Shown here: piece after piece, positions 1 to 64,000 of the stretch
How the letters are laid out: every line of letters begins with the position of its first letter
Numbering within the stretch: position 1 is the first letter of the stretch
Source: a phage
Reading direction: 5' to 3' (one strand)
DNA length: 64,000 nucleotides
Sequence record: OZ336096.1
The notes under the pieces: generated by a model
Databases searched by the model: none
What the model saw: the letters and a program-made list of their open reading frames with translations, nothing else
Told to the model about the DNA's origin: nothing
Position numbers and translations under genes: made by a program

Positions 1-812
1 TTTAAGTCACTTAAAGTGTTAAGTGGGATACCAATCTCAAAAGTTGGTGCATGGAACTCTTCATTGTTCATCAGTTCATAAACCTGCTTCATATGATTAT
101 GATAAATCTGAGTATCTCCAAAGACACCTATCAAGTACCGTGGAGTGTATCCAGTCATCTTACAAAGAACTTCCAGAATAAAACCATAAGATGCAATATT
201 AAACGGAAGTCCTAAAAAGGTGTCTACTGAACGCTGATACCATTGTAAGTCAACTTCACCCTCGTTAGTAATATAAATCTGAAACAGAACATGACAAGGT
301 GCTAGAGCCATTGAGTTTGCTGCAATATCTGCTGCATTCCAAGCATTAACAAGCATGTAACGGTCTGTGATATCACCCTTCATCTTCGTTACTAAGGTTT
401 CTAACTGGTCTACAACACAACCATTATGACCTTCAAAGTTTCTCCACTGAACTCCGTAGATTCTTCCACCTGCATCCTCTAACCAATCTTGTTCAGAAGA
501 ATAATTAGAGCTTAACCAGCGTTTAAAATCATCTGACCAGATAGTCCAGCGGTCTCCGTCATTTTCACCCCAAGTACGGTAACGAAGTTCACCCAGTTTA
601 TTCTCACCATTCAGGAACCATAAAGCTTCCCCGATAACTTGCCGTGTAAACACCTGTTTAGATGTTAAGAGTGGGAAACCAGTTCTCATATCAAAACGAA
701 ACTGTGGTGGAGCAAATGCAGAGATAACATCTCCAGTTCGTGTAGTACGCAGTTCACCAACGGATAAAACATGGTTCAGGATATTTTTGTAACTTGAATC
801 TGCTTGTGACAT
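1..812 (-). CDS. td: thymidylate synthase (partial; C-terminal part runs off the window start)
   Basis: Minus-strand ORF starting at ATG ~810-812; reverse-complement translation of ~230-290 gives ...QIYITNEGEVDLQWYQRS..., a thymidylate synthase signature. Confidence 0.8.
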   Translation of the reverse strand, partial: MSQADSSYKNILNHVLSVGELRTTRTGDVISAFAPPQFRFDMRTGFPLLTSKQVFTRQVIGEALWFLNGENKLGELRYRTWGENDGDRWTIWSDDFKRWLSSNYSSEQDWLEDAGGRIYGVQWRNFEGHNGCVVDQLETLVTKMKGDITDRYMLVNAWNAADIAANSMALAPCHVLFQIYITNEGEVDLQWYQRSVDTFLGLPFNIASYGFILEVLCKMTGYTPRYLIGVFGDTQIYHNHMKQVYELMNNEEFHAPTFEIGIPLNTLSDL

Positions 813-813
813 A

Positions 814-1359
814 TCAAAAGTGTCCTTTTACTTGTGGAACATAAATTTCAAAGGTTGCTTTACCATCATCTGAGGGTCTTGACTGCACCTTTGCAAATAC
901 ACGGCTATCATACAACTTATCGAAGAAGTTTTCAAAAGGTAAATGCACAGTGGCCTCTTCAGTTACTTTATGGAAGACTGTGTGGAACACTACATCAGCA
1001 TACGGTAAAGCATTTACAAGGACACCTACACCACCAATTACAAAGACATCTTCATCAATAGAGCTATCAAGATACTTCAAAAATGCTCCAAAGGATTCTT
1101 TACTGGCCTTAGCATACATTACATCATCTTTGTCAAAGTCTATACCTAAATATGGTACAGAGTTTGTTAAGACGAGGTTTGTACGTTCTGGTAAAGGTTT
1201 ACTACCCAGAGTCTTAAAAGTTTCATTACCCATGACTACTAAGTTGTCTTTAGTGAGTCTCTTAAACTCTTGCATATCCTGTTTATGTCGAGGCCACGGC
1301 ATACCAGTTGGAGTACCAAACTCCCCATTTTCACCACTTGCAAAGATTAATTTAATCAT
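814..1359 (-). CDS. frd: dihydrofolate reductase
   Basis: 181 aa; N-terminus MIKLIFASGENGEFGTPTGMPW...LVVMGNETFKTLG is typical DHFR; sits directly upstream of td. Confidence 0.85.
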   Translation of the reverse strand: MIKLIFASGENGEFGTPTGMPWPRHKQDMQEFKRLTKDNLVVMGNETFKTLGSKPLPERTNLVLTNSVPYLGIDFDKDDVMYAKASKESFGAFLKYLDSSIDEDVFVIGGVGVLVNALPYADVVFHTVFHKVTEEATVHLPFENFFDKLYDSRVFAKVQSRPSDDGKATFEIYVPQVKGHF

Positions 1360-1616
1360 TTTGTAAATCCTTTCTTAATGAACCAGTTGATAACATTCTT
1401 CACAGCTTTATTGCTATGGTAGATTAAGTGTGGTGTAGGTTGGTATGCACCATAAGCCCAGAAAGCAATGATTTCATTACACCCTGTACACCTTGTGCTC
1501 TCTTCAGCGATATGACCGTTGACTATTTCACTTACCTCACCTTGTAAGTCTGTACACCCACAATGTGGACATCGGATAGGTGTTCCATCAGACTCATAGC
1601 AGTGTTCAATTTTCAT
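1356..1616 (-). CDS. small zinc-ribbon protein (hypothetical)
   Basis: 86 aa with CPHCGC...CTGC cysteine pairs; start overlaps frd stop. Confidence 0.5.
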   Translation of the reverse strand: MKIEHCYESDGTPIRCPHCGCTDLQGEVSEIVNGHIAEESTRCTGCNEIIAFWAYGAYQPTPHLIYHSNKAVKNVINWFIKKGFTK

Positions 1617-2138
1617 TTATTTAACCTCAAAAACTGGCTCAAGAACCAATATAAAGTCTACACAGTCATCTTCTTCATCCAGAATACCATCAAAGTTCTT
1701 AGGAACGAAGTCGAAGAGGCTCATAACAAAACAGTCAGAAGTGACCCTGATAGTCCCTCCAATATTCTCTACAGTTAACACTGTACGACTTTCTTTTACC
1801 TCCCTCAGAAGATTATCCACAAAGTCATCTAAGAAGTACTTCATCAGTGACTTAAAACCTTTAGGGTAATCTGTACCAGAGTATGTTTCAATCTGAGGCA
1901 CAAGCTTAACATTTATACTAGTCTTTGTTAAGAACGTGTTAGAGAACATACTATCAGGTAACTTACAAACAGTCTTTCCAGTACCTTCATGTTCAATCTC
2001 AACAAAACCAGCTTCGTCACCACATGTAGCTATTTTAAAAGATGCCTCATTCTCATACTGTGAAGCCATAAACTTTTTAAGCATTTCTTTAAGGAAATCT
2101 GCATGAGCATCTTGTAAGTAGATATCAATCATAATCAA
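1617..2138 (-). CDS. hypothetical protein
   Basis: 173 aa ORF, same strand and tightly packed with neighbours. Confidence 0.5.
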   Translation of the reverse strand: MIMIDIYLQDAHADFLKEMLKKFMASQYENEASFKIATCGDEAGFVEIEHEGTGKTVCKLPDSMFSNTFLTKTSINVKLVPQIETYSGTDYPKGFKSLMKYFLDDFVDNLLREVKESRTVLTVENIGGTIRVTSDCFVMSLFDFVPKNFDGILDEEDDCVDFILVLEPVFEVK

Positions 2139-2145
2139 TCACCTA

Positions 2146-2505
2146 TTATGGGAACAAGCACTTAATGTCATCGTTTTTGAAAACGAAGCTTGTGTAGTTA
2201 TGACCGTCAACATCCAGCCAAACAGCCTGAACATCTACACCATCAAGGTTGTGGTAAAGCTCTTTGATGAAGTGGTCTTTCACAATCTGACTGCTAGTAG
2301 TTTCCAGCTTAATGTTCGAGATTGCTGAACCTACAGCCATGTAGCCCATGACACGTTTCTTCTCAGTATGCTTAATCTTTCCATCTTTGTAAGCCATAAT
2401 GAGATTGGAAAGAATTTTTACACCATAATACTTTTCAAGGTGAGTAGGTACACCATAAAAGCCTAATGCGAAGTTTTCAGAGTGGATAATGTTTTCACGT
2501 TTCAT
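2146..2505 (-). CDS. hypothetical protein
   Basis: 119 aa ORF in the operon-like minus-strand block. Confidence 0.45.
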   Translation of the reverse strand: MKRENIIHSENFALGFYGVPTHLEKYYGVKILSNLIMAYKDGKIKHTEKKRVMGYMAVGSAISNIKLETTSSQIVKDHFIKELYHNLDGVDVQAVWLDVDGHNYTSFVFKNDDIKCLFP

Positions 2506-2506
2506 G

Positions 2507-2836
2507 TTAATCTGCCAACCTTAAATTGAAATTAACACCAAATTTTTCACATACTTCCAACATATACTCAAGGGAGACGTTACCAGTGAGATGGATTATG
2601 TTGGATACACGAGCCTGAGAGATACCACAAATTTTAGCGACTTGCTCTTGAGAAAGACCTCTGGATTTAATCTCTCTCTTAAAACGATGTGCAACGAAAT
2701 CTCTCATTTCGTCTACATCCATTGGACAGATGTAATTTTCCATTTCAGCCTCTCTATCAGCCTCCCAATCATCTTGTGGAGCATAAGGGTCAAAAACCTC
2801 ATTCATCTTTCTTCTTCCGTTTGCGTGAAGCATCAA
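2507..2836 (-). CDS. XRE-family helix-turn-helix DNA-binding protein
   Basis: 109 aa; LSQEQVAKICGISQARVSNI resembles an XRE HTH. Confidence 0.6.
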   Translation of the reverse strand: MMLHANGRRKMNEVFDPYAPQDDWEADREAEMENYICPMDVDEMRDFVAHRFKREIKSRGLSQEQVAKICGISQARVSNIIHLTGNVSLEYMLEVCEKFGVNFNLRLAD

Positions 2837-3011
2837 TCAATGAATCTATGTTTGTAGCTCTAACCTTTTCACGTTCATCGTTAAGATAATCATCAAGAGC
2901 CTTTTCAATCTGTGAATCATCTTGACAGATAACTGTAAAGACTGTAAAGCCGTCTGTATCGTCAATTATCTTACCATAACCGCTTCTGGGATGTAACTTT
3001 TTAAGAGCCAT
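2799..3011 (-). CDS. hypothetical protein
   Basis: 70 aa ORF; overlaps the upstream end of the HTH gene by ~38 nt. Confidence 0.3.
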   Translation of the reverse strand: MALKKLHPRSGYGKIIDDTDGFTVFTVICQDDSQIEKALDDYLNDEREKVRATNIDSLIDASRKRKKKDE

Positions 3012-3012
3012 A

Positions 3013-3396
3013 TTAGATACCTGTACAGCTTCTGTTTTCTAAGAAATACTCAACACCATACATAGCTTTTTGCATCAAATCTTCTTTAAACTGGATACGA
3101 TGATTGAGCATAGCCTGTACATCAATATCATCATGGTGTTTCTCTTTAATATTTGCAGATTGCAGGAAATACTCTGCAAGAACACGATATTGATAGTCAG
3201 TAACCTTATCAGTCATCTCTGTTAAAGACTCTTCAGAGATTGGTTTAAGTAACTCACCATTAGCCAGAGCAACACCTTTTACAATCTGGCAAGTGTCTTC
3301 TGGAACACCTGATAAGTCCACATTTGGAAGTTCTGTTGCATTGACTGGTAAATTCATTGCCATAACCATTGCAGCAGCTAATAAAATCTTTTTCAT
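3013..3396 (-). CDS. secreted/periplasmic protein (hypothetical)
   Basis: 127 aa; N-terminal signal-peptide-like MKKILLAAAMVMAMNLPVNA. Confidence 0.5.
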   Translation of the reverse strand: MKKILLAAAMVMAMNLPVNATELPNVDLSGVPEDTCQIVKGVALANGELLKPISEESLTEMTDKVTDYQYRVLAEYFLQSANIKEKHHDDIDVQAMLNHRIQFKEDLMQKAMYGVEYFLENRSCTGI

Positions 3397-3829
3397 AATG
3401 ACCTCAAAGTTATATTAAATTTTGTATTACATTGAGTATAAAAATAAGCTATAACACCTGACTTGTCAACAGATTTTATAGCTTATTTGGCAGATTTTTT
3501 ATAAGGCTACTGCCATCCTTCCATACCAGACTACACCATGCCAGACCAGACTTCACATCACCCTACCGTGCAATACATTACTTAAAAAACCTCTTAGAAA
3601 GACTCTTAAGTGATGCTGGTGAGTACCCGTTGGTTTATGCTGCTCAGTATACTCACCAAATTTTCTATGTCAACAACTTTTATATAAAAGTCCTGATAGC
3701 TATATGTGTTACAAAACAGAAGATTGTGAACAAAACACCCATTGCAAAAGATGTGTCCAAAAGCTTACTTGCAATGTATGACAATACAAAGACAACCAGT
3801 ATAAACAGAATGACTGTACTGAACATAGT

Positions 3830-4930
3830 TTACTCATAATCCCTAATAACTAGCCCTACAGGAAACTGTAAAGAACCCTTACGAGTCATCTTCTGGAACT
3901 GAACAGTTAAAGGTTTCCCGATAAACTCTTCAGGATGCTCAGCAAGATACTGTTTCTTCTCATGAGTAGTCTTCCATGATACATCTACAAAGACGTTAGG
4001 AAGAGTCTCTACAACGAACTTGCCATGACCACGCTTATCAGTCTTTACACCAGTCACTTTAAACTCTTCAGTGTGCATCTTCTTGTGCTTAATCAAGAAG
4101 TATGAACGGTGACAGCACTCATAGAAGGAGTCTTCAGAGATTGAACGGTACATTGCACCTTCAAACTGAGCTTCAACCCACTTATCATGGGCTTCATCAA
4201 ACTCTTCCCAAGAATTTACACGGATAGTCTGTACAGGAACCACTCTACAGGTATCCCCAAGCTCAACAATAGGTGAACTATCAATAACTTCACGACGCTC
4301 AGGCCAAGATTTTGAATTGTCACAGATATCATACCAGTAGAATTTAAGAAGGTGACGGTCTGGATTGTCAGCATTCTTAATCATAGACACAATATCTTCT
4401 AAGTCCTGCCCATGAGCATAAATCTCACCATCAAAGTCTTCAACTTGTGGATGTAATTTAAGCAACAAAAGCAAATCTGGAATTAGTTCTGCTGGAACGT
4501 TGTAAACAGTATTCTCACGAGAATAAGCTGTGAAACTAACTGTATCAGCATCTCTTGAAATTCTACAACGTACACCATCAAGTTTTGGTTGAGCATCAGC
4601 AGGGAACTTCAAATACTTTGCATGGCTAACCTTTGCAGCATCATGAGCAAGCTGTACACCTACCTTCTCAGTATTCTGTGCAGACTCTTTTGTATAAGCA
4701 TAACCTTTACGGTCAACTTGCTTTTTATACTTAGCAGCAACTTCAAAGAGAGCTTGCTGTTCAGCGTTACGCTCATTCTTTTTACCGATGTTTTTAGGTT
4801 CTGCTGTATACTCTTCAAACATCATCTTGCCATTTTCTTTACCGTAGGTTGTAATAACTTTGTCACCTACAGCAACACATGACCAAACGTTAAAAGAGCC
4901 ATCTTTATTTTGTTTGTACAGTATTGTCAT
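3830..4930 (-). CDS. ATP-dependent DNA ligase
   Basis: 366 aa; nucleotidyltransferase motif I KLDGVR, motif III FDGEIY, motif IV EGAMYR, motif V LIKHKK; T7-ligase-like size. Confidence 0.75.
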   Translation of the reverse strand: MTILYKQNKDGSFNVWSCVAVGDKVITTYGKENGKMMFEEYTAEPKNIGKKNERNAEQQALFEVAAKYKKQVDRKGYAYTKESAQNTEKVGVQLAHDAAKVSHAKYLKFPADAQPKLDGVRCRISRDADTVSFTAYSRENTVYNVPAELIPDLLLLLKLHPQVEDFDGEIYAHGQDLEDIVSMIKNADNPDRHLLKFYWYDICDNSKSWPERREVIDSSPIVELGDTCRVVPVQTIRVNSWEEFDEAHDKWVEAQFEGAMYRSISEDSFYECCHRSYFLIKHKKMHTEEFKVTGVKTDKRGHGKFVVETLPNVFVDVSWKTTHEKKQYLAEHPEEFIGKPLTVQFQKMTRKGSLQFPVGLVIRDYE

Positions 4931-5133
4931 TTTCTCTTACCACCAATTTCTACGTCAATAACTTGAACATCACCAGCAACATCAAACTTATGAATGATGC
5001 TTTCCACAGTGTAAGTCCAACCATCAATGCGAACAAGCTCACCTTCTCGTGGGACTATTGGATTACGTTGAGCTACCGTTGTAGTAGAGTGAACAACATC
5101 ATAACGGTAGATATAGTTTACTAGGACTTCCAT
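4927..5133 (-). CDS. hypothetical protein
   Basis: ORF 4927-5232 trimmed to internal ATG at 5131-5133 (MEVLVNY...) so it does not overlap the lipoprotein gene; RBS-like GAGTGAGG upstream. Confidence 0.35.
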   Translation of the reverse strand: MEVLVNYIYRYDVVHSTTTVAQRNPIVPREGELVRIDGWTYTVESIIHKFDVAGDVQVIDVEIGGKRK

Positions 5134-5143
5134 CGTGAAAACC

Positions 5144-5401
5144 TCACTCAATAACCGTAGTATGTGATTGACCATTTTTGCCGTAGCTATAAGATGTTGT
5201 TGTTTGAGAGTTTGGACATCTGACAACAACAATATCCCTACTTATAGCGTCACCATTGAGTTTGTAGATTTTGCAGTCTTGCATCTCTGGAGGGAGGCTA
5301 TAAGAGGTATCTTTGTTTTCATAAGATGGGTTACAGCCAGCCAGAAAAATTACTCCAAGTGCAACCATTGCTTTCACACAACTCTTAACCTTATTGTTCA
5401 C
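5144..5401 (-). CDS. small lipoprotein
   Basis: 85 aa; signal peptide with lipobox LAGC (MNNKVKSCVKAMVALGVIFLAGCN...). Confidence 0.55.
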   Translation of the reverse strand: MNNKVKSCVKAMVALGVIFLAGCNPSYENKDTSYSLPPEMQDCKIYKLNGDAISRDIVVVRCPNSQTTTSYSYGKNGQSHTTVIE

Positions 5402-5533
5402 GATAGTCTACCTCTCTGTATGTTTTTAAATAGTGAGTGATGAGTTCTGGTAATTCACTACGTTTAACGTTTGAACGAAGAAGTGTCCAGTCAAAACCTT
5501 TACCAACCCTTCCCCAGAGACTGTACATTTTCT

Positions 5534-5752
5534 TCATAGCAACTCCAGAATATCAATACGTTCACCCTTAAGGACTCCGGTGCGGTCTCTTGCAATCTTA
5601 CCGTCAACGATAAGGATATGCGCGACCTTTAAAGCCTCACGATTAAAACCTTTTAAGAACTTACTAGGCATCACCACAATAAGCATCTCTTGAATCAACT
5701 CTGGAGTATAGCAGTTGTCGTGAAGTTGCTGAATAACGTCTGCAAGTGTCAT
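5534..5752 (-). CDS. hypothetical protein
   Basis: 72 aa ORF. Confidence 0.35.
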   Translation of the reverse strand: MTLADVIQQLHDNCYTPELIQEMLIVVMPSKFLKGFNREALKVAHILIVDGKIARDRTGVLKGERIDILELL

Positions 5753-5803
5753 ATAACCTCCTATATAAGATACAGTATAAGGTACTCTTCCCTGAGCACC
5801 TTG

Positions 5804-6337
5804 TCAACTTAGTTTTGCAAACTCTCCGTGGAGTTTAATAGCAGCTTCACAGTAAGCTTTATGGGCTTCTTCAGGGGTGTCATGGTGACCTAAAAACATC
5901 TTCTTACCTTTATAACTTATCTGTGCGACCCACTTACCAGACTTCTTCTTAAGACTTACACCCTTGTACCCAGATTTATTGGTGACTGGTTTACCTTTAT
6001 TCCAAGCACTTTGAAAATCATCTGCTTCCCTTAAGTTTACAATCCTGTTGTCAAGCGAGTCTCCGTTGATATGGTCAATGATACCTTTTGGCATCTTGCC
6101 ATACACGTAAAGCCATGCGAGTCTGTGTGCTTTATGTGCTTTCTTGTCAAAATAGATACTAATCTGTTTATGACCACTTGAATCAGTCTGGATATTACCT
6201 GCCACCTTTCCTGCATAATTACTGTTAAAAACACTAACAGCTCTTGATTTACCTTCTCTACGAAGCCAAGTAAAGACCCCTGTTTCGGGGTCATAGTGCA
6301 GCAGCTCCTTTAAACGTTTTTGTAAAATTAAGTCCAT
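5804..6337 (-). CDS. HNH homing endonuclease with AP2-like DNA-binding domain
   Basis: 177 aa; HNH motif IIDHINGDSLDNRIVNLR; C-terminal AP2-like SGYKGVSL..GKWVAQISYKGKK..LGHHDTPEEAHKAY; lies immediately downstream of the split polymerase gene. Confidence 0.75.
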   Translation of the reverse strand: MDLILQKRLKELLHYDPETGVFTWLRREGKSRAVSVFNSNYAGKVAGNIQTDSSGHKQISIYFDKKAHKAHRLAWLYVYGKMPKGIIDHINGDSLDNRIVNLREADDFQSAWNKGKPVTNKSGYKGVSLKKKSGKWVAQISYKGKKMFLGHHDTPEEAHKAYCEAAIKLHGEFAKLS

Positions 6338-6340
6338 TAA

Positions 6341-6895
6341 TCAATGTACCTCATACCAGCTCTTACCAACCTTTGCTGTACCAGTTACAAGTGTTTCTTT
6401 CCTCAAACCTAAGTTTTTTGAAGCTTGTCCATACATCCAGTCAGCAATTGCTTTCATATCCTGTGTCATACCCTCTGGACATTCCCAACTATTTTCATCG
6501 TGATATGCCAGAAGTAACCTTGCTCCGATAGCTGGTTTTCGAGCATTCAGTTTTGTCAGGCCATCTTCACAGGCTTTTCTTGCTGCTAGGTTGATGGCCT
6601 CATTCTGAATCTGTGCTTCCGAACTCATCAGGAGGTAGTTCAGTAGTTTATGTGGAGATTTGCACCATATCCATGCTCCAGCGACCCTGATATAACCACC
6701 TTTAGCAATTGAAGAATTCTTCCCAAAAACCTCTTCCAGAGCCTTTTTAGACGCCTTAAAATCGGCTTCTAAGCTATCAAGTAACTTCTTAATCTTTGGC
6801 AGACGCATATAGTAAGTTTGTTTAGTCAATGCACCTTCTTCCGTAGATGATGCTTTGATAGTTTTTGCAAACTTCTCGTCACCTGCACCGAACAA
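6341..6895 (-). CDS. DNA polymerase (family A), C-terminal exon/fragment
   Basis: Frame opens after a TGA as ..PDVLFGAGDEKFAKTIK (second half of motif B) and contains LLLAYHDENSWECPEG (motif C HDE). Confidence 0.7.
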   Translation of the reverse strand: MFGAGDEKFAKTIKASSTEEGALTKQTYYMRLPKIKKLLDSLEADFKASKKALEEVFGKNSSIAKGGYIRVAGAWIWCKSPHKLLNYLLMSSEAQIQNEAINLAARKACEDGLTKLNARKPAIGARLLLAYHDENSWECPEGMTQDMKAIADWMYGQASKNLGLRKETLVTGTAKVGKSWYEVH

Positions 6896-7160
6896 TACAT
6901 CTGGTCAATACACTCGCAAGGTGTACCAGTTCTCTTATGAACTTCTCCGCATTTCTACGGAGTGTCGGACTATATCACGTAGTAGTAATACTACCGTTGC
7001 ACTTGGGAATGGTCATTAGCTTACCACCCTACTCTACTCAGTTCATACATTAAGTATGCTTTTCGATAGTCTCTGAACGTTCCTCTTAAGAGGCTTCGCT
7101 GCTGATTACCATATCTTTTAAGACTTAGGCTTCCAGCAATTCACAACGTTTTACATGCGC
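6896..7160 (-). other. intervening sequence in DNA polymerase gene, putative small ORF-less group I intron (boundaries approximate)
   Basis: Upstream ORF stops at 7125 just after ..RKKSKNGIYAS (start of motif B); motif resumes at ~6898; RNA-sense sequence has GATATAGTCCGACACTCCGTAGAAATGCGGAG resembling the P9 region of the nrdD intron. Confidence 0.5.
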
Positions 7161-9308
7161 CACTGACGCATAGATGCCATTTTTGCTCTTCTTACGACCT
7201 TTTGTAATCTCGTGAAGAAGTTCCTCATCCTGTGTCTCCCTACAACGAACAATATCTTCTTCCTTGTTCAGACCAAAGTAAATACTGTTCAGTGTATGCG
7301 CATCAGTCCCTGTGTAGACTTCATAGAGGTCGTTCTCAGCATCATAACGAAGATACTTGTCAGTTTCTGGATTAAGATACTTATCGAGATGCTTGCAATA
7401 GTATCTTCCATCCTCTTGCTTAGTGAACTCTACTGACTCTTTACCCTCAGTTACTGCTTTAGTGAAGTCTTCATCACCCATAAAGTTACAAAGAAGAACT
7501 AGCTGGGCTGAGTTCTGGTCAACGGAAACGATGTTAGTCCCCTCCTCACAAATCCACACCTCCCTCATAGGTGCTCCATAGACAGCAGCACCAGACGGTA
7601 CGTTTACAATACCATATTGCGTCATACGTCCAGTTGAAGTACCAAACACCATTGCACCAGCACTAAGGCGACCATCTGGACGAATCTGGTTCAACCAACC
7701 TTTTTCATCATCCTTTGAGTTCTCAATAGTCCTGCGTCGGTGCATCAAAGTATAGTACTTAGCAATCTTCTGTCCAAGCTCACCTTCAATCGTATCATAA
7801 GATGATTCAGTAAGTTTTGGTGAAGTACGGATTAAGCAAGGCTCAAGCAAATCTGTGTACTTCTTCACAGACCAGTTATGTTCAATGTACTGGACACCTT
7901 CATGTTCAACATAACTCAAGCCGCACCGTTCAACCATCTCCTGCCACTTAGGATGCTTTGTAATCATCTTTTTGTTGTCTTTGAAACGACAAACTTTGAC
8001 AGGGCGACCATCTGAATCTTTCTTGTAGTTCCAGTCATCTGGAATCCAGCCAACTGATTTCAAGTAGTCTTTAACAACTGCTACTTGAGTCATACGAGAA
8101 ACTTCAAACTCAATTGGTGTATATGGTGCATCAATCAATCCTGTGTAGCGACTTGACTCCAGTCCAAAGTGGTTAACAACATGACTGTTATAGTACTTCA
8201 CAGTTTTAACTGTTTTTACTGGCTTCCAGTCTTTGCATTTCTTACCAATCTTTGCGTTCAACTCATTGCAAATTGCACGAGCATCCTTCATTGCTACAAA
8301 ACCCTCCTTGTACTCTTCACCAGTTACAGAGTTGGTTGGCGTATAGCAATTTCTCTTTTCAATGTTAAAAATCTTTGTAGTTGGCTTACCAAATGGTTTG
8401 ATTTCGTATGTCTGCATCTCACCGTTACGTACCTGCTGACGATACTTTGTCTTAGGGTACTTGGTAATCCTCTTCAGTCCATCTGCATGACCAAATGTTT
8501 CAACATACTCATTCCAAGCTTTTGCAAACTCTTCTCCAGTGACTTTACCTTTGGTCTTAATAGTTGGAGGAAGATGTGGTTCAACCTCTGAAGCAAGCTC
8601 ATTAGTCAACTTGTCAAGTTCCTTTACATGGAACTCCATAAGTTCTTTATCAGCTTTCCAACCATTGATAGCTTGTTGACTCATCCAGAAAGATGTTTCT
8701 TTAGCTCGCATGTAGGTTTCATAAGTGTCTATGCCACACTTCTTAAGCTTGAGATACTCATTATCAAGTGCCCGTTTAGTTTTGGCGTTAATACGGATAT
8801 CTTCTACAACACGAGTGAAGATTTCTGCATTCCACACACCCCAATGTTCAATCTCTGGTTTACGAACACCAACACGAGCACCCCATGCAGCCAAACCATG
8901 AGCACCTTTATAACCCTTTGGAGTTGGTCTATCCATCCACTGAACACGAGACTGGATAAGAGAATCCTGAAAGAAGTTACTCCACGGTTTACACTTTGGA
9001 TTATCAAAGTTCCATAAATCAGGTGCAATGTGGTTGAAAACCCACCAGTCATAACCGAGACCATTATGGATGCAAAGACGTTTTGCCTTTAACGCAAACT
9101 CAACACCTTCACGCAAACCACCCTTAATGTACTTGGTATACTTGTGACCGAGGATAGGCTCGTCTGTAAAGACCCATACAGGTGGCTCTTCATCGTCAGA
9201 TTTATAGTCTGCAAAGGCCATTACGTGAACTTTAGTGAACTCAAGGAGTAAACCATCAGTTTCTGTATCACCAACCAAATGTAAGTTTTTAAAATCTACG
9301 TTTTCCAT
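7125..9308 (-). CDS. DNA polymerase (family A) with 3'-5' exonuclease, N-terminal exon/fragment
   Basis: Exo I motif LVGDTETDGLL; motif A VSVDQNSAQLVLL; GTDAHTLNSIYFG; start chosen at MENVDF (9308) with GAGGGA RBS; ORF track gives 7125-9338. Confidence 0.8.
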   Translation of the reverse strand: MENVDFKNLHLVGDTETDGLLLEFTKVHVMAFADYKSDDEEPPVWVFTDEPILGHKYTKYIKGGLREGVEFALKAKRLCIHNGLGYDWWVFNHIAPDLWNFDNPKCKPWSNFFQDSLIQSRVQWMDRPTPKGYKGAHGLAAWGARVGVRKPEIEHWGVWNAEIFTRVVEDIRINAKTKRALDNEYLKLKKCGIDTYETYMRAKETSFWMSQQAINGWKADKELMEFHVKELDKLTNELASEVEPHLPPTIKTKGKVTGEEFAKAWNEYVETFGHADGLKRITKYPKTKYRQQVRNGEMQTYEIKPFGKPTTKIFNIEKRNCYTPTNSVTGEEYKEGFVAMKDARAICNELNAKIGKKCKDWKPVKTVKTVKYYNSHVVNHFGLESSRYTGLIDAPYTPIEFEVSRMTQVAVVKDYLKSVGWIPDDWNYKKDSDGRPVKVCRFKDNKKMITKHPKWQEMVERCGLSYVEHEGVQYIEHNWSVKKYTDLLEPCLIRTSPKLTESSYDTIEGELGQKIAKYYTLMHRRRTIENSKDDEKGWLNQIRPDGRLSAGAMVFGTSTGRMTQYGIVNVPSGAAVYGAPMREVWICEEGTNIVSVDQNSAQLVLLCNFMGDEDFTKAVTEGKESVEFTKQEDGRYYCKHLDKYLNPETDKYLRYDAENDLYEVYTGTDAHTLNSIYFGLNKEEDIVRCRETQDEELLHEITKGRKKSKNGIYASVAHVKRCELLEA

Positions 9309-9565
9309 TTTTACTCCCTCTAAAATCATTAACCACATACATTACTGCAAAAAATTATAAAAAGCAAGTTGACAATACACTTGACAAGGTGTTAATCTTT
9401 GCGAAGTGGGTTTTTACTTAAAAGGTTACTTAACAGTTTAACTATACAGATACTTTAAAACTCTTAAAAGATTATTTAATAGCTTTTAAAAAGCTTTAAA
9501 GTATAACGTATAGAATACGTTAAGATAAAAGATTAAAACTTAATAGTTACTTAAAAGAGGCTTAC

Positions 9566-9988
9566 ATGCAGAAAATGTTTGTTCACCCAGACATAGCTGA
9601 CTTTGTTAGAGCTTTGCAGAAGTTGGAAGAACTTGACATTGCTGCTCAACGGGAATATGCTCACCATCACAGGAGAATGGTTGATATACAACATGAAATA
9701 GAGTTGTCTGAAAACTATGAAGATGACTTAAAATGCTCTGTATTTGAGCATATGAAAGATGTTGCTACAGCAAGACGTAAAGCTAAAGACACAGTTGCTT
9801 TACTAGATTCTCTTAAAAAGAGGTTGCAAAGTGGTACAGACCTGTGTAACCTAGCGTCACTGATTAACGATGTTGAAACTTCTTGGGATAGGCACTATTA
9901 TCCACGTTCTGAAAAGACACTTGACTTTTCTTCATCCGAAAACTTAAAATGTTCTAGAAAGAAACTTAACCAACTGAGAGAGAAATAG
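9566..9988 (+). CDS. hypothetical protein
   Basis: 140 aa ORF, first gene of the plus-strand block after the divergent intergenic region. Confidence 0.45.
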   Translation: MQKMFVHPDIADFVRALQKLEELDIAAQREYAHHHRRMVDIQHEIELSENYEDDLKCSVFEHMKDVATARRKAKDTVALLDSLKKRLQSGTDLCNLASLINDVETSWDRHYYPRSEKTLDFSSSENLKCSRKKLNQLREK

Positions 9989-9989
9989 T

Positions 9990-10790
9990 ATGAATATCGA
10001 TGTAGAAAAGATGCTTGAAGAAAAAGGTGTTGACGAAGCGTTCTTAATCAATGCCGTAGAAAGCATGGCTATGATTCTTCGTGGCAACAACTACACAGAA
10101 CAGTTTATGCCTGCAAGCTATAACTTGCCTGAAGACAAGTCTGATAACGGTGCTTTTGCAGAACAGGTTAACATAATGCTTTGCGACAAAACGCTTGCTT
10201 TAGCATCTATCGTTGTAGGTGTTGATGCTCTTGCAGAGTTCATTTTTCATAAGATGCAGAAAAATGACTATATTGCCATGACCACTGAAGAAAAAGACTT
10301 GCTACTACTCGCAGGTAATGATGAACTAATTGACCTGTTAATTTCATCAACAAGTGCTGTTATGGCTGTTCTTGAGAAGCGAATGGAAGAGAAGTTGTCA
10401 CGATATGAAAAACTTGATTGGGGCGTAGAAGAATTAAACCCACGAATCAAAGAGATTATCCAGCAAACTAAAGAGTCTTTGGAAGAAGCTGTCGAAAATG
10501 ACTCTGTAGCTGATATAGAACCACTTCAGGTGAAAGTTGCACTGATGATTCCAGCTATCTCTACGATGATGAATATCGTTGCACTAATCCAACTGTCACA
10601 GATGATGGGTGTGAGTATGGAGTTCATTGAGGAGATGACTGGTGGTGTCAGTATGCAAGCAATCAATGATGTTTTGGTGAACATTGGTGCTTCAATCATT
10701 GAAGAGAAACTACGCATTAATTTCGGTGATGATTTTGTGAAGCAAATCTCAGCTATGGCTGAAAAAGAGTATGCTGACAAACTGCACTAA
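9990..10790 (+). CDS. hypothetical protein
   Basis: 266 aa ORF, adjacent to previous gene, terminator-like hairpin after stop. Confidence 0.5.
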   Translation: MNIDVEKMLEEKGVDEAFLINAVESMAMILRGNNYTEQFMPASYNLPEDKSDNGAFAEQVNIMLCDKTLALASIVVGVDALAEFIFHKMQKNDYIAMTTEEKDLLLLAGNDELIDLLISSTSAVMAVLEKRMEEKLSRYEKLDWGVEELNPRIKEIIQQTKESLEEAVENDSVADIEPLQVKVALMIPAISTMMNIVALIQLSQMMGVSMEFIEEMTGGVSMQAINDVLVNIGASIIEEKLRINFGDDFVKQISAMAEKEYADKLH

Positions 10791-10808
10791 GTCTTTATAA
10801 ATCTTACA

Positions 10809-10834
10809 AGCCTCCTTAGTTGGGGGCTTTTTAG
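10809..10834 (+). terminator. putative intrinsic terminator
   Basis: AGCCTCC..GGGGGCT hairpin followed by TTTTT. Confidence 0.4.
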
Positions 10835-10851
10835 TAATGAAGGGAGATAAA

Positions 10852-11595
10852 ATGAGTAATATTATTGCATTTACTGGAAAGGCACGTTCTGGAAAAGACA
10901 CCTCATGTTCTATTGTGAAGAACATCTTAGAGGATGAGTACGGCTACAATGTTGCAGTAATGGCCTATGCAGACAACCTTAAACTATCTGCATCAAAGAT
11001 ATTTGACCTGACTTGGAATGACCTGTATGGTGAAACTAAAGAGACTCCACAGGTTTTTGATTTATCATATCCTGAACTGTTGTTCAAAGTTACAGAAGCT
11101 ATGGAGTTTACCTTCAAAGATGAACGTTACCATATGGATTTTAAGCTTATGTCAGAACTAACCGGACGATTAATCATGGAGCTTAAGAAGATTGCTAAAC
11201 CGACCTTGTTAACACGTCTGGGATTTAGTAACAAGTATAAATTCTCATCAAGACAAATTCAACAGATTTGGGGCACTGAAGTTGTCCGTAAAGTTCTGGG
11301 TGACAAGTTCTGGGCTAAAGACCTCGAAAAACGAATGGTAAATTTCTTTGATGTTTGCTCGCTTAGAAATCAAGAAGGCGTTGTTTTAATCAGTGATTTA
11401 AGATTTGACTCTGAAGCTGAGTGGCTGAGTAGATTTGCACACCAAACTATTGAAGTAAAAAGAGACAATGTGGACAAAGTTTCATCACATGTTTCAGAAA
11501 ATGGCATTTCTACAAAATATGAGCGTGACATTATTCATAATAATGGTACTCTTGCAGACCTTGAGAGCAAGCTAAGAGCTATCCTGAAGATTTAA
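10852..11595 (+). CDS. deoxynucleoside monophosphate kinase
   Basis: P-loop AFTGKARSGKDT at N-terminus, ~250 aa, layout like T4 gp1 dNMP kinase; start set at ATG 10852 after GGGAGA RBS. Confidence 0.7.
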   Translation: MSNIIAFTGKARSGKDTSCSIVKNILEDEYGYNVAVMAYADNLKLSASKIFDLTWNDLYGETKETPQVFDLSYPELLFKVTEAMEFTFKDERYHMDFKLMSELTGRLIMELKKIAKPTLLTRLGFSNKYKFSSRQIQQIWGTEVVRKVLGDKFWAKDLEKRMVNFFDVCSLRNQEGVVLISDLRFDSEAEWLSRFAHQTIEVKRDNVDKVSSHVSENGISTKYERDIIHNNGTLADLESKLRAILKI

Positions 11596-11603
11596 AAGAG
11601 AGA

Positions 11604-11804
11604 ATGAAGATGAGAGTAAAAGACAATTTTAAAGTTATTGACCACCGTTTAGTGGAACTCTCATCTCTTTCCAATGATGTAATGATTGAACGTCTTAAGA
11701 GAGTTGAATCACGAAGGAAAGAGATTGCAGATGAAATTCATGAACTGGACAAGATTGAGAATGGATTGAAGGCAGAACTACAACGAAGAGGTGCTAATGT
11801 CTAA
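11604..11804 (+). CDS. hypothetical coiled-coil protein
   Basis: 66 aa ORF. Confidence 0.35.
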   Translation: MKMRVKDNFKVIDHRLVELSSLSNDVMIERLKRVESRRKEIADEIHELDKIENGLKAELQRRGANV

Positions 11805-13782
11805 AGGTCGTAAATTGAAAGAGGCTGGGCAGTTTATTGGTCATTGTGCATGTCCACGTTGTGGTTCATCAGATGCTGGTTCAATCTATCATCATGACGA
11901 TGATTCTTATTCGATGACTTGCTTTAGTTGTAACAAAGGTTTCCCAGAGTGGGATTTTGATAAAGGACAAATCGTGAGCACTTATTCTACTGGTTCAGAC
12001 AATAAAAACCGTACTTTCCGTGGAATGGATTTAGACGATGTAAAAGAAAACCTTGAAGCAATGGACTTAAAGGACAGGAAGATTCCTGCAAAAGTTCTTG
12101 AGCGTTTGGGTATCAAGGTTGACATTGACAGTGACGGTGAAATTGATGCGCATTTCTATCCAACTTACAAACGTAATGAAGATGGTAAGCTAGAGCACGT
12201 TGGCTACCGTGTACGTCATCGCTATCCAGAAGACCACCCAAAAGAGCACCTACGTGGTAAGTTAAAAGACTTCTCAGGTGGTGTTGGAGACATTAAAGGC
12301 GAACTGGCAATGTTCGGTTCATGGATTGCTCCAGAAGGTGGTAACCGTCTATTCATCTGGGAAGGTGAGATGGAATGTGCGACAGCAATCTATATGACTT
12401 CTCTTGCGATTAAGGATAAATCTCGTCGTAAGAATTACTGTCACGTATCTGTTCCATCGGGTGCAAACATTAAGTCTATCAAAGACAACTATCAGTACAT
12501 CACATCATTTGACGAGATTTACTTGTGCTTTGATAACGATGAAGCAGGTGCTAAAGCTACCAAAGAGGCTGCTGGTATCCTCCCTATTGAGAAGGTTCGT
12601 TTATTCCAGTATCCAGAGGGTGTAAAAGACCTTAATGAATGGTGGACAAAGTTCTATAAAGAGAAAGACACAGTTCTGGAAGGATTTAAACAGCGTATCT
12701 ACAACGCACCTCGTTACTGCCCTGCTGGTATCAAGAACTTCGCAGATGGTTTTGAGGCAATGAAGAATCGTGGTCAGATTCCATTGATTCCTTTCCCAGA
12801 ATCTTTCGGAGATTTGAACAGGCTTACTTATGGCGGCTATGGTTTAGGTGAGATTACAACTCTGGCAGCACCATCTTCAGTGGGTAAATCAGCATATACT
12901 CGTGAGATGATTTACTCAGCTTGGAAAGAAACTGATTATAATATCGGTGTAATTCCTGTAGAAGATACCTATGAAGAGTTGATGGAGATGCTCTGTGCAA
13001 TCCACCTGAGCAAGCAGATTTCTGAGATTCCTTATGATGAACGGGATTGGGATGAATTAAAAGGAGCACACGCAGAACTATCTAAAGGCCGTCGTATCCA
13101 TATCGTTGACCATCAAGGGGCAATTGACCAAGATAACCTGCTAGAGTTTGTTGACTATCTTGTTAACAGTTTAGACTGTAAGATTATCATTCTTGACCCT
13201 ATCACGTTAGCCCTGTCACGTTCTGATACGGATGAAGAAGAAGTTTTGTCTGAGCTATTGCGTCGTTGCAAACGCTACCAGTATGCACAGGTAAACGTAT
13301 GTCACGTTCGTAAGAGTGCAGGTGGTCAGAAAGCTAACTCTGAAGGTGGGGATATCTCTGAAGAGGATATCAAGGGTTCTGGTGCGTATTTCCAGATTTC
13401 CATGAATAATATTTTGTTAATGCGTAACAAGGTTGACCCAGACCCTGTTAAGAAAAACTTGACAAAAATCAAGCTAACTAAATGTCGTCGTCACGGTAAG
13501 TCAACAGGTATTGCTGGTCATACTTGGTACAATCCAGATACAGGACGTCTCATTAAAGCCTCTGGTTGTGGAGTTGACATTGATGGTGCAGCAGAAAATA
13601 TTCGCCAACAGTTTGGTATTGGTGAAGCTGAAGACCATTACGATGACTCTTTGCCACATTATGAGGATGAAGTGTTTGACCGTAATACTGGTGAAGTCTA
13701 TACTGAAGAGCAGCGTCAAAGCTCAACGATTCCACCTGTATTAAGTGAGGATGCAGATGACTGCCCATTCGAAACTGAGTGA
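11797..13782 (+). CDS. bifunctional DNA primase/helicase (T7 gp4-like)
   Basis: Zn finger CPRCGSSD..CFSC; TOPRIM-like LCFDNDEAGAKA; Walker A GYGLGEITTLAAPSSVGKSAYT; helicase motifs downstream. Confidence 0.85.
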   Translation: MSKGRKLKEAGQFIGHCACPRCGSSDAGSIYHHDDDSYSMTCFSCNKGFPEWDFDKGQIVSTYSTGSDNKNRTFRGMDLDDVKENLEAMDLKDRKIPAKVLERLGIKVDIDSDGEIDAHFYPTYKRNEDGKLEHVGYRVRHRYPEDHPKEHLRGKLKDFSGGVGDIKGELAMFGSWIAPEGGNRLFIWEGEMECATAIYMTSLAIKDKSRRKNYCHVSVPSGANIKSIKDNYQYITSFDEIYLCFDNDEAGAKATKEAAGILPIEKVRLFQYPEGVKDLNEWWTKFYKEKDTVLEGFKQRIYNAPRYCPAGIKNFADGFEAMKNRGQIPLIPFPESFGDLNRLTYGGYGLGEITTLAAPSSVGKSAYTREMIYSAWKETDYNIGVIPVEDTYEELMEMLCAIHLSKQISEIPYDERDWDELKGAHAELSKGRRIHIVDHQGAIDQDNLLEFVDYLVNSLDCKIIILDPITLALSRSDTDEEEVLSELLRRCKRYQYAQVNVCHVRKSAGGQKANSEGGDISEEDIKGSGAYFQISMNNILLMRNKVDPDPVKKNLTKIKLTKCRRHGKSTGIAGHTWYNPDTGRLIKASGCGVDIDGAAENIRQQFGIGEAEDHYDDSLPHYEDEVFDRNTGEVYTEEQRQSSTIPPVLSEDADDCPFETE

Positions 13783-14034
13783 TAGTTATAAAAGAGAGGG
13801 GTTCACACCCTTCTTTGAAGAAAAAAGTTTAAATAAATTTCAGGATGAGTGTTTGACAAAGATTGATAGGTTCTATAGAATGCTCTACATGAAATGTGAT
13901 GGGGGCGTTGAGGTAGAAGAAAAGTTCCATCACAGTATTATTACAGTCACTATTACTATACCTCAGCATAATATTGGTTGGCTGTTTATAATGAAAGAGA
14001 ATGTGTTTGAATATCAAGTATATCGGAGAATAGC

Positions 14035-14184
14035 ATGAAACACTCTAAAGCATTTGAAAAAGTTTTTGGGGATTCCTTAAAATCCACTGCTGGAAAACCA
14101 GCAAAATACTATGAAGAAAAACGTGTAAGAACTGGAAAAACTGCACGTAAAGCAGCTTCTAAAGATAAGCACAACTTCCAGTAA
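14035..14184 (+). CDS. small basic protein (hypothetical)
   Basis: 49 aa ORF (MKHSKAFEKVFG...KDKHNFQ), below ORF-track cutoff; sits in otherwise empty 470 nt spacer. Confidence 0.3.
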   Translation: MKHSKAFEKVFGDSLKSTAGKPAKYYEEKRVRTGKTARKAASKDKHNFQ

Positions 14185-14192
14185 TTAGTATT

Positions 14193-14221
14193 TGACAATA
14201 GAGTATCAACAAATTAGAATT
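14193..14221 (+). promoter_or_regulatory. sigma70-like promoter
   Basis: TTGACA - 17 nt - TAGAAT upstream of the SSB-like gene. Confidence 0.5.
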
Positions 14222-14256
14222 GGTACTCTTCATAAATTGAGATAGAGGTTTAAATA

Positions 14257-15114
14257 ATGTCTAAAGTTGTTAAAATGAAAGCTCCGGTAGAGAAGTACAA
14301 CGGTACTGAACGTCAAACTCTGCGTTACCTGCTGAAAGATGTCTGGTTTTATTACCTGAACACTTCACCACGCCCGGGAAAAGGTAAGTCTATTGATAAG
14401 AAATTCCCAGGAAAAGATTGTAACTACAGCGTATCAATTCTGGCAGAAGACGGTAACAAGCTCTTTAAAGAGTTTACTAAGTCTAAGAAAAATCCAGAAG
14501 GCTGGGATAAAGTCACTACTGAAGCAGTTGATGCAGACGACTTCGAAGAGAAGTTTGGTTGTAAACCACCTTTTGAAGCAGACACTTACTACATCTTGAA
14601 AGTAAGTCGTGCAGCAGCTTATAAAGATGGTGCTGTATGGACAGCTAAACAGTCATTCCCTGTTATGCTTATTGAAGAAGTAAATGGTAAGCGTGTAGCT
14701 GTTAAACAGCCAATGAAGAAAATCAAAGCTCAAGCATCTGATAAACATGAAGATGACAAGAACTATGATGTAATTCACCCAGATATTGCAGTTGGTAACG
14801 GTTCTTTTGGTAGTGTGATTCTTTCTACTCACTTCTACACTTTTGAGAACAATGTTCTGACAAAACCTATTCAGGAACAGTTTATCATTGATACTCTTGT
14901 ACCTTACACTGGTGGTAACGGTGCTAATGGTGAACCTGAACTGGATGAAGATGAACTGGCTATGCTTGGTCTTGATGGTGTTGAAGATAATGGTGAAATC
15001 ACTGAAGAAGACGCAAAAGACCACAAACCTTCGAATGATTCTGATGATGGTGACGATGAAGACTTGCCAGACCCAGATGACGAAGAAGATGAAGACTTCG
15101 ATACAGAAGACTAA
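14257..15114 (+). CDS. putative ssDNA-binding protein with acidic C-terminal tail
   Basis: 285 aa; very acidic C-terminus DDGDDEDLPDPDDEEDEDFDTED; sits between primase-helicase and flap endonuclease as in T7-like replication modules. Confidence 0.4.
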   Translation: MSKVVKMKAPVEKYNGTERQTLRYLLKDVWFYYLNTSPRPGKGKSIDKKFPGKDCNYSVSILAEDGNKLFKEFTKSKKNPEGWDKVTTEAVDADDFEEKFGCKPPFEADTYYILKVSRAAAYKDGAVWTAKQSFPVMLIEEVNGKRVAVKQPMKKIKAQASDKHEDDKNYDVIHPDIAVGNGSFGSVILSTHFYTFENNVLTKPIQEQFIIDTLVPYTGGNGANGEPELDEDELAMLGLDGVEDNGEITEEDAKDHKPSNDSDDGDDEDLPDPDDEEDEDFDTED

Positions 15115-15176
15115 TCTCTAAAAGTTACTTTAAAGCCCTGTACTTAGTATGGGGCTTTTTCATATGGAGAGCCATA

Positions 15177-16217
15177 ATGGAGAAGTACACATTAACAAAA
15201 CTTCCCGATTCAGTTACACATGTTTTTATTGACTCTGACAGTATTGCCTATAAAGGTGCTTGTGTAGTTGAGAAAGCAAAATATAAATATGTCAATAAAC
15301 TCACAGCAGAAGAATCTGAACCATTTGATAATGCGAAAGATGCTGCAAGATGGTTAGCAGACCAGAGAATCCTTGTGGAAGAACTTGGCCTGACATTTGA
15401 TGAAGATGAATGGGAAAGACAGACTTGGAAAGAAGCTAAGAGTGAAAAAGAAGCTATCATGGCTACTCAACAGGTGCTTCAGGAATGGCTTAAGGTTGTT
15501 GGTAAAGAGAGAACTTGGGTAGGTTACTTAACAGAGAAAGGTGTGCATAAGCATAAAGACATTAAAGGTCTTGAGCACCAATATCAAGGTAACCGCAAAG
15601 ATGCTGTCACACCAACACACTTAGTTGCTTGTCGTGAGTATCTTCTGTCAAGACCAGAGTTCAAACTAATTCTTGATGGATTTGAAGCCGATTCAATCGT
15701 AATTGCTAAAGCTGAAAAGATGGGTAAGAAAGCTGCCTTAATGAGTATTGATAAAGACCTTCGCCAAGCTGAAGGAACTTATTGTATTGATATGACTTAT
15801 GAGAAGTCACCTTTGATTTTCATTGCTGACAACAACGTAGGTGAAATTTGGGATTGCCCAATAAAATCAACACCAAAAGCTAAGAAGACAGTTGGTGTAG
15901 GTTTTAAATTCCTTTGTTATCAAGCTGTGGCTGGTGACAATGCTGATAATTATTTTGGTTTAAAGGGCGTTGGTAAGGCTACTGTAATGAAAGCCCTTGA
16001 AGGTAAAAATACTTATAAAGAGTGTCTTGATGCAATTTATGAGCTTTATGCTAAGAAAGAGTCATACACTTATGTCTCGTGGGATGGTCAAACAATTACC
16101 AGAACACCTTTAGAGTTAATGCAGCAACACTTTTTCTTAGCTTATCAGGAAAGAAACAAGAAAGACGATTTCACTTTTAAGAAATATAATTGGGAGCCAT
16201 GTATGAATGAAGATTAA
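15177..16217 (+). CDS. 5'-3' exonuclease / flap endonuclease
   Basis: 346 aa; H3TH motif AVAGDNADNYFGLKGVGKATVMKAL; acidic catalytic residues in N-terminal VFIDSDSIAY. Confidence 0.8.
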   Translation: MEKYTLTKLPDSVTHVFIDSDSIAYKGACVVEKAKYKYVNKLTAEESEPFDNAKDAARWLADQRILVEELGLTFDEDEWERQTWKEAKSEKEAIMATQQVLQEWLKVVGKERTWVGYLTEKGVHKHKDIKGLEHQYQGNRKDAVTPTHLVACREYLLSRPEFKLILDGFEADSIVIAKAEKMGKKAALMSIDKDLRQAEGTYCIDMTYEKSPLIFIADNNVGEIWDCPIKSTPKAKKTVGVGFKFLCYQAVAGDNADNYFGLKGVGKATVMKALEGKNTYKECLDAIYELYAKKESYTYVSWDGQTITRTPLELMQQHFFLAYQERNKKDDFTFKKYNWEPCMNED

Positions 16218-16704
16218 AGGATTTGGCAATTGCCCTACCTATGGTCATTGGGTATCTTTATGTGGGGAAGTTGACCCCACTAAACATTTTGGCTTTGTCT
16301 ATTTAGTACACTGTAAGAAAACCGGACAATATTATATAGGAAAAAAACAGTTTAACAGTGTTACCAAAAGAAAAGTTGCTGGGAAGACTCGTAAGAAGAT
16401 AGTCACTAAGGAAAGTGATTGGATGACTTACGAGACTTCTTCTGAGTATATTAAAAAAGATATTGAGAGCTTTGGAAAGGAGTCTTTTGACTTTTACATT
16501 ATTCAAACCTACTACACAAAAGGTGGCCTAGTTTATGGTGAAGCAAACCTTCAACATAAATTCGATGTAATGACAAAAAGGATTGACTCGAAGCTCAGAC
16601 TCTTCTACAATGCCAATATTGCAGCAATTAAGTTTATTACTAAAGAAACTTATGAAGACGCTGAAAAAAGAATCCATAAAGTAATGAAAGCAAATTGTGC
16701 TTGA
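16207..16704 (+). CDS. GIY-YIG superfamily domain protein (putative endonuclease)
   Basis: 165 aa; FGFVYLVHCKKTGQYYIGKK fits the GIY-x10-YIG spacing. Confidence 0.4.
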   Translation: MKIKGFGNCPTYGHWVSLCGEVDPTKHFGFVYLVHCKKTGQYYIGKKQFNSVTKRKVAGKTRKKIVTKESDWMTYETSSEYIKKDIESFGKESFDFYIIQTYYTKGGLVYGEANLQHKFDVMTKRIDSKLRLFYNANIAAIKFITKETYEDAEKRIHKVMKANCA

Positions 16705-16725
16705 CAACTATTGAGAGAGAATAAA

Positions 16726-16974
16726 ATGTTTAACAAAAGCAAAGCTGTGAGTCATGTAGCAAAAGTTGACAGCAAGATTGAAGAACTTGGGCGCATCCTT
16801 GCAAATGCTAGAGAATCAATAATTAAAGAAGTCGAAGCTGTTGAATCACAAATGCAGCACCTAATGCTTAAACGTCAAGAGCTACGTGAGCATTTAGAAT
16901 ATATTGAAACACGAGAGCTAAAAGTTAACAGATATTTTAAGGAGTCCAAATGTTTAACTCAAGAGAATCAGTAA
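16726..16974 (+). CDS. hypothetical coiled-coil protein
   Basis: ORF 16711-16974 trimmed to ATG 16726. Confidence 0.35.
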   Translation: MFNKSKAVSHVAKVDSKIEELGRILANARESIIKEVEAVESQMQHLMLKRQELREHLEYIETRELKVNRYFKESKCLTQENQ

Positions 16975-17705
16975 AAAACTGGAACCTTCGTTGTGGAAAC
17001 ACTCAAAAGCAACCTTACAGTGATGAGTATTGGGAATCTTTAAAATCTCAATCTCTGTGTATGCTTGAAGAAGCAAAAGAGCTTGTAAAAGCAATTGAAG
17101 AGAAAGACCCCATTGAGACACTGGATGCTCAGGCGGATTTGCAATATGTTCTTGACGGGTTGATTTACCTGTCACAACATGACCATAACGGTGCTATGAA
17201 AGCCGTTTGCCATAATAATGACCTGAAGTACACAGATGACTATGAAGAAGCTTTAAAACGTCTTGCAGACATTGAAAAGCGTACTGGTCAAGAGTGTATT
17301 ATCAGAATGTCAGTAGTTGATGGTAAAGAATGGTATGCCATTGTTCGTGTAGCAGATGGGAAGATTATGAAACAATCGAATCTCCCTAAAGTACAGCTTG
17401 GTGAATACATTGTAGAACTTGAAAGCCAAGAACTTTTTGTGGTAGTATCTGAGACATGCGTTATCTGCAAAGGTATTGTAGGTAGCTTAAAGGATTTGGG
17501 TGTAGATGGTTTTGTAGAAGTTAATCCAATTACCTCTAAAGCAGATAAAGACTTCTGTAAAGAGAATGGACTATGGATTGCAGATATTGTCTACTATGAT
17601 GGTGAGCAGTTCCATGTAACCTCATACCCGAAACTGAATTATGATGCTAATAACCTGAAGTGCTGGTTAAAAGGGGTTGGTTATAATGGATTCACAGAAC
17701 ATTAA
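16950..17705 (+). CDS. MazG-like nucleoside triphosphate pyrophosphohydrolase domain protein
   Basis: 251 aa; LEEAKELVKAIEEKD...LDAQADLQYVLDGLIYL resembles the MazG EExxE/D helix pair. Confidence 0.45.
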   Translation: MFNSRESVKNWNLRCGNTQKQPYSDEYWESLKSQSLCMLEEAKELVKAIEEKDPIETLDAQADLQYVLDGLIYLSQHDHNGAMKAVCHNNDLKYTDDYEEALKRLADIEKRTGQECIIRMSVVDGKEWYAIVRVADGKIMKQSNLPKVQLGEYIVELESQELFVVVSETCVICKGIVGSLKDLGVDGFVEVNPITSKADKDFCKENGLWIADIVYYDGEQFHVTSYPKLNYDANNLKCWLKGVGYNGFTEH

Positions 17706-18009
17706 TAAAGAAGGTGTGGCTCAGAAGAGCCACTTCTCAAACTATAATATTTCTATGACGGTGTTTATGAATGACCCGTTACTTGAAAAGTATGGTGAGA
17801 CTCCAGATACACTTCTGGATAATGAACAAGTTTTAAAAGCAGTCCTGTACAAATACGGGATTGACATTGAGAAAGAGTATTCTTTTGAAATCTGCCAACA
17901 CAGGAATACTTTCGGTAAAGTTGTGATGGCTCCACTCTTTATGGGTGTAGAAAGGACTGACTATGGTTGGTTGTATCTAAAAAGAAACTTGGAGAAATAC
18001 CGTGTCTAA
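17686..18009 (+). CDS. hypothetical protein
   Basis: ORF trimmed to ATG 17686 after AAAGGGG RBS. Confidence 0.4.
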   Translation: MDSQNINKEGVAQKSHFSNYNISMTVFMNDPLLEKYGETPDTLLDNEQVLKAVLYKYGIDIEKEYSFEICQHRNTFGKVVMAPLFMGVERTDYGWLYLKRNLEKYRV

Positions 18010-18337
18010 AGCAAAAAAGCTATCTTATGATGACATTATCTCAGGTGCTAAATTAGGTGTTGATAGTATCGGACAAGATGTTAAGCACGGGGACACAGTT
18101 ATGTACTGTGATGACCGAAGAGGCAGAAGTGCAATATTGTTTGGAAGAATTGTTTGCAAGATGCGAGGCAATTATGTTGTTGCAGACATGGATGAGAGCA
18201 CTGCACAAGAGCTTGAAGCAATTATGAATGGTAATACACCATCGTGGTTCCTGAACTGTATGCACACTTCTTCAGTCACAAAGGTAAGTGATAAGTTTTA
18301 CGATATGTGGCAGAATGAGCAAATTTTCAAGATTTAA
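18002..18337 (+). CDS. hypothetical protein
   Basis: 111 aa ORF with GTG start; terminator hairpin follows. Confidence 0.4.
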   Translation: MSKAKKLSYDDIISGAKLGVDSIGQDVKHGDTVMYCDDRRGRSAILFGRIVCKMRGNYVVADMDESTAQELEAIMNGNTPSWFLNCMHTSSVTKVSDKFYDMWQNEQIFKI

Positions 18338-18342
18338 ACTAC

Positions 18343-18372
18343 GGAGCCTCTTCGGAGGCTCTTTTCACCTGT
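18343..18372 (+). terminator. intrinsic terminator
   Basis: GGAGCCTCTTCGGAGGCTC hairpin followed by TTTT. Confidence 0.55.
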
Positions 18373-18383
18373 AGGATTCAAAA

Positions 18384-20618
18384 ATGATTAAGACAATTAA
18401 AAAATCAAACGGTACAGTAGTAAGCTTTGACCCAGAAAGACTGAATAAGTGGGCATCATGGGCAGATAAACGTGGAATTATCTGGTCAGAAGTCACTATG
18501 GAAGCTATGAAACGTGTCTATGAGGGTTGCACTACAAAAGAGATGCACCAAGCCATGATTGATGTTTGTGTTGATAAGCAAACTCAAGAGTACTCAGATA
18601 TGGCTGGACGACTACTTCTGGGTATTATCTACAAAGAAGCCTTTGGAGGCTTTACTAAGGTTCCTACACTTATTACCTTCGTTAAAAATATGGAGAGAGC
18701 AGGACTTTGGGAGAAGATGGATTATTCACAGGAAGAGCTTGAATACCTGCAAGGTTACATCGTGCACTCAAAAGATATCTCTTACGGTTATGCAGTATTG
18801 AAACAGTTCAGAGACAAGTATGGTATCCGTGATATTAAAACAGGAAGACTTTTTGAGTCACCACAATTTATGTTTATGGGTATGGCTATGAAAGCCTTTG
18901 AGAAGCAACCAAAGCACCGTAGACTGCAAGATGTTATCAAGCTGTACACTTACCTATCTGACCTGAAGATTAACGCTCCTACGCCTTATTTAAATGGTTT
19001 AAGAGCCACCAAGTCAGGCTATGCGTCATGCTGTTTGATTAAGGCAAATGACACTGCCGAATCTCTCGGTATTGCTGCAAAGGTTGCTTATGATATGACT
19101 ACAAAGCAAGCCGGTATTGGTATGCTGATGGAGACACGTACTATTGGTGATGGTATCCGTCAAAACACGATTGAGCACATGGGTAAGCTACCTTATTACA
19201 AGCTTGTACGTTCATCTGTAGAGGCAAACAAACAGAAGAGTCGTGGTGGTTCAGCTAATAACTTCTACACTGCTCTAGACCCTCAGATTGAAGATTTACT
19301 GCGTTTGAAGCACCCTACAACGGTTCCTTCTAAACGTATTAACGAGATGGACTACTCATTCGGCACAAACGATTATTTCTGGCAGTGTGTTCAGTATGAT
19401 ACAGATTGGTTGCTGTTCTCTTACAAAGATGCACCAAAACTCTATGACATGTTCTACACAGCATCTGCTGATGAGTTTGCTATGGCAGTTGGTCACGCAG
19501 TACATTCAGGAGTTAAGCACAGACGAGTCAAGGCTCGTGAAATTGCTAAGCTGTTTATTCAACAGCGTTATGCTACAGGTCGTGTGTATCCATTCTTCAC
19601 TAACAATGCAAACACACATACACCATTTAAAGAACCATTGAAGATGTCAAACCTTTGCATGGAAATTGTATTACCAGTGTATGGGTTTGAGAAAGAGACA
19701 GACCTTTACAGAGACGATGCTGTGAAAGAGGATGGTGAGGTGGCTCTTTGCTTCCTAGCTAGTTTGGTTGCAGGGAGAATTTCAGAAGATGAATACGCTG
19801 ACGTTGCTTATTATGCTCTTGCAATGGTTGACTCCGTTATTGACCTTATGGATTATCCGTATCCGTCGATGCGTAACCATGTTCAGAAGCGTCGTTCTGT
19901 TGGGATTGGCCTTACAAATGTGGCTCATTACCTTGCGAAGAACTACGTGAACTACTCTTCACGAGCAGGTAAAACGAAACTTCATGAACTTGCAGAGATG
20001 CACTCTTACTATCTGCATGAAGCTTCTCTGAGACTTGCTAAAGAGCGTGGCGTTCCAGAGTACATGAAGTTCACTAAGTATCCTGAAGGCTGGGTTCCCC
20101 CAAAGACAGCTAACAAGAAGATTGATGAAAAGCATGATGCAAAACTACGATATGATTGGGATGACTTAGCACAACGTATCAAAGAAAATGGTGGAATCCG
20201 AAACTCTGTATTAGAAGCTTACATGCCTAATGAGAGTTCCTCACTAGCAACTAATACGACAAATGGCTTGTACCCAATTCGTGACTTTATTTTAACTAAA
20301 AAGTCTGCAACTGGTAACGTACTGTTTATTGTTCCAGATTACGAAGAGTTGAAGTATGTCTATGAGATTGCTTGGGATATTGACACCTTTGATATGATTG
20401 ATTGTTATGCAATTGTTCAAAAGTTCACTGGTCAAGCTATCTCTTCAGACTTCTATGTTGACTATGCAAAAGCTAAGAAGGTATCATTGGCTCAAGCTTT
20501 GAAGTACATGATTTATGCCAACTCAGTAGGTATGAAAACCATGTACTACCTTAACAGTCGCATCGGTGTAGGTAAATCTGCACTGCAAGATGCTTATTGC
20601 GAGGGTTGTGGTGTTTAG
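18384..20618 (+). CDS. nrdA: ribonucleoside-diphosphate reductase alpha subunit (class Ia)
   Basis: 744 aa; N-terminal ATP-cone, NLCMEI active-site region, C-terminal CEGCGV cysteine pair. Confidence 0.9.
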   Translation: MIKTIKKSNGTVVSFDPERLNKWASWADKRGIIWSEVTMEAMKRVYEGCTTKEMHQAMIDVCVDKQTQEYSDMAGRLLLGIIYKEAFGGFTKVPTLITFVKNMERAGLWEKMDYSQEELEYLQGYIVHSKDISYGYAVLKQFRDKYGIRDIKTGRLFESPQFMFMGMAMKAFEKQPKHRRLQDVIKLYTYLSDLKINAPTPYLNGLRATKSGYASCCLIKANDTAESLGIAAKVAYDMTTKQAGIGMLMETRTIGDGIRQNTIEHMGKLPYYKLVRSSVEANKQKSRGGSANNFYTALDPQIEDLLRLKHPTTVPSKRINEMDYSFGTNDYFWQCVQYDTDWLLFSYKDAPKLYDMFYTASADEFAMAVGHAVHSGVKHRRVKAREIAKLFIQQRYATGRVYPFFTNNANTHTPFKEPLKMSNLCMEIVLPVYGFEKETDLYRDDAVKEDGEVALCFLASLVAGRISEDEYADVAYYALAMVDSVIDLMDYPYPSMRNHVQKRRSVGIGLTNVAHYLAKNYVNYSSRAGKTKLHELAEMHSYYLHEASLRLAKERGVPEYMKFTKYPEGWVPPKTANKKIDEKHDAKLRYDWDDLAQRIKENGGIRNSVLEAYMPNESSSLATNTTNGLYPIRDFILTKKSATGNVLFIVPDYEELKYVYEIAWDIDTFDMIDCYAIVQKFTGQAISSDFYVDYAKAKKVSLAQALKYMIYANSVGMKTMYYLNSRIGVGKSALQDAYCEGCGV

Positions 20619-20673
20619 TTTTAATAACTATGAGGGTCGTAAAAGACCCTCTAAAATTAACTTTGGAGAAACT

Positions 20674-20931
20674 ATGAAAGACCTAATAGAAAAACATGAG
20701 AGACCAATATACTTGTTCTACAAACCCCGCAAAACATTATACTACGTGAGCAGCACAGGCATCATGATAAAGCAGAATGATGACTTATGGGTAACTGGAG
20801 CCTCTTACATCTCTACAGCAGATGGTAAAATCTACGCAAGACCTTACGAGATGTTCAATGAAGAAAATTGGGAAGTTTTAGACAGAAAACAAGCCTTAGA
20901 GATGATAAAGAAAGGAGAAATCACACTATGA
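20674..20931 (+). CDS. hypothetical protein
   Basis: ORF 20590-20931 trimmed to ATG 20674 with GGAGAAA RBS; stop overlaps nrdB start (ATGA). Confidence 0.4.
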   Translation: MKDLIEKHERPIYLFYKPRKTLYYVSSTGIMIKQNDDLWVTGASYISTADGKIYARPYEMFNEENWEVLDRKQALEMIKKGEITL

Positions 20932-22001
20932 TTAACCAACACCCAATCTTTTTAGGTGGTGAAAGAAAAACATTTGACTCCCTTAATAAACACTACCCAA
21001 AAATCTTTGAGCTATACAAACAACAAAAAGCGCAAGACTGGTCAGAAGATGAGTTCCCTTTTGAACAATCACGTCTTGATTTTGAGAGTGTGCCAGCATC
21101 AATGTCAGGTGTAATGCTTGAGATTCTTAAGTGGCAGTGGGAAGCAGATACCCAAGTTGCTAAGAGTTTAGCGTTTGCCTTTGCACCATTTATCTCTGAT
21201 GACATTTATGCAACTGCAATTATGAAGCAGTCTGAGATTGAAAACCTACATGCTCTCACTTACTCGGAGATTGTAAGGCAATGTATTAAAAACCCTGAAA
21301 CAATCTTAGATGAGATTAACCAGAATATTGCTGTGCAAGACCGATTAAAAACTGTGAATCGTGTTCTTGAAGAATTGCTGGACGAAGGTATAAACTATCG
21401 GCTGAGTTATGTCCGTGACTCACTTCTGGACAAAGACCCTTTACACTTCCATAAAGTGATTTTAAAAGGTCTATTTGCAGTGACTGCACTTGAAGGTATA
21501 TCTTTTATGGCATCCTTTGCGTGTACTTTTGCACTTGATGCTCAAGATAAATTTCAAGGTATTGCTCAAGCTGTCCAGAAGATTATGCTTGATGAAATCC
21601 TTCACACTAAAATTGATATTGAAGTTTTAAAAGAAACTTTAAGAGATGATGAGTGGCAGAAAGCTTTTCAACAAATTCTTCCAGAGATTAAAGTAATCTT
21701 AGATGAAGTAGTTGAAAGTGAAGAGAAATGGTCGTATTATATCTTCTCCGAAGGACGTGCTGTAGTTGGCTTAAATACAAAGCTTCTTCATGAGTGGGTT
21801 TACTATAATGCTGCCCCATTGTATGATATGTTTGGCATTCCCAGAGATTTTGTAGCTCCTAAAGAACCACCTTTAAAGTACATGATTAAGAAGATGGAAA
21901 TTGATAAAGAGCAGAATGCTAATCAGGAGCAACAGAACGGTGCGTACCTATTGAATACTGTTGTAGATGATTTGAATAGTGGATTTTTAGAGGTTCCTTA
22001 A
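20928..22001 (+). CDS. nrdB: ribonucleoside-diphosphate reductase beta subunit
   Basis: Follows nrdA; EGISFMASF and DEILHTKID iron-ligand-like motifs; start at ATG 20928 after AAAGGAG. Confidence 0.8.
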   Translation: MINQHPIFLGGERKTFDSLNKHYPKIFELYKQQKAQDWSEDEFPFEQSRLDFESVPASMSGVMLEILKWQWEADTQVAKSLAFAFAPFISDDIYATAIMKQSEIENLHALTYSEIVRQCIKNPETILDEINQNIAVQDRLKTVNRVLEELLDEGINYRLSYVRDSLLDKDPLHFHKVILKGLFAVTALEGISFMASFACTFALDAQDKFQGIAQAVQKIMLDEILHTKIDIEVLKETLRDDEWQKAFQQILPEIKVILDEVVESEEKWSYYIFSEGRAVVGLNTKLLHEWVYYNAAPLYDMFGIPRDFVAPKEPPLKYMIKKMEIDKEQNANQEQQNGAYLLNTVVDDLNSGFLEVP

Positions 22002-22243
22002 TGACTTATGTAATTTACTCCAAAACTGGATGCCCTCAGTGTGAGACTGCAAAGAATTTTGCAAAAGCTCGTGGTATTGACCATGTTGTGAGAATGTTAG
22101 GGCAGGACTATGAACTATCAGACCTGATGGATATTGCACAGATGCCAGTTCGTCAGATGCCGTTCATCATGAAAACTGATGGACAAAACCTAAAACCTGT
22201 TGGGACGCTACAGAATTTTATGGCAGAGGTGAATAATGCTTAA
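22001..22243 (+). CDS. nrdH: glutaredoxin-like protein
   Basis: 80 aa; CPQC redox motif near N-terminus (MTYVIYSKTGCPQCETAK). Confidence 0.75.
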   Translation: MTYVIYSKTGCPQCETAKNFAKARGIDHVVRMLGQDYELSDLMDIAQMPVRQMPFIMKTDGQNLKPVGTLQNFMAEVNNA

Positions 22244-22442
22244 ACGCATTTGGGAAGGTTTGGTTGTTGATGCACCAGCTATTGTGATTGGTATGCTTAT
22301 TGTTAACCTATTTACTGACTTTGAACAAGGTTTGTTGTTTGGAGTCATGTTACTATGGGTTATATTTGAAATCCTAGAGATACATCTGGGCATCACCGAA
22401 AAGTTAAGAAAACTCTTTGTGAAGTTTTCTAAAAAGATTTAA
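22236..22442 (+). CDS. small membrane protein (hypothetical)
   Basis: 68 aa, hydrophobic. Confidence 0.4.
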   Translation: MLKRIWEGLVVDAPAIVIGMLIVNLFTDFEQGLLFGVMLLWVIFEILEIHLGITEKLRKLFVKFSKKI

Positions 22443-22449
22443 AATGAAA

Positions 22450-22476
22450 GGGTCTCTTCGGAGACCTTTTTAGCAT
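22450..22476 (+). terminator. intrinsic terminator
   Basis: GGGTCTCTTCGGAGACC hairpin followed by TTTTT. Confidence 0.55.
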
Positions 22477-22490
22477 GTAAAGGGGCAATA

Positions 22491-23687
22491 ATGAACAAAG
22501 TACAAATTATTAAAAAGAATGGCTCACTTGAAGAACCGGATATCAAAAAAGTTTTAGTAGCAGTCACAAAGTCAGCTAACAGGGTTGGTTATAAAGAGCT
22601 TCCACCAGATGTTACTCAAGCCCTTGAGTCAGCATTTATGAGGATTCTGGTAAAATCTACTAAGCAGAATAATTTACTCGTTTCAGTAAATGATATTCAC
22701 AGTATTGTTGAAGGTGCTTTGGCAGAGGTCAATCACGAGATTTATGAGTCTTACTCAACATACAGAAATTACCGTAAAGAGGTTGCTCAAAATTGGGACG
22801 AACTCTACCAGAAGACTAAAGATACACTCTTCTTAGGTGACCGTGAAAATGCTAACTTTGACAGCAGTTTAATTTCTACGAAAGGTTCAATTATCCGTGG
22901 TTACCTGACTAAAGAAATCTTTAAACAGTATCATCTAACACCAGAGGAACTTGAAGCCATTGAGAAAGGCTTTATCTATATCCACGATTTGAGAGACCTG
23001 ATTTTTGGTGGTATTAACTGTTGCCTGTTTGACATTGGTAAAGTACTAAAAGGTGGCTTTGAAATGTCCGGCATTGAGTACTGTGAACCTAAATCTGTAC
23101 TGTCAGCGTTGCAGGTTATCGGTGACGTAGTACTTTCAGCAACTGCACAGCAATTTGGTGGATTTACTTTAGCAGAGATTGATAAGGTACTTGTACCGTA
23201 TGCTAAGAAGTCTCTACGCTATCATGCTGAGAAAGCAGCATCTTACGGTATTCCTAAAGAACATTACCATAATTATGTCATGGAGCAGCTACAGATTGAA
23301 TTAACTCAAGGTTTCCAGTCACTAGAGATGAAGCTAAATACTGTACCTTGTAGCCGTGGTGATTTCGCATTCACAACTTTAACATTTGGTTTACTTGACT
23401 CAGACATGTCTAATGAAGACAACCGACTACAATACATGATTGCAAACACCATTCTTGATGTTCGCATGAATGGACAAGGTAAGAGCAAGAAGCCTGTTGT
23501 ATTCCCTAAACTGGTTTATATTCATGACCAGAAGAGACACGATGAGAATATCTGTCAAGGTCAACTGTACAGTAAAGCTATTGAGTGTTGCTCTAAAGCT
23601 ATGTATCCAGATTTCTTAAGTGTATCTGGTCATGGTGCTGTAGCAGAGGCTTTTGAGCGTTCTGGCAAGGTAATTTCACCGATGGGT
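22491..23687 (+). CDS. nrdD: anaerobic ribonucleoside-triphosphate reductase, exon 1
   Basis: N-terminal ATP-cone; ORF ends ..VISPMG followed by in-frame TAA that I interpret as the first codon of the intron. Confidence 0.8.
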
Positions 23688-24003
23688 TAACAGGCTCTAT
23701 AGCTCATCTAAAACGTGCCTAAACAGGGAAACTCTACAGATGTAGACAATCCTGTGCTAAATGATGTACGATGTAAGAAACTATACAACATAGGAGTCTT
23801 ACATGCCAAATAACTTCGAATATGAGTTTGAATACATCTAAATGCCGAACGACTAACCGTGATGAATGTAGCGGTGTAGGGTCAAGCGACTCGAAATGGT
23901 ACGCTACTTAGAAATAAGTAGAAGATATAGTCTGGACTTACTGGCGACAGTAAGCAGCTTGAATAAAGCGGGGTAAGCTTAGCGAACTTACCTGAACAAC
24001 AAG
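23688..24003 (+). other. group I intron (ORF-less) interrupting nrdD
   Basis: 316 nt between exons; exon 1 ends in T, intron ends in G; contains GACAATCCTGTGCTAAAT, GGGTCAAGCGACTCGAAATGG, AGATATAGTCTGG, GGGGTAAG..CCTGAACAACAAG, which closely resemble core elements of the T4 td/nrdD introns as I remember them. Confidence 0.75.
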
Positions 24004-24951
24004 TGTAGAGCGTTTTTATCACCATACCATAACGAATATGGTGAAGAGTTTTATGTAGGTCGTGCTAATATTGGTGCTGTATCTTTGAACTTACCAATGA
24101 TTTACCAGTATTCTAAAGAGAATGGTTTAGATTTCTGGAAAGAGCTTGATAAGTACCTAGAGATGATTCGCAGCTTCCACAAGAAACGCTACGAAATGAT
24201 TGCTAATATGCCAGCAAGTTCTAACCCTCTTGCATTTACACAAGGTGGTCTGTACAAAGGGACTAAGAAACCTACTGATAAGGTTGGCTGGGATATTGTG
24301 AAGTCCTTCACAGCTTCTTTTGGGGTTACTGCACTAGACGAGCTATCTGTTCTTGCTGAAGGTAAGCGACTTCATGAAGTTGGAAGCTGTAGTTTTGCAT
24401 ATGATGTTCTGGAATATATCAACATAAAGACTGAAGAGTTTAAAAATGAAGATGGTTTCTTATATGCAGTCTATGGCACTCCAGCAGAATCACTTTGTGG
24501 AACTCAGCTAAAACAGTTCAGAGATATGTTTGGCGTTATCAAAGGTGTTTCTGATAAAGAATACTTTACAAATAGTTTCCATATGAATGTTGCAGCAGAC
24601 ATTACACCATTTGAGAAGCAGGACTTAGAAGAACCTTTCTTCCATATCTGTAGAGGTGGCAGAATCCAGTATGTAAGGGTAGCTAACCCAGAAAACTTAC
24701 CAGCACTTAAAAGTTGTATTACAAGAGGGATGTTGAAAGGTTTCTATCAGGGACTTAACTTTGACTTAGCAATCTGTGAACATTGTGGTAACAGACCAAA
24801 GGCTGATGTTGAAGAATGTGAGGTTTGCCATTCACACGATATCTCTGTGATTAACAGGGTGTGTGGGTACTTGTCATTCACAAAAATTAAAGGTCAGTCT
24901 CGAATGAATGACGCTAAGATGGCAGAAATTAAGGATAGGGTTTCTATGTAA
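24004..24951 (+). CDS. nrdD: anaerobic ribonucleoside-triphosphate reductase, exon 2
   Basis: Frame open from 23998; CRAFLSPY..FYVGRANIGAVSLNLP; C-terminal Zn site CEHCGN..CEVCHSHD and glycyl-radical motif RVCGYL. Confidence 0.8.
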   Translation, partial: CRAFLSPYHNEYGEEFYVGRANIGAVSLNLPMIYQYSKENGLDFWKELDKYLEMIRSFHKKRYEMIANMPASSNPLAFTQGGLYKGTKKPTDKVGWDIVKSFTASFGVTALDELSVLAEGKRLHEVGSCSFAYDVLEYINIKTEEFKNEDGFLYAVYGTPAESLCGTQLKQFRDMFGVIKGVSDKEYFTNSFHMNVAADITPFEKQDLEEPFFHICRGGRIQYVRVANPENLPALKSCITRGMLKGFYQGLNFDLAICEHCGNRPKADVEECEVCHSHDISVINRVCGYLSFTKIKGQSRMNDAKMAEIKDRVSM

Positions 24952-25013
24952 AACTTGACAAGGTGATGTGGGTCTTGATAGGCTTGCATCACCTTTTTAT
25001 TTGGAGTTACACT

Positions 25014-25349
25014 ATGGACTTGTGGCTTTATGTAGCAGTTTGTGGGATTGCATGTCTGATAATCTTATTTATTCTTGGAGTAATGCGATTTAGAGACATC
25101 ATACAGTCAGATTTTTTGCCTGAGTTTGCCATGATAGTTGGGGTTATTATACTTTGTGTCTTGGCGGTGTTCTATTCGTACAAAACTGTGATATGGATGG
25201 ATGCAAACAATTGTGTAAAAACTCATCAACATCGTGAGGTTACTTATTTTGTAAGTGTACTTAGTGGGAACACCACTATACTTGTCCCACAAACTTCTGT
25301 AGAGTATCTTTACACATGTGATAATGGTAAAACTATATGGTGGAATTAA
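25014..25349 (+). CDS. small membrane protein (hypothetical)
   Basis: ORF trimmed to ATG 25014; hydrophobic segments. Confidence 0.4.
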   Translation: MDLWLYVAVCGIACLIILFILGVMRFRDIIQSDFLPEFAMIVGVIILCVLAVFYSYKTVIWMDANNCVKTHQHREVTYFVSVLSGNTTILVPQTSVEYLYTCDNGKTIWWN

Positions 25350-25552
25350 CAATGACAACACTCTTGAAAGCATTGACACCCATACTACATATAGCAGTCT
25401 TCTTCTTTGGGGTTAGTGTTATGGTATGGGGTTTTTCAGACCCACAATGGAGTTTCTCATATCATGGTCAGATGGATTTATGGTCATGTTTCAAACCATT
25501 TTTAGGGTTAGCTATAGCATTCAGTGCATTACCAACTAAGGTGAAATTATGA
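25337..25552 (+). CDS. small membrane protein (hypothetical)
   Basis: 71 aa hydrophobic ORF. Confidence 0.4.
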   Translation: MVELTMTTLLKALTPILHIAVFFFGVSVMVWGFSDPQWSFSYHGQMDLWSCFKPFLGLAIAFSALPTKVKL

Positions 25553-25944
25553 TTAAGTTGAACCAAAAACAGTTAGAGTGGATTAAAGATTATGCCTCAG
25601 AGTGTGGCTCTTGCGAAAAGAGTCACGTAAGATACTCAACATTCCACACGGTATTCACACTGTATGTCAGCGACAACGTTCTAAGTGATTCTGTAGAAGA
25701 TGGTGTAGCATTGCCTAATGAATTGCTTGACAAATTAGCTGTAGTTACTGGAACGTGGAGTGAAGAAGATGGTCACGAGCTATCTGACGATGTTGTCTTC
25801 TACAGTCTTGAAAACATTATGAATCCAGAGTACATTATGCTAATGACTTGTGCACAAGATTTTGTACCATTACAAAACTTCATTAAAGAGCACTGTGAAG
25901 AGTTTATTACTAAACAGGTTCCTTGTCAGGTGGTGTTTGAATGA
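25549..25944 (+). CDS. hypothetical protein
   Basis: 131 aa ORF, overlapping start/stop with neighbours. Confidence 0.45.
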   Translation: MIKLNQKQLEWIKDYASECGSCEKSHVRYSTFHTVFTLYVSDNVLSDSVEDGVALPNELLDKLAVVTGTWSEEDGHELSDDVVFYSLENIMNPEYIMLMTCAQDFVPLQNFIKEHCEEFITKQVPCQVVFE

Positions 25945-26240
25945 GTAAAACAATTCGAAGAAAAGGTTTAAAGAACGTTCATGGACTCTATGAGTGGAGA
26001 AATAAGGTACGTAACAGAGAAAATGCTTCAGAGGTCTACTACCACTCTGATATGATGTCCAGAAAAGGTGGCTCTTACGACTTCACAAGTCAGCCTTGTA
26101 GAGAGATTAAGAAGGCTACTAAACGTCTTACAAGAACACAAATCAGGCAGCTTCCTAAGACATCCTTCTTAGATGAAGACTTTGACATTGATAGCAAGTC
26201 TCCAAAGAAAGCTGCTAAGAACACTTATATGTATTGGTGA
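25941..26240 (+). CDS. hypothetical basic protein
   Basis: 99 aa ORF. Confidence 0.4.
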   Translation: MSKTIRRKGLKNVHGLYEWRNKVRNRENASEVYYHSDMMSRKGGSYDFTSQPCREIKKATKRLTRTQIRQLPKTSFLDEDFDIDSKSPKKAAKNTYMYW

Positions 26241-26249
26241 GGTAACTAG

Positions 26250-26735
26250 ATGAATTACATGGAGATTAGACCATTTGACACAGCTAATGGTGAAGGGGTT
26301 CGTGTAAGCCTCTTCGTAGCTGGTTGTAAGCATCACTGTGAAGGCTGCTTTAACAGGGAGTCTTGGAAGTTTAATGCTGGTAAAGAGTTTACTTATGCAA
26401 ACCTCTACGGAATCATCCAACTAATGGGTGATAATGCTGTCAGTGGTTTGTCAATACTTGGTGGAGAACCTCTGGATGATAGAAATATTCAAGAGGTTAC
26501 CAATATATGTAAACGTATTAAAACTGTTTACCCAGAGAAGTCTATCTGGCTCTGGACAGGTTTTCAGTTACACGAAAAGATTCACTTAGATGTGATGAAA
26601 TATGTTGACGTGGTGATTGATGGTAAGTATGATTCATCTAAACCAACAGTTAAACCATATCGTGGTTCTAATAACCAAAACCTCTGGAGAAAAGAGTATG
26701 GGTGGCAAGGTGATTGTCAGTGGAGAGCCGAGTAA
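26250..26735 (+). CDS. nrdG: anaerobic ribonucleotide reductase activating protein (radical SAM)
   Basis: 161 aa; CKHHCEGC radical-SAM cluster motif. Confidence 0.8.
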   Translation: MNYMEIRPFDTANGEGVRVSLFVAGCKHHCEGCFNRESWKFNAGKEFTYANLYGIIQLMGDNAVSGLSILGGEPLDDRNIQEVTNICKRIKTVYPEKSIWLWTGFQLHEKIHLDVMKYVDVVIDGKYDSSKPTVKPYRGSNNQNLWRKEYGWQGDCQWRAE

Positions 26736-26772
26736 GTCTCGTCGTAAAGTAGGTTACGGAAAAGGTGAAATA

Positions 26773-27075
26773 ATGGTTCTTTCTTTTAACAGTGCTTTAT
26801 TAGGTACTTACAAAGTTAAGACCGAACTACTTGATGAATGGAGAAAGTATACAAACTCACTTTTCGGTAATGTTGGAATGGAAGCCTTAGCAGAGATTGA
26901 GAAGGCTGGAACCTTTGAAGTTGTTGGTAAAGGTCACTACACAATGTTCTACAAAACAAATTTAAACGTTGGTGACAGTATTGTTGGTGTCACTGAAGAA
27001 GAACTTAAAACATTTTGTGCAAAGATTGAGAGAGATATCAAATGGGAATCTGGAACAGTTTTAAATCAAAAGTAA
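26773..27075 (+). CDS. hypothetical protein
   Basis: ORF 26617-27075 trimmed to ATG 26773 after nrdG stop. Confidence 0.4.
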   Translation: MVLSFNSALLGTYKVKTELLDEWRKYTNSLFGNVGMEALAEIEKAGTFEVVGKGHYTMFYKTNLNVGDSIVGVTEEELKTFCAKIERDIKWESGTVLNQK

Positions 27076-27299
27076 AAGCAGCATTGGCATCACTAGGTAT
27101 GCTCACTGGTGTTGACGTTACTCATCTCATGCAGAACTTCAAGATGGATGAGAAACTAGCTAATGAGATTATGAAAAGCATCTATGTAGGTCGTGGAAAA
27201 GGTGGTAAAAAACAAGCACATCGACCAACTGGTGCAGCAGCAATTAAACGTGCAGCTAAAAAAGCTCGTAACCGTAAACGTAATAAGAAGGCTAAATAA
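27042..27299 (+). CDS. hypothetical basic protein
   Basis: 85 aa, Lys/Arg-rich C-terminus. Confidence 0.4.
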   Translation: MGIWNSFKSKVKAALASLGMLTGVDVTHLMQNFKMDEKLANEIMKSIYVGRGKGGKKQAHRPTGAAAIKRAAKKARNRKRNKKAK

Positions 27300-27301
27300 T
27301 C

Positions 27302-27622
27302 ATGAGCAAAGTTTATAACACTCGTAAATTACAGATTTTCGTACTGTGCCAGTTTATGGCTAAAGAGTATAACTGCTACTATTGCGGTACAGGGTTCATC
27401 AGTGATAATGACGGCTCATATCTACCATTCAAAGAAGCTGTAAAACTCTTTAATGAAGAGAAAAGCTCTAAGAAAGATATTGAAAAGGTTAAACTAACCT
27501 ACAGCAAGAAAGATAAGAAGATTATCTGCCTAGATAACTTTGTGAAAGTTACTGGAGAAGCAAAAGAGTTTATGGATGAGAGTGAGATTTCATTCACAAG
27601 CATCTTGAAAGTAGCTCAGTAA
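27302..27622 (+). CDS. hypothetical protein
   Basis: 106 aa ORF followed by terminator-like hairpin at ~27636-27660. Confidence 0.4.
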   Translation: MSKVYNTRKLQIFVLCQFMAKEYNCYYCGTGFISDNDGSYLPFKEAVKLFNEEKSSKKDIEKVKLTYSKKDKKIICLDNFVKVTGEAKEFMDESEISFTSILKVAQ

Positions 27623-27673
27623 ACAGATACTATAAGGGGACTGTAAAGGTTCCCTTTTTATTTTGGAGATAAT

Positions 27674-28189
27674 ATGTATCTGTCAAACCTAAAACGTTCT
27701 GCTGCAATGTCAGTGCTAAGACTCAGCTTTGAGGAACGTCAAGAGTTCATTGACTCCCACCAATACGACCCCTCAAACTCCAATCACATGATTCTCTGGA
27801 ATCGTGAAAGTACTCGTGAAAGAGCACTATTCCGTTATTACCCACACTACACTATAGATAACCTGTATGAATGTTTTGTTGTGAAGAACACCATTACAGT
27901 ACTCAATAAACTTTGCAGATACACAGGTAGTCAATCCTTCACATTAGGCCACCACAAACCTGTTACAAAGGGTGGTGAGCATCACTGTGCAAACTGGTTT
28001 ATCCAGACTAAACTTGATAACCAGAAGCAGGGAGATAACCTTCTAAGCACACCTAAGATGACCTACGAAGAACAAGAGAAATATATCAAAAATAATATGC
28101 CAGATGTGCTTGACAACAACTATACAGATTTGGCAATATCTCTCCTGTTGAAGTTCGAGACAGTTTATAGGGCAACTTACAATGGCTAA
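27674..28189 (+). CDS. HNH endonuclease
   Basis: 171 aa; LGHHKPVTKGGEHHCANWFIQTKLDNQKQGDN resembles an HNH/His-Me finger. Confidence 0.6.
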   Translation: MYLSNLKRSAAMSVLRLSFEERQEFIDSHQYDPSNSNHMILWNRESTRERALFRYYPHYTIDNLYECFVVKNTITVLNKLCRYTGSQSFTLGHHKPVTKGGEHHCANWFIQTKLDNQKQGDNLLSTPKMTYEEQEKYIKNNMPDVLDNNYTDLAISLLLKFETVYRATYNG

Positions 28190-28460
28190 AGAAAAGTGGG
28201 AGATTTTACCATTAGTCAGTGAAGGTGGTAATGGTTGTGAGATGTACATGATACGTGGTCATGTTCCAGAACCAATTGCACTTGAGATGGTAAACAACTT
28301 TACAGATGGTTCTTACAAAGACTTAGGAGAGCCAACTATAAAGCATCAATGGGTAAAACCTGTACCAGACAGCACAGGTAACTGTAGTGTACTTTACCAC
28401 GTTGTAGACCCTGTAAAATGCAAATCTGCAATGGCAGTAACAAACGTAACTTTTGATTGA
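28182..28460 (+). CDS. hypothetical protein
   Basis: 92 aa ORF. Confidence 0.4.
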   Translation: MAKEKWEILPLVSEGGNGCEMYMIRGHVPEPIALEMVNNFTDGSYKDLGEPTIKHQWVKPVPDSTGNCSVLYHVVDPVKCKSAMAVTNVTFD

Positions 28461-28469
28461 GAGAAAATT

Positions 28470-28925
28470 ATGATTTTTTGCAGCTTCCAAAAAAGAATTA
28501 TTGAGATTCTATACAATAAGTTTGGGACAGATAACACATTTGACTCAAATGAAGCTATTGAAGCCCTACAAGAAGGAAGTGATTACATCAAAAAACAGCC
28601 AATAGCAAACATCAGGTACTACTTGACTCAGATGAGAAAGTGGGGTGTGCTCATCGTGGTAGGACAGATTAAGCAACAAGGGAGGATGCTCATCAACCAA
28701 TTAAATAGAGGTTTTATTGAGAAGCACATTCAGCTAGACTATTTACTTAAAGAGCCACGAAACCAACGTGAAGAGCAGCAAAAAGACTTAAGTGGTGGTG
28801 TAGGTGTGTCTCCAGACATAAAATTCTTTATTGGTGAGTTGATGTTTGATACACTCCAAGATGCTGTTGAACACTGCAAAAAGTATGTTATCAAAGTAAA
28901 ACGTGCAAAAATTATTTGGGAGTAA
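28470..28925 (+). CDS. paralog family protein, member 1 (type A)
   Basis: 151 aa; shares C-terminal motif FFIGELMF..AVEHCKKYVIKVKRAKIIWE with three downstream genes. Confidence 0.55.
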   Translation: MIFCSFQKRIIEILYNKFGTDNTFDSNEAIEALQEGSDYIKKQPIANIRYYLTQMRKWGVLIVVGQIKQQGRMLINQLNRGFIEKHIQLDYLLKEPRNQREEQQKDLSGGVGVSPDIKFFIGELMFDTLQDAVEHCKKYVIKVKRAKIIWE

Positions 28926-28929
28926 TAAC

Positions 28930-29325
28930 ATGTTTGAGCTTCTGAAGGTTCTGTATATAAATTTTGGCTATGATAAAACATTTTCTGGCTCACAACTAAC
29001 TAAGGTTTTTAATAAGTATCTACCACATGCTTCAATCAGGGATAAAGCTAATTGGTCTCACAGATTACGTAAAAGTGGGTATATTAGCGTTGTTGGAGCG
29101 ACAGGCTTTAATAATGAGTATCTTATGAGAATCAATGAAGGCAAAGCTAAAAATGTGCTTTTAAATTGTAATGACCATCAACAAAAGGATGAAGAGGTTA
29201 GTGTAGGTGAAGTAGGGTACTTTATAGGTGACATGCACTTTACCAGTATGGAGGCAGCAGTTGAGCATTGTAAGAGAACGGTTATCCAAACAAAAAGAAA
29301 GCGTATTGTTTGGGAAGAAGTTTAA
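28930..29325 (+). CDS. paralog family protein, member 2 (type B)
   Basis: Start set at ATG 28930 (MFELLKVLY); C-terminal AVEHCKRTVIQTKRKRIVWE. Confidence 0.5.
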   Translation: MFELLKVLYINFGYDKTFSGSQLTKVFNKYLPHASIRDKANWSHRLRKSGYISVVGATGFNNEYLMRINEGKAKNVLLNCNDHQQKDEEVSVGEVGYFIGDMHFTSMEAAVEHCKRTVIQTKRKRIVWEEV

Positions 29326-29346
29326 ACATTTGATTAGGAATACACT

Positions 29347-29811
29347 ATGATTTTTTGCAATTTACAGAAGCACGTAATAGAGATTTTATACAAAACCTTC
29401 GGGACAGAAAACACTTTTGACTCTAACGAAGCAATTGACGCATTAAGAGAGAATAGCCTTTTTATACGAGGCCAGTCAATCAGTAATACCCGTGGGTATC
29501 TAACAATGTTAAGACAGTCTGGTGTACTGCTGACTGTAGGGCAGGTAAAAAGCAAAGGTAGACTAAGTATTAATCAATTAAATCGAGCCTTTATGGAGAA
29601 GCACATACAACTGTCAAGGATGCTAGATAATACGCGTGAAGAGTTGGGGAGTTCACAAAAAGCAAGTTCATCTGATGTTAAAGAGGTGGATGTACAACCT
29701 GACGTAAGATACTTTATTGCTGATGTTATGTTTAAAACACTCGATGAAGCTATTGAGCACTGCAAAAAGCATCTTATTAAAGTTAAATATGCAAAAGTTA
29801 TTTGGGAGTGA
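29347..29811 (+). CDS. paralog family protein, member 3 (type A)
   Basis: 154 aa; near-collinear with member 1 (MIFCNLQKHVIEILYKTFG... vs MIFCSFQKRIIEILYNKFG...). Confidence 0.55.
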   Translation: MIFCNLQKHVIEILYKTFGTENTFDSNEAIDALRENSLFIRGQSISNTRGYLTMLRQSGVLLTVGQVKSKGRLSINQLNRAFMEKHIQLSRMLDNTREELGSSQKASSSDVKEVDVQPDVRYFIADVMFKTLDEAIEHCKKHLIKVKYAKVIWE

Positions 29812-29815
29812 TGCT

Positions 29816-30196
29816 ATGATTGAACTGTTAAAAGTCCTGTATAATGAGTTTGGTTATGATAAAACTTTTACTTGTTCACAGATACGTAGTATCCATGATA
29901 AGGAATTTCCAAATGTATCCAAGACAAACAAGTCAACTCGGTTCAATCGTCTTCGCCAGAGGGGTTACATTAAAATAGTTGGATACAAGAATAACTCTTT
30001 CGAGTATGTAATGCAGATTAACAGAGAAGTATCAAGTAAAATACTTGAAGAGCCAACAGCCGAAGAACAAAAGATACAAGACGGTGAAGTTCGCTTCTTT
30101 GTGGAGAAGGAAAGTTTTGGGTCAATAGATGAAGCTGTCGAATATTGTAAAAAGAACATTATTCAGATAAAGCGTAGAAAGGTTATTTGGGAATAA
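29816..30196 (+). CDS. paralog family protein, member 4 (type B)
   Basis: Start set at ATG 29816 (MIELLKVLY); collinear with member 2. Confidence 0.5.
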   Translation: MIELLKVLYNEFGYDKTFTCSQIRSIHDKEFPNVSKTNKSTRFNRLRQRGYIKIVGYKNNSFEYVMQINREVSSKILEEPTAEEQKIQDGEVRFFVEKESFGSIDEAVEYCKKNIIQIKRRKVIWE

Positions 30197-30211
30197 AGAG
30201 AGAGAGAAGCT

Positions 30212-31093
30212 ATGAAAACATCTATCCGTGTTACAGTTCATTCACCGACTAAAGGGACTCACGAAGAAGAGTTTAACATTATCCAATTCCCTTCTGGTGA
30301 GATTGGTGGACACTTTTCACAAGAGCTTGTTGATTTCACTGCTTATGCAGCATCATCCATCAACAATGTGATTATGATTGTAAAGGGTTACGATAAGGAT
30401 ACCTTGTTTGCCCTAGCACTTGCTAAAGAGGTGGTGGATGACTTAGTACCTCATAAGTTTGCTATGAAGACTGTTATCTTTTACTATTTGCCAAATGCAC
30501 GTTACGACCGTCACATGTTTAAAGGTGATGCAGCAGCTTTGAAAGTGTTTGCACAACAGGTTAATGCAATGGGTTTTGATGCAGTCTGTGCAGTTGACCC
30601 TCACAGCTATGTACCAGATAACCTGTTTAACTGCTTCCAGAGTATTCCTCAAAAGGAAATTGCAGTTCACTATGCAAATGACCCTCTGATTGATTACTTA
30701 GTAGCCCCAGATGCAGGTGCTGCTAAGAAGATTGCAGAGACTGCTAAAGAGGTGGATAAACCATATATCACAATGTCTAAAGTACGCAACCTTAAGACTG
30801 GTGAAATTACTGGTATGCGAATCCTTGATGATGTTGATTTGACAGATAAAACCGTCATGATTCTGGATGATATCTGTGATGGTGGTCGAACCTTCATAGA
30901 AGCAGCGAAACATCTTCGTGAAGCAGGTGCAAAACGTGTGGAACTATATGTAACACATGGTATCTTCTCTAAAGATGTTGAAAACCTTCTTGACAACGGT
31001 ATCGACCATATTTACACTACAAACTCTTTAGGCGAAGCTAAAGACCGTGGCTTAACACATTATAGCCAAGTTACTGTAGCAAACCTTGATTGA
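30212..31093 (+). CDS. ribose-phosphate pyrophosphokinase-like protein (Prs-like; candidate ADP-ribose pyrophosphokinase)
   Basis: 293 aa; phosphoribosyltransferase-type PRPP-binding loop VMILDDICDGGRTF; Prs-like layout. Confidence 0.7.
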   Translation: MKTSIRVTVHSPTKGTHEEEFNIIQFPSGEIGGHFSQELVDFTAYAASSINNVIMIVKGYDKDTLFALALAKEVVDDLVPHKFAMKTVIFYYLPNARYDRHMFKGDAAALKVFAQQVNAMGFDAVCAVDPHSYVPDNLFNCFQSIPQKEIAVHYANDPLIDYLVAPDAGAAKKIAETAKEVDKPYITMSKVRNLKTGEITGMRILDDVDLTDKTVMILDDICDGGRTFIEAAKHLREAGAKRVELYVTHGIFSKDVENLLDNGIDHIYTTNSLGEAKDRGLTHYSQVTVANLD

Positions 31094-31099
31094 AAGTTT

Positions 31100-31125
31100 A
31101 TAGGGGCTTAAAAGCCCCATTTTGA
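31100..31125 (+). terminator. putative terminator/attenuator
   Basis: GGGGCTTAAAAGCCCC hairpin followed by ATTTT. Confidence 0.4.
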
Positions 31126-31138
31126 GAGAGATTAAAAG

Positions 31139-32419
31139 ATGACTAAATCACTTTATGCAGTACCAGCAGGTTTAAACGCAGATGCTTACAAGTCATCGCA
31201 TATATATCAGTATCCAGATGCTACACAGTATCTTATGCTGAACCTGACGCCACGTAGTGACAAATGGTTTAACAGCCCCTTAGCAATTGATGGTGTAGTA
31301 GCTTTTGGTATTCAACGTTTCGTTAAAGATTACTTGATAGACCACTGGAACGCCACTTTCTTTGAACGTGATAAAAAAGAAGCAATTGACGAAATCTTAG
31401 AAGTCATGAACGGTGTTCTGGGCAAAGATGCTATTGGTCGAGAGCATTGGGAAGCACTTCACGACTTAGGTTATCTGCCAGTCGAAGTATACGCTGTAGA
31501 AGAAGGCACAGTTGTTCCAATGCGTGTCCCAATGATTGTCTTCCAGAACACTGTTTCAGGCTTCCATTGGGTAGCAGGTTATCTGGAAGACGCTTTCTCT
31601 GCTGAGATTTGGAAGGCTTGTACCATTGCAACTATTGCATTGCACTACAAACGTATCTGTAAGAAGTGGGCTGACCTTACTTGTGACAACGACTTGCATT
31701 TACCTTATCAGTGCCATGACTTTGCTATGCGTGGTATGTCCGGCTTTACTGATGACGCATTTAACGCTGTAGGCCACTTAACCAGCTTTAAAGGAACTGA
31801 TAGCTTCCCTGCTGTATATACAGCTAAACGCATCTACGGGCAGTCTTACCCAATCTCTGATATTGGTGGTTCTGTACCAGCCACTGAACACTCTGTAATG
31901 TGTGCAAACATTGCTTGGGAAGGTGGTAATGAATTGATTGAAGAAGAAAGACGCTTCAAAGGTGAGTTGCAAACCTTCCGTCGCTTCTTAACAGAGACTT
32001 ACCCAACTGGTATTGCAAGTGTTGTTTCAGACACTTATAACTTCTGGAGAACTGTGTCAGAAATCTTACCAGCACTCCGTAAAGAGATTATGGAACGTGA
32101 TGGCAAACTGGTAATTCGTCCTGACTCTGGAGACCCTGTACATATTGTCACAGGTTATAAAGCAATCCACTTAGAGTGTGCTAAAAAGGCTTATTACGAG
32201 CACCTAAGCAAGCTAGAGGCAGGTGATACAATGCTGAGCACCGTCCTGAACATGAAGCTTGAAGATATTAACTATGTTATGGCTGGGTGGTTACGTGCAG
32301 AAGGCTATGAAATGGTGGTTGACAGAGAAGACTTTGAAGTAGCCGATACAGTGTTGCTGAAAGCTTCATGTTCAGGACGGTGCTCAGCATTGTATCACCT
32401 GTCGAAGTATACGCTGTAG
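31139..32419 (+). CDS. nicotinamide phosphoribosyltransferase-like protein, 5' part (disrupted by internal duplication)
   Basis: 426 aa ORF; NAMPT-like; terminates inside the duplication junction after ..TVLLKASCSGRCSALYHLSKYTL. Confidence 0.65.
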   Translation: MTKSLYAVPAGLNADAYKSSHIYQYPDATQYLMLNLTPRSDKWFNSPLAIDGVVAFGIQRFVKDYLIDHWNATFFERDKKEAIDEILEVMNGVLGKDAIGREHWEALHDLGYLPVEVYAVEEGTVVPMRVPMIVFQNTVSGFHWVAGYLEDAFSAEIWKACTIATIALHYKRICKKWADLTCDNDLHLPYQCHDFAMRGMSGFTDDAFNAVGHLTSFKGTDSFPAVYTAKRIYGQSYPISDIGGSVPATEHSVMCANIAWEGGNELIEEERRFKGELQTFRRFLTETYPTGIASVVSDTYNFWRTVSEILPALRKEIMERDGKLVIRPDSGDPVHIVTGYKAIHLECAKKAYYEHLSKLEAGDTMLSTVLNMKLEDINYVMAGWLRAEGYEMVVDREDFEVADTVLLKASCSGRCSALYHLSKYTL

Positions 32420-33283
32420 AAGAAGGCACAGTTGTTCCAATGCGTGTCCCAATGATTGTCTTCCAGAACACTGTTTCAGGCTTCCATTGGGTAGCAGGTT
32501 ATCTGGAAGACGCTTTCTCTGCTGAGATTTGGAAGGCTTGTACCATTGCAACTATTGCATTGCACTACAAACGTATCTGTAAGAAGTGGGCTGACCTTAC
32601 TTGTGACAACGACTTGCATTTACCTTATCAGTGCCATGACTTTGCTATGCGTGGTATGTCCGGCTTTACTGATGACGCATTTAACGCTGTAGGCCACTTA
32701 ACCAGCTTTAAAGGAACTGATAGCTTCCCTGCTGTATATACAGCTAAACGCATCTACGGGCAGTCTTACCCAATCTCTGATATTGGTGGTTCTGTACCAG
32801 CCACTGAACACTCTGTAATGTGTGCAAACATTGCTTGGGAAGGTGGTAATGAATTGATTGAAGAAGAAAGACGCTTCAAAGGTGAGTTGCAAACCTTCCG
32901 TCGCTTCTTAACAGAGACTTACCCAACTGGTATTGCAAGTGTTGTTTCAGACACTTATAACTTCTGGAGAACTGTGTCAGAAATCTTACCAGCACTCCGT
33001 AAAGAGATTATGGAACGTGATGGCAAACTGGTAATTCGTCCTGACTCTGGAGACCCTGTACATATTGTCACAGGTTATAAAGCAATCCACTTAGAGTGTG
33101 CTAAAAAGGCTTATTACGAGCACCTAAGCAAGCTAGAGGCAGGTGATACAATGCTGAGCACCGTCCTGAACATGAAGCTTGAAGATATTAACTATGTTAT
33201 GGCTGGGTGGTTACGTGCAGAAGGCTATGAAATGGTGGTTGACAGAGAAGACTTTGAAGTAGCCGATACAGTGTTGCTGAAAG
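31481..33283. repeat. perfect tandem direct duplication (2 x 883 bp) inside the NAMPT-like gene, joined by a 37 nt inverted segment
   Basis: 31481-32363 equals 32401-33283; junction 32364-32400 is the exact reverse complement of 32221-32257. Confidence 0.9.
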
Positions 33284-33840
33284 ATGCTTACATCAACGGC
33301 TCTGCAAACGTTGTAACACGTCCTGTAGCGGAGATTGATGGAGCTATCAAGACACTGTATAACATCTTTGGGGGAACTATTAACTCTAAAGGGTTTAAGG
33401 TACTGGATGAGCACATCGGCCTTATCTATGGTGACTCTATCACACTGGAACGTGCAAACGAAATCCTGAAGCGTCTGTATGAAATGGGTTTTGCAAGCTC
33501 TAACGTGGTGTTTGGTGTAGGTTCTTACACTTACCAGTACATGACTCGTGACACCTTTGCATTTGCTGTCAAAGCAACTCTTGCAAGCATTGGTGGTAAA
33601 GAGATTATGCTTGCAAAAGACCCTAAAACAGATAGTGGTGTTAAAAAATCTGCCTTTGGTGGTGTAGCACCTATGTGGGATGGTGATAAGCTGAAAGCTG
33701 TAGATGGCTATGGATTCCAGAGTTTTGCGGATGTACTTGACCACCCAGCTTGTGCTTTACGTTTAGTCTTTAGTGACTCTGAGCAGTTCGGTTACACAAC
33801 TCTTGGTGATATTCGAAATAATATTGACAAGCAGCTTTAA
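32368..33840 (+). CDS. nicotinamide phosphoribosyltransferase-like protein, 3' part
   Basis: 490 aa ORF starting in the junction; contains second repeat copy plus unique C-terminus. Confidence 0.65.
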   Translation: MFRTVLSIVSPVEVYAVEEGTVVPMRVPMIVFQNTVSGFHWVAGYLEDAFSAEIWKACTIATIALHYKRICKKWADLTCDNDLHLPYQCHDFAMRGMSGFTDDAFNAVGHLTSFKGTDSFPAVYTAKRIYGQSYPISDIGGSVPATEHSVMCANIAWEGGNELIEEERRFKGELQTFRRFLTETYPTGIASVVSDTYNFWRTVSEILPALRKEIMERDGKLVIRPDSGDPVHIVTGYKAIHLECAKKAYYEHLSKLEAGDTMLSTVLNMKLEDINYVMAGWLRAEGYEMVVDREDFEVADTVLLKDAYINGSANVVTRPVAEIDGAIKTLYNIFGGTINSKGFKVLDEHIGLIYGDSITLERANEILKRLYEMGFASSNVVFGVGSYTYQYMTRDTFAFAVKATLASIGGKEIMLAKDPKTDSGVKKSAFGGVAPMWDGDKLKAVDGYGFQSFADVLDHPACALRLVFSDSEQFGYTTLGDIRNNIDKQL

Positions 33841-33854
33841 AAGTATATGATAAG

Positions 33855-33878
33855 AGGCTCCTACGGGAGCCTTTTTAA
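33855..33878 (+). terminator. intrinsic terminator
   Basis: GGCTCCTACGGGAGCC hairpin followed by TTTTT. Confidence 0.55.
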
Positions 33879-33893
33879 TTTCTGGAGAAAACT

Positions 33894-34229
33894 ATGAAAA
33901 TCAAAGAGATGAACATCAACATTGTCTTAGAAGAACGTTGGGAGAACATTAAGAAACCTGAAGATGGTAAAAAGTTCCTTAACAAAATTTTAGTAGCAGC
34001 TAAAGAAGAACTGACTGGCAAGATTGCAGCAGCAATCACAATAAAAGTCTGTGTAAAAGGTCTTCCAGACAACCACCAATTTGCGCTTGACGAGTTTAAA
34101 GAAAGCTTCTACAATCCAAACAAACAGATGCTTGAAAGTAACTTTGCAGTATCTACAAGTATCGTCCATGACAGAAGCTTTATCCTTTACAAAAATATGA
34201 GAGGTGAGTCATGCAAGCATATTGGATAG
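33894..34229 (+). CDS. hypothetical protein
   Basis: 111 aa ORF. Confidence 0.45.
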   Translation: MKIKEMNINIVLEERWENIKKPEDGKKFLNKILVAAKEELTGKIAAAITIKVCVKGLPDNHQFALDEFKESFYNPNKQMLESNFAVSTSIVHDRSFILYKNMRGESCKHIG

Positions 34230-34387
34230 AAATTTTACTGTCACTTGGTAGCGTAGCAGTACTTGTTTACCTTCTTTGTAAGTACTTTGCAGAACACAAG
34301 AAGTGTGATTACTGCAACGGGGAAGGGTATACAAGAGCAGGTTGTTGCCCTATGTGTGGCGGTTCTGGTAAAATGTTTAATAAGTAA
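34211..34387 (+). CDS. small membrane-anchored zinc-finger protein (hypothetical)
   Basis: 58 aa, below ORF-track cutoff; N-terminal hydrophobic helix then CDYCNGEGYTRAGCCPMCGGSGK (DnaJ-like CxxCxGxG pair). Confidence 0.35.
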   Translation: MQAYWIEILLSLGSVAVLVYLLCKYFAEHKKCDYCNGEGYTRAGCCPMCGGSGKMFNK

Positions 34388-34415
34388 TTTAACAGTAAAC
34401 TAAGAGGAAAGTATT

Positions 34416-36782
34416 ATGCGCATGGTAAACGACCACGCAGAAGTGATTAAGAGTTCAACTTCTTTAGAGACGTCTCAAGCACAGATTACAATGACACCTG
34501 AAATGTTCAGCCTTTTGAGTTCTGGTGTATATACCTTTAAAGAAAGGGCAGTGATTCGTGAACTGTCATGTAACGCAGTAGATGCTCAGAAAGAAGCTGG
34601 AAAAGAGAATATTCCGTTCCATGTGCATTTACCTACTCGTTTTGAACCTTACTTTGAAGTCCGTGATTTTGGAACTGGATTGACTCATGATAAAGTTATG
34701 AGTTTGTACCTAAACTACGGGGCTTCTACGAAGAATGACTCTAATGACTACATTGGTGCAATGGGTATCGGCTCAAAATCTCCATTTGCAATTGCTCAGT
34801 CATTCACAGTGTCTAGCTATGTTGACGGTGTTGTTAATAAGTATTCTGTTTATCTTGAGAATGGTATCCCTCAAGTAACTAAGCTGACCACTAACCCAAC
34901 AAAAGAACCTAACGGTTTAGCTGTACGTGTGGCAGTTGCTGACCACCGTATTTCAAAGTTCTTTGAAGAGGCTGGTAATGTATACTCATACTTTGCTGTA
35001 AAACCAGAGAGTAATGTGGAGTATAATGATATATTAGCAGATATGGATGTGATTGCTCGTGAAGAAGGTGTCTATGATGCCATGACTCATAAGCATAGCT
35101 GGCGTTCAAGCAGCAATAGAACAGAGTTTAACGTGGTTATGGGTAATATTGCCTACCCAGTTAATATGGAGGCATTACTTGGTGATGATTTCTTCAAAGT
35201 CTTGCCAGAATTTTTCCGTAGGAGCGTAGACCTTGTAAACATCTACATGCCTATTGGCTCAGTTGCTATTGCAGCTTCTCGTGAAGCATTGCAGATGAAT
35301 GATACGACAAAAAATGTTATCATTGAGGCTACTAAAAAGATAACTGAAGCGATTACAAAGGATGTTATCAAGAAAGTTAATAGTCAACCTACACTCATGG
35401 ATGCTGCACAGGCTTATGCTGAGTTACGCTTGAACTCACGAGAGATGTTTAATGCTGTGTGTCCAAAGCTAGAGTGGGGAGGTGTTAAGCTTGATTCTCT
35501 GGAAGAAGAATTACTAAACATTCGTCGTGGAATTATCTACGCAGAAGACGGCTCAGTCATTTACGAACGTGACGGTAAAGGCAATATTAAGGTTGATAGG
35601 AACGGGAACAATATACCTAAAGTAGACTACCTTTATGACCCAGTTGCTTATGTCAAGTTCAACTCTTTAGAGAGTAAGATTCGTGCAACATCGCTTTCCT
35701 ACACTCAAGAGGCAAGTATGTTCAATATCTTTGGCGCAATGCGTAAAAGCCAAATTGAACAGTTTTTGTTTGTTATAAACGACCGTCGCAATAAAAATGG
35801 TACTGAGAAGACTGTAGGACGCAATCAGATTCTGCGTGGTGCATGTCGAGACTATGCCAGTGAGTCTAGTCTGTTTCACAGATACAACGGTATCGTCTTT
35901 GTATTCTCGACTGAAAAAGAGTTAGACAACCTAATCAATCTGCACAAACTTGATAAAAGCTTGTTAAAGATTGTGAAGATGTCTGATAAGGAACATCATT
36001 ATCAGCGTAAAGAAGCTGTAAGAGGTGTTGTAAAACTTTGGAAAGCTGTTCCAGCAGAAGGTGTAGCTTCATACAAAGAGGTGTCAGAAGACTTAGATAC
36101 GATTGAAGAGCCTCAGCTTTATATTAAGGCAGTAGGCGACACAGTTGATGGCGAATGTTTTTGCTCATCTCCAGAAGATGTAGCTAAGTCAGTTGCCAAT
36201 GTCATTGGAAAGACAGTATATGTTTTCCGAAAAGCAAATTGGAAAAAGATACCAGAAGACTGGATTGAAGTAGATGAGAAGCTCTTGAACGACAGCTTAA
36301 CTGATGTTCATTGGATTAATCATAACAGATATATGACACGTATCTATATGAATGGTGTCCTCGACCTTACAAGCAGTTGGATTATTGCCAGAAACTTTAC
36401 GTTCAATAACAGAAAGATTTCTCGTGGCTATTGCTATTCACGAGACACAAACAAAACCATCTTCTTAGAAGGTAATGAAGATGCTGTTGAGGCAATGTTT
36501 GGTAAAATCCAATACGTTGCTGCACCGTTTGCATACACTTATACTATTAGTAGATTGCAAACTTTGAAAGAATGTCTTGACAACGATACAAAGCTGTACA
36601 AGAAAATCAAGAAAGCTGGTGACCGTATGGTCATTAAGGTGACAAACTACCTTTCAAAAAGAAAACAAGAAAACTTCTTGCTTTCTCATTTAGATTGGAA
36701 TAAAGTGTCACCCATCGAAGTGAGTAAGTTCTTGGGCTTTGATGTGAAGTGTGTTCCAGAAGGGACTACAATTTACGATTAA
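34416..36782 (+). CDS. rIIA: rIIA-like protein
   Basis: 788 aa; N-terminal GHKL-like motifs RAVIRELSCNAVDA, EVRDFGTGL, SNDYIGAMGIGSKSPF match T4 rIIA as remembered. Confidence 0.85.
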   Translation: MRMVNDHAEVIKSSTSLETSQAQITMTPEMFSLLSSGVYTFKERAVIRELSCNAVDAQKEAGKENIPFHVHLPTRFEPYFEVRDFGTGLTHDKVMSLYLNYGASTKNDSNDYIGAMGIGSKSPFAIAQSFTVSSYVDGVVNKYSVYLENGIPQVTKLTTNPTKEPNGLAVRVAVADHRISKFFEEAGNVYSYFAVKPESNVEYNDILADMDVIAREEGVYDAMTHKHSWRSSSNRTEFNVVMGNIAYPVNMEALLGDDFFKVLPEFFRRSVDLVNIYMPIGSVAIAASREALQMNDTTKNVIIEATKKITEAITKDVIKKVNSQPTLMDAAQAYAELRLNSREMFNAVCPKLEWGGVKLDSLEEELLNIRRGIIYAEDGSVIYERDGKGNIKVDRNGNNIPKVDYLYDPVAYVKFNSLESKIRATSLSYTQEASMFNIFGAMRKSQIEQFLFVINDRRNKNGTEKTVGRNQILRGACRDYASESSLFHRYNGIVFVFSTEKELDNLINLHKLDKSLLKIVKMSDKEHHYQRKEAVRGVVKLWKAVPAEGVASYKEVSEDLDTIEEPQLYIKAVGDTVDGECFCSSPEDVAKSVANVIGKTVYVFRKANWKKIPEDWIEVDEKLLNDSLTDVHWINHNRYMTRIYMNGVLDLTSSWIIARNFTFNNRKISRGYCYSRDTNKTIFLEGNEDAVEAMFGKIQYVAAPFAYTYTISRLQTLKECLDNDTKLYKKIKKAGDRMVIKVTNYLSKRKQENFLLSHLDWNKVSPIEVSKFLGFDVKCVPEGTTIYD

Positions 36783-36861
36783 AGTATTTGACAAGGGGCT
36801 TTGAAGCCCCTTAGAATAACCTCACAAAATGATTTATTAACTAACAAGAGAGAGTAACAAG

Positions 36862-37971
36862 ATGACTACTAAAACTAAAGCACAGATTGACGCAGAAATT
36901 TACAAACTGGTTAAAGAAGGCAAGCTGACTAAAACAGCTATTGCACAGAAGTTCAATACTTCAACCCGTTCAGTTGGTCGTGCTGTAGAGCGCCATGAAG
37001 CAACCTTAAAGGGTAAGAAAAAGATAGCTTCTAAACCAGCTACGAAGACTTTGAAGCAAGTTGCTAAATCAGTTAAAAAGAAAACTGGAAAACCAGTTGA
37101 AAAGGCCGTTAAAGACACTGTACAAAAGGCTCCGGTAAATAAACTGCATGAAGCTATGCAGAAAGATAACAAGATTGAGTACATGATTACTGGTGACTCT
37201 GTAATTATGACTTACGGTTCAGAATCTGAAATTGTTGAGTCTACTCATCCGAACTATCAAGAGATTGTAGTTCATGTTGTGAAAGGTGAGTTCAAGAAAG
37301 CTTTCGAACTGATGAACATTCGTAAATCTATCGAAAACTTCACTCAGGGTACTATCACAATCAAAGGTGACAAGTTATTCTACGGTGCTGTTGAGATGCG
37401 TTCTACTCTGGTTGACCGTATTCTTCACATGATGAAGACTGGTGATAAAGGTTTTGAACGACTTGTAATGTTCTTCGAAAAACTGATGGAAAACCCATCT
37501 AAAGACTCTGTAGAACAACTTTGGGGATTTGTATCTCACCTTGATGTTGAAATTGATGAAGAAGGCTACATCATTGGTTGGAAGAAAGTCTCTACTCGTG
37601 AAGGCAAGCTGGTTGACTCTCACACCTACAAAGTACCTAATGATTTGGGTAACATTGTAGAAATGCCACGTTGGATGGTTGATAACAACCGTAACGTGAC
37701 TTGCTCTCAGGGTCTTCATGTTGGTGCTTGGGACTATGTCCGTTGCTTCTCAGGTGATACAATCCTGAAGGTTCGTGTCAATCCACGAGATGTTGTATCT
37801 GTTCCGACTGATTACAACGATATGAAGATGCGTTCATCCCGTTATGAAGTTGCAGCAATCGTTGATAATCAACGTAAAGTGCTGAAAGCATGGGATGGTA
37901 AGACTGAGGCTTTGCATGTCATCGTTGGCACTGATGGCGAACTCATCTCTCAACGTAAGCGTGAAATCTAA
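36862..37971 (+). CDS. rIIB: rIIB-like protein
   Basis: 369 aa; LFYGAVEMRSTLVDRIL..CSQGLHVGAWDYV..VNPRDVVSVPTDYNDMKMRSSRYEV matches T4 rIIB as remembered. Confidence 0.85.
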   Translation: MTTKTKAQIDAEIYKLVKEGKLTKTAIAQKFNTSTRSVGRAVERHEATLKGKKKIASKPATKTLKQVAKSVKKKTGKPVEKAVKDTVQKAPVNKLHEAMQKDNKIEYMITGDSVIMTYGSESEIVESTHPNYQEIVVHVVKGEFKKAFELMNIRKSIENFTQGTITIKGDKLFYGAVEMRSTLVDRILHMMKTGDKGFERLVMFFEKLMENPSKDSVEQLWGFVSHLDVEIDEEGYIIGWKKVSTREGKLVDSHTYKVPNDLGNIVEMPRWMVDNNRNVTCSQGLHVGAWDYVRCFSGDTILKVRVNPRDVVSVPTDYNDMKMRSSRYEVAAIVDNQRKVLKAWDGKTEALHVIVGTDGELISQRKREI

Positions 37972-37980
37972 TAAGTAATT

Positions 37981-38010
37981 TCTTAAAAGGCTGCTTCGGC
38001 GGCCTTTTTT
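37981..38010 (+). terminator. intrinsic terminator
   Basis: GGCTGCTTCGGCGGCC hairpin followed by TTTTTT. Confidence 0.5.
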
Positions 38011-38071
38011 ATTTGTATTTTGTGCAGAGTGCTGTATAATTGTTGTCACGATAAACTAAACAGGAGAACCA

Positions 38072-46924: not shown

Positions 46925-47094
46925 TTGATAATGTTGTTCGAGGGGGTTTATCTAAAAGGGATTAACTTAAAAGATTCTTTATAGATAAGCTCAAAAAAAT
47001 TGCTTGCAATCCGCTATCAAAACAAGTAAATTACTAATCAACGGGAGGTAATGACCTCCCCACTAAGTAAAATCCTTAAACTAGGAGACTCAAA

Positions 47095-47625
47095 GTGAAC
47101 AAGTTCAAAGCTATCAATTACATTCGTTCAAATGCTGTAATGTCAAAGCCTGTCAAAGATACCTACGAATTTCGCTGTAATGGTGTACACTTTGCAACCA
47201 TCACCAAATCAGGAAACGGGGCTTATTACGTTCATCGTCGTAATGTCGCAACCGTTGTAGTCTCTCATTTTATGCAAGCTGTCGCAGAATTATTACCGTT
47301 ATTCTTAGAGATTTACTTAGATGAGTGTAAAAACGTTCGCAATCACGTTAAAAACCTTTTAAATAGTTATAAAATGGCTTATGAACGTTCTATTAAGTCA
47401 TTGAACAAGTTTTATAAAGCCCCTGTAAATACTGTTTCAATGGCCTATGCTGCAAATGGTGAGGTGGTGAGTCTCTTTGAAGTGGAAGAAATCAAGCTGC
47501 ATGATTTACGCACTAGCGGTTACTCTAAGACTCTCGGTGAAGGTTTAACGTTCAATATCAAGAACTTAGAAAAAACTTTAAAAGATATTGAAAAAGATAT
47601 TGACGAGACAATCAAAAATCTGTAA
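47095..47625 (+). CDS. hypothetical protein (cassette gene)
   Basis: 176 aa ORF with GTG start after conserved leader (..CTAGGAGACTCAAAGTG). Confidence 0.45.
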   Translation: MNKFKAINYIRSNAVMSKPVKDTYEFRCNGVHFATITKSGNGAYYVHRRNVATVVVSHFMQAVAELLPLFLEIYLDECKNVRNHVKNLLNSYKMAYERSIKSLNKFYKAPVNTVSMAYAANGEVVSLFEVEEIKLHDLRTSGYSKTLGEGLTFNIKNLEKTLKDIEKDIDETIKNL

Positions 47626-47705
47626 ATTGTCAATCAACGGGGAGGGAATGACCTTCCCCACTAAATAAAGTCCTTAAACTACTTCCTAAACTGGAGAATC
47701 TAAAA
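47626..47705 (+). promoter_or_regulatory. cassette unit type 2
   Basis: Copy of CTGTAAATTGTCAATCAACGGGGAGGGAATGACCTTCCCC leader. Confidence 0.55.
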
Positions 47706-47954
47706 ATGGCAACTATCCGCGCTACTGTTAACGAGTTCGGTTTTTCCTCTCTGGATGTTAAATTTGACATTGCAGGCACTGATAACGCCTTTGAAATGGT
47801 GAAAGGTCTTATCAGTCAGACCATCAAAGATTATAATCCTTCGGATGAGTTCTGGGAGGAAACAAAACAAGAAGTTCTCAAGGATGGTTATACTTATCAC
47901 TATTGGGGAGAAAAAATCGTCTCCCTGTACTACAACAAACAAGGTTATAACTAA
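47706..47954 (+). CDS. hypothetical protein (last cassette gene)
   Basis: 82 aa ORF; terminator follows. Confidence 0.5.
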   Translation: MATIRATVNEFGFSSLDVKFDIAGTDNAFEMVKGLISQTIKDYNPSDEFWEETKQEVLKDGYTYHYWGEKIVSLYYNKQGYN

Positions 47955-47988
47955 TCGACGCAGCGGGGCTAAATAGCCCCAGATACCT

Positions 47989-48015
47989 GAACAGCCCCTC
48001 ATAGGGGCTTTTTTA
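47989..48015 (+). terminator. intrinsic terminator
   Basis: AGCCCCTCATAGGGGCT hairpin followed by TTTTTT. Confidence 0.55.
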
Positions 48016-49618
48016 CGTCTATCCAATCCTTATACAATCCCTTTCCCTCACCTTTCCAGAATCTTCCCACTGATTCAATAGAATCTATCTCATACCTTAA
48101 AAAGTAATAACTCTATAGCTTACTCTATAGCCCCTTATCAAATCAACTTAAATATAAGCCCATAACCCGAAAGGGAAGGGCAACCATTTAAACGCTCTAT
48201 AAAGCCCTATAACAACCTTATCAATCTAACTTAAGGGATTGCATTAACCCACCCTTAAAAGCCCTTTATAAAGCTTTCTAGAGCCTTAAAAGAACCTTAT
48301 AAGGTTATAAGCTTTATTATCTCGTTAGCTATCTTGTGAACTACTAAAAAGGGCTTGTTAGTGTTTTAAAAGTATGTTATAGGGGCTATAAAGTTACTTC
48401 AAAGTTGCTTAAAAGGGGCTTAAAAGTTACGTAAATGCTAGCCACCTTAACATTTTCTTAACAATTTCTTAACAAACCCTACATAGTTATGCTTTTAAGG
48501 CACTTGTTAGCAACTTGTTAGCCCCTTGTTAAATCTCTGTTAAGACCATGTAAAAGCCTTGTAAGAGTCTTTGACATAGCCTTTAAAGCTCCTGCAAAGC
48601 CCTATAAAGAGCTATCCATACAATTGATGGGTAAATACTAGGGGGAGACTGAAAAGAGCCTATAAAGAGCTTTTAAGAGCTTTTAAAAGTATGTTTAAGG
48701 AATCACTAAGAAAGGAAAGGGAACGATAAGAAAGAGATAGTGACCATGTTAATAGCTTGTTAAAAAGATTAAACACTTGTTAGGAACTTGTTAATTATCT
48801 TAACAAAATAACTCTTAAAAATTAACTTGTTAGCTCTTGTTAGTCATCTGTTAAGACTCTGTAAAGACCATGTAGCAACTGTTAAGAAACTGTTAAGCCC
48901 TTGTTAGTTTTGTTAAGAATCTGTTAAGACCTCTGAAGAGATGTTAAGAGAATGTAATAGCTGTTAAGAGATTGTTAATGATATTTTAAAATTCTGCAAA
49001 GGGGATGTTACAGGGATGTTAAGGGCTACCAAGCAGATATACACCTTTTACAGATATTTTTCAGTTCCTTCAAAGACCCTAAAAAATGACTTGACAACTC
49101 TATTTTATAAAAATTTTAAAATTCTGAATAATTACCTATACAGTCTTTTAAAAATACAGGCATAAACAGGCTTATAAGATACCTTGTTAGTACCGTGTTA
49201 GACCTTGTGAGATAAGGTCTGTAAAGATATTCCTGTTAAGTTTATTAAAACAGTCTATATAGAGGCTTAGTAATACCTAGTGAACATCTATAGAGAGTCA
49301 CATAGCTGACATAGAGATTAAGAGGTGTATAGGAGCTTCTAAGAGGGTATAGAGAGATGGTTAAGGTGATTGTATAGGTTGTTAAGAAGGCTTGTTAGAA
49401 GACTAGTTAGAAGGGTTATACAGAGGGGCTATTAAGACCACTAGATAGTTACTAAGATACTATATAGTACTATATAACTATATAGAGAGTAAGATTAAGA
49501 AGGTTGTTAAGAAGGGTAGATATTTTGTTCACATATGATGGTGACCCAGAGGTTGGGACAACCAATAAAATTTTATAAAAATTAAAAAGCCCCCAATTAA
49601 GGAGGCTCTTAAGATATT
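48016..49618. repeat. 1.6 kb ORF-free region dense in short degenerate repeats (TATAAAG, [C/T]TGTTA[A/G]G, TATAGAG families)
   Basis: No ORF >= 60 aa in any frame; dozens of copies of TTGTTAG / CTGTTAAG / ATGTTAAG, TATAAAG-type motifs upstream and TATAGAG / CTATATAG motifs downstream. Confidence 0.8.
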
Positions 49619-50212
49619 TTAAATCAGTGTTTCCAGAACTGTCTTCAGTGATGACTTGGTTGTCTGATAAAAATGAGTGAATCCATTGTTGTTATCGAAT
49701 ACCTGCATCATGATATCATCTCCCTTGATTGGGTACACTCGGATATCATAGTGAAACCCATTAAAGACAGCAGAACCATTGCAGAATACACTAAAATCAT
49801 CCACTGAGATATACTCTTCATGTCCTGTGATTTTTATACAGATACCTTTGCTCGGTCTCTTAGGGTTGATATCTTCCATCACAGACATATTCTGCCCTCC
49901 AAGAGATACCATAGTGACCACTTTACGGTTCTTCTGTTTAAAGTACATTTTAACTTTCTGCAAAGTGTCTTCATAGAACGGATAAGACTTCTCTACAAAG
50001 ATTCCTTCTAATGGCTCTTTACCATTTTCAACTTCTCTGTTATGCCGTACTGCAAAGATAATTTGTTGGAACCAGTCAAAATTTTCTTCGGAGAGTCCTT
50101 CCCGAATATCATTCCAGTCAAGGACTAGATAGTTACCTTCAACTTCTTTTAAGTTATCTTTTTTCATATCTATCACACCGTTATCGTAAAACTTGGTAAG
50201 CTGGTACTGCAA
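49619..50212 (-). CDS. hypothetical protein
   Basis: 197 aa ORF, last gene of the minus-strand block. Confidence 0.45.
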   Translation of the reverse strand: MQYQLTKFYDNGVIDMKKDNLKEVEGNYLVLDWNDIREGLSEENFDWFQQIIFAVRHNREVENGKEPLEGIFVEKSYPFYEDTLQKVKMYFKQKNRKVVTMVSLGGQNMSVMEDINPKRPSKGICIKITGHEEYISVDDFSVFCNGSAVFNGFHYDIRVYPIKGDDIMMQVFDNNNGFTHFYQTTKSSLKTVLETLI

Positions 50213-50645
50213 ACTTGTTGCTGTTGTTCTTAATAAGGTCTTCTTCTGTTACTAAGAATGTAATCTCACATAAGTGCGTATAGTGGCTGTCATACTCAAA
50301 TATTTTAAGTAGGTATTTACCATCATGATAGACAGATTCTACTACACCTTTTGCAACAATCTTTCCAGTCTTGAAGTCTTTAAGATGGTATACATTACCA
50401 ACTTTAGGGACTGTTTTCACTTCAGGTTCTTTTAGCTTCTCACCAACTTCTACATCACCTAGTAAGTGAGAACTTTCAAACGCTACATATTGCATATAAG
50501 CTTCTGAACATTCCCAGATAAAACAATGTACAAGAACCTTAGCAGCATGTCTTGAGCAATTCAACTTATCACAAATCTCTTTGTACATCTCATCTTTAGT
50601 TGAGTTGTTAAGCATTGCTTTTTGGACTACTTCTTTAATTTTCAT
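50181..50645 (-). CDS. hypothetical protein
   Basis: 154 aa ORF. Confidence 0.45.
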   Translation of the reverse strand: MKIKEVVQKAMLNNSTKDEMYKEICDKLNCSRHAAKVLVHCFIWECSEAYMQYVAFESSHLLGDVEVGEKLKEPEVKTVPKVGNVYHLKDFKTGKIVAKGVVESVYHDGKYLLKIFEYDSHYTHLCEITFLVTEEDLIKNNSNKFAVPAYQVLR

Positions 50646-50697
50646 TTCGCTACCTTCTAAGTTTCTACAAAGGGGCTATCAAGTAACCCCTAAGCTA

Positions 50698-50922
50698 TTA
50701 CTCAGACTTTTCAGTCTTCTTGTCGGATTTCTTACTAGTCTTCTTCTCAGCTTTCTGCTCAGGTTCCTTCTCAGAAGTTGCCTTGATAACCATATCAAGA
50801 AGTTCTGATAAGTCACTCTTCAGAAGAGTTACAGGCTGCTCGTTGTAGAAGTTTTTGTCAAGATAAACTTTAAACTCTTCTATAGAAGGAAATCCAAAAA
50901 TTGGTACAGGTGTCTTAATCAT
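50698..50922 (-). CDS. hypothetical protein
   Basis: 74 aa, Lys-rich C-terminus. Confidence 0.35.
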   Translation of the reverse strand: MIKTPVPIFGFPSIEEFKVYLDKNFYNEQPVTLLKSDLSELLDMVIKATSEKEPEQKAEKKTSKKSDKKTEKSE

Positions 50923-50998
50923 TACTTAGTCTCTCCATAGGCATCTTTTAAGATTGCCTTGTTAATCATTTCAGCGATTGCAAAACGAACACATACAG

Positions 50999-51532
50999 CT
51001 ATAATTGTAGGTTGCATTCTTTACTTACCTCTTCAAGTTTAACCTCAGAATCCTTAAGTCGTTTCTTATGAACTCTGAACATCATTAGTGAGATGATGAT
51101 ACCAGCTAAAGGAACAGCATACAAGTACCAGATATCGTGTATCTTTGTAGTAATCTGTGTAATGGTTAAATCTTGAGCTATGCAGCTAATTGCTGATACT
51201 GCCAGTAACATTGCTAAGAAGAACGCCAGTACCATAATAATACTCAGGCATCCTCTGGCATGGTGTTCGTTCTTAATACACTTATTCTTTTCGTCAACAA
51301 CTCTGTTGTAGTCATTTGCAAAGTCTCTGTAGAAAGCTTTCAGGTATTCTTGAGTGTAGCCTTCAAAGCAACCTGTGCCATACCAATAATCACCACCAAA
51401 ATGTGCTATGATACCAGTATCTCCATTTGGTTTGGTCACTCTTAAAGAAGTGTGATGGCAAGTATCCTGAAAATCTATCTTGTATCTTTCTTCGTAAATC
51501 ATTTTCCAACCCCTCTCAATCGTTTGTTCCAC
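50999..51532 (-). CDS. membrane protein (hypothetical)
   Basis: 177 aa; two predicted TM segments near the C-terminus. Confidence 0.45.
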   Translation of the reverse strand: MEQTIERGWKMIYEERYKIDFQDTCHHTSLRVTKPNGDTGIIAHFGGDYWYGTGCFEGYTQEYLKAFYRDFANDYNRVVDEKNKCIKNEHHARGCLSIIMVLAFFLAMLLAVSAISCIAQDLTITQITTKIHDIWYLYAVPLAGIIISLMMFRVHKKRLKDSEVKLEEVSKECNLQL

Positions 51533-51717
51533 TCAAGGTCAACAAGTCTTTGCAGGACTTTCCCTCTAGGTGTTACACCTTTTAAATCTGCATCATAGCA
51601 ACGGTAAAAGTCACCTTCAGCGTGTTTACCATAGCATTTTCTGATATTCTGGCTTCTGCGATACTGTTCTAACAGGGATAGCTTGTAGTAATCTTCAACT
51701 GTAGTTAGTTTTTTCAT
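51499..51717 (-). CDS. hypothetical protein
   Basis: 72 aa ORF. Confidence 0.35.
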   Translation of the reverse strand: MKKLTTVEDYYKLSLLEQYRRSQNIRKCYGKHAEGDFYRCYDADLKGVTPRGKVLQRLVDLEWNKRLRGVGK

Positions 51718-51800
51718 TCTTTTACCATATCTCTTATCTATAAACTAAAAAGGGAACTACCTCTCGATAGCTCCCATCGTAATCAATATTGTATACTCGG

Positions 51801-52382
51801 TCAAGAGTATTTTTTAGGCAGTAATGCACTGCGCTTGTTGCTCTCTTCACTCAATAGTGCAATGAAATCATCACTTTTACCTTTCCACGGGCTGAATGAA
51901 GGGATATGTTCACGGATAGCCTCAATCACTGTTTTAAGTGCTGTGTTCTTCATCCACCAATCAGAGTCTGCTGATGCTACCACGTAGTATCCACCATCAT
52001 CAGTTAAAATTGGCTCTGAAATACATGGTGAAATCAAAGTGGTGATAATTGAACCGTTGTTCATGTAGTATGTGCGCTTCATAACTTTTTCAAGAAGCTT
52101 GTGAAGGTCACCAAACAGTGTTACAAGTTCTTTGTGGTCGATGTCTTTTTCGAGACTTGCTCGATACTTCAATAGTGCAGCATCAACCTCTCTGTCATTA
52201 AACTTGAAATATTGAACTTCATCAACAAGGCAAACACTGATATTGTTAACATTCATAGTCAACTTGCAAACTTTTGCAGGAGAGTTGATACTTGGTTGAA
52301 AAAGTGCAATACACCCTTCAATATTTCCAAAATGTTGTACTAGTGTTACTTGTGGAGTGATATTCTGTTGCTCTTCGGACAT
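51801..52382 (-). CDS. hypothetical protein
   Basis: 193 aa ORF. Confidence 0.45.
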   Translation of the reverse strand: MSEEQQNITPQVTLVQHFGNIEGCIALFQPSINSPAKVCKLTMNVNNISVCLVDEVQYFKFNDREVDAALLKYRASLEKDIDHKELVTLFGDLHKLLEKVMKRTYYMNNGSIITTLISPCISEPILTDDGGYYVVASADSDWWMKNTALKTVIEAIREHIPSFSPWKGKSDDFIALLSEESNKRSALLPKKYS

Positions 52383-52726
52383 TACAGTTTCCTCATTAAA
52401 TACTTTTTAAGTTGTGTGTTAGGTTTCTCAAAAACTTCTATAGAAGATATCTTAACAGATTCACCACGCATACCAGTATGTTTGAATATGTAATACTCCA
52501 ACATCCCTATGTACTTTGCTGGTAAGTCATACTTGACATATACCGTCACAGAATCTTCAAACTCAACAACCTTCGTACCATCTTTGTAGTTAAACTCTTT
52601 AGGATGGTTGTAGTTATCTATGTCATACATTAAAAAGAGCCTTTTACGTTGTAAGTCAAGCTTATTTGTTAAAGACTCTTTGATATCTGAGAAGTTCTTG
52701 TACACTGTGACATGAAGCTTACTCAT
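52382..52726 (-). CDS. hypothetical protein
   Basis: 114 aa ORF, stop/start overlap with neighbours. Confidence 0.45.
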   Translation of the reverse strand: MSKLHVTVYKNFSDIKESLTNKLDLQRKRLFLMYDIDNYNHPKEFNYKDGTKVVEFEDSVTVYVKYDLPAKYIGMLEYYIFKHTGMRGESVKISSIEVFEKPNTQLKKYLMRKL

Positions 52727-53012
52727 CGTTAAACTCTCTGACGAAGAAATAGTTGACTTTGTTATTACCTACCATAAGGTCAAAGCAGGTATTTTCAAAA
52801 GGTTTGTTGTAGGCATCATATGAAACATATGGGTCAGCTACTTGCTTAGTGCTTAACTTCTTACTTGATGGTTTTAAGAGGCCACCATACAGCTTCTTGA
52901 TAGCCTCTTCTACAACAGACCAGATAATTTCGTCAGTAATTTCTTCGTACAGGTCAAGTTCACGCTCTAGTGAGAAGTCACAAATAGGGAAAACAACCTG
53001 TACTTTACTCAT
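52719..53012 (-). CDS. hypothetical protein
   Basis: 97 aa ORF. Confidence 0.4.
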   Translation of the reverse strand: MSKVQVVFPICDFSLERELDLYEEITDEIIWSVVEEAIKKLYGGLLKPSSKKLSTKQVADPYVSYDAYNKPFENTCFDLMVGNNKVNYFFVREFNDE

Positions 53013-53407
53013 TAACGAATAACCTGTGTGACTTGAATTGCTTCAGTTACAGACAAATCACCAACCGTTTCTTCTTTGACGAAGGTGAAGGTAAGTTCAA
53101 CAGGCTCTTGCTCTTCTTGCTCAACTGGAACACCATTAAGCTCATCAAAGATTGATTGAGTTGTCCAGTCTTCTCCACCATCTGGATAGTGGATTGCATA
53201 AAGAGGAAACTCTAAATTATACCAAGCAAAAACAGGGCAACCATCTGCATCATCTCGACATCTGTGGAGATATGTGTTTGTACCTTCAAAATGTAAATGA
53301 AGATTACCATTCTTCTCAAATAGAAGAGCATCTTGCAGGTCTAGCTCCTCATTTTCGCTGTAACGACTAACATCAACTTTAACGTGGATATGACTGTTAT
53401 TATTCAT
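53012..53407 (-). CDS. hypothetical protein
   Basis: 131 aa ORF. Confidence 0.45.
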   Translation of the reverse strand: MNNNSHIHVKVDVSRYSENEELDLQDALLFEKNGNLHLHFEGTNTYLHRCRDDADGCPVFAWYNLEFPLYAIHYPDGGEDWTTQSIFDELNGVPVEQEEQEPVELTFTFVKEETVGDLSVTEAIQVTQVIR

Positions 53408-53798
53408 AAAAACCTCTCTCTGCTTGTTCGATTTTTGCTCTTAAAGCTTCACAGCGTTCTATGTGGTATCTGGCCTCATGCTCATGTGTTGCCAAAGTCC
53501 TTTCAAGAACTGTTTTATAGTAACTTGCAAGCTGCTCTCTTGTCAAGGGGTGTTCTGAAATAATATCAAGGCCACTTTCCCCTAAAGTATTAAACTGCCC
53601 GTGTTCATTTACATGGTAAGTCTCAAACTTGAACAGGCCGTTGTTAGCAGATTCAATAGGCGATAGCTCAGCTAACTCAACAGTGAACATTGTGTGCACC
53701 CTATCACCAACTGTAACAATGTTACTCCCAATAATTCGCACCATAGAGCCATTACGAGTGTACTTAAAAGTCCCAACATCATCAGCCCAAAGTTTCAT
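53400..53798 (-). CDS. hypothetical protein
   Basis: 132 aa ORF. Confidence 0.45.
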   Translation of the reverse strand: MKLWADDVGTFKYTRNGSMVRIIGSNIVTVGDRVHTMFTVELAELSPIESANNGLFKFETYHVNEHGQFNTLGESGLDIISEHPLTREQLASYYKTVLERTLATHEHEARYHIERCEALRAKIEQAERGFYE

Positions 53799-53812
53799 AG
53801 TTTTCTCCTTAG

Positions 53813-53840
53813 AAAATAAAAAAGGCTCCCGAAGGAGCCT
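53813..53840 (-). terminator. intrinsic terminator (minus strand)
   Basis: On the minus strand GGCTCCTTCGGGAGCC is followed by TTTTTTATTTT, downstream of the lysozyme gene. Confidence 0.5.
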
Positions 53841-53849
53841 ATGAAGATA

Positions 53850-54314
53850 TTACTTTGGATATACACTGTCAAGATAAATGTCAGCTTCCATTCTACGTCT
53901 GTTTTTCAGGCCGTTTGAAGTGACCTTCTTACCTTTGACTGTAACCTTGTTCCACCATTGCATAGCATCTGCACAACCGACCTTATTACCATCGTTGTGG
54001 CGCTTGATAAATGTGGAATCCTGCATAGCTGTGATGCCAATGTTGTATGTTTCACTTACCAGTGCATCAAACTCATTCTGAGAAGTTGGAACCTTGACGG
54101 CTTTGTTCACTGCTGCAACGAACTTTTCAACATCTGCGAGAAGGTACTGTTCAGCTTGTTCAGCGGTAATCTTCATACCCATCTTAACAGGTTTACCAGC
54201 AATACGGATAGTCCCATACCCAATTGTGGGGATTCCAGCAGAATCTTCGTAAGCCTCCAGCTTAAGACCTTCAAAGAACTTAATAGCTTCTAAACCTTTT
54301 CTTGAGAGTTGCAT
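53850..54314 (-). CDS. lysozyme (GH24, T4-lysozyme-like)
   Basis: 154 aa; LEAIKFFEGLKLEAYEDSAGIPTIGYGT matches the T4-lysozyme catalytic region pattern. Confidence 0.8.
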   Translation of the reverse strand: MQLSRKGLEAIKFFEGLKLEAYEDSAGIPTIGYGTIRIAGKPVKMGMKITAEQAEQYLLADVEKFVAAVNKAVKVPTSQNEFDALVSETYNIGITAMQDSTFIKRHNDGNKVGCADAMQWWNKVTVKGKKVTSNGLKNRRRMEADIYLDSVYPK

Positions 54315-54946
54315 TATGCCTCCCCTGATGGGTTAACTGTAACTGTTGCTGCATTAGATGTTACAGAACCACCTGCACCAGTAACTACACAAGTGTAGCT
54401 TCCTGCATCTGCTTGTAGAGCACCAGACTTGCTATAGGTAGCATTTGTAGCTGAAGGGATGTCAGAGCCATCTTTCTTCCACTGATATCCAGTGGCATTG
54501 GTTGCAATAACGCTTAGGGTAAGTGTGCCACCTTCATTTACTGTTTGATTGGTTGGTTGCTGAGTGATTGATAGTGGCTTGATAGCATCCTTCAACTTAG
54601 CATTCAACATTGAGAATGGTTTAACTCTTGCCAGCCATTCACAATAAACTGTATCAACGTCTTTACCATTGATAATTGCATATTGTAAGTCCATGAAGAA
54701 GTCAGACGTTCTCATTTGAGCACCAACGCTGTAAAGCAACTCATCACTAAATGGAACTTTGTAGTCTGGTTTGTAGTCAAACTTCTTAACTTCTGCAATA
54801 TCAGCTTCAGGCCAATACGAACTATAGGTAAGTGGTAAAATAGCCTCTTGATATGTTCTAAAATCATATCTCTTACCAGCCTTTACGTTCGCAACGAAGC
54901 CCTTCACAAACTCTTTGAAGTCTGGGTAAGTCTTTGCTTTAATCAT
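54314..54946 (-). CDS. protein with C-terminal Ig-like domain
   Basis: 210 aa; C-terminus TLTLSVIATNATGYQWKKDG..AGSYTCVVTGAGGSVTSNAATVTV is Ig-like; N-terminal domain paralogous to next gene. Confidence 0.5.
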   Translation of the reverse strand: MIKAKTYPDFKEFVKGFVANVKAGKRYDFRTYQEAILPLTYSSYWPEADIAEVKKFDYKPDYKVPFSDELLYSVGAQMRTSDFFMDLQYAIINGKDVDTVYCEWLARVKPFSMLNAKLKDAIKPLSITQQPTNQTVNEGGTLTLSVIATNATGYQWKKDGSDIPSATNATYSKSGALQADAGSYTCVVTGAGGSVTSNAATVTVNPSGEA

Positions 54947-55314
54947 TTCTTTTTAGCCTCTAAATGTGCGTTTAGTCTAAAATAACCTTTGTGATGCGGA
55001 GATACATCACCAACAACAATACCTTTGACCTTATAGCCTTTACCAATTACATACTGGATATCCATAAGGAATCTTCCAAGTCCAACAATATGGAACATTG
55101 GATATAATAGACTCTCAGAATCTGGAATATTGATTTCAGGTTTGTAGGTACGCTGTTCGCTTGTTGGTGTAATATCTTCTTCAGGCCATTTGCTGAGTCT
55201 CCATGTCAAAGGTGTTGGGATAACATCATTAAGGTTGTACCTTTCACCATTTTGCACGGAATTGATATAGGATTGTAGGAAGCAATAAAAGTCTTTTGCA
55301 CTCTTAGCTTTCAT
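54943..55314 (-). CDS. hypothetical protein, paralog of N-terminal domain of 54314-54946
   Basis: 123 aa; MKAKSAKDFYCFLQSYINSVQNGERYNLNDVIPTPLTWRLSKWPEEDI parallels MIKAKTYPDFKEFVKGFVANVKAGKRYDF.. Confidence 0.45.
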   Translation of the reverse strand: MKAKSAKDFYCFLQSYINSVQNGERYNLNDVIPTPLTWRLSKWPEEDITPTSEQRTYKPEINIPDSESLLYPMFHIVGLGRFLMDIQYVIGKGYKVKGIVVGDVSPHHKGYFRLNAHLEAKKK

Positions 55315-55361
55315 TAAATATCCTTATAAATAGTTAAAGGGGCATCAGCCCCTATTCACAC

Positions 55362-55952
55362 TTAAGCTTTGGTCTTAAGTAGGTTCTTAAGTTTTTTAAG
55401 ATTCATACTCTCATCAAACTTAAAACCAAATCCATTGACATAATCAATGAACTCGGATTTCTTACTGAGTGACAATGCGTAACTCATATCAAAGTTCTTA
55501 CTTGTTTCTGCGTCTGGACTAGAGTTCACATCAAATGAAATTTCCGTAGGCTCTTGCTTACTTTTTCTCATATTATCAACCAACAAACATGTATAGTTTG
55601 CTGGATAGAAATTTACACTACCATCAACGTAGCTGTACTTATTATTATGGATAAGGTTGGAAAATACCTTAAGGAATGTTTCTGAGTCGTGGCAAACAAG
55701 TTTGAATTGGCTGCTCTCTCCAAGCGCAACTAATGAGTACGGACTTTCACTATCAAAGTCATAATTTGGATTTGATGTTGTAACCGTCACACGCATCAGG
55801 TTATTGGCAATAGTCTTCTGCTTGAAAGAATTTGGAACATAGTGAAGACCTCTATCGCACTGATTAACTAATTCTTTTAATAGGTCATTTGCATACGGTG
55901 AATTAATTGATACAGAGCCATCACTATTGTAATTAAAACTTACTGTTAACAT
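55362..55952 (-). CDS. hypothetical protein
   Basis: 196 aa ORF. Confidence 0.45.
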   Translation of the reverse strand: MLTVSFNYNSDGSVSINSPYANDLLKELVNQCDRGLHYVPNSFKQKTIANNLMRVTVTTSNPNYDFDSESPYSLVALGESSQFKLVCHDSETFLKVFSNLIHNNKYSYVDGSVNFYPANYTCLLVDNMRKSKQEPTEISFDVNSSPDAETSKNFDMSYALSLSKKSEFIDYVNGFGFKFDESMNLKKLKNLLKTKA

Positions 55953-56179
55953 TTTTCAGTTCTCCTGCGGTTTATAATTTTGCTGCAATAGAGAAACGAA
56001 GTAAACTCACTGGAAGAAACCATTAAGTGTTGTTCACTAGATTGAGCCATTGCCCTGAAATACATTCCAGTCAAAGCATCATAGTGACTATTCTTTCCAA
56101 TTGAGGTTATATAGCCATGACTCTTTGCAGTTTGATATAAATCTATAATATCTGCGATTTCTAATTGGGAACTACACAT
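55946..56179 (-). CDS. hypothetical protein
   Basis: 77 aa ORF. Confidence 0.35.
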   Translation of the reverse strand: MCSSQLEIADIIDLYQTAKSHGYITSIGKNSHYDALTGMYFRAMAQSSEQHLMVSSSEFTSFLYCSKIINRRRTEKC

Positions 56180-56343
56180 AGATAATCCTCTTGTCTTCTG
56201 TAATTTTGAAAGAACAGGTACAGACCAATTTCAGAGGATGAATAGTAGATTAATTCTACCCTTTTTGATTCCTTACAGTGATTGGTATTCTTACCTTTCT
56301 TCGGTTTATTTGATTTTCTCATTAAGTCTCCTTTGTAGAACAA
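56161..56343 (-). CDS. hypothetical basic protein
   Basis: 60 aa ORF, first gene of the minus-strand block. Confidence 0.3.
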   Translation of the reverse strand: MFYKGDLMRKSNKPKKGKNTNHCKESKRVELIYYSSSEIGLYLFFQNYRRQEDYLCVVPN

Positions 56344-56571
56344 GGCAGACCTACAGCTTTAAGTAAGATGGTACAGTAATCCATACAACAAGTCAAGAAC
56401 TATTGCAAGTTAAAAAAGTTGTTGACAAAGTACTTGACAAGGTATAGACTTATAAATACTTAGAAGATAACTTAAAAGGTTCCTCTAAAAAGGCTATTTA
56501 AACAGATATCTTTCTGGATATCTATCTTTTATCTTAAAAGCCTTTTAAGAGGTCTTATAAGAGGCATACCA

Positions 56572-56943
56572 ATGAAAAACAGAACAAACAAAGGCCAGTT
56601 TAAAAAAGGCCAGTCTGGGAACCCATCTGGAAGACCAAAAGGCTCTCGTAACAAAAGCTCACTCGTAAAAGCTCAACTGACCATTGATAATTCTGCTGAG
56701 TTTGCTGCAAAGTTGTTTGAGGCGATTGTTACAAGGGACGCTGCTAAGCTTGCAGAGTTCGGTTTGACGACTGACGATGTAAACCTGAAGTCGATGATGG
56801 AAGCTGGTAAAACTATCATGACCCACTCAGCAGGTGAGATGAAAGCGATTGCAGCAGACACTAAGAAGACCCCTGATAATGGTGGTCAGTCTCAGACAGA
56901 TAACAAACCAACGTTCTCTGCTGTAGCGACTCTCAAAAAATAA
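56572..56943 (+). CDS. hypothetical protein
   Basis: 123 aa; N-terminal basic motif FKKGQSGNPSGRPKGSRN. Confidence 0.45.
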   Translation: MKNRTNKGQFKKGQSGNPSGRPKGSRNKSSLVKAQLTIDNSAEFAAKLFEAIVTRDAAKLAEFGLTTDDVNLKSMMEAGKTIMTHSAGEMKAIAADTKKTPDNGGQSQTDNKPTFSAVATLKK

Positions 56944-57024
56944 TTTTAAAAGGTGTTGACAGACTCTACAAAGTTGCTCTAAAGTCTGTCACATCAAACA
57001 ACAAATGAGAGAAGAGAGTAAAAT

Positions 57025-58440
57025 ATGAGCGAATTATTTAAACATGCGCACCTTCATGCAGGTCGAACTGAAAATGGTGCTGTAAACCATACTTCATCAA
57101 TGTCTGCTCTTGTAGACTTTTACAAAGCTGCTGGTTCAAGCCGTAGCAACGTAGAAATCTTACCAGACCTGTTCTACAAAGCTTTGCGTGAAGATGTTGA
57201 TGTTGCAGTTCGTATTTTGCTTCACATGCGAGATGTACGAGAAGGTATGGGTGAGCGTAAAGCCTTCAGAACTGTTTTACTTCAAGCAATCGAAGATAAA
57301 GTTTTAGAGCCTACACAGGTTCTTCGTATTATGGATAAGATTGCAGAACTCGGTCGTTTTGATGACTTCAAAATCTTCGTGGGTACTCGTTTCGAGACAG
57401 ATGCCTTCAAGCATTTAGAAGCAGCATTACTAGACCCTGCAACAGCAGGTTTGGCAGCTAAGTGGTTACCACGAGTCAAACCACGTCATAAGCAGTTTGT
57501 AAAACGTTTCTGTAAGTTTGCCAACTTGAGTGAGAAAGAGTACCGCACACTGTTGTCTGCACTATCTGATACAGTTGAGCAAAAAATCTCTGCTAATGAT
57601 TTTGGTAAGATTGACTACAGCAAGATTCCTTCACTTGCTGCTGCACGTTACCAGAAGCTGTTTAACCGCAAGGATGGAGAACGCTACAAAGCTTACATTG
57701 AGTCCTTATCAAAGGGTGAGACTAAGATTAATGCTGGTGCTGTTTACCCATACGATGTGATTAAATCTGTTAAGCATGGTAATGCAGATGTTGCTAATGA
57801 GCAGTGGAAAGCACTACCAAACTGGATGGCAGAGGGTGAAAACATCTTGTGTATGACTGATGTTTCAGGCTCAATGTCTTGGGTGAATCTTGGTTCAATC
57901 ACCGCCCTTGATATTGGTGTATCACTTGCCTTGTATGTAGCAGAACGTAATACAGGTTGCTTTAAGGATGAGTTAATGGTTTATTCAACAAACCCTTACT
58001 TCATCGAACTGAGTGGTGATTTACGAAACCGTCATCGTCAGGTGATGCGACATGTTGAATATGGCTCAACTAACTTACAAGCAGCTTTTGACCGCATTCT
58101 TGAGACAGGTAAAAGAAATAACTTGACTCAGAAAGATATGCCAAGTAAGCTTATCATCTTCTCCGATATGGAGTTCAATCAGGTTGATGGAGCTAACGGT
58201 CGTACAAACTTTGAAGCAATTCAGAGTAAGTACAAAAAAGCTGGATATGAGATGCCACAACTGGTATTCTGGTACTTAGCAAACCGTAATGGTACTTGCG
58301 AAGTGTCTGTTAAGGATAACGGTGTAGCAATGGTATCTGGTTTCTCTCCAGCCACTTTAAAAGCTCTGCTTGGTGGTGAGAAGTTTGACCCAATCAGCGT
58401 AATGCTCAAAGCAGTAATGATTGACCGTTATATCTGGTAA
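57025..58440 (+). CDS. von Willebrand factor A domain protein with N-terminal helical domain (possibly Ro60/TROVE-like)
   Basis: 471 aa; MIDAS-like DVSGSM in ILCMTDVSGSMSW and downstream vWA-like pattern; helical N-terminal ~270 aa. Confidence 0.5.
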   Translation: MSELFKHAHLHAGRTENGAVNHTSSMSALVDFYKAAGSSRSNVEILPDLFYKALREDVDVAVRILLHMRDVREGMGERKAFRTVLLQAIEDKVLEPTQVLRIMDKIAELGRFDDFKIFVGTRFETDAFKHLEAALLDPATAGLAAKWLPRVKPRHKQFVKRFCKFANLSEKEYRTLLSALSDTVEQKISANDFGKIDYSKIPSLAAARYQKLFNRKDGERYKAYIESLSKGETKINAGAVYPYDVIKSVKHGNADVANEQWKALPNWMAEGENILCMTDVSGSMSWVNLGSITALDIGVSLALYVAERNTGCFKDELMVYSTNPYFIELSGDLRNRHRQVMRHVEYGSTNLQAAFDRILETGKRNNLTQKDMPSKLIIFSDMEFNQVDGANGRTNFEAIQSKYKKAGYEMPQLVFWYLANRNGTCEVSVKDNGVAMVSGFSPATLKALLGGEKFDPISVMLKAVMIDRYIW

Positions 58441-58458
58441 AAAGTTTTAAAAAGGGTA

Positions 58459-58487
58459 TTGACAATGTGTTTGATACCCTTTAATAT
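58459..58487 (+). promoter_or_regulatory. sigma70-like promoter upstream of tRNA cluster
   Basis: TTGACA - 17 nt - TAATAT; weaker second candidate at 58550-58578. Confidence 0.45.
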
Positions 58488-58605
58488 GTTCTACATAGAA
58501 ACGAAACGAGAGCTTTTCTAAGATACTGAAAAATATTTTAAAAAAGTTCTTGACAATCACTAAAAAATAATGTTAAAGTGGTTACATAGAGTTTGAAAAG
58601 TTTAT

Positions 58606-58682
58606 CTCTGTTTAGCTCAGCTTGGTAGAGCGTTCCGTTTGGGGCGGTAAGGCCGGAGGTTCAAGTCCTCCAACAGAGACCA
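58606..58682 (+). tRNA. tRNA-Pro (anticodon UGG)
   Basis: 7 bp acceptor CTCTGTT/AACAGAG, D-arm TAGCTCAGCTTGGTAGAGC, T-loop GGTTCAAGTCC, CCA encoded; hand-folded. Confidence 0.6.
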
Positions 58683-58689
58683 AATTAAT

Positions 58690-58767
58690 GTTCCAGTAGA
58701 CAAAACGGTAAAGTCACCACTCTTTCAAAGTGGATATTTGAGGGTTCAAATCCCTTCTGGAACGCCA
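58690..58767 (+). tRNA. tRNA-Glu (UUC)
   Basis: Acceptor GTTCCAG/CTGGAAC, anticodon loop CTTTCAA, T-loop GGTTCAAATCC. Confidence 0.7.
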
Positions 58768-58858
58768 GTTTTGACAGAAGACCAATTGCAGCAAACTTAA
58801 TCTTATTCATCTGACACGAAATCGGACAAAGAAGAGATTTGGTCTGGTCATTAAGAAT

Positions 58859-58935
58859 TGCGGGTATAGAGAAAGGGCGTCTCACATGTCTCATTAGCAT
58901 GGTATCGGCAGGTTCGACTCCTGCACCCGCCTCCA
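58859..58935 (+). tRNA. tRNA-Met (CAU)
   Basis: Anticodon stem CATGT/GCATG, loop CTCATTA, T-loop GGTTCGACTCC; 1-72 mismatch. Confidence 0.55.
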
Positions 58936-59012
58936 ATTTTGCAGAAGACCGTATTCAGCAACAAAATACTTTTTGCGGATAAAAGAAAAAACACGGTCTG
59001 GCAATGTATTAA

Positions 59013-59089
59013 GGTTAGGAAGCACATAAGGTATGTGCGGTCGCCTGTTAAGCGAATGGCACAGGGTTCGAATCCCTGACTAACCGCCA
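59013..59089 (+). tRNA. tRNA-Asn (GUU)
   Basis: Acceptor GGTTAGG, loop CTGTTAA, T-loop GGTTCGAATCC. Confidence 0.65.
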
Positions 59090-59098
59090 AATTTAAAT

Positions 59099-59186
59099 GT
59101 GTCGTTATCCCGTAGATGGTAGCGGTGGGGACTGTAAATCCCTTGTCATTGAGACTCGGTAGGTTCGACTCCTACACGGCACACCA
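59099..59186 (+). tRNA. tRNA-Tyr (GUA), long variable arm
   Basis: Acceptor GTGTCGT/ACGGCAC, loop CTGTAAA, long variable arm, T-loop GGTTCGACTCC. Confidence 0.65.
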
Positions 59187-59192
59187 AATAAA

Positions 59193-59270
59193 GGTTATGT
59201 AGTTTAATCTGGTTAAAATACTCCCCTGTCACGGGAGATGATGAGGGTTCAAATCCCTTCGTAACCGCCA
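59193..59270 (+). tRNA. tRNA-Asp (GUC)
   Basis: Acceptor GGTTATG/CGTAACC, AC stem CTCCC/GGGAG, loop CTGTCAC. Confidence 0.7.
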
Positions 59271-59493
59271 AATTATAATAAGTATTTCAAGATGATGTTT
59301 TGAGAGGGCTATTTAGCCCCTCCCTTAAAGAGTTCTTACGAGTATTCTTTAAAGGAGCAGAAGACCAAATTCAGCAAGTACGTATGATATTTTCAAGCCA
59401 ATTTAATTTTGAAAAATTTAAAACTTGGTCTGGCTCAACAGATTTACAGAAGACCGTTTACAGCAAAACTTAAACAATCTATTTCTCCGGTAA

Positions 59494-59556
59494 AGAAAAG
59501 GCGAAGGTTCGATTCCTTCACTCGGCAGATGTCGAGTTGGTGTAATGGTAGCACTT
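59494..59556 (+). pseudogene. tRNA-like halves in permuted order (3' half then 5' half)
   Basis: GGCGAAGGTTCGATTCCTTCACTCGGCAG (T-arm + 3' acceptor) immediately followed by GTCGAGTTGGTGTAATGGTAGCAC (5' acceptor + D-arm); the two acceptor strands are complementary to each other. Confidence 0.35.
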
Positions 59557-59727
59557 AAGATGATAAACAACGGTCTGGTAATTATCTTTGTAGATAAGTT
59601 ATTAAGCTTACCTGTGAGTATGCGACCACAAAGGGTGAAAGGGTAAATTCTAGATTTAAACCCAACAAGGCACATCGCTACAGACCTTAAGCAAGTCTGG
59701 GTAGCTTATCTACAAAGATAATTTAAT

Positions 59728-59803
59728 GGAAGTGTAGCAGAATGGTGATGCGGCAGACTTTTAATCTGACAGGCGATGGGTTCGAATCCCTCCACTTCTA
59801 CCA
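59728..59803 (+). tRNA. tRNA-Lys (UUU)
   Basis: Acceptor GGAAGTG/CACTTCT, loop CTTTTAA, T-loop GGTTCGAATCC. Confidence 0.6.
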
Positions 59804-59807
59804 ATAT

Positions 59808-59884
59808 GGTTCAGTCGCAGATAAGGTAATGCAGGGGTCTCATAAGCCCTATGAATGTGGGTTCGATTCCCATCTGAACCTCCA
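59808..59884 (+). tRNA. tRNA with CAU anticodon (Met or lysidine-Ile)
   Basis: Acceptor GGTTCAG/CTGAACC, loop CTCATAA, T-loop GGTTCGATTCC. Confidence 0.6.
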
Positions 59885-59885
59885 A

Positions 59886-59961
59886 GCTGGTATAGTTAAG
59901 AAGGTTATAACACTCCCCTGATAAGGGAACATCGGTGGTTCGATTCCACCTACCAGTACCA
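59886..59961 (+). tRNA. tRNA-Ile (GAU)
   Basis: Acceptor GCTGGTA/TACCAGT, loop CTGATAA, T-loop GGTTCGATTCC. Confidence 0.65.
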
Positions 59962-60298
59962 ATTTCAATAAAGTTGTTGACATTGAGATGTGACCACTTT
60001 TTAGTAACTAAAATACTTCATAATATGTATAATTCAAACACCAATACATGAGCGTTAGACGTAACACAATGTGGGGAAATTTGTTGTACATATTCTGAAT
60101 AGTTTTCGTTGCGTAGCGTCTATTTTGCAAATTTAAAATAAATGCAAACGACAATGTTTTTCTGGCAGTAGCTTGATAGGCTAAACACCAGTGAGGTCTT
60201 CCAATCCCTCATCAAAGAATTTGGCGTACTAGCCCACGGTATGATTAATAAAGTGGGCATCTTTAAGGGCTTTCTAAGAGAGTCTTTAAAGATAATTA

Positions 60299-60380
60299 CG
60301 GGGCGTATCTCAGCTGTCTTCTAAACAGCCGTTAACCGAGTAAGTGGAGTATGCGGGTTCGAGTCCTGCCGCCTCGACCA
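60299..60380 (+). tRNA. atypical tRNA-like gene, possibly tRNA-Arg (UCU)
   Basis: Acceptor CGGGGCG/CGCCTCG + ACCA, T-loop GGTTCGAGTCC, perfect anticodon hairpin GCTGT-CTTCTAA-ACAGC, but no recognisable D-arm and a long segment after the anticodon arm. Confidence 0.35.
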
Positions 60381-60523
60381 ATTTAGTTAGCAGATTACTT
60401 AGACGACCTAAGCGGGTCTTCCTGTAGGGAGGTGGTCTGTATCTCATGTTTTCCAGAACATGTAAATAATCTGAGAAGAAGCTTGACAGTGTTGAGATAA
60501 TACGGTAAGCTTCGAATTATAGT

Positions 60524-60606
60524 ATGGGACGATGTTAAGACTCTAAGGCATGAGCAACGGCTTCCAACACCGTTTCAAAGGGGTTCAACTCCTCCGTCCC
60601 ATGCCA
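60524..60606 (+). tRNA. atypical tRNA-like gene, possibly tRNA-Trp (CCA)
   Basis: Acceptor ATGGGAC/GTCCCAT + GCCA, T-loop GGTTCAACTCC; anticodon region AACGG-CTTCCAACA-CCGTT allows a 7 nt loop (CCA) or a 9 nt loop; extra nucleotides in the D region. Confidence 0.4.
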
Positions 60607-60619
60607 AAGTCTTATTAGG

Positions 60620-60709
60620 GGTAGGTAGCGGCTAATGGTAGCCAAACTGTCTTGAAAACAGTTGCCACTGTAGAGATACGGTGAGGGTTCGACTCCTTTA
60701 CTTACCGCC
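60620..60709 (+). tRNA. tRNA-Ser (UGA), long variable arm
   Basis: AC stem ACTGT/ACAGT, loop CTTGAAA, long variable arm, T-loop GGTTCGACTCC; 3' end GCC (CCA not fully encoded). Confidence 0.65.
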
Positions 60710-60862
60710 TAATAAGATTTAAAGCCAAGCTTCATTCGGATGTTGCTTTGGTATCCCTCGTGTTGTCGAACACACTAATAAAGCACCTAGTAGGTGTCAC
60801 GGAGAAGAGATAATATCAAGCTCTCCAAAGGTCCTAGTCACCGGATTAAACAAGACTATGCA

Positions 60863-60884
60863 AAGACCTTTTTAGGTCTTTTTA
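60863..60884 (+). terminator. intrinsic terminator
   Basis: AAGACCTTTTTAGGTCTT hairpin followed by TTT. Confidence 0.5.
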
Positions 60885-60962
60885 GAGGGCTTCTAAGGTT
60901 ATTGCAGCTTGTTGTGGAACCTTGTTGCTTAGGTTCTTAGAAGTTCTCTAAAAAGATTTAAT

Positions 60963-61040
60963 GGGAGATTGACGGTAATTGGTAAACCTACCATCCTTAG
61001 AAGTTGGTGTTTGAGGGTTCGAATCCCTTGTCTCCTACCA
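60963..61040 (+). tRNA. tRNA with UAG anticodon (Leu-type), short variable arm
   Basis: Acceptor GGGAGAT/GTCTCCT, loop CTTAGAA, T-loop GGTTCGAATCC, discriminator A. Confidence 0.5.
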
Positions 61041-61047
61041 AATTAAT

Positions 61048-61123
61048 GCAGGTGTAGCAAAATGGTTATGCGGCTGACTCTTAATCAGTAAGACGATGGG
61101 TTCAATTCCCTCCACCTGTACCA
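61048..61123 (+). tRNA. tRNA-Lys (CUU)
   Basis: Acceptor GCAGGTG/CACCTGT, loop CTCTTAA, T-loop GGTTCAATTCC. Confidence 0.6.
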
Positions 61124-61129
61124 AACATT

Positions 61130-61205
61130 GGGGATGTAGTTTACATGGTTAAAACATAAGTTTTGCAAACTTAAGTACAGGGTTCAATTCCCTGCTTCTC
61201 CACCA
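61130..61205 (+). tRNA. tRNA-Ala (UGC)
   Basis: AC stem TAAGT/ACTTA, loop TTTGCAA, T-loop GGTTCAATTCC. Confidence 0.65.
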
Positions 61206-61211
61206 ATTAGT

Positions 61212-61286
61212 GCATCCATAGTTTAAACGGGAAAATTACAGTCTTCCAAACTGAGGTTGAGGGTTCGATTCCCTCTGGATGCTCCA
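61212..61286 (+). tRNA. tRNA-Gly (UCC)
   Basis: Perfect acceptor GCATCCA/TGGATGC, loop CTTCCAA, T-loop GGTTCGATTCC. Confidence 0.7.
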
Positions 61287-61293
61287 AATTAAT

Positions 61294-61370
61294 GCTGCTT
61301 TCGTATAATTGGCTATTACACATCCCTTGTAAGGATGGAAATGCAGGTTCGAGTCCTGTGAGCAGCACCA
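61294..61370 (+). tRNA. tRNA-Thr (UGU)
   Basis: Acceptor GCTGCTT/GAGCAGC, AC stem CATCC/GGATG, loop CTTGTAA, T-loop GGTTCGAGTCC. Confidence 0.75.
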
Positions 61371-61465
61371 ATTCAGAGGTCAAGTGAAAGACCGCTGGTG
61401 TCAACTGAAGACCGTAACAAATTCCACGGAGTTGAGTTAGCGGCACAACTTCAGACCTCTTCCAT

Positions 61466-61540
61466 ACTCGCTTAGTTTATATGGTAAAACATCACCCTTA
61501 CAAGATGAAGAAAAAGGTTCAAGTCCTTTAGTGAGTACCA
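61466..61540 (+). tRNA. tRNA-Val (UAC)
   Basis: Acceptor ACTCGCT/AGTGAGT, loop CTTACAA, T-loop GGTTCAAGTCC. Confidence 0.65.
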
Positions 61541-61541
61541 T

Positions 61542-61619
61542 GTTCCAGTATCCCAATTGGCAGAGGATGCAAGCTCAAACCTTGTACTAGTGACGGTTCG
61601 AATCCGTCTTGGAACACCA
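61542..61619 (+). tRNA. tRNA with CAA anticodon (Leu-type), short variable arm
   Basis: Acceptor GTTCCAG/TTGGAAC, AC stem GCAAG/CTTGT, loop CTCAAAC, T-loop GGTTCGAATCC, discriminator A. Confidence 0.5.
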
Positions 61620-61638
61620 ATTTTAAGAGGCTATTTAG

Positions 61639-62196
61639 ATGAGATATTTGAAGTATGCTTCATGGATTTTCCTAGCTTTACTAGAACCATTTGCAGCAAC
61701 CCTAGCAGTCATCTTAGCACCTTTCGTAGTTCCATTCTACAGTGAGAAGAAAGGACATCTACCTTTTGGATTCAGATGGATGGAGACCTATGACAACCCG
61801 ATTGATGGTGATGAAGGCCACGTTAAAAGATGGGCTAAGGTTAGAAAGATTGGTAAGCTGGGTGTCTACATGCAGAGAGTTGGATGGCTCTGGAGAAACA
61901 AAGCTTATAACTTCTCTTACCATGTATTAGGAAGAGATGTAAAAGATGTTACTAAGTGGAAAGGTAATATCAACGTAAGTTCTGACCCTGAAGATAATCA
62001 GACTGGTTATCTCCTAATGTGGAACAGTAATGCTTGGGGATTATTCGCTTTTATCCCATCAATTAAAGTCTTTGGTAAACAGTTTTACTGGAGAATTTAT
62101 ATTGGATGGAAACTAAAAAGTGTTGTCCCAGAAGAAAGAGCATTCTCAAGGGGAAGAGTTATGTTGGCATTCTTTATTCATCCACTGAGAAAGTAA
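61639..62196 (+). CDS. hypothetical membrane-anchored protein embedded in the tRNA cluster
   Basis: 185 aa ORF with AAGAGG RBS; N-terminal hydrophobic helix. Confidence 0.5.
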   Translation: MRYLKYASWIFLALLEPFAATLAVILAPFVVPFYSEKKGHLPFGFRWMETYDNPIDGDEGHVKRWAKVRKIGKLGVYMQRVGWLWRNKAYNFSYHVLGRDVKDVTKWKGNINVSSDPEDNQTGYLLMWNSNAWGLFAFIPSIKVFGKQFYWRIYIGWKLKSVVPEERAFSRGRVMLAFFIHPLRK

Positions 62197-62204
62197 AGAT
62201 TTAA

Positions 62205-62280
62205 AGGGGATTAGTTTACAAGGTTAAAACCTCGGTCTTTGAAATCGAAGAAGTTGGTTCAATTCCAACATCCCCCGCCA
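62205..62280 (+). tRNA. tRNA-Gln (UUG)
   Basis: D-stem GTTT/AAAC, AC stem TCGGT/ATCGA, loop CTTTGAA, T-loop GGTTCAATTCC. Confidence 0.6.
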
Positions 62281-62282
62281 AT

Positions 62283-62361
62283 GCTCCATTACTCCAATTG
62301 GCAGAGAGGCCAGACTTAAAATCTGTGTTATGTATCGGTTCGAATCCGATATGGAGTACCA
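62283..62361 (+). tRNA. tRNA with UAA anticodon (Leu-type), short variable arm
   Basis: Acceptor GCTCCAT/ATGGAGT, loop CTTAAAA, T-loop GGTTCGAATCC, discriminator A. Confidence 0.5.
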
Positions 62362-62366
62362 AATTT

Positions 62367-62442
62367 AGCGGTATAGCATAACTGGCAATGCAGCAGTCTC
62401 TGAAGCTGTCCTATTAAGGTTCAAATCCTTATGCCGCTGCCA
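62367..62442 (+). tRNA. tRNA-Gln (CUG)
   Basis: Acceptor AGCGGTA/TGCCGCT, loop CTCTGAA, T-loop GGTTCAAATCC. Confidence 0.6.
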
Positions 62443-62473
62443 CTTCTAAGGTTTCTTACGAGAGTCCTTAAAT

Positions 62474-62549
62474 GTGGCCTTATCATAAATGGTAATGACC
62501 CATGCTGTGAACATGGTCTATACGGGTTCAAATCCCGTAGGTCACCCCA
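62474..62549 (+). tRNA. tRNA-His (GUG)
   Basis: D-stem TCAT/ATGA, AC stem CCATG/CATGG, loop CTGTGAA, T-loop GGTTCAAATCC. Confidence 0.75.
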
Positions 62550-62555
62550 ATTTAT

Positions 62556-62631
62556 AGTCCAAGTGGCTTATATGGTTAAAGCGCGTGTCTGAAAAACATG
62601 AGAAGAGGGTTCAAATCCCACTGGACTACCA
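62556..62631 (+). tRNA. tRNA-Phe (GAA)
   Basis: Acceptor TAGTCCA/TGGACTA, loop CTGAAAA, T-loop GGTTCAAATCC. Confidence 0.6.
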
Positions 62632-62647
62632 ATTTCAAAGGTGCTTA

Positions 62648-63382
62648 ATGAAAGAGATGACAGAACAAGGTAAGGAGATTTTTAATCTCTTAAAAACCGG
62701 TAAAGGGTTTTCTAATCCCCTTATTACTGGTGCAGCAGTTCTAGGTGGAACCGTGGCTGCCTCTACATCACTTGTAAGCTCTATTAGCTCTGTAACAGAC
62801 CCTACAATGAAGGATAAACTTGTTGCTGCTGGACTTACAACAGTCCTTCTAAACAGCTTTACAACAAGCCTGACAAGCACTACAGCAACTACTAAGACCC
62901 TAACAGACTATGGTCAAAAATCTATTGATGAGTTTTCATCACGTATGCAGGTAGCAAAGGGATACTCCAATGTTATGGGTGCAGCAGGAGAACAAGTTGG
63001 TTGTACACCATTCAGTGGTATTATGGGTGTTGCTACAGAGTATGGTCAAAAAGCTATTGACATGATGAACAGTACACTAGATAGTGTTAATGGTGTGTTA
63101 AGTGACTTACAGGACGCTATTGACAAGGGTCTTGATACTGTTTCTGATTTAGCTAACCAAGCTGTCAGTAAGATTAATGAAGGTATCTCAAAGATTACAG
63201 CTTATGCAGATGAAGTTGTGCAGATGATTGAAGAAGAGGCTGCCCTTATTGCAGAGTACCTTAAAACGAATATCAATGGGTTCTTAGCAGGTATCTTACC
63301 AGACTGGTTTGATGATGCTTGTAAAACTGGTGTAATTGACACTATTGCAACACCAGAAATGAAGAACGCATTACAGAAATAA
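62648..63382 (+). CDS. hypothetical Ser/Thr-rich protein embedded in the tRNA cluster
   Basis: ORF 62585-63382 trimmed to ATG 62648 so it no longer overlaps tRNA-Phe; hydrophobic segment ITGAAVLGGTVAAS; stop abuts tRNA-Ser. Confidence 0.45.
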   Translation: MKEMTEQGKEIFNLLKTGKGFSNPLITGAAVLGGTVAASTSLVSSISSVTDPTMKDKLVAAGLTTVLLNSFTTSLTSTTATTKTLTDYGQKSIDEFSSRMQVAKGYSNVMGAAGEQVGCTPFSGIMGVATEYGQKAIDMMNSTLDSVNGVLSDLQDAIDKGLDTVSDLANQAVSKINEGISKITAYADEVVQMIEEEAALIAEYLKTNINGFLAGILPDWFDDACKTGVIDTIATPEMKNALQK

Positions 63383-63383
63383 T

Positions 63384-63476
63384 GGAAGATTAACCCTAAA
63401 AGGTAAGGGAGCAGTTTGCTAAACTGCCAGTAGCTGAGAAATCGGTGTACCAGTTCAAGTCTGGTATCTTCCTCCA
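63384..63476 (+). tRNA. tRNA-Ser (GCU), long variable arm
   Basis: Perfect acceptor GGAAGAT/ATCTTCC, AC stem GCAGT/ACTGC, loop TTGCTAA, long variable arm, T-loop AGTTCAAGTCT. Confidence 0.8.
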
Positions 63477-63480
63477 ATTT

Positions 63481-63555
63481 GAATCCGTGACAGAAATGGA
63501 TATGTGCCTGTCTGCAAAACAGGTTTATAAGGGTTCGAGTCCCTTCGGATTCTCC
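63481..63555 (+). tRNA. tRNA-Cys (GCA)
   Basis: Perfect acceptor GAATCCG/CGGATTC, AC stem CCTGT/ACAGG, loop CTGCAAA, T-loop GGTTCGAGTCC. Confidence 0.8.
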
Positions 63556-63593
63556 AAGTTATTTTACTCTCTCTCAATTAAAATAATAATAAT

Positions 63594-63654
63594 GCCCTGC
63601 TATAAGTATTCTTCCTTTCGCTACCGAAGAGTATTTTTAGACAGGGCTTTTTTA
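63594..63654 (+). terminator. intrinsic terminator at end of tRNA cluster
   Basis: Long hairpin GCCCTG...CAGGGC followed by TTTTTT; second terminator GACGGTCTCTGTGCCGTC + TTTTTT at 63720-63743. Confidence 0.55.
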
Positions 63655-63778
63655 CAGAGTTATACTTTATAGGAAGACTTATACAGTATGTCTCTGACGT
63701 ACATTGTGGTTTCTCCTTGACGGTCTCTGTGCCGTCTTTTTTAAGGGGAAACAATATTAATTATTTGGAGAAAACATA

Positions 63779-64000: not shown

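Follow-up and report, generated by a model that had tools for sequence, protein, structure and literature searches.

In phages with short, exact direct terminal repeats (DTRs), for which T7 serves as the model, replication generates head-to-tail concatemers in which each junction holds a single repeat; the terminase cuts on either side of the repeat, and DNA synthesis duplicates it. To our knowledge, the recognition and duplication of such repeats are understood in outline only for T7, where they require the RNA polymerase of the phage. The T7 ends, read directly, contain three copies of the heptamer CCTAAAG within the 160-bp repeat and eight or more copies, together with CATAAAG variants, in the 180 bp to the right of the repeat; related copies are also found left of the right-hand repeat. 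These flanking heptamer arrays are said to have been named SRL and SRR by Dunn and Studier in 1983. T7 also has secondary origins near its genome ends. The cosB site of phage lambda and pacL/pacR of SPP1 are composed of repeated, phased binding sites of the small terminase subunit (3–7 sites of 7–16 bp), and P1 pac, as reportedly described by Sternberg and Coulby in 1987, consists of TGATCA/G hexamer clusters on both sides of the terminase cut. The terminal repeat of T5, with a length of approximately 10 kb, encodes the pre-early genes for two-step DNA transfer. Phages of the Felix O1 type are widely used in Salmonella and E. coli typing, biocontrol, and therapy.

Processing of the T7 junction is coupled to pausing of the phage's own RNA polymerase at this site (PMC3276506). 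T7 tolerates insertions at most of its end-proximal sites, the exception being those near the repeat's inner edge (PMC11482910); such arrays thus need not be individually essential. That phages of the Felix O1 type have repeats of approximately 600 bp is already published: the DTR of UAB_Phi87 comprises 608 bp as determined by Bal31 digestion and run-off sequencing (PMC4837284), PhageTerm analyses gave 581 bp for Pr103Blw (PMC8303462) and 613 bp for Ro111lw (PMC6454146), and I14.1 is linear with DTRs according to the same program (PMC11737134). The terminases of Felix O1-type phages form a DTR cluster of their own, and no small terminase subunit is annotated in Felixounavirus (PMC4837284). Felix O1 encodes no RNA polymerase (PMC3185647). 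In the searchable literature, we found neither the placement of the DTR in a conserved 1.6-kb non-coding region nor any account of the phased and conserved hexamer arrays in this region. The direct repeats listed in the genome paper on Felix O1 are all 24 bp or longer and lie elsewhere, and the text of the Bas63 knockout screen does not discuss the region. Searches for an RNA-seq study of Felix O1 and for a paper on the termini of Erwinia phage M7 gave no hit.

Setting of the gene-free region

The window, i.e. the whole 64-kb stretch of DNA analyzed, carries a cluster of 24 tRNA genes, as is typical of the Felixounavirus/Ounavirinae group. Its positions 47990–49618 matched 257 phage records at 80–93% identity, almost all of them from Felixounavirus or other Ounavirinae, with Escherichia, Salmonella, Shigella, and Citrobacter as hosts. 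On the basis of these matches and the tRNA cluster, the window is assigned to Felixounavirus and belongs to a Felix O1-like myovirus genome with a size of approximately 87 kb. Judged from the comparison with relatives presented below, positions 47990–49618 are very probably a Felix O1-like concatemer junction, in which one copy of the DTR is framed by unique non-coding arms and convergent terminators. The features assigned to the region are as follows.

47993–48009, plus strand: Rho-independent terminator closing the plus-strand small-gene block (stem of 7 bp, T run; AYO145A has a terminator annotated at the homologous site)
48010–48440, no strand: right-end unique non-coding arm, 431 bp, with CTATAAAG / CTTAAAAG / AAAGTTAC repeats of a polarity opposite to that of the TGTTAR array
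48441–49030, no strand: predicted DTR, single copy, 590 bp, mapped from the terminal duplications of relatives, boundaries good to approximately 6 bp
48446–48475, minus strand: inverted TGTTAAG in three units (CTTAACA) with an 11-bp spacing, the first of which begins 6 bp in from the left boundary of the DTR
48505–48545, plus strand: TGTTAR cluster 1, with a constant spacing of 11 bp between its four direct copies
48747–48795, plus strand: TGTTAR cluster 2, with four direct copies; conservation in the DTR is highest here (0.94–0.95 per 50 bp)
48828–48980, plus strand: TGTTAR cluster 3, eleven direct copies with spacings of 9–11, 20, or 31 bp
49003–49030, plus strand: right DTR boundary, GGGATGTTAC-AGGGATGTTAAG followed by GGCTACC, a partial mirror of the left boundary
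49031–49584, no strand: left-end unique non-coding arm, 554 bp
49585–49610, minus strand: Rho-independent terminator closing the minus-strand gene block (10 pairs; annotated as terminator in AYO145A)

The initial annotation had described the region as free of ORFs, densely filled with short degenerate repeats in three zones, and separating a plus-strand from a minus-strand gene block; all of these statements held on closer analysis. The region divides the two blocks with a terminator at each edge, and both terminators point inward. The longest internal ORFs comprise 38, 49, and 31 amino acids, and each of them is interrupted by stops or frameshifts in relatives, as seen in an alignment of 16 sequences with pairwise identities of 73–95%. 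With its small ORFs broken, the region is not ordinary coding sequence in related phages either, and the 'hypothetical proteins' annotated here in some records are thus likely spurious. A 108-amino acid ORF on the minus strand (47700–48026) overlaps the first 37 bases of the region and is antisense to a real gene at 47706–47954. A scan of 47990–49618 for sigma-70 promoters revealed none that was convincing. The non-coding region was present in 12 of 12 relatives tested, with 78–96% identity per 200-bp tile; in these relatives its conservation equaled or exceeded that of the flanking small genes, which were often missing or more divergent.

The gene encoding the large terminase starts just past the end of the window. 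A search of the ten proteins neighboring the junction against Pfam and PHROGs for a DNA-binding or small-terminase candidate yielded only families of unknown function. The product of a 66-amino acid ORF located just upstream of the large terminase gene was considered as a DNA binder and rejected, as it is acidic and not an obvious DNA-binding protein. No Chi site was found in the junction region, and GATC is absent from the entire window.

Identification of the direct terminal repeat

Several independent genomes open exactly at the base matching 48441 and carry a second copy of the repeat at the other end. Exact terminal duplications with no mismatch were found in the records of CRP22 (579 bp), NBEco005 (651 bp), I14.1 (581 bp), and NBSal004 (694 bp). 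All four begin with GCC(C/A)CCTTAACA, finish with GGGATGTTAAGGGCTACC, and map to 48441 and 49030. That the first and the last bases agree in all four records, which come from different laboratories, argues for fixed, non-permuted ends. An overlap produced during assembly was considered as the source of the duplications and rejected, as such overlaps would neither share their boundaries between laboratories nor have such lengths. Identical sequence at both ends was found in these four Felixounavirus records and in Erwinia phage M7, and the repeat is assigned to the genome studied here by homology. The distance from boundary to boundary was 567–658 bp in 23 relatives, with 614 bp in UAB_Phi87.

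A 20-mer spanning the right boundary had been used to gather the relatives, so that the conservation of this boundary in the set follows from the selection; no such selection applied to the left boundary. The latter was located with a strict pattern; a looser one also matches TTGTTAGCCCC inside the array. Both boundary sequences are conserved in the 16 aligned relatives, and the unselected left boundary is conserved equally well. The mapping of the relatives' terminal duplications to 48441 and 49030 thus points to a concatemer junction. Since the assembly of the window is a circular representation, it holds a single DTR copy. The ends of this genome are assigned by homology to 48441 and 49030, and the sequence between them is predicted to be present at both ends of the virion DNA. 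In records having both copies, the arm corresponding to 48010–48440 lies upstream of the right-hand one. A comparison of the region's position with the genome termini had been suggested by the initial annotation; with the physical ends and the DTR falling inside the region, its identity is settled by homology.

Phased hexamers in the repeat and its arms

The short repeats are strongly overrepresented in comparison with the rest of the window. In the region, CTTGTTAG occurs nine times, TGTTAAG 12 times, TATAGAG four times, and CTATAAAG four times; 0.01, 0.4, 0.04, and 0.09 copies, respectively, would be expected from their frequency elsewhere in the window. Counted on both strands, the density of TGTTA[AG] (TGTTAR) was 24 per kb at 48001–49000 versus approximately 1.6 per kb elsewhere, and no second cluster comparable to that at 48–49 kb was present in the 64-kb window. 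In total, 27 direct and four inverted copies were counted in 47990–49618, 20 direct and all four inverted ones being located inside the DTR. Among the 19 successive spacings in the DTR, 11 amounted to 10–12 bp, a value that was reached in none of 20,000 random placements, and several others to 20 bp. The 11-bp phasing places the copies on one face of the helix.

The three repeat zones lie where they had been placed initially, and they now correspond to parts of the junction: zone 1 lies in the right-end arm, the DTR itself is characterized by the TGTTA[AG] hexamer, and zone 3 belongs to the left-end arm. The zone-1 motifs CTATAAAG and CTTAAAAG resemble the reverse complement of CT(G/T)TTAAG; the polarity of the array therefore switches approximately 40–50 bp inside the left DTR boundary. 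Motifs of the CTTAAAAG type are also found beside promoter-like boxes in other non-coding regions. The left-end arm contains CAGATAT twice directly after the DTR, a stretch with 90% A+T near 49100–49140, further TGTTAG copies at 49185–49240, and the TATAGAG / CTATATAG repeats of zone 3 at 49250–49490.

In the alignment of the 16 sequences, the TGTTAR cores in the DTR exhibited a conservation of 0.963 versus 0.822 for the rest of the DTR. Random hexamer sets in the DTR gave 0.856 ± 0.025, and in 20,000 permutations the value of the TGTTAR cores was never reached. Conservation falls directly outside the six core positions. The zone-3 cores were also above background (0.957 versus 0.895, p approximately 0.004). 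In zone 1, the cores were no more conserved than their surroundings (0.855 versus 0.841), in part because CTATAAAG and CTTAAAAG swap among relatives. Of 15 relatives, 12 to 15 retain the CTTAACA units at 48446–48475, the number of which varies between two and five.

Boundary symmetry and comparison with Erwinia phage M7

Read inward, the two junctions are TGCTA/GCCACCTTAACAT and TGCTT/GGTAGCCCTTAACAT (the slash marks the boundary) and form partial mirror images. The mirror alignment score was 27 versus 11.6 ± 5.6 for shuffled sequences, a moderate excess of approximately 2.7 standard deviations. At the right boundary, GGGATGTTAC-AGGGATGTTAAG ends 7 bp from the end of the DTR.

Erwinia phage M7 (Kolesnikvirus, a distant genus) has an exact terminal duplication of 444 bp with homologous boundaries, TTAGCCAC at the left and GGCCACTAA/GTAGATATACA at the right, which agree with those of the window within 2–3 nt; only approximately 125 bp of sequence still align between the two. 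In the DTR of M7, TGTTAAG arrays fill the right half and TTAACA units the left half, and its right-end arm is filled by a different phased motif, TCTTCTAA[AG]. The mirror symmetry is weaker in M7; nevertheless, both of its ends begin with 5'-TTAG. The TGTTA[AG] motif is conserved across the subfamily Ounavirinae.

Comparison with known packaging sites

The junction resembles that of T7 and T3 in having a short, exact, non-permuted DTR in a gene-free stretch, with motif arrays spaced by approximately one helical turn in and beside the repeat, and in a replicative form with one repeat copy between right-end and left-end unique DNA. Unlike in T7, the repeat comprises 590 bp instead of 160 bp, and the TGTTAR hexamers are mostly inside it, whereas CCTAAAG is mostly beside the T7 repeat. 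There is no phage RNA polymerase, no counterpart of the phiOL/phiOR promoters, and no polymerase pausing; transcription approaches the junction from both sides and stops short of it; and the phage is a myovirus without a recognizable small terminase subunit. The junction thus shares with T7 the phased short-motif arrays within and next to the repeat; polymerase promoters and a pause site at the junction were not found. With no promoter, terminators directed inward, and no RNA polymerase in Felix O1, the region is like the T7 junction in outline only and is not a member of this class.

With P1 pac the junction shares several hexamer copies grouped on either side of the packaging cleavage site. 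P1, however, is a headful phage with permuted ends and a Dam-regulated pac site, whereas the ends are fixed here and the window is devoid of GATC. As in lambda cosB and the pac sites of SPP1, recognition probably takes place at repeated and phased sites adjacent to the position where the terminase cuts. In contrast to these systems with a known small subunit, approximately 24 hexamers, all of them putative binding sites, are distributed over 590 bp.

Alternative explanations for the region

Originally, a replication origin or iteron array, a protein-binding array, a packaging or injection-stop-type region, and a structured non-coding RNA had been named as candidate roles. With the physical ends and the DTR inside the region, the packaging candidate fits and protein binding is compatible with it; injection-stop and RNA found no support. 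As to an injection stop of the T5 type, the terminal repeat with its repeat-rich non-coding stretch is reminiscent of T5, but the 590-bp repeat has no conserved ORF and carries no genes, which speaks against this idea. A replication origin is the chief alternative or additional role, but it appears unlikely that the arrays constitute an iteron-like one, at which an initiator would bind next to an A+T-rich unwinding element, instead of or alongside the role in the DTR. Many tandem, phased direct repeats near an A+T-rich stretch are indeed shared with iteron origins (lambda ori, P1 oriR, plasmid origins), the 90% A+T stretch at 49100–49140 lies just outside the DTR, the region is conserved and non-coding, and the secondary origins near the T7 ends are a precedent. 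Yet the hexamer cluster coincides with the DTR and its boundaries and not with the A+T-rich stretch, and unit size and number differ, 6-bp cores at 11-bp spacing being found instead of the 17–22 bp typical of iterons. No DnaA box was detected within one mismatch in the region, no initiator-like gene is adjacent, and the cumulative GC skew, which here follows gene orientation, is at a local maximum and not at a minimum. Of iterons of 17–22 bp, DnaA boxes, an adjacent A+T-rich element, and a nearby initiator gene, only the A+T-rich stretch was found. There is also little probability that protein binding to the arrays serves a purpose unrelated to packaging, such as protection or tethering of the ends, control of ejection, or silencing/insulation of the junction. 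The conserved, phased, and polar hexamers argue for protein binding without saying which protein is bound, approximately 1 kb of gene-free DNA would be located at each virion end, and the CTTAAAAG-type motifs near promoter-like boxes could be read in the same way. Against such a purpose stand the lack of any TGTTAR cluster elsewhere in the window, the missing Chi site, and the gene-free repeat, which is unlike the first-step-transfer region of T5. In all relatives, including that from another genus, the TGTTAR clusters adjoin both cleavage sites at a fixed distance, which ties them to the formation of the ends.

We regard it as very unlikely that most of the repetitiveness is neutral and arose by slippage in a spacer that serves only to carry the repeat boundaries. 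Copy number varies, as seen in the two to five CTTAACATTTT units and in DTR lengths of 567–658 bp, and the zone-1 cores are conserved no better than their surroundings, so that a part of the repetitiveness could be due to slippage. Slippage explains the variation in copy number but not the selective conservation of cores: conservation is significantly higher in the TGTTAR and zone-3 cores than in the intervening spacers, and M7 keeps the same hexamer though its surroundings have diverged beyond alignment. It is extremely improbable that a structured non-coding RNA is made from the region or that micro-ORFs in it are translated. The left half of the region folds better than shuffled sequences (z = -3.2 and -3.7 on the two strands), which would be in line with an RNA, but this excess is the same on both strands and is therefore attributed to inverted repeats in the DNA, and the right half gave z = -0.5 and -2.0 only. 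A search of both strands against Rfam 15 gave a best score of 26 bits, obtained on a terminator, versus a gathering score of 55. No convincing promoter was found, both terminators face inward, and the small ORFs are broken in relatives.

Proposed mechanism of end formation

The region most likely serves the recognition and formation of genome ends by the packaging machinery. It is possible, if rather doubtful, that the approximately 24 phased TGTTA[AG] hexamers act as a platform for the recognition component of a terminase without a recognizable small subunit, and that the mirror-image boundaries direct symmetric, staggered nicks approximately 590 bp apart. We infer a packaging component as the hexamer-binding protein, staggered nicking as the route to the ends, and an accessory role of the flanking zones. 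Replication would generate head-to-tail concatemers with one repeat per junction, from which transcription would be kept out by the two convergent terminators. TGTTA[AG] hexamers fill the repeat and adjoin both boundaries in mirror orientation, and a sequence-specific component of the packaging machinery would bind them, phased as they are, on one face of the helix. The terminase would then make one cut at either side, 6–8 bp beyond the outermost hexamer, with the two cuts on opposite strands and approximately 590 bp apart, and strand-displacement synthesis would duplicate the 590-base repeat so that a copy is present at both virion ends. The flanking arms may provide accessory binding sites and hold genes and transcription off the ends. 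After infection, the two DTR copies would allow the genome to recombine or anneal back into concatemers.

Implications

If the proposal of a hexamer platform with staggered nicks is correct, it would provide a simpler, transcription-independent route to repeat duplication than that of T7. The hexamer array could be used as DNA bait for the recognition protein, and the junction is a candidate minimal packaging signal for phage engineering or transducing particles. The DTR boundaries may serve as a rule by which Felixounavirus assemblies are opened at their true ends; the cut position is arbitrary in many database records, and spurious genes are annotated in the region in some. Felix O1-type phages have ends of the T7 kind yet possess neither such a polymerase nor a recognizable small terminase subunit, and the main value of the junction described here would be a defined starting point for studying how this group recognizes and duplicates its ends.

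Edges of the terminal repeat

The palindrome GCTAGC occurs as a single copy in the 64-kb window, at 48437-48442, exactly where the terminal repeat begins: the left repeat boundary falls between GCTA and GC. Because this hexamer is kept neither in Mooglevirus-like relatives nor in the Erwinia phage M7 (genus Kolesnikvirus), it is probably dispensable. Relatives also differ in how many CTTAACATTTT units they carry at the left repeat edge, with 2 to 5 copies. On the right side, three relatives (L018, L025, and L026) carry a 24-bp insertion (ATGAGGTAGATTCTACCGAATCAA) 13 bp past the repeat boundary, corresponding to window position 49043/49044.

At a repeat edge, phage T7 (L015 positions 164-171) and the window (49008-49015) have the 8-mer TGTTACAG in common. 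In T7, ATCTGTTACAG lies directly past the terminal repeat; in the window, GATGTTACAG is located just within the right repeat boundary. ATCTGTTAAG is present in the phased hexamer arrays that fill the terminal repeat of the window. The likeness to T7 is probably a coincidence.

Repeated elements outside the terminal repeat

Motifs belonging to the same family as those of zone 1, the short-repeat zone left of the terminal repeat, were found in two further non-coding regions with diverging transcription; in both, TTGACAAGGT promoter-like boxes are followed by several CTTAAAAG / CTTATAAG motifs:

9339-9565, non-coding, diverging transcription
55953-56571, non-coding, diverging transcription

A different module of ~57 bp, containing a hairpin (AAAGTACTTTACARGGGGCTTAAAAGYTGATATCTTAAGCCCCAGATAAAGAGCTTTAC), is repeated in the intervals that separate the small cassette genes of the plus strand. 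Its counterparts in the Felix O1 genome paper (PMC3185647) are the 57-bp direct repeats, to which that paper assigns no function.

Copies of the ~57-bp hairpin module
about 42830-42890
about 43650-43710
about 44720-44780
about 45515-45575

Genes near the tRNA cluster and the window end

The gene at 57025-58440, directly upstream of a cluster of 24 tRNA genes (58606-63556), encodes a 471-aa protein annotated as 'RNA-binding protein' in the relative I14.1. This protein appears to be the counterpart of Ro60-like gp130, which is encoded upstream of the Bas63 tRNA genes and was reported to counter the ppl defence system in the Bas63 screen (PMC11482910). The taxonomy line of the I14.1 record (GenBank PP892526) reads Tequintavirus (T5-like); despite this entry, I14.1 is a Felixounavirus by sequence, size, and terminal repeat.

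The large terminase gene starts at about 64001, just past the window end, and the 66-aa product of the ORF directly upstream of it (63779-63979) is acidic. Annotations in the genus Felixounavirus include no small terminase subunit.

Avoidance of GATC and palindromes

GATC is missing from the whole window (1-64000), versus 185 ± 13 copies in shuffled sequences and 225 expected from a second-order Markov estimate. Likewise, 26 of the 64 six-base palindromes have zero copies. The lack of these sites points to a very strong genome-wide avoidance of Dam and restriction sites.

What the first reader, a model, noticed from the sequence alone, without database searches (positions are those of the whole stretch)
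57025..58440. vWA-domain protein, possibly Ro60/TROVE-like, directly upstream of the tRNA cluster
The 471 aa protein has a helical N-terminal ~270 aa and a C-terminal vWA domain with a MIDAS-like DVSGSM motif. This is the architecture of Ro60/Rsr-type RNA-binding proteins, which partner with small structured RNAs that are often tRNA-like and encoded nearby. Its placement just before a cluster containing tRNA-like oddities makes an RNA quality-control or RNA-chaperone role plausible.
Basis: inference. Interest (0 to 1): 0.5.

Follow-up and report, generated by a model that had tools for sequence, protein, structure and literature searches.

The report
Phage Ro60-like protein with partner RNAs
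This Felix O1-type phage gene encodes a ring-shaped Ro60-like protein already known to defeat a bacterial defence, and next to it I found two unannotated small RNAs, one tRNA-like, that belong to an undescribed RNA family accompanying this protein family across very different phages and that resemble the enigmatic Class I RNAs of social amoebae.

Summary

New here are two unannotated RNAs in the tRNA cluster that share a module (stem, UUACAGCAA-type motif, stem, CUGG tail). The short one is 58946-59005. The long one, 59451-59584, encloses a permuted tRNA-like domain (T-arm, closed hairpin, D-arm), as in bacterial YrlA Y RNAs.

The same modules flank DUF2828 genes, on the same strand, in phages of Proteobacteria, Firmicutes, Actinobacteria and Campylobacter, and in 21 of 75 metagenomic loci. 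Their stems covary. Genuine TROVE-associated Y RNAs carry a different motif. The short module matches the Rfam Dictyostelium Class I RNA model below threshold but specifically.

Protein-RNA binding is inferred, not shown, and gp130 alone sufficed against Ppl.

The parts
57025..58440 (+). Gene for a 471-aa Ro60-like ring protein (Pfam DUF2828 + DUF7788; PHROG 850); orthologue of Bas63 gp130
57025..57819 (+). N-terminal all-helical (HEAT-like) half, residues 1 to about 265, with invariant or near-invariant basic residues (R40, R69, R72, R78, R111, K146, R150, R208, K234)
   Evidence: DSSP on the model; conservation; superposes on the Ro60 horseshoe; no significant sequence match to TROVE on its own (E 0.35)
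57832..58437 (+). C-terminal vWA domain; MIDAS DxSxS (nt 57859-57876) plus T349 and D381
   Evidence: Pfam DUF7788 E 2e-43; MIDAS residues invariant; hhalign to the Ro60 vWA 93%, E 3e-7
56956..56985 (+). Promoter-like site (TTGACA, 18 nt, TAAAGT) 40 nt upstream of the gene
   Evidence: Consensus scan; the total count in the region is not above shuffles, so this is only plausible
56572..56943 (+). Conserved upstream neighbour ORF (123 aa, DUF5681)
   Evidence: ORF; Pfam; same position in Bas63 and Yersinia phage P778
58946..59005 (+). Short module RNA (about 60 nt, Class I-like): stem AGACCGU (58946-52) / ACGGUCU (58993-99), motif UCAGCAA (58955-61), tail GGCAAU; lies in the 77-nt gap between tRNA-Met and tRNA-Asn
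   Evidence: Sequence and fold; best Rfam family for the gap is Dicty_Class_I_RNA, full length, 6 of 6 stem pairs, 24 bits, E 0.005; orthologues in Bas63 and HP1; syntenic copy in Yersinia P778 with two compensatory pairs
59451..59584 (+). Long module RNA (134 nt, YrlA-like): closing stem 59451-58/59569-76, motif ACAGCAA 59460-66, small hairpin 59482-98, T-arm 59503-19, closed acceptor-like hairpin 59520-37, D-arm 59540-54, tail GGUAAU 59577-82
   Evidence: Unconstrained MFE fold; top hit in the whole window for a model trained on non-Felixounavirus elements, 42.8 bits; covariation, 3 of 7 hairpin pairs changed on both sides, 95.8% paired against about 46% when slid; family signature reproduced by 1.5e-5 of shuffled flanks; present in 253 phage records
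58459..58579 (+). Two promoter-like sites (TTGACA -35 boxes) between the gene and the tRNA/RNA cluster
   Evidence: Consensus scan; 'promoter (x2)' is annotated here in phage ASO1A
58606..63556 (+). Cluster of 24 tRNA genes that hosts both module RNAs
   Evidence: ARAGORN; Rfam

Best explanation
The ORF encodes a ring-shaped Ro60-like protein: a HEAT-like helical horseshoe closed by a MIDAS-bearing vWA domain. It belongs to the DUF2828/DUF7788 family and is the orthologue of Bas63 gp130, which counters the E. coli Ppl defence. I propose that it is the protein half of a phage ribonucleoprotein whose RNA halves are encoded in the adjacent tRNA cluster. These are a roughly 60-nt RNA (58946-59005) and a 134-nt RNA (59451-59584), which share a docking module: a terminal 7-8 bp stem, (U)UACAGCAA immediately after the 5' strand, and a CUGG-type 3' tail. 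In the long RNA the module encloses a circularly permuted tRNA-like domain, as in bacterial YrlA Y RNAs.

By analogy with Ro60-Y RNA particles, the protein would bind the module. The tRNA-like domain would then engage tRNA-recognising factors, either recruiting or blocking host exoribonucleases such as PNPase, or acting as a decoy for tRNA-directed nucleases. The outcome would be RNA protection or quality control during infection, and counter-defence.

Shown here or in the literature: the fold, the orthology to gp130, the anti-Ppl phenotype of gp130 (published), and the existence, conservation, covariation and gene-proximal enrichment of the RNA modules. Inferred: that the RNAs are expressed as discrete species, that the protein binds them, and everything downstream of binding.

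For: RNA partners: curated Rfam YrlA hits lie beside DUF2828 genes in Enterococcus phage EA1 (47.8 bits, E 1e-7) and Mycobacterium phage Nicholas (37.9 bits), equal to or better than the hits beside genuine TROVE genes. The window's long element is the top hit for an independently trained model and covaries.

Family signature: WCAGCAA with at most one mismatch in 14 of 19 elements against 14.7% of background windows, in 0 of 7 TROVE-context elements, with an abutting helix of mean 8.0 bp whose inner pairs differ between elements. G.U pairs occur in 9 of 17 helices.

Position: 9 of 13 long forms within 800 nt of the gene (P 2e-5 against a uniform null; 1e-5 to 8e-5 against a tRNA-like distribution). 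Short forms: 23 of 28 on the gene's strand and 17 of 23 within 800 nt (P 5e-10). 21 of 75 metagenomic loci and 8 of 10 annotated distant phages have a module by descriptor. Controls are clean: about 150 kb of non-DUF2828 sequence and the T5 tRNA region.
Against: There is no direct evidence of expression or of protein-RNA binding. gp130 alone, from a plasmid or inserted into T7, restored plaquing on the Ppl strain, so the phage RNAs are not required for that phenotype. The Rfam YrlA model does not hit the window at E<=1. The closing stem is short, and by energy it is no better than shuffled flanks (z -0.66; DUF2828-context mean -0.51, against -1.75 for TROVE-context elements). tRNA-tRNA junctions can score as high as the candidate with my core model. 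My descriptors were designed after seeing the data, so their P values are indicative only. The N-terminal half shows no significant sequence similarity to TROVE. 54 of 75 metagenomic loci show no module with the strict descriptors.
Confidence: 0.6

Rival explanations
1. The protein works on its own as a protein-protein inhibitor. Its vWA/MIDAS face binds and blocks Ppl or another host factor, the Ro60-like ring is only a scaffold, and the neighbouring RNAs are irrelevant to it.
For: gp130 alone, from a plasmid or inside T7 (which has no tRNA cluster), counters Ppl and even improves plaquing without the defence. The MIDAS residues, classically a protein-ligand site, are invariant.
Against: It does not explain why a conserved RNA module with covarying stems sits beside this gene, on its strand, in phages of four bacterial phyla. 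It also does not explain the many invariant Arg/Lys residues in the helical half. Host RNAs could substitute in the T7 experiment.
Confidence: 0.25
2. The stem-ACAGCAA modules are cis-acting elements rather than stable trans-acting RNAs. They could be processing or stability signals in tRNA-cluster transcripts, or operators through which the protein autoregulates its own mRNA.
For: In Vibrio phage XZ1 a module spans the gene's RBS and start codon. In Aeromonas phage 4_4572 at least five modules fill the 5' leader, and the last tail overlaps the Shine-Dalgarno sequence. In the window both copies lie inside a polycistronic tRNA cluster.
Against: Many copies lie downstream of the gene or 0.5-1 kb away. 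The long forms carry a complete tRNA-like domain, like the stable YrlA RNAs. The short forms match the architecture of the abundant, stable Dictyostelium Class I RNAs. The two roles are not mutually exclusive.
Confidence: 0.2
3. The long element is debris of tRNA genes, the 3' half of one decayed tRNA fused to the 5' half of the next, and has no function or link to the protein.
For: tRNA-tRNA junctions score 38-43 bits with the same model. In Citrobacter phage HP1 the hairpin loop reads G-CCA-AACA, like a tRNA 3' end plus spacer. Every locus with a long form also has tRNA genes.
Against: Neither arm belongs to a callable tRNA. The 'acceptor' strands pair with each other and covary. The T arm, D arm and closing stem are invariant while the neighbouring sequence diverges. 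The flanks carry the family motif and helix (P about 1e-5). The elements sit closer to the DUF2828 gene than tRNAs do. There is none in the T5 cluster.
Confidence: 0.07
4. The protein is a generic vWA-domain protein, and the Ro60 resemblance is an artefact of matching the vWA domain alone.
For: There is no TROVE Pfam match. HMM searches against PDB sequences find no Ro60. The sequence-level signal is confined to the C-terminal half.
Confidence: 0.02

Closest known systems
Bas63 (Escherichia phage JohannRWettstein) gp130, anti-Ppl counter-defence protein (PhageMaP preprint, PMC11482910)
   Same: Orthologue: 98% identical, same length, same position between a DUF5681 ORF and tRNA-Pro. It was described as structurally similar to Ro60, with the speculation that some neighbouring 'tRNAs' are Y RNAs.
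   Different: That work named no RNA. The two module RNAs found here are unannotated in Bas63, and the long one lies under the tiny minus-strand ORF bas63_0137. Its anti-Ppl assay did not need them.
Ro60/Rsr with Y RNAs (bacterial YrlA and YrlB; RYPER complex with PNPase)
   Same: Ring fold of a HEAT horseshoe plus a MIDAS vWA domain. RNA genes lie adjacent to the protein gene. One RNA has a permuted tRNA-like domain (T-arm, closed hairpin, D-arm) and a shorter companion RNA lacks it (Chen et al. 2014).
   Different: The Pfam families differ (PF11443+PF25043 against PF05731+PF25045). The protein is about 65 aa shorter. The RNA stem is short (7-9 bp) and carries WCAGCAA instead of the UCGGUUAYC seen in TROVE-context phage YrlAs. 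The window RNA is not detected by the Rfam YrlA model.
Thermus phage phiLo phiRo60 with Yrl1/Yrl2 (PMC12135203; PDB 9kop, 9l5y)
   Different: Only 16% identical. The DUF2828 profile does not find it by sequence. Its Yrls were defined by a CGAA motif, not by the ACAGCAA module.
Dictyostelium Class I RNAs (Rfam RF01414; Kjellin et al. 2021, PMC7919456)
   Same: About 60 nt; a short terminal stem maintained by compensatory changes; AAG start; an 11-nt motif (C)CUUACAGCAA directly after the 5' strand; CUG(U) end; genes often in tandem clusters. The Rfam model hits seven phage short modules and nothing else in about 190 kb.
   Different: All phage hits are below the gathering score (23-30 against 41.5 bits). 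Class I RNAs are reported as unique to Dictyostelia, have a eukaryotic promoter element (DUSE), and their only named partner is the RRM protein Rnp1A. Whether Dictyostelium has a DUF2828 protein could not be tested here.

Membership tests
Ro60 / TROVE family (Pfam PF05731 + PF25045) | TROVE-domain sequence signature in the N-terminal HEAT region | tested here: not met
   No PF05731 match at E<=1. N-terminal profile against the TROVE profile gives E 0.35. No Ro60 hit by phmmer or hmmsearch against PDB sequences.
Ro60 / TROVE family (Pfam PF05731 + PF25045) | Ring architecture: helical horseshoe closed by a vWA domain | tested here: met
Ro60 / TROVE family (Pfam PF05731 + PF25045) | vWA domain with a MIDAS motif, homologous to the Ro60 vWA | tested here: met
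   D279, S281, S283, T349 and D381 are invariant. hhalign to a Ro60 alignment: 93%, E 3e-7, over residues 215-447.
Ro60 / TROVE family (Pfam PF05731 + PF25045) | Binds Y RNA on the outer surface and misfolded RNA ends in the central cavity | not testable with these tools
   Needs EMSA, RIP or a structure. Only conserved basic residues can be noted.
DUF2828/DUF7788 phage family (PHROG 850) and Bas63 gp130 orthologues | Full-length match to the family profiles, and orthology with synteny to gp130 | tested here: met
   PHROG 850 E 6e-184 over 1-471; PF11443 E 2e-29; PF25043 E 2e-43. 460/471 identical to bas63_0130, same neighbours.
DUF2828/DUF7788 phage family (PHROG 850) and Bas63 gp130 orthologues | Counters the Ppl defence system | not testable with these tools
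   Shown for the 98% identical orthologue only.
YrlA-type bacterial Y RNA (Rfam RF02553), for 59451-59584 | Permuted tRNA-like domain: T-arm, closed acceptor-like hairpin, D-arm | tested here: met
   Sequence and MFE fold. Independent model 42.8 bits, top of the window. Hairpin covaries.
YrlA-type bacterial Y RNA (Rfam RF02553), for 59451-59584 | Reaches the Rfam score for the family | tested here: not met
   No YrlA hit at E<=1 in 54000-64000. Relatives in EA1, Nicholas and L098 score 29-48 bits against a gathering score of 69. Genuine TROVE-context phage YrlAs also score only about 36 bits.
YrlA-type bacterial Y RNA (Rfam RF02553), for 59451-59584 | Long stem formed by the 5' and 3' ends that carries the Ro-binding site | tested here: inconclusive
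   An 8-bp closing helix exists and its counterpart covaries across the family. By energy it is no better than shuffled flanks (z -0.66), and its flanking motif differs from the TROVE-context one.
YrlA-type bacterial Y RNA (Rfam RF02553), for 59451-59584 | Encoded next to the Ro60-type gene | tested here: met
   1.0 kb downstream on the same strand. Family-wide enrichment near the gene.
Dictyostelium Class I RNA (Rfam RF01414), for 58946-59005 | About 60 nt, 6-bp terminal stem, AAG start, 11-nt CCUUACAGCAA-type motif after the 5' strand, CUGU end | tested here: met
   Full-length alignment to the consensus with 6 of 6 pairs, AUU-CAGCAA (one deletion), gAAGACC start and UCUGG end. Features as defined in PMC7919456.
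Dictyostelium Class I RNA (Rfam RF01414), for 58946-59005 | Reaches the Rfam gathering score; DUSE promoter; dictyostelid host | tested here: not met
   24.0 bits against 41.5. This is a phage of enterobacteria. I therefore call it 'Class I-like' and do not file it as a member.

The most novel reading that the evidence does not exclude
The stem-UUACAGCAA RNAs and the DUF2828-type Ro60-like protein form an ancient RNP that spans phages and eukaryotes. On this reading, Dictyostelium Class I RNAs, thought unique to social amoebae and without a known mechanism, are the 'Y RNAs' of a DUF2828-type protein, and the phage system is its tractable counterpart. The alternative is that the phage and amoeba RNAs converged on one protein-binding module.
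Probability: 0.3. Interest if true: 0.9.

Novelty: new variant of a known kind. Interest (0 to 1): 0.72.

Why it matters
The protein is not new in itself, because its Bas63 orthologue is a published anti-Ppl factor described as Ro60-like. What is new is a concrete, testable RNA side.

- Two specific unannotated RNAs in a model phage family (Felix O1, Bas63).
- A conserved docking module that defines an RNA family travelling with DUF2828 proteins across phages of at least four bacterial phyla.

If the protein binds these RNAs, the Ro60-Y RNA paradigm extends to a second, much larger phage protein family: 710 phage records, against 358 for genuine TROVE. That would give a handle on how a Ro60-like particle defeats a bacterial defence, and would explain some of the 'odd tRNAs' and blank gaps in phage tRNA clusters.

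The resemblance to Dictyostelium Class I RNAs could make a twenty-year-old question, what those abundant RNAs bind and do, directly testable.

Tried and rejected
1. Direct sequence searches of the protein and its profile against PDB found no Ro60. Homology needed fold search and profile-profile comparison.
2. NCBIfam gave nothing useful.
3. Rfam at gathering threshold found no Y RNA in the window. It also missed Y RNAs beside genuine phage Ro60 genes, so I repeated the scans at a permissive threshold with positive controls.
4. A generic test of flank duplex energy for a closing stem was not significant for DUF2828-context elements. I replaced it with cross-element covariation and swapped-partner controls.
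5. The covariance model of the tRNA-like core cannot by itself separate true elements from tRNA-tRNA junctions, so I added ARAGORN filtering.
6. A full-length family alignment by MAFFT had register slips. I did not build a second model and used simulation instead.
7. Yersinia phage P778 has no clear long-form counterpart, only a T-arm and hairpin with no D-arm.
8. I looked for PhageMaP data on Bas63 genes 137 and 138, which overlie the long RNA. There is none in the text and no supplement is held.
9. Avesson et al. 2011 (Class I RNA-binding proteins) is not held, and the AlphaFold-DB fold library was unavailable. I therefore could not test whether Dictyostelium or other eukaryotes encode the protein.
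10. The oversized 'tRNAs' of Cronobacter phage S13 are tRNA-like genes with an insert of about 45 nt, not Y RNAs.
Full report
**Observation.** The ORF at 57025-58440 (+) exists exactly as described and encodes 471 aa. A high-confidence AlphaFold2 model (pLDDT 90.2, pTM 0.89) is all-helical to about residue 263, followed by an alpha/beta domain. DVSGSM is residues 279-284 (nt 57859-57876). Together with T349 and D381 it forms a complete MIDAS motif that is invariant in 74 homologues. Twenty-four tRNA genes follow, the first 165 nt after the stop codon.

**Identity of the genome and prior art.** The window is a Felixounavirus (Felix O1-like); 253 phage records carry this stretch. The protein is 460/471 identical to bas63_0130 of Escherichia phage JohannRWettstein (Bas63), with the same neighbours: a DUF5681 ORF upstream and tRNA-Pro/tRNA-Glu downstream.

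The PhageMaP preprint (PMC11482910) reports three things about Bas63 gp130. [quoted passage not shown] It lies upstream of tRNAs, some of which 'are possibly Y RNAs'. And it counters the Ppl defence, shown by deletion, complementation and transfer into T7.

Databases already label the family 'RNA-binding protein' (PHROG 850, E 6e-184) or 'Ro-like RNA binding protein' (mycobacteriophage records).

**What the protein is.** Pfam assigns DUF2828 (PF11443) plus DUF7788 (PF25043), not TROVE. Genuine Ro60 proteins carry PF05731 plus PF25045 (the seed sequence was verified against PDB 9nen_A). Plain sequence or HMM searches against PDB find no Ro60. The fold evidence is unambiguous:

- Foldseek's top 12 PDB hits are all full-length Ro60/TROVE structures (Thermus phage phiLo, Xenopus, human, Deinococcus), with E 3e-9 to 3e-7 and TM up to 0.67. 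Isolated vWA domains follow only at E >= 1e-3.
- Profile-profile comparison supports homology over the last helices plus the vWA domain. It was 77% with the first profile and rose to 93% (E 3e-7) with a deeper one.
- The N-terminal half alone is not significant (E 0.35), although the best local alignment pairs ELGRWDDL with Ro60's RNGWSHKDLL.

I conclude that this is a remote, compact relative of Ro60 forming its own family. It works like a Ro60 in architecture, but it is not a TROVE-family member by sequence.

**Distribution.** The family is large: more than 3,146 proteins and 710 phage records from hosts including Escherichia, Salmonella, Vibrio, Aeromonas, Campylobacter, Listeria, Staphylococcus, Enterococcus, Bacillus and Mycobacterium. 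Genuine TROVE Ro60 occurs in 358 phage records, mostly actinobacteriophages. In distant phages the DUF2828 gene again lies beside tRNA genes, and sometimes beside RNA-repair genes (an RtcB-type ligase in Listeria, Rnl2 in Aeromonas) or a phage tmRNA.

**Looking for the RNA partner, with controls.** Rfam finds no Y RNA in the window. As a control I scanned loci around genuine phage TROVE genes. At gathering threshold nothing appeared. At a permissive threshold, YrlA hits of about 36 bits lay 200-500 nt upstream of the gene in 3 of 4 loci.

The same permissive scan of distant DUF2828 loci gave full-length YrlA hits right beside the gene. In Enterococcus phage EA1 they score 47.8 and 35.8 bits, the closer one 235 nt upstream. 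In Mycobacterium phage Nicholas the hit scores 37.9 bits and lies 129 nt downstream. These RNAs show the YrlA hallmark, a permuted tRNA-like domain of T-arm, closed hairpin and D-arm.

**The long RNA in the window.** Two T-arms in the window belong to no called tRNA. Around the first, the sequence reads T-arm GAAGG-UUCGAUU-CCUUC, closed hairpin ACUCGGC-AGAU-GUCGAGU, D-arm GUGU-AAUGGUA-GCAC. The whole is enclosed by AGACCGUU/AACGGUCU (59451-59576). The unconstrained MFE fold reproduces this.

- The element is present in all 253 related records and mostly unannotated; a few annotators called it 'tRNA-OTHER'.
- In six sequences from Felixounavirus, Mooglevirus and Suspvirus the hairpin is always paired, with 3 of 7 pairs changed on both sides. 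The whole structure is 95.8% paired, against about 46% when partners are slid.
- A covariance model trained only on 12 non-Felixounavirus elements places its best hit in the 64-kb window exactly here (42.8 bits; next best 29.3).
- Caveat: tRNA-tRNA junctions elsewhere reach 38-43 bits with this model, so context matters and the score alone does not decide. A simple descriptor occurs by chance 0.06 times per window.

**Family-level association.** In 75 diverse viral-contig loci (39-48% protein identity), after removing anything overlapping a called tRNA, 13 standalone elements of at least 30 bits remain in 11 loci. All are on the gene's strand. Six lie within 220 nt of the gene and nine within 800 nt. 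This is far from uniform (P 1.7e-5). The elements are also closer to the gene than tRNAs are (P 1e-5 to 3e-4).

**A shared module.** The DUF2828-context elements share a motif and a helix.

- A motif WCAGCAA sits 22-44 nt upstream of the T-arm. It is exact (ACAGCAA) in 7 of 19 elements and within one mismatch in 14 of 19, against 1.5% and 14.7% of background windows.
- The seven TROVE-context elements lack the motif, and most carry UCGGUUAYC instead.
- Immediately 5' of the motif lies one strand of a 6-10 bp helix (mean 8.0). Its partner lies after the D-arm and is followed by a CUG(G/U/A)UAA-type tail.
- The outer pairs are conserved (RGA.../...UCY), while the inner pairs differ freely between elements and stay complementary. 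G.U pairs occur in 9 of 17 helices.
- The elements are 119-141 nt long.
- Given the core, shuffled flanks of the window element reproduce the motif, helix and tail in 3 of 200,000 trials.
- A flank-signature-plus-T-arm descriptor has no false positives in about 150 kb of control sequence, and adds a member in Cronobacter phage S13.
- A generic duplex-energy test did not support the closing stem. The evidence for the stem is covariation, not stability.

**The short RNA.** The 77-nt gap between tRNA-Met and tRNA-Asn holds a paralogue of the module without the tRNA-like interior: gAAG-ACCGU-AU-UCAGCAA, then about 31 nt, then ACGGUCU-GGCAAU (58946-59005). Short forms abound next to DUF2828 genes:

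| Phage | Short forms |
|---|---|
| Staphylococcus | three in tandem, starting 20 nt after the stop codon |
| Campylobacter | two, just upstream |
| Nicholas | one, followed by the long form |
| Listeria, Bacillus, Enterococcus | one each, in the upstream gap |
| Yersinia P778 | one in the syntenic slot, with two compensatory pairs |
| Aeromonas 4_4572 | at least five in the leader |
| Vibrio XZ1 | one spanning the RBS and start codon |

In the metagenomic loci, 23 of 28 descriptor hits are on the gene's strand (P 5e-4) and 17 of 23 of those lie within 800 nt (P 5e-10). Counting long and short forms together, 21 of 75 loci have a module within 800 nt. The T5 tRNA region, which has no DUF2828 homologue, has none. 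These descriptors were designed after seeing the data, so the P values are indicative. The curated Rfam models provide independent confirmation.

**Resemblance to Dictyostelium Class I RNAs.** The only Rfam family that touches the short modules is Dicty_Class_I_RNA. Its consensus is GaUcuC-CUUACAGCAA-...-GagAuC-UG. The window element aligns to it full-length with all six stem pairs (24 bits, E 0.005 for the gap). Six further hits (23-30 bits) fall exactly on predicted modules in Aeromonas, Listeria and two metagenomic phages, with none elsewhere. All are below the gathering score of 41.5.

Kjellin et al. 2021 define Class I RNAs as follows:

- about 60 nt long;
- a 6-bp terminal stem kept by compensatory changes;
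- an AAG start and a CUGU end;
- an 11-nt motif next to the 5' strand;
- often clustered in the genome;
- reported as unique to Dictyostelia.

The phage modules match each structural feature. Whether this reflects homology or convergence is open. I could not check whether dictyostelids encode a DUF2828 protein.

**Mechanism.** Three things are shown: the fold, the orthology to an anti-Ppl protein, and conserved, covarying, gene-proximal RNA modules. The rest is inferred. I propose that the protein docks on the stem-ACAGCAA module. The long RNA's tRNA-like domain would then engage tRNA-recognising factors or host exoribonucleases, as in Ro60/Y RNA/PNPase particles and in Thermus phage phiRo60. 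Modules that overlap the gene's own RBS in some phages could allow autoregulation. Against an obligatory RNA role, gp130 alone sufficed against Ppl in T7.

**Verdict.** The finding as given is correct and already known. The follow-up adds a new, testable RNA component and a possible cross-kingdom link.

Noticed in passing
window 60299-60381 (+): A D-arm-less tRNA-Arg(UCU)-like gene: 7-bp acceptor stem, anticodon loop CUUCUAA, long variable region, good T-arm, ACCA end. It occupies the slot where Bas63 has a canonical tRNA-Arg(UCU). ARAGORN does not call it, and Rfam gives only 23 bits. It could be a variant that evades an anticodon nuclease, or a pseudogene.
   Followed up: partly
window 6945-7177 (-) and 23604-23954 (+): Two group I introns above the Rfam gathering score (64.5 and 52.7 bits). 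One probably corresponds to the split nrdD seen in Bas63.
   Followed up: no
L012 6895-7015 and 7025-7137 (Cronobacter phage S13); L011 2494-2610 (Aeromonas phage 4_4572): Oversized tRNA-like genes (113-121 nt) with a shared hairpin insert of about 45 nt in place of, or inside, the anticodon arm, ending in CCA. In S13 they lie just downstream of the DUF2828 gene. They are not Y RNAs, and their function is unknown.
   Followed up: partly
L018 3428-3979 and 941-1039 (Listeria phage LMTA-57); L017 1213-1563 (Enterococcus phage EA1): A ROOL RNA (88.5 bits, just under the gathering score) and a drum RNA in the tRNA region upstream of the Listeria DUF2828 gene. A phage-encoded tmRNA (145 bits, tag AKNEELLAVA) upstream of the Enterococcus one.
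   Followed up: no
L010 about 4965-5008 (Vibrio phage XZ1); L011 4598-4970 (Aeromonas phage 4_4572): Stem-ACAGCAA modules that overlap the RBS and start codon of the DUF2828 gene (Vibrio), or fill its 5' leader as an array of at least five (Aeromonas). This hints at translational autoregulation.
   Followed up: partly
L048 5827-5875 and L036 1565-1614: Weak variants 126 and 38 nt upstream of DUF2828 genes in which the T-arm is followed directly by a D-arm (AGUGUAACGGUAGCAC, like the window's GGUGUAAUGGUAGCAC), with no intervening hairpin.
   Followed up: no
window 61639-62196 and 62585-63382 (+): Two protein genes embedded in the tRNA cluster (DUF7338, E 7e-61; DUF7217, E 3e-87), conserved in Bas63. 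Their function is unknown.
   Followed up: no
L103 (phage T5 record 30284-33949 and 40848-41566): T5's tRNA cluster is annotated with eight 'stable RNAs with unknown functions', some tRNA-like. They do not carry the ACAGCAA module, but they show that orphan small RNAs in phage tRNA clusters are a wider, unexplained phenomenon.
   Followed up: partly
window 59371 and 62882 (+): Two further exact WCAGCAA occurrences in the tRNA-cluster region, without an abutting helix by my descriptor. They were not examined further.
   Followed up: no

What the first reader, a model, noticed from the sequence alone, without database searches (positions are those of the whole stretch)
58606..63555. tRNA cluster that appears to encode a complete 20-amino-acid set
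Hand-folding gives about 26 tRNA genes covering Pro, Glu, Met, Asn, Tyr, Asp, Lys (UUU, CUU), Ile (GAU plus a second CAU), Arg, Trp, Ser (UGA, GCU), three Leu-type anticodons, Ala, Gly, Thr, Val, Gln (UUG, CUG), His, Phe and Cys. The cluster has promoters upstream and strong terminators at the end, and two protein genes are embedded in it. A full set would make the phage largely independent of host tRNA pools. Anticodon assignments are manual and several need confirmation.
Basis: seen in the sequence. Interest (0 to 1): 0.5.

Follow-up and report, generated by a model that had tools for sequence, protein, structure and literature searches.

The report
Phage tRNA array hiding odd RNAs
This is the known tRNA gene cluster of a Felix O1-like phage, but its arginine and tryptophan members are conserved, oddly built tRNAs that standard finders miss, and unannotated tmRNA-like and Y-RNA-like genes lie between the tRNAs.

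Summary
The window comes from a Felixounavirus (98% identical to Escherichia phage mio). ARAGORN finds 24 tRNA genes at 58606-63556. Arg and Trp are not called.

Both exist as conserved, non-canonical tRNA-like genes.
- 60299-60380 has anticodon UCU, no D arm and an invariant 23-nt extra region. It has 26 distinct homologues in many large enterobacterial phages: 99.4% of cells paired, 13 of 20 pairs compensatory. It occupies the same slot as a canonical tRNA-Arg(UCU) in sister phages.
- 60524-60606 has anticodon CCA, an 8/4 acceptor/T helix, a 9-nt anticodon loop and G73-CCA. It occurs only in Ounavirinae; 7 of 20 pairs are compensatory.

So "anticodons for all 20 amino acids" holds. "Independence from host tRNAs" does not.

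The gaps hold three further unannotated things:
- a tmRNA-like RNA without a tRNA-like domain (tag ANDNVFLAVA, two covarying pseudoknots), shared with unrelated phages, prophages and ~108-kb plasmids;
- four Y-RNA-like units next to a protein with a Ro60 fold;
- long double-stranded hairpins.

The cluster is known; these embedded elements appear undescribed. No function has been tested.

The parts
57025..58440 (+). Gene for a Ro60-like (TROVE + vWA fold) protein, 471 aa, directly upstream of the RNA array
   Evidence: Pfam DUF2828 + DUF7788. PHROG 850 'RNA-binding protein'. AlphaFold model with pLDDT 89.3. The top 11 Foldseek PDB hits are all Ro60/TROVE structures (9KOP, 1YVR, 2NVO), E 3e-9 to 7e-7, TM 0.48-0.67.
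58459..58487 (+). Sigma-70-type promoter-like site (TTGACA-17-TAATAT)
58550..58579 (+). Sigma-70-type promoter-like site (TTGACA-18-TAAAGT, with TG extension)
58606..58682 (+). tRNA-Pro (UGG)
   Evidence: ARAGORN; Rfam 57.7 bits
58690..58767 (+). tRNA-Glu (UUC)
   Evidence: 60.6 bits
58772..58850 (+). Y-RNA-like unit U1: bulged closing helix UGAC-AGA-AGACC ... GGUCU-G-GUCA, plus the CAGCAA motif
58859..58935 (+). tRNA with anticodon CAU (#1). It has a U1-C72 mismatch, a shifted D stem and the loop CUCAUUA. The isotype (Met or Ile2) is unresolved.
   Evidence: ARAGORN only; no Rfam match. Conserved with compensatory changes in Michonne and Arno18. Cove score 28.9 in Felix O1 (PMC3185647).
58939..59004 (+). 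Y-RNA-like unit U2 (UUGC-AGA-AGACC ... GGUCU-G-GCAA)
59013..59089 (+). tRNA-Asn (GUU)
   Evidence: 48 bits
59099..59186 (+). tRNA-Tyr (GUA), with a long variable arm
   Evidence: only the tRNA-Sec model matches, 29.6 bits; listed as 'pseudo (Tyr)' in Felix O1 (PMC3185647)
59193..59270 (+). tRNA-Asp (GUC)
   Evidence: 65.2 bits
59355..59436 (+). Y-RNA-like unit U3 (GAGC-AGA-AGACC ... GGUCU-G-GCUC)
59444..59581 (+). Y-RNA-like unit U4. The same bulged helix encloses a tRNA-like domain: an anticodon-arm-like hairpin, a T arm (GAAGG UUCGAUU CCUUC), an acceptor-like hairpin closed by a loop, and a D arm (GUGU AAUGGUA GCAC).
   Evidence: the acceptor-like hairpin covaries: ACUCGGC/GUCGAGU, ACCCUUC/GAAGGGU, ACACG/CGUGU. 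Rfam tRNA partial match, 22 bits.
59584..59719 (+). Structured RNA closed by a 20-bp helix
   Evidence: -44.3 kcal/mol, z -4.57, 0 of 200 shuffles fold as well
59728..59803 (+). tRNA-Lys (UUU)
   Evidence: 54.4 bits
59808..59884 (+). tRNA with anticodon CAU (#2); isotype unresolved
   Evidence: 54.3 bits
59886..59961 (+). tRNA-Ile (GAU)
   Evidence: 62.3 bits
59977..60005 (+). Promoter-like site ahead of the tmRNA-like RNA. The -35 box is TTGACA. The -10 box is TTTAGT here and TATAGT in the sister phages.
   Evidence: sequence; alignment with mio and JohannRWettstein; not flagged by the scan
60102..60258 (+). tmRNA-like RNA without a tRNA-like domain. Tag reading frame 60144-60173 (ANDNVFLAVA) with no start codon. 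Stops TGA TAG at 60174-60179 sit in a hairpin. Pseudoknot A is 60192-60224 and pseudoknot B is 60225-60258.
   Evidence: 40 distinct homologues carry 8 tag variants, with changes concentrated at third codon positions. Both pseudoknots covary. Weak Rfam tmRNA matches.
60259..60294 (+). 16-bp hairpin between the tmRNA-like RNA and the UCU tRNA
   Evidence: z -4.35
60299..60380 (+). Non-canonical tRNA with anticodon UCU (Arg AGA/AGG codons). It has a 7-bp acceptor stem, the 7-nt linker UAUCUCA in place of the D arm, a 5-bp anticodon stem with loop CUUCUAA, a 23-nt conserved extra region, a 5-bp T arm, and A73-CCA.
   Evidence: Rfam tRNA 31.2 bits in a local search; homologues score 40 and 30.7 bits. 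Alignment A3 and pair counts. A canonical tRNA-Arg(UCU) occupies the same slot in JohannRWettstein.
60524..60606 (+). Non-canonical tRNA with anticodon CCA (Trp). It has an 8-bp acceptor stem (A1-U72), an 11-nt linker (7 nt if the bulged G-C pair counts as D stem), a 3-bp D stem, a 5-bp anticodon stem with a 9-nt loop, a 4-bp T stem, and G73-CCA.
   Evidence: 7 of 20 pairs compensatory. MFE z -2.87. Not annotated as a tRNA in any of the rows listed out of 252 matching phage records.
60620..60709 (+). tRNA-Ser (UGA)
   Evidence: 33.2 bits
60872..60961 (+). 27-bp hairpin, RNase III-substrate-like
   Evidence: -41.4 kcal/mol, z -4.17
60963..61040 (+). tRNA-Leu (UAG)
   Evidence: 40 bits
61048..61123 (+). 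tRNA-Lys (CUU)
   Evidence: 56.9 bits
61130..61205 (+). tRNA-Ala (UGC)
   Evidence: 62.7 bits
61212..61286 (+). tRNA-Gly (UCC)
   Evidence: 59.6 bits
61294..61370 (+). tRNA-Thr (UGU)
   Evidence: 54.7 bits
61375..61460 (+). Structured spacer closed by GAGGUC/GACCUC
   Evidence: z -3.03
61466..61540 (+). tRNA-Val (UAC)
   Evidence: 60 bits
61542..61619 (+). tRNA-Leu (CAA)
   Evidence: 43.6 bits
61639..62196 (+). Embedded protein gene, 185 aa, DUF7338 / PHROG 2143, function unknown
62205..62280 (+). tRNA-Gln (UUG)
   Evidence: 56.6 bits
62283..62361 (+). tRNA-Leu (UAA)
   Evidence: 47.5 bits
62367..62442 (+). tRNA-Gln (CUG)
   Evidence: 57 bits
62474..62549 (+). tRNA-His (GUG)
   Evidence: 53.3 bits
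62556..62631 (+). tRNA-Phe (GAA)
   Evidence: 43.7 bits
62648..63382 (+). Embedded protein gene, 244 aa, DUF7217 / PHROG 2114. Relatives annotate it as a membrane protein or holin.
63384..63476 (+). tRNA-Ser (GCU)
   Evidence: 46.2 bits
63481..63556 (+). tRNA-Cys (GCA)
   Evidence: 56 bits
63594..63653 (+). Long hairpin (GCCCUG...CAGGGC) followed by a T-run; terminator-like
   Evidence: read from the sequence; its loop is too long for the scan
63719..63745 (+). Intrinsic-terminator-like hairpin plus TTTTTT

Best explanation
The region is the RNA-gene island of a Felix O1-like phage. Host sigma-70 RNA polymerase transcribes it as precursors. These are presumably cut by host RNase P, RNase Z/E and RNase III, the last at the long hairpins (inferred). 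It yields 24 ordinary tRNAs plus two structurally aberrant but evolutionarily maintained tRNAs, so an anticodon exists for each of the 20 amino acids. The UCU species (60299-60380) lacks a D arm and carries a conserved 23-nt extra region. I infer that this region rebuilds the tRNA core, and that the RNA decodes the AGA/AGG codons that this AT-rich phage overuses. It is the allelic alternative to a canonical tRNA-Arg(UCU) in sister phages. The CCA species (60524-60606) keeps the known E. coli tRNA-Trp identity features (CCA anticodon, G73, A1-U72) on an 8/4 acceptor/T scaffold. I infer that it decodes UGG. The tRNAs supplement the host pool, and possibly replace it when host tRNAs are attacked; they do not make the phage independent of it. 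Other small-RNA genes sit between the tRNAs. Four are Y-RNA-like units, and I propose they partner the Ro60-fold protein encoded just upstream. One is a promoter-driven tmRNA-derived RNA that has a tag reading frame and pseudoknots but no tRNA-like domain. It probably interferes with or exploits trans-translation; the mechanism is unknown. Shown here: gene presence, anticodons, covariation, distribution across phages, and the protein fold. Inferred: aminoacylation, decoding, processing, RNA-protein pairing, and any role in trans-translation.
For: Identity of the cluster: 98% identical to Escherichia phage mio, and 239 phage records cover at least 80% of it. Canonical tRNAs.

UCU tRNA. Infernal aligns it to the tRNA model with the D arm deleted. 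Across 26 distinct homologues, 99.4% of cells are paired, 13 of 20 pairs have compensatory changes, and 0 of 500 shuffles reach the observed values. The CUUCUAA loop, the UAUCUCA linker and most of the extra region are invariant. The discriminator is a purine in 25 of 26 sequences. JohannRWettstein has a canonical tRNA-Arg(UCU) at the same position between identical flanks. About 117 records at 95% identity or more carry the odd allele, and 145 records carry the canonical one. The tRNA arrays of PHB05 (16 tRNAs) and 121Q (6) carry this element and no canonical Arg-UCU within the regions scanned. AGA+AGG make up 37% of Arg codons in the window's ORFs. The Felix O1 paper noted that an expected AGA tRNA was missing (PMC3185647).

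CCA tRNA. Nine distinct sequences from four Ounavirinae lineages give an RNAalifold consensus with 7 of 20 pairs compensatory. These include the two top acceptor pairs, the D stem and four anticodon-stem pairs. G-CCA is conserved.

tmRNA-like RNA.. It also occurs in 329 of 5426 E. coli genomes, mostly on ~108-kb plasmids. It therefore cannot be the universal host ssrA.

Y-like units. All 56 distinct variants have 4 of 4 outer pairs, in the forms UUGC/GCAA, UUAC/GUAA, UGAC/GUCA and GAGC/GCUC. U4's tRNA-like domain is supported. The Ro60 fold of the adjacent protein is supported.
Against: There are no expression, processing or aminoacylation data. ARAGORN rejects both odd tRNAs. The whole-window Rfam scan misses both, and the Trp-like gene never reaches a tRNA score. 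Bacterial translation is not known to use D-arm-less tRNAs, and the main E. coli ArgRS determinant A20 lies in the missing D loop (general knowledge). The extra region and linker of the UCU tRNA are invariant, so their structure has no covariation support. The small hairpin in the extra region varies on one side only. The Trp-like alignment has only nine distinct sequences, all from one subfamily. One variant weakens the 4-bp T stem (G to U). An invariant anticodon loop would also be expected of a decoy. The Y-like helix motif (CAGAAGACC) differs from the published GNCGAAN0-1G motif (PMC4201824), and Rfam's YrlA model gives no match. No tRNA-like domain was found for the tmRNA-like RNA, so it cannot carry out trans-translation by the known mechanism.
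Confidence: 0.68

Rival explanations
1. This is an ordinary codon-supplementing tRNA cluster of 24 genes. The Arg-like and Trp-like sequences are decaying tRNA pseudogenes, and the spacers are only processing signals. The set therefore covers 18 amino acids.
For: ARAGORN calls neither gene. The whole-window Rfam scan calls neither. Felix O1 was published with 22 tRNAs and two 'pseudo' genes (PMC3185647). Neither gene is annotated as Arg or Trp in any listed row of the matching records.
Against: Pseudogenes do not keep 99.4% pairing with 13 compensatory pairs across unrelated phage families while holding the anticodon loop invariant. They do not keep G73-CCA plus compensatory acceptor, D-stem and anticodon-stem changes across genera. 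The UCU element alternates with a canonical tRNA-Arg(UCU) at one locus.
Confidence: 0.1
2. The two odd tRNA-like RNAs are mimics rather than decoders. They could be decoys that soak up host anticodon nucleases or other tRNA-targeting defences. They could also be ligands of the Ro60-like protein, as tRNA-like Y RNAs are.
For: The invariant anticodon loop and the altered body fit a decoy that must be recognised at the anticodon but need not be translated. tRNA-mimicking Y RNAs and a Ro60-fold protein are encoded in the same island. Phage tRNAs that neutralise tRNA-targeting defences are documented (general knowledge).
Against: In many Felixounaviruses the slot holds a fully canonical tRNA-Arg(UCU). 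That points to a shared decoding role. The UCU element also occurs in phage groups in which the presence of this Ro60-like gene was not examined. A purine at position 73 and an encoded CCA are kept. The Trp-like RNA keeps the TrpRS identity set (plus general knowledge).
Confidence: 0.2
3. The tmRNA-like segment is an inert fragment of a bacterial ssrA gene picked up by imprecise prophage excision. Phage recombination then spread it passively.
For: ssrA is a common integration site, and ssrA fragments in prophages are reported (PMC9004378). No tRNA-like domain accompanies the segment. Rfam tmRNA scores are far below the gathering score.
Against: Thirteen distinct nucleotide versions encode eight tag variants. 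Substitutions fall at third positions in 9 of 10 codons and at first or second positions in only 3 codons. Two pseudoknots each show compensatory changes. The element sits behind its own promoter-like site in Felixounavirus and in the ~108-kb plasmid L107. It is not similar to the E. coli host ssrA, because only 329 of 5426 genomes match.
Confidence: 0.1

Closest known systems
tRNA gene clusters of Felix O1 and other Ounavirinae (Whichard et al. 2010, PMC3185647; Sf14, PMC12482277)
   Same: Same locus, gene order and anticodons. The window is 96-98% identical to many deposited Felixounavirus genomes. Published counts are 22 tRNAs (Felix O1) and 26 tRNAs for 19 amino acids (Sf14).
   Different: The publications list no Trp tRNA. 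The Felix O1 paper notes that an AGA decoder is missing. Neither the D-arm-less UCU gene, nor the CCA gene, nor the tmRNA-like and Y-like RNAs are described in these papers or annotated as such in the listed rows of the matching records.
D-arm-lacking mitochondrial tRNA-Ser(AGY) of metazoa (PMC4013460)
   Same: A tRNA with acceptor, anticodon and T arms in which a short linker replaces the D arm.
   Different: The phage RNA works, if it works, with bacterial ribosomes and EF-Tu. It carries a conserved 23-nt extra region between the anticodon and T arms, and it has a UCU anticodon. There is no evidence of common descent.
tRNA-Sec (8/5) and allo-tRNAs (8/4, 9/3) (general knowledge; Rfam RF01852)
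   Same: The Trp-like gene has an 8-bp acceptor stem and a 4-bp T stem, 12 stacked pairs in all. Its only Rfam match is tRNA-Sec (16.9 bits).
   Different: It has no long variable arm and no 6-bp D stem. Its anticodon is CCA rather than UCA. The score is far below the gathering score of 47. It is not a member.
tmRNA (SsrA): one-piece, two-piece, and the tRNA-like-domain-only form of mycobacteriophage DS6A (PMC4131195, PMC11915505, PMC9004378)
   Same: A resume codon (GCA or GCU) with no start codon, preceded by U at -5 and A at -4. A ten-codon tag beginning AND/ANE and ending in hydrophobic residues plus Ala. Stop codons in a hairpin loop. H-type pseudoknots downstream. The resume region nearly matches the Rfam permuted-tmRNA consensus.
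   Different: No alanine-accepting tRNA-like domain is present in any of the contexts inspected (Felixounavirus, Kuttervirus, P22-like/lambdoid, ~108-kb plasmid). The tag ends in LAVA rather than LAA. It is the mirror image of the DS6A form, which keeps only the tRNA-like domain.
Bacterial and phage Y RNAs (YrlA) with Ro60/Rsr (Chen et al. 2014, PMC4201824; Thermus phage Ro60-Yrl, PMC12135203)
   Same: Small RNAs are encoded next to a Ro60-fold gene. Their 5' and 3' ends form a bulged helix with a purine-rich motif on the 5' strand. One of them contains T and D arms around an acceptor-like hairpin.
   Different: The protein is DUF2828/DUF7788 and is related to Ro60 only at the fold level (no PDB sequence match). 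The motif is CAGAAGACC rather than GNCGAAN0-1G. U4 also keeps an anticodon-arm-like hairpin. The Rfam YrlA model does not match.

Membership tests
Canonical bacterial-type tRNA (the 24 ARAGORN genes) | Cloverleaf recognised by a tRNA finder or covariance model, with a 7-nt anticodon loop | tested here: met
   24 of 24 by ARAGORN. 22 of 24 at or above the Rfam gathering score. CAU#1 and Tyr are found by ARAGORN only.
Canonical tRNA (UCU gene, 60299-60380) | A D arm (3-4 bp stem plus a loop with G18 G19) between the acceptor and anticodon arms | tested here: not met
   Infernal replaces 15 model positions with 4 nt. The invariant 7-nt linker UAUCUCA has no covarying partner.
Canonical tRNA (UCU gene, 60299-60380) | Acceptor, anticodon and T helices maintained by compensatory change, a 7-nt anticodon loop with U33 and a purine at 37, and a 3' CCA | tested here: met
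   helices are 98.9-100% paired, with 6, 4 and 3 compensatory pairs. The loop CUUCUAA is invariant. CCA is encoded in the window.
tRNA-Arg identity (E. coli ArgRS) | A20 in the D loop, C35, U36 or G36, and A73 or G73 (general knowledge) | tested here: inconclusive
   C35, U36 and a purine at 73 are present. A20 cannot be assigned because there is no D loop. Charging cannot be tested with these tools.
Canonical tRNA (CCA gene, 60524-60606) | 7-bp acceptor stem, 5-bp T stem, 2-nt linker at positions 8-9, 7-nt anticodon loop, covariance-model score at or above 29 bits | tested here: not met
   The RNAalifold consensus has an 8-bp acceptor stem, a 4-bp T stem, an 11-nt linker before the 3-bp D stem (7 nt if a bulged G-C pair is counted) and a 9-nt loop. 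There is no tRNA-model match; tRNA-Sec scores 16.9 bits.
tRNA-Trp identity (E. coli TrpRS) | Anticodon CCA, G73, A1-U72 (general knowledge) | tested here: met
   CCA and G73 are in all nine variants. Pair 1-72 is A-U (4 variants), G-U (4) or G-C (1). Charging itself was not tested.
tmRNA | An alanine-accepting tRNA-like domain (acceptor stem with G3-U70, T arm, CCA) linked to the coding part | tested here: not met
   ARAGORN finds no tmRNA in the window or in L003-L006. The adjacent UCU tRNA is an independent module. It occurs without the tmRNA-like RNA in PHB05 and SHEFM2K, G3-U70 is not conserved, and a canonical tRNA-Arg replaces it.
tmRNA | A tag reading frame without a start codon that resumes at an Ala codon, stop codon(s) in a hairpin, and flanking pseudoknots | tested here: met
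   There are 8 tag variants of the form A[NK][DE][DEN]x[FY]LAVA. Substitutions fall at third positions in 9 of 10 codons. Pseudoknot A stem 2 covaries (CCAA-UUGG, CCGA-UCGG, CCAG-CUGG). Both stems of pseudoknot B covary.
tmRNA | Rfam covariance-model score at or above the gathering score (47 bits) | tested here: not met
   RF00023 scores 16.3 and 9.1 bits; RF04321 scores 20.4 and 12.3 bits.
Y RNA / YrlA with Ro60 | Encoded next to a Ro60 (TROVE + vWA) gene | tested here: met
   The 471-aa ORF ends 330 nt upstream of U1. Its model matches Ro60 structures over its full length. The similarity is at the fold level only.
Y RNA / YrlA with Ro60 | The 5' and 3' ends form a bulged helix carrying the conserved motif GNCGAAN0-1G (PMC4201824) | tested here: inconclusive
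   A bulged helix with a covarying outer stem is present in all 56 variants. The motif is CAGAAGACC, which is similar but not the published one.
Y RNA / YrlA with Ro60 | A tRNA-like domain with T and D arms in at least one Y RNA | tested here: met
   U4. The T arm and D arm are invariant and the acceptor-like hairpin covaries.
Y RNA / YrlA with Ro60 | Physical binding to the Ro60 protein | not testable with these tools
   Needs pull-down or CLIP.

The most novel reading that the evidence does not exclude
Three undescribed RNA classes may be at work in common enterobacterial phages. (1) A D-arm-less tRNA with a rebuilt core that bacterial ArgRS, EF-Tu and ribosomes accept and that decodes AGA. 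It occurs in Felixounavirus, Justusliebigvirus, 121Q-like jumbo phages and ~145-kb Klebsiella phages. (2) An 8/4 tRNA-Trp with a widened anticodon loop, which might also read UGA. (3) A widespread tmRNA-derived RNA without a tRNA-like domain, which phages, prophages and phage-plasmid-sized plasmids may use to manipulate ribosome rescue. All three sit beside a divergent Ro60/Y-RNA system.
Probability: 0.4. Interest if true: 0.85.

Novelty: new variant of a known kind. Interest (0 to 1): 0.66.

Why it matters
The cluster itself is textbook. Two of its members, if functional, would show that bacterial translation can use tRNAs lacking a D arm or built on an 8/4 scaffold. That matters for the rules of tRNA recognition, for tRNA engineering, and for how phages escape defences that target tRNAs. 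It also shows that routine annotation undercounts phage tRNA repertoires: the Felix O1 paper noted that an expected AGA decoder was missing, and this gene would fill that gap. The tmRNA-like RNA is present in about 1,000 phage records and in 6% of complete E. coli genomes. The Ro60-fold/Y-like pair would extend two RNA-surveillance systems into well-studied, therapy-relevant phages, where they can be tested genetically.

Tried and rejected
1. The tmRNA-like RNA plus the UCU tRNA as one tmRNA, with the tag upstream and the tRNA-like domain downstream. G3-U70 and A73 in the window suggested this. I rejected it for four reasons. The two modules occur separately in other phages. G3-U70 is not conserved. 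The UCU element has an invariant anticodon loop. A canonical tRNA-Arg can replace it without any change to the tag region.

2. The UCU gene as tRNA-Sec. It scores only 23 bits and the anticodon is wrong.

3. A permuted two-piece tmRNA that uses the T arm of tRNA-Ile. The Rfam RF04321 match is weak (20.4 bits, E 0.47), and I saw no complementary 5' acceptor strand when reading the sequence.

4. The tmRNA-like RNA as a fragment of host ssrA. Only 329 of 5426 E. coli genomes match it.

5. U4 as a circularly permuted tRNA gene that would be processed into a tRNA. Its anticodon-like loop is not conserved (CCGGUAA, CGGUAA, CUGGUAA, AGGGUAU). Its acceptor is closed by a loop, and there is no CCA.

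6. A 'strand-swapped D arm' for the UCU tRNA, in which CUC pairs with a GAG in the extra region. Only 3 bp are possible, all are invariant, and they clash with the small hairpin. This remains unresolved.

7. Sequence search of the 471-aa protein against the PDB gave nothing. Only the predicted fold revealed Ro60.

8. I searched for Trp-like homologues outside Ounavirinae with a gapped pattern. Only Ounavirinae contigs were returned.

9. Literature searches for a phage tmRNA-like RNA, Felix O1 with Ro60 or Y RNA, and D-arm-less phage tRNAs found no prior description. The library is open-access only, so absence there is not proof.

10. tRNAscan-SE was not available. I used ARAGORN and the Rfam tRNA covariance model instead.

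Full report
**What the window is.** The 5.3-kb stretch around the finding is 98% identical to Escherichia phage mio. It matches 351 phage records, mostly Felixounavirus and other Ounavirinae, and 239 of them cover at least 80% of it. G+C content is about 39%. This is the tRNA region of a Felix O1-like myovirus.

**Checking the observation.**
- ARAGORN finds 24 tRNA genes, all on the + strand between 58606 and 63556, and none elsewhere in the window.
- Rfam's tRNA covariance model passes its gathering score for 22 of them.
- It misses the first CAU gene (58859-58935). That gene has a U1-C72 mismatch, a shifted D stem and U37 in the loop CUCAUUA. It is conserved, with compensatory changes in Mooglevirus and in a Pectobacterium relative.
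- It also misses tRNA-Tyr, which matches only the tRNA-Sec model. Felix O1's authors listed that gene as 'pseudo (Tyr)' (PMC3185647).
- Two protein genes are embedded: 61639-62196 (DUF7338) and 62648-63382 (DUF7217).
- Two near-consensus promoters precede the array, and hairpins with T-runs follow it.
- The 24 genes cover 18 amino acids. Arg and Trp are not called.

**The 'Arg' gene (60299-60380).**
- *Architecture.* The sequence is CGGGGCG-UAUCUCA-GCUGU-CUUCUAA-ACAGC-(23 nt)-GCGGG-UUCGAGU-CCUGC-CGCCUCG-A-CCA. When a short stretch is searched, Infernal aligns it to the tRNA model at 31.2 bits. It deletes the whole D arm and inserts about 20 nt before the T arm.
- *Homologues.* Copies in PHB05 and in the jumbo phage SHEFM2K score 40 and 30.7 bits.
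- *Covariation.* Pattern scans of IMG/VR and the fetched phage loci gave 26 distinct sequences. On their gap-free alignment, 99.4% of cells are paired and 13 of 20 pairs show compensatory change (6 in the acceptor stem, 4 in the anticodon stem, 3 in the T stem). No shuffle or slid register comes close.
- *Invariant parts.* The 7-nt linker and the anticodon loop are invariant, and the 23-nt region (CGUUAAYCGAGUAANYGGAGUAU) is nearly so. Position 73 is a purine in 25 of 26 sequences.
- *An allelic alternative.* In JohannRWettstein the same slot, between identical flanks, holds a fully canonical tRNA-Arg(UCU). Roughly 117 records carry the odd allele at 95% identity or more, and 145 carry the canonical one. 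In mio an HNH endonuclease gene sits directly after the odd allele. That suggests homing-driven allele exchange (inference).
- *Presence in other arrays.* The element also sits in the tRNA arrays of PHB05 (16 other tRNAs) and 121Q. Neither array contains a canonical Arg-UCU gene in the regions scanned.
- *Annotation.* It is usually unannotated. Where annotated it appears as 'tRNA-OTHER', 'tRNA', 'tRNA-Val' (Streptomyces phage Yaboi) or, in 121Q, 'tRNA-Leu(taa)'.
- *Need for an AGA decoder.* AGA and AGG are 28% and 9% of Arg codons in 65 long ORFs of the window. By general knowledge that is far above E. coli usage. The Felix O1 paper remarked that a tRNA for AGA was expected but missing (PMC3185647).
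- *Conclusion.* I conclude that this is a maintained, D-arm-less AGA decoder. A decoy role cannot be excluded.

**The 'Trp' gene (60524-60606).**
- *Distribution.* The sequence is 100% identical in Felix O1. It is not annotated as a tRNA in any of the rows listed out of 252 matching records.
- *Consensus structure.* Nine distinct versions from Felixounavirus, Mooglevirus, Suspvirus and Pectobacterium phage Arno18 give an RNAalifold consensus. It has an 8-bp acceptor stem, an 11-nt linker, a 3-bp D stem with a GG-containing loop, a 5-bp anticodon stem, a 9-nt loop C-[Y-U-C-C-A-A-M]-M, a 4-bp T stem, and then G-CCA.
- *Covariation.* Seven of 20 pairs show compensatory change. These include pairs 1-72 and 2-71 (A-U/U-A to G-C/C-G), the middle D-stem pair, and four anticodon-stem pairs (AACGG/CCGUU to GUAAG/CUUAC to GUAGG/CCUAC).
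- *Stability.* The window copy folds better than all 200 shuffles (z -2.87).
- *Identity features.* Anticodon CCA, G73 and A1-U72 are the E. coli TrpRS identity set (general knowledge).
- *Weak points.* There are few sequences, all from one subfamily, and one variant weakens the T stem.
- *A speculation.* The unpaired C-A (or C-C) flanking the 7-nt loop recalls tRNA-Trp(CCA) variants with shortened anticodon stems that read UGA (abstract of PMC13092985). That is speculation only. TGA ends 15 of 65 ORFs here.

**How complete is the set?** Anticodons for all 20 amino acids are present. Sf14, a relative, is published as 26 tRNAs for 19 amino acids (PMC12482277). Independence from the host does not follow. 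CGU/CGC (52% of Arg) and GGU/GGC (76% of Gly) have no plausible phage decoder (plus wobble rules).

**A tmRNA-like RNA (60102-60258).**
- *Discovery.* A BLAST search of the 59962-60720 gap matched unrelated phages over about 120 nt. These include HK620 (between the late promoter pR'/qut and the terminator tQ), Kuttervirus, Klebsiella phages, Vibrio phage pYD38-A and a 72-kb Escherichia phage (vB_EcoP_ShWW44).
- *The tag.* The shared core reads ...AUAAAU GCA AAC GAC AAU GUU UUU CUG GCA GUA GCU UGA UAG, which encodes ANDNVFLAVA.
- *Coding signal.* Forty distinct copies encode eight tags of the form A[NK][DE][DEN]x[FY]LAVA. Substitutions fall at third positions in 9 of 10 codons and at first or second positions in only 3. 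One lineage uses GCU AAU for the first two codons, which removes the out-of-frame AUG. U at -5 and A at -4 precede the resume codon, as in E. coli SsrA (general knowledge).
- *Structure.* The stop codons lie in a hairpin loop. Two H-type pseudoknots follow, and both covary. In pseudoknot A, UGAGG/CCUCA pairs, and the loop CCRR pairs with YYGG in three matched forms. In pseudoknot B, CGCACU/GGUGUG has two compensatory pairs, and the second stem takes five different forms.
- *Rfam.* The permuted-tmRNA consensus around the resume codon is almost identical to the window sequence. All tmRNA scores are far below the gathering score.
- *No tRNA-like domain.* None was found in any context.
- *Distribution in E. 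coli.* The element occurs in 329 of 5426 complete E. coli genomes. Of the matched places, 237 are on plasmids; the listed ones are mostly about 107-116 kb and one is 183 kb. In one of them it follows a promoter-like sequence and precedes a tRNA cluster. It is therefore not the host ssrA gene.
- *Prior knowledge.* Known phage tmRNAs are complete or keep only the tRNA-like domain (PMC4131195, PMC11915505, PMC9004378). I found no description of a version lacking that domain.
- *Function.* How it works is unknown. My best guess is interference with, or use of, ribosome rescue.

**Y-RNA-like units and a Ro60-fold protein.**
- *The units.* Four spacer units (58772-58850, 58939-59004, 59355-59436, 59444-59581) share the design NNNC-AGA-AGACC...CAGCAA...GGUCU-G-GNNN.
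- *Covariation.* All 56 distinct variants collected have four outer pairs, in the forms UUGC/GCAA, UUAC/GUAA, UGAC/GUCA and GAGC/GCUC.
- *U4.* It encloses a T arm, an acceptor-like hairpin closed by a loop (three compensatory pairs), a D arm and an anticodon-arm-like hairpin whose loop is not conserved. This is the tRNA mimicry described for YrlA RNAs (PMC4201824).
- *The protein.* The gene just upstream (57025-58440, DUF2828 + DUF7788) gives a confident model (pLDDT 89.3). Its 11 best PDB matches are all Ro60 structures, including a phage Ro60.
- *Caveats.* Rfam's YrlA model does not match, and the helix motif differs from the published one. This is a well-supported hypothesis, not a demonstrated membership.

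**Other structure.** A 20-bp, a 27-bp and a 16-bp helix (59584-59719, 60872-60961, 60259-60294) fold far better than shuffled controls. They look like RNase III sites (inference).

**Verdict.** The 'complete set' reading is partly right, for an unexpected reason: the two missing amino acids are served, if at all, by non-canonical tRNAs. The island also carries unannotated tmRNA-like and Y-RNA-like genes. Everything beyond sequence, covariation, distribution and predicted fold remains to be tested.

Noticed in passing
window 6945-7177 (-) and 23604-23954 (+): There are two group I introns above the Rfam gathering score (64.5 and 52.7 bits). The first splits a family-A DNA polymerase gene (7125-9338 / 6341-6895), with an HNH-AP2 endonuclease ORF (5804-6337) beside it. 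The second splits nrdD (22491-23690 / 24085-24951). The Felix O1 genome paper reported no introns (PMC3185647).
   Followed up: partly
L002 (Escherichia phage JohannRWettstein) 5513-5605, equivalent to window 63384-63476: The long-arm tRNA-Ser(GCU) is identical to the window copy except for G34 to U. That gives a Ser-type body with the Arg anticodon UCU. It is annotated there as tRNA-Arg. It occurs in 1 of the 16 loci that contain this tRNA. It could be a missense-decoding variant or a sequencing error.
   Followed up: partly
L001 (Escherichia phage mio) 2493-2840; L101 (Michonne) 3973-4425: HNH homing-endonuclease genes are inserted directly next to tRNA genes in some relatives: after the odd UCU tRNA in mio, and before tRNA-Leu in Michonne. 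They are absent from the window.
   Followed up: no
L003 (HK620) 1280-1900; L020, L010, L017, L019, L063 (lambdoid contigs): In lambdoid late-leader regions the tmRNA-like element is flanked by complementary repeats (GUGCUCUUUCC / GGUAAGAGCAU). It sits in arrays of other stem-closed modules, some of which contain T-arm-like hairpins (for example L020, where a 19-bp stem encloses AGAGGGUUCGAAUCCCU). Their nature is unexplained.
   Followed up: no
L004 (Kuttervirus SenALZ1) 1250-1325 and 1690-1740: Unannotated tRNA-like fragments (a T arm plus a 3' strand, one ending in CCCA) flank the tmRNA-like element. ARAGORN calls neither. I did not establish whether they supply a tRNA-like domain in trans.
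   Followed up: no
window 60381-60521: The spacer between the UCU and CCA tRNAs folds unusually well (-41.1 kcal/mol, z -2.98). It is almost invariant among the three relatives aligned. Its function is unknown.
   Followed up: no
window 59977-60005: The promoter ahead of the tmRNA-like RNA has a consensus -35 box. Its -10 box reads TTTAGT in the window and TATAGT in mio and JohannRWettstein. Expression may therefore be weaker in this isolate.
   Followed up: no

What the first reader, a model, noticed from the sequence alone, without database searches (positions are those of the whole stretch)
58775..59580. Recurrent paired box elements flanking the spacers between tRNAs
Four spacers each begin with CAGAAGACC followed a few bases later by (T)TCAGCAA (at about 58775, 58942, 59348, 59447) and end with GGTCTGG (about 58842, 58994, 59426, 59571). 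The AGACC and GGTCT cores are complementary, so each spacer can be looped out by a stem. This looks like a set of processing stems for the polycistronic tRNA precursor, or mobile mini-elements. The last unit contains the permuted tRNA halves. A related variant, GAAGACCG paired with CAGACC, appears at about 61401 and 61457.
Basis: seen in the sequence. Interest (0 to 1): 0.4.

Follow-up and report, generated by a model that had tools for sequence, protein, structure and literature searches.

The report
Y-like RNAs beside phage Ro gene
The repeated boxes are the paired ends and a conserved nine-base tag of four small non-coding RNAs that sit in a phage tRNA cluster just after a Ro60-like protein gene; the same RNA design accompanies that gene in most of the unrelated phages sampled, and it closely resembles an orphan RNA class of social amoebae.

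Summary

Each unit forms a terminal 7-bp helix, followed by single-stranded nUnCAGCAA, a variable core, the 3' strand and an unpaired G. Unit 4 carries a circularly permuted tRNA-like domain, as in bacterial YrlA Y RNAs.

The same "handle", with at least 44 different covarying stems, lies next to DUF2828 genes on the same strand in 64 of 80 viral loci (124 hits versus 2 on the opposite strand). It is also found in Myco-, Listeria, Staphylococcus, Enterococcus and Campylobacter phages.

Best reading: these are Y-RNA-like partners of a divergent Ro60, released from the tRNA precursor. They are not mere processing stems or mobile elements. Binding and function are inferred, not shown.

No Rfam family or paper found describes the handle. 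It differs from the canonical GNCGAA motif and nearly matches Dictyostelium Class I RNAs (5' G, 6-bp stem, UACAGCAA, 3' UG). That link is untested.

The parts
57025..58440 (+). Gene for a 471-aa divergent Ro60-like protein (helical ring plus vWA/MIDAS domain), the proposed protein partner of the RNAs
58459..58579 (+). Two near-consensus sigma-70-type promoters (58459-58487 and 58550-58579) between the gene and the first tRNA; likely start of the tRNA/small-RNA transcript
   Evidence: TTGACA-17-TAATAT and TTGACA-18-TAAAGT, 10 of 12 matches each. No + strand terminator-like site between 58600 and 59700. These are consensus matches only.
58772..58850 (+). Unit 1, short Y-like RNA between tRNA-Glu and tRNA-Met
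   Evidence: Outer helix 58772-58775/58847-58850. AGA (58776-58778) lies opposite unpaired G58846. Handle helix 58779-58785/58839-58845. Spacer UUG plus CAGCAA 58786-58794.
58939..59004 (+). Unit 2, short Y-like RNA between tRNA-Met and tRNA-Asn
   Evidence: Outer helix 58939-58942/59001-59004. Handle helix 58946-58952/58993-58999. AUU plus CAGCAA 58953-58961. Unpaired G59000. Fold z -2.5. Full-length but weak hit to Rfam Dicty_Class_I_RNA, 24 bits.
59355..59436 (+). Unit 3, short Y-like RNA
   Evidence: Outer helix 59355-59358/59433-59436. Handle helix 59362-59368/59425-59431. AUU plus CAGCAA 59369-59377. Unpaired G59432.
59444..59581 (+). Unit 4, long Y-like RNA with a YrlA-type tRNA mimic
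   Evidence: Outer helix 59444-59447/59578-59581. Handle helix 59451-59457/59570-59576. UUA plus CAGCAA 59458-59466. Unpaired G59577. Rfam tRNA model gives a partial hit of 25 bits, E 0.0017.
59482..59555 (+). Circularly permuted tRNA-like module inside unit 4: V hairpin, T arm, acceptor stem closed by a 4-nt loop, D arm
   Evidence: V hairpin 59482-59498. T arm GAAGG-UUCGAUU-CCUUC 59503-59519. Acceptor ACUCGGC-AGAU-GUCGAGU 59520-59537. D arm about 59538-59555. Citrobacter phage Mordin has ACCCUUC/GAAGGGU at the same place. 15 of 17 long units in other phages have a 6-7-bp closed acceptor, with 13 different sequences.

Best explanation
The four units are genes for small non-coding RNAs of the Y-RNA kind. 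They are most likely the RNA partners of the Ro60-like protein encoded just upstream.

Each RNA has a constant 'handle' and a variable core. The handle is a terminal helix of one A-U or U-A pair plus six covarying pairs that begin with G-C. It is followed immediately by single-stranded n-U-n-CAGCAA on the 5' side, with an A-rich run and one unpaired G on the 3' side. The core is short in units 1-3. In unit 4 it is a circularly permuted tRNA mimic, the YrlA design.

I infer three further steps:
- The RNAs are co-transcribed with the tRNAs from the promoters at 58459-58579.
- They are freed by the tRNA-processing nucleases that cut the flanking tRNAs.
- Their handle is then bound by the Ro60-like ring, and the variable core recruits or decoys other factors. 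For the tRNA mimic these would be tRNA-binding enzymes or tRNA-targeting nucleases.

By analogy with Rsr-Y RNA-PNPase and the rsr-yrlBA-rtcBA operon, the particle probably serves RNA or tRNA quality control, repair or counter-defence during infection.

What the sequence analysis supports: the structure, its covariation, its linkage to the gene, the Ro60 fold and the tRNA-like module. What is inferred: binding, processing and function.
For: Structure: all four units fold with the boxes paired, and the outer helices covary between units.

Linkage to the gene:
- In 80 viral loci chosen only by the protein (40-99% identity), a strict scan finds 124 handles on the gene strand against 2 on the opposite strand.
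- 114 of the 124 lie within 1.5 kb of the gene, and 64 of the 80 loci have at least one.
- Most of the other 16 loci have a CUGCAA variant right after the gene.
- No protein-coding neighbour is conserved.

Features the scan did not require are nonetheless conserved:
- The middle spacer base is U in 92 of 92 handles.
- The base before the G and the base after the 3' strand covary: A-U 69, U-A 18, other 5 (Fisher p 2e-14).
- There are 44 distinct stems (pair counts).

Breadth:
- In bacterial and archaeal genome contigs, mostly metagenome-assembled, the scan gives 48 hits against 5 on the opposite strand.
- Named phages with units beside the gene: Lewan, LP-083-2, EFDG1, CP81, Mordin and S-CoN_Ph3.

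tRNA mimic:
- The Rfam YrlA model hits long units in relatives at E 2e-6 to 1e-4.
- 15 of 17 long units have covarying closed acceptor stems.

Specificity: phage T5 has a large tRNA cluster, and no Tequintavirus appeared among the listed tblastn hits for this protein. It has 0 strict hits in 50 kb.

Modularity and possible autoregulation:
- A closed, permuted handle sits in the anticodon position of tRNA-like RNAs.
- Minimal handles abut the Shine-Dalgarno sequence of the Ro-like gene in several lineages, which fits autoregulatory binding.

Precedent: bacterial and phage Ro60 proteins bind adjacent Y-like RNAs (PMC4201824, PMC12135203).
Against: - No expression, RNA-end or binding data exist for any member.
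- The canonical Ro-binding motif (GNCGAAN0-1G or GGUCCGA) is absent.
- The Rfam YrlA model does not score unit 4 at all, and in phage Lewan it matches only the tRNA-like core.
- Fold energies of single units are only modestly better than shuffles (z -1.2 to -2.5).
- In a motif-first scan, 28 of 33 complete handles had no DUF2828 gene inside the fetched stretch; many of these lie in tRNA arrays. Adjacency is therefore not obligatory, and genome-level co-occurrence is untested.
- Another protein could be the true ligand.
- The inner six pairs in the covariation count were selected by the scan itself, so that part of the count is circular.
Confidence: 0.72

Rival explanations
1. The stems are processing or punctuation signals of the polycistronic tRNA precursor. 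A host or phage endonuclease recognises each stem to excise the spacer, and the spacer RNA has no function of its own.
For: The units sit between tRNAs in one apparent transcription unit. Felixounavirus units have an extra outer 4-bp helix with an AGA/G internal loop that could be a nuclease site. Many handle-bearing loci found by motif are tRNA arrays.
Against: Roughly half of the 80 protein-selected loci have the handle but no tRNA within 4 kb. An invariant single-stranded motif, a covarying terminal pair and elaborate cores such as tRNA mimics are not needed for a cleavage signal. The handle also occurs as a closed hairpin inside a tRNA-like RNA. T5's tRNA cluster lacks it. The outer helix is lineage-specific; elsewhere there is no pairing beyond +-1.
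Confidence: 0.1
2. The units are small mobile DNA elements (MITE-like, with short terminal inverted repeats) that have inserted between tRNA genes.
For: There are several similar copies with inverted-repeat ends within 800 bp. Phage tRNA clusters are known insertion hot spots for homing endonuclease genes, and HNH genes are annotated in relatives.
Against: All four units are at syntenic positions in every Felixounavirus or Mooglevirus locus examined, even where tRNA-Asp or other segments are lost. There are no target-site duplications. The units lie strictly on one strand relative to the gene (124 vs 2). Stems differ by compensatory changes, including G-U wobble, that preserve RNA pairing rather than DNA identity. 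The arms are only about 7 nt.
Confidence: 0.03
3. The handle is a real RNA module, but its ligand is not the DUF2828 protein. It could be a host factor such as PNPase, RNase P, RtcB, Hfq or ProQ, or another phage protein. The Ro-like protein would then be linked only by shared function, or would bind the variable core.
For: Handles occur in tRNA arrays more than 2.5 kb from any DUF2828 gene. The canonical Ro-binding motif is absent (PMC4201824). In the phiLo system PNPase binds the Yrl RNAs directly (PMC12135203).
Against: The gene is the only conserved neighbour across very diverse phages. Handles abut or overlap its ribosome-binding site in several lineages. The one checked distant array (L168) is on a contig that does carry the gene (L037). 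Hosts range from Mycobacterium to Campylobacter, which argues against one host-specific ligand.
Confidence: 0.12

Closest known systems
Bacterial Y RNAs YrlA/YrlB with Rsr (Ro60), e.g. Salmonella rsr-yrlBA-rtcBA and M. smegmatis (Chen et al. 2014, PMC4201824; Rfam RF02553)
   Same: Small RNAs are encoded within 2-4 kb of a Ro60-type gene on the same strand. There are several per locus, processed from a common precursor. 5' and 3' ends pair. One long RNA carries a permuted tRNA-like domain (T arm, closed acceptor, D arm, V arm), and there are shorter RNAs without it. Relatives' long units get YrlA hits at E about 1e-6.
   Different: The protein is the DUF2828 branch, with no Pfam TROVE hit. The protein-proximal motif is nUnCAGCAA next to a 7-bp helix, not GNCGAAN0-1G. 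Rfam YrlA scores are below threshold or absent. The units are interleaved with genuine tRNA genes.
Dictyostelium Class I RNAs (Rfam RF01414; Kjellin et al. 2021, PMC7919456)
   Same: 5' G; a 6-bp terminal stem whose sequence covaries; UACAGCAA right after the 5' strand; a variable, A-rich core; the 3' strand followed by UG; median length 58 nt against about 50-62 nt; multi-copy; rare long variants with structured inserts. RF01414 is the only Rfam family that aligns full-length to the short phage units.
   Different: The spacer is 4 nt (CUUA) rather than 3. Scores of 13-24 bits are far below the 41.5-bit threshold. These are eukaryotic genes with a DUSE promoter. The known direct binder is the RRM protein Rnp1A. 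No link to a DUF2828 or Ro-like protein is reported, and the authors found the class only in Dictyostelia.
Thermus phage phiLo Ro60 with Yrl1/Yrl2 (PMC12135203), and the mycobacteriophage, CcrColossus and Bacillus phage G Ro60/YrlA pairs cited there
   Different: Those are reported as Ro60/TROVE homologues whose RNAs were defined by the CGAA motif. The system here has neither a Pfam TROVE hit nor the CGAA motif, and it is embedded in a tRNA array.
Metazoan Y RNAs with Ro60
   Different: The metazoan handle is GGUCCGA/UUGACC with a bulged C. Metazoan Y RNAs are RNA polymerase III transcripts with a La-binding U tail and no tRNA mimic.
Stable small RNAs of unknown function in phage tRNA clusters (T5 RNAI, RNAIII, RNAIV, RNA1, RNA2 as annotated in NC_005859; T4 species 1 and 2 from memory)
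   Same: Non-tRNA small RNAs are co-encoded and presumably co-processed with phage tRNAs. Some are tRNA-like.
   Different: The T5 RNAs have long terminal helices and no CAGCAA handle. T5 did not appear among the listed DUF2828 hits. They resemble the separate element at window 59579-59727 more than units 1-4.
Circularly permuted tRNA genes (Cyanidioschyzon merolae; from memory)
   Same: The 3' half of the tRNA-like sequence precedes the 5' half.
   Different: Those give functional tRNAs through a circular intermediate. Here the acceptor stem is closed by a 4-nt loop with no CCA end, and the break lies at the D arm/anticodon junction and leads into the handle, as in YrlA.

Membership tests
Ro60 / TROVE-vWA protein family (for the gene at 57025-58440) | Ring of helical (HEAT-like) repeats followed by a vWA domain with a MIDAS site | tested here: met
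Ro60 / TROVE-vWA protein family (for the gene at 57025-58440) | Sequence membership in Pfam TROVE (PF05731) | tested here: not met
   Only DUF2828, DUF7788 and a weak VWA_CoxE hit, even at E<=10. A profile search of PDB sequences finds no Ro60. The protein is therefore a structural homologue in a separate sequence family.
Bacterial Y RNA, YrlA type (Rfam RF02553) | Encoded within about 4 kb of the Ro60-type gene on the same strand | tested here: met
   The units lie 335-1140 nt downstream on the + strand. 114 of 124 handles in 80 loci are within 1.5 kb.
Bacterial Y RNA, YrlA type (Rfam RF02553) | tRNA-like domain: T arm, D arm, V arm and an acceptor stem closed by a loop, with 5'/3' ends paired elsewhere | tested here: met
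   Met for unit 4 at 59482-59555. Covarying closed acceptors in 15 of 17 long units. Units 1-3 lack the domain, like YrlB.
Bacterial Y RNA, YrlA type (Rfam RF02553) | GNCGAAN0-1G motif near the 5' end (proposed Ro contact) | tested here: not met
   The 5' regions read AGACCnnnUnCAGCAA. In phage Lewan the YrlA model aligns only positions 30-81, the tRNA-like core.
Bacterial Y RNA, YrlA type (Rfam RF02553) | Score at or above the Rfam gathering threshold (69 bits) | tested here: not met
   No hit on unit 4 even in a 151-nt search at E<=10. Relatives score 21-43 bits.
Bacterial Y RNA, YrlA type (Rfam RF02553) | Physical association with the Ro60 orthologue | not testable with these tools
   Needs RIP, CLIP or EMSA.
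Dictyostelium Class I RNA (Rfam RF01414) | Short stem joining the 5' and 3' ends, with structure conserved and sequence variable, and an invariant 5' G | tested here: met
   7-bp helix, 44 stem variants, G-C pair 64 of 64. In Dicty, 34 of 34 start with G and 33 of 34 have at least 5 of 6 bp.
Dictyostelium Class I RNA (Rfam RF01414) | Conserved ~11-nt motif (CCUUACAGCAA in the Rfam consensus) adjacent to the 5' strand of the stem | tested here: inconclusive
   Unit 4 has UUUACAGCAA. Units 1-3 have UUGCAGCAA or AUUCAGCAA. The commonest phage form is UUACAGCAA. The spacer is one nucleotide shorter, and the leading CC is absent.
Dictyostelium Class I RNA (Rfam RF01414) | Conserved ends: AAG at the start and CUGU at the finish | tested here: inconclusive
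   Genomic flanks in many phages read AAAG...CUGU(U). In the window they read GAAG...CUGG. The ends of the mature RNA are unknown.
Dictyostelium Class I RNA (Rfam RF01414) | Score at or above the Rfam gathering threshold (41.5 bits) | tested here: not met
   24 bits for unit 2, 12.8 for unit 4, 14-16 for units in L045 and L161.
Dictyostelium Class I RNA (Rfam RF01414) | Dictyostelid gene context (DUSE promoter about 60 nt upstream) | tested here: not met
   The units lie in a phage tRNA operon with sigma-70-type promoters.
MITE-like mobile element | Presence/absence polymorphism with target-site duplication; copies in either orientation | tested here: not met
   Four syntenic units in L001-L006, Mordin and HK3. 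One strand only.

The most novel reading that the evidence does not exclude
The stem-nUnCAGCAA-...-stem-G handle is the recognition element of the whole DUF2828 branch of Ro60-like proteins. That branch has 8,648 cluster representatives and, from my memory of Pfam, also occurs in plants, kinetoplastids and amoebae. Under this reading, Dictyostelium Class I RNAs, an abundant and developmentally important RNA class reported as unique to dictyostelids, are the eukaryotic members of the same RNA family. Class I RNAs would then be 'Y RNAs' of a DUF2828-type Ro paralogue, and a single ribonucleoprotein design would span phages of at least six bacterial phyla and eukaryotes. In phages, the interchangeable cores (tRNA mimics and others) would act as programmable adaptors or decoys against tRNA-targeting host defences.
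Probability: 0.33. Interest if true: 0.9.

Novelty: new variant of a known kind. Interest (0 to 1): 0.7.

Why it matters
Ro60-Y RNA particles are known from animals, some bacteria and a few phages. The large DUF2828 family is still annotated only as 'hypothetical', 'vWFA' or 'RNA-binding', and no RNA partner is assigned to it. It occurs in 710 of 50,697 phage records and has about 8,600 cluster representatives.

This finding gives that family a precise and easily searchable RNA signature. It explains unannotated gaps, 'tRNA-OTHER' or pseudogene calls and spurious tiny ORFs in phage tRNA clusters. It also shows that the tRNA-mimic module of Y RNAs is attached to a second, unrelated protein handle.

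It makes two questions directly testable:
- What do Ro-like particles do for tRNA-rich phages: tRNA repair or quality control, or decoys against anticodon nucleases?
- What is the missing partner and origin of Dictyostelium Class I RNAs?

Tried and rejected
- A covariance model of the handle alone (R1, from 64 equal-length constructs) could not tolerate the 20-100-nt natural cores. The true units scored only 11-13 bits among noise, so I used a rule-based scanner with opposite-strand and shuffle controls instead.
- MAFFT on natural short units failed to align the 3' strands.
- A loose scanner (one mismatch, CWGCA) is too noisy in coding DNA: 36 hits on the + strand and 46 on the - strand of the window.
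- Rfam: no family reaches its threshold on any unit. Hammerhead, HDV-like, twister and other self-cleaving ribozyme ideas found no support.
- The AlphaFold-database fold libraries were not installed. A search for DUF2828-type peptide words in the truncated D. discoideum proteome held as a supplement found nothing. Whether Dictyostelium has a DUF2828 protein therefore stays open.
- Avesson et al. 2011, which lists four proteins pulled down with DdR-21, is not held.
- Literature: 'DUF2828' occurs in 5 held papers, none about RNA. No paper combines Felixounavirus with Ro60 or Y RNA. UUACAGCAA returns only siRNA or primer hits.
- A search for a conserved protein neighbour (RtcB, ligase, PNPase) across 80 loci found none. 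RtcB is near the gene in Listeria phage LP-083-2 only.
- The motif-first reverse test was only partly informative, because the fetched stretches are short.
Full report
**What is there**

The window belongs to a Felixounavirus (FelixO1-like myophage). Region 58400-62000 is 95-98% identical to Escherichia and Salmonella phages of that genus. A cluster of 24 tRNA genes runs on the + strand from 58606 to 63556.

- CAGAAGACC occurs at 58775, 58942, 59358 (not 59348) and 59447.
- The composite AGAAGACC-N4-8-CAGCAA occurs four times against 0.02 expected.
- GGTCTGG closes each unit at 58841, 58995, 59427 and 59572.

A strict structural scan returns exactly these four units on the + strand of the 64-kb window and nothing on the - strand.

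**Anatomy**

All four units fold the same way. From the outside in, each has:
- an outer 4-bp helix that differs in sequence but stays paired in each unit (UGAC/GUCA, UUGC/GCAA, GAGC/GCUC, UUAC/GUAA);
- an internal loop, AGA opposite a single G;
- a 7-8-bp helix, AGACCnn/nnGGUCU;
- a single-stranded n-U-n-CAGCAA directly after the 5' strand.

Units 1-3 (58772-58850, 58939-59004, 59355-59436) have short A/U-rich cores.

Unit 4 (59444-59581) contains a complete but circularly permuted tRNA-like domain: a V hairpin, a T arm (GAAGG-UUCGAUU-CCUUC), an acceptor stem closed by the loop AGAU, and a D arm. A short helix links this domain to the handle. This is the topology described for bacterial YrlA Y RNAs (PMC4201824). 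The Rfam tRNA model matches part of it (25 bits, E 0.0017), but the YrlA model does not score it.

**The neighbouring gene**

The 471-aa ORF at 57025-58440 ends 335 nt before unit 1.
- It has Pfam DUF2828 plus DUF7788 and no TROVE hit. It belongs to PHROG 850, 'RNA-binding protein'.
- D-x-S-x-S, T349 and D381, which I read as MIDAS residues, are invariant.

It is therefore a divergent Ro60 in a separate sequence family. That family is large: 8,648 representatives at 50% identity and 710 of 50,697 phage records. It includes mycobacteriophage genes already annotated 'Ro-like RNA binding protein'.

**Comparative test**

I fetched 80 viral contigs by the protein alone. Most share only 40-48% identity with it.

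Next to the gene and on the same strand, they carry RNAs of the same design but with different stem sequences. Examples are GGAUCA-UUA-CAGCAA...UGAUCC-AG in L071 and five tandem units in L007.

The strict scan gives these results:
- 124 hits on the gene strand against 2 on the opposite strand.
- 114 hits lie within 1.5 kb of the gene but outside it.
- 64 of the 80 loci are positive.
- Most of the remaining 16 loci have a CUGCAA variant directly after the gene.

No protein-coding neighbour is shared across these loci. About half of them have no tRNA within 4 kb, so the RNA goes with the gene and not with tRNA clusters as such.

Three features that the scan did not demand are conserved:
- The middle spacer base is U in 92 of 92 handles.
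- The base before the 5' G and the base after the 3' strand covary (A-U 69, U-A 18, other 5; Fisher p 2e-14).
- The run before the 3' strand is A-rich.

There are 44 distinct stems. On a 64-row handle alignment the unselected outer pair reads AU 50, UA 11, other 3. The inner six pairs were selected by the scan, so their covariation count is circular. Their reality rests on the strand asymmetry instead. Beyond the +-1 pair there is no general pairing, so the outer helix and the AGA/G loop are a speciality of the Felixounavirus lineage.

Bacterial and archaeal genome contigs (mostly metagenome-assembled; 33-43% identity) give 48 hits against 5. The Clostridia-type loci use variants of the form AAAG-stem-(UAA/NNA)CAGCAA...stem-CUUG.

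In L127, L148 and L156 the handle is closed by a GUCA loop. There it sits, circularly permuted, in the anticodon position of otherwise normal tRNA-like RNAs. This shows that the handle is a self-contained module.

Named phages with units beside the gene:
- Mycobacterium phage Lewan: three units, the middle one tRNA-like.
- Listeria phage LP-083-2: three units, with an RtcB-like ligase nearby.
- Enterococcus phage EFDG1.
- Campylobacter phage CP81.
- Staphylococcus phage S-CoN_Ph3.
- Citrobacter phage Mordin: four syntenic units, a G-U change in unit 1, and a fully compensated different acceptor stem in unit 4.

Among long units, 15 of 17 with a T arm have a 6-7-bp closed acceptor stem, in 13 different sequences. 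Rfam YrlA hits several of them at E 2e-6 to 1e-4, but only through the tRNA-like core.

**Controls and limits**

- Phage T5 has a large tRNA cluster, and no Tequintavirus was among the listed hits for this protein. It has no strict hit in 50 kb on either strand, although it encodes other stable small RNAs.
- Escherichia phage HK3 keeps all four units although tRNA-Asp is lost.
- A motif-first scan of viral contigs (AAAGGNNNNTTACAGCAA) gave 121 matches, of which 33 had a complete handle. Five of those 33 had the gene 66-492 nt away on the same strand. None of the 88 handle-less matches had the gene. The other 28 mostly lie in tRNA arrays, and one of them is on a contig that carries the gene elsewhere.

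Units can therefore be dispersed. Genome-wide co-occurrence remains untested.

**Mechanism**

The best-supported reading is that units 1-4 are Y-RNA-like non-coding RNAs whose handle is bound by the Ro60-like protein. Units 1-3 would be YrlB-like and unit 4 YrlA-like.

Supported by computation: a conserved, covarying structure; linkage to the gene; the Ro60 fold; the tRNA mimic.

Inferred:
- co-transcription from the two near-consensus promoters at 58459-58487 and 58550-58579, with no intervening terminator;
- release by the nucleases that process the flanking tRNAs;
- binding of the handle by the protein;
- a role in RNA or tRNA surveillance, repair or counter-defence. This is by analogy with Rsr-Y RNA-PNPase, with rsr-yrlBA-rtcBA (PMC4201824) and with phiLo Ro60, which binds its Yrl RNAs and host PNPase in vitro (PMC12135203).

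One supporting hint comes from the gene's own leader. In 27 of 167 loci a handle ends within 25 nt of the gene's start codon. In KVP40-like phages, a minimal 30-40-nt handle runs into the Shine-Dalgarno sequence. That is what one expects if the protein binds the handle and autoregulates.

Rivals are pure processing stems, mobile mini-elements, and a different ligand. They are weighed in their own section of this report.

**Comparison with what is known**

The system works like a Ro60-Y RNA particle, but it fails membership of the curated families. There is no Pfam TROVE hit, no GNCGAAN0-1G or CGAA motif, and no Rfam YrlA score at threshold.

The closest match to the handle itself was unexpected: Dictyostelium Class I RNAs. 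RF01414 is the only Rfam model that aligns end to end with the short units, but at only 13-24 bits against a 41.5-bit threshold.

Published features of Class I RNAs are a covarying 6-bp terminal stem, an invariant 5' G, an ~11-nt motif next to the 5' strand, conserved ends (AAG at the start, CUGU at the finish), and a length of 42-65 nt (PMC7919456). The 34 distinct curated D. discoideum sequences match the phage handle closely:
- 34 of 34 start with G.
- 31 have CAGCAA at nt 11-16.
- 30 have UA just before it.
- 33 have at least 5 of 6 stem pairs.
- 34 end in UG.
- The median length is 58 nt.

The only structural difference is one extra spacer nucleotide.

Kjellin et al. found this class in no other organism. 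Its only known direct binder is the RRM protein Rnp1A. Whether dictyostelids encode a DUF2828 protein could not be checked here. From memory, Pfam lists eukaryotic members of the family, and four of the five held papers that mention DUF2828 concern plants. The link is therefore a hypothesis, at about one chance in three.

**Novelty and verdict**

I found no Rfam family and no held paper that describes the handle or assigns an RNA partner to DUF2828 proteins.

The general principle, a phage or bacterial Ro60 with adjacent Y-like RNAs that include tRNA mimics, is known. I therefore rate this a new variant of a known kind. It is widespread, easy to test, and has a potentially far-reaching eukaryotic connection.

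Interest 0.7.

Noticed in passing
window 59579-59727 (+): A 149-nt element between unit 4 and tRNA-Lys folds into a 24-bp terminal helix enclosing 3-4 small hairpins (z -5.85). The long helix keeps pairing through 4 compensatory changes in Citrobacter phage Mordin. There is no Rfam hit. Its layout recalls the T5 'stable RNAs with unknown functions' (RNAIII, RNAIV).
   Followed up: partly
window 61371-61465 (+): The spacer between tRNA-Thr and tRNA-Val folds into a long imperfect hairpin (AGAGGUC/GACCUCU at the base, z -3.0).
   Followed up: partly
window 60298-60380 (+): A tRNA-like sequence (Rfam tRNA-Sec model, 23 bits) is not called by ARAGORN here, whereas ARAGORN calls a tRNA-Arg at about the corresponding position of the array in relatives L001 and L002 (synteny inferred from array order, not from an alignment). 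It may be a degenerate or unusual tRNA-Arg.
   Followed up: no
window 61639-62196 and 62585-63382 (+): Two protein-coding ORFs (Pfam DUF7338 and DUF7217) are embedded in the tRNA array, and relatives carry HNH endonuclease genes in this region. The array is a mosaic of tRNAs, small RNAs and ORFs.
   Followed up: no
L013 1764-1795, L021 2859-2890, L043 3950-3985, L165 (Vibrio phage nt-1) 1965-2005, and others: Minimal 30-40-nt handles (stem plus nnACAGCAA plus stem plus G) lie in the 5' leader of the Ro-like gene itself and run into its Shine-Dalgarno sequence or start codon. A handle ends within 25 nt of the start in 27 of 167 loci. This suggests translational autoregulation.
   Followed up: partly
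L127 about 1990-2020, L148 about 1715-1745 and 2120-2150, L156 about 1955-1985: In Lachnospiraceae-type loci the handle is circularly permuted and closed by a GUCA loop (..GCGCUUU-GUCA-AAAGCGC-UUG-CAGCAA..). It replaces the anticodon arm of otherwise normal-looking tRNA-like RNAs.
   Followed up: partly
L167 (Staphylococcus phage S-CoN_Ph3) 3471-3560 and 3690-3818: Tiny annotated 'hypothetical protein' CDSs overlie three tandem handle-bearing units and are probably mis-annotations. In Felixounavirus records, 'tRNA-OTHER' or 'putative tRNA pseudogene' features are annotated in this region, and unit 4 is the likely target of those calls (not checked by coordinates).
   Followed up: no
L162 (Listeria phage LP-083-2) 4079-5458: An HD-type phosphohydrolase and an RtcB-like RNA ligase lie 0.6-1.3 kb downstream of the Ro-like gene and its three units. 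This echoes the Salmonella rsr-yrlBA-rtcBA arrangement, but the neighbourhood is not general.
   Followed up: partly
L009 3277-3371, L018 2596-2698, L020 1411-1519, L043 3735-3829: A subgroup of long units in KVP40-like contigs shares a non-tRNA core (..CCUUUCUGGAGGGGAAAG..AAAAACUCGCCAAAAC..). This looks like a second conserved 'cargo' module of unknown partner.
   Followed up: no
L288 (phage T5) 30284-33949 (- strand): T5's annotated stable RNAs (RNAI, RNAIII, RNAIV, RNA1-3, RNA2H) in its tRNA cluster lack the CAGCAA handle. Several have long terminal helices or tRNA-like parts. They remain functionally unexplained and may be analogous cargo for another protein.
   Followed up: partly
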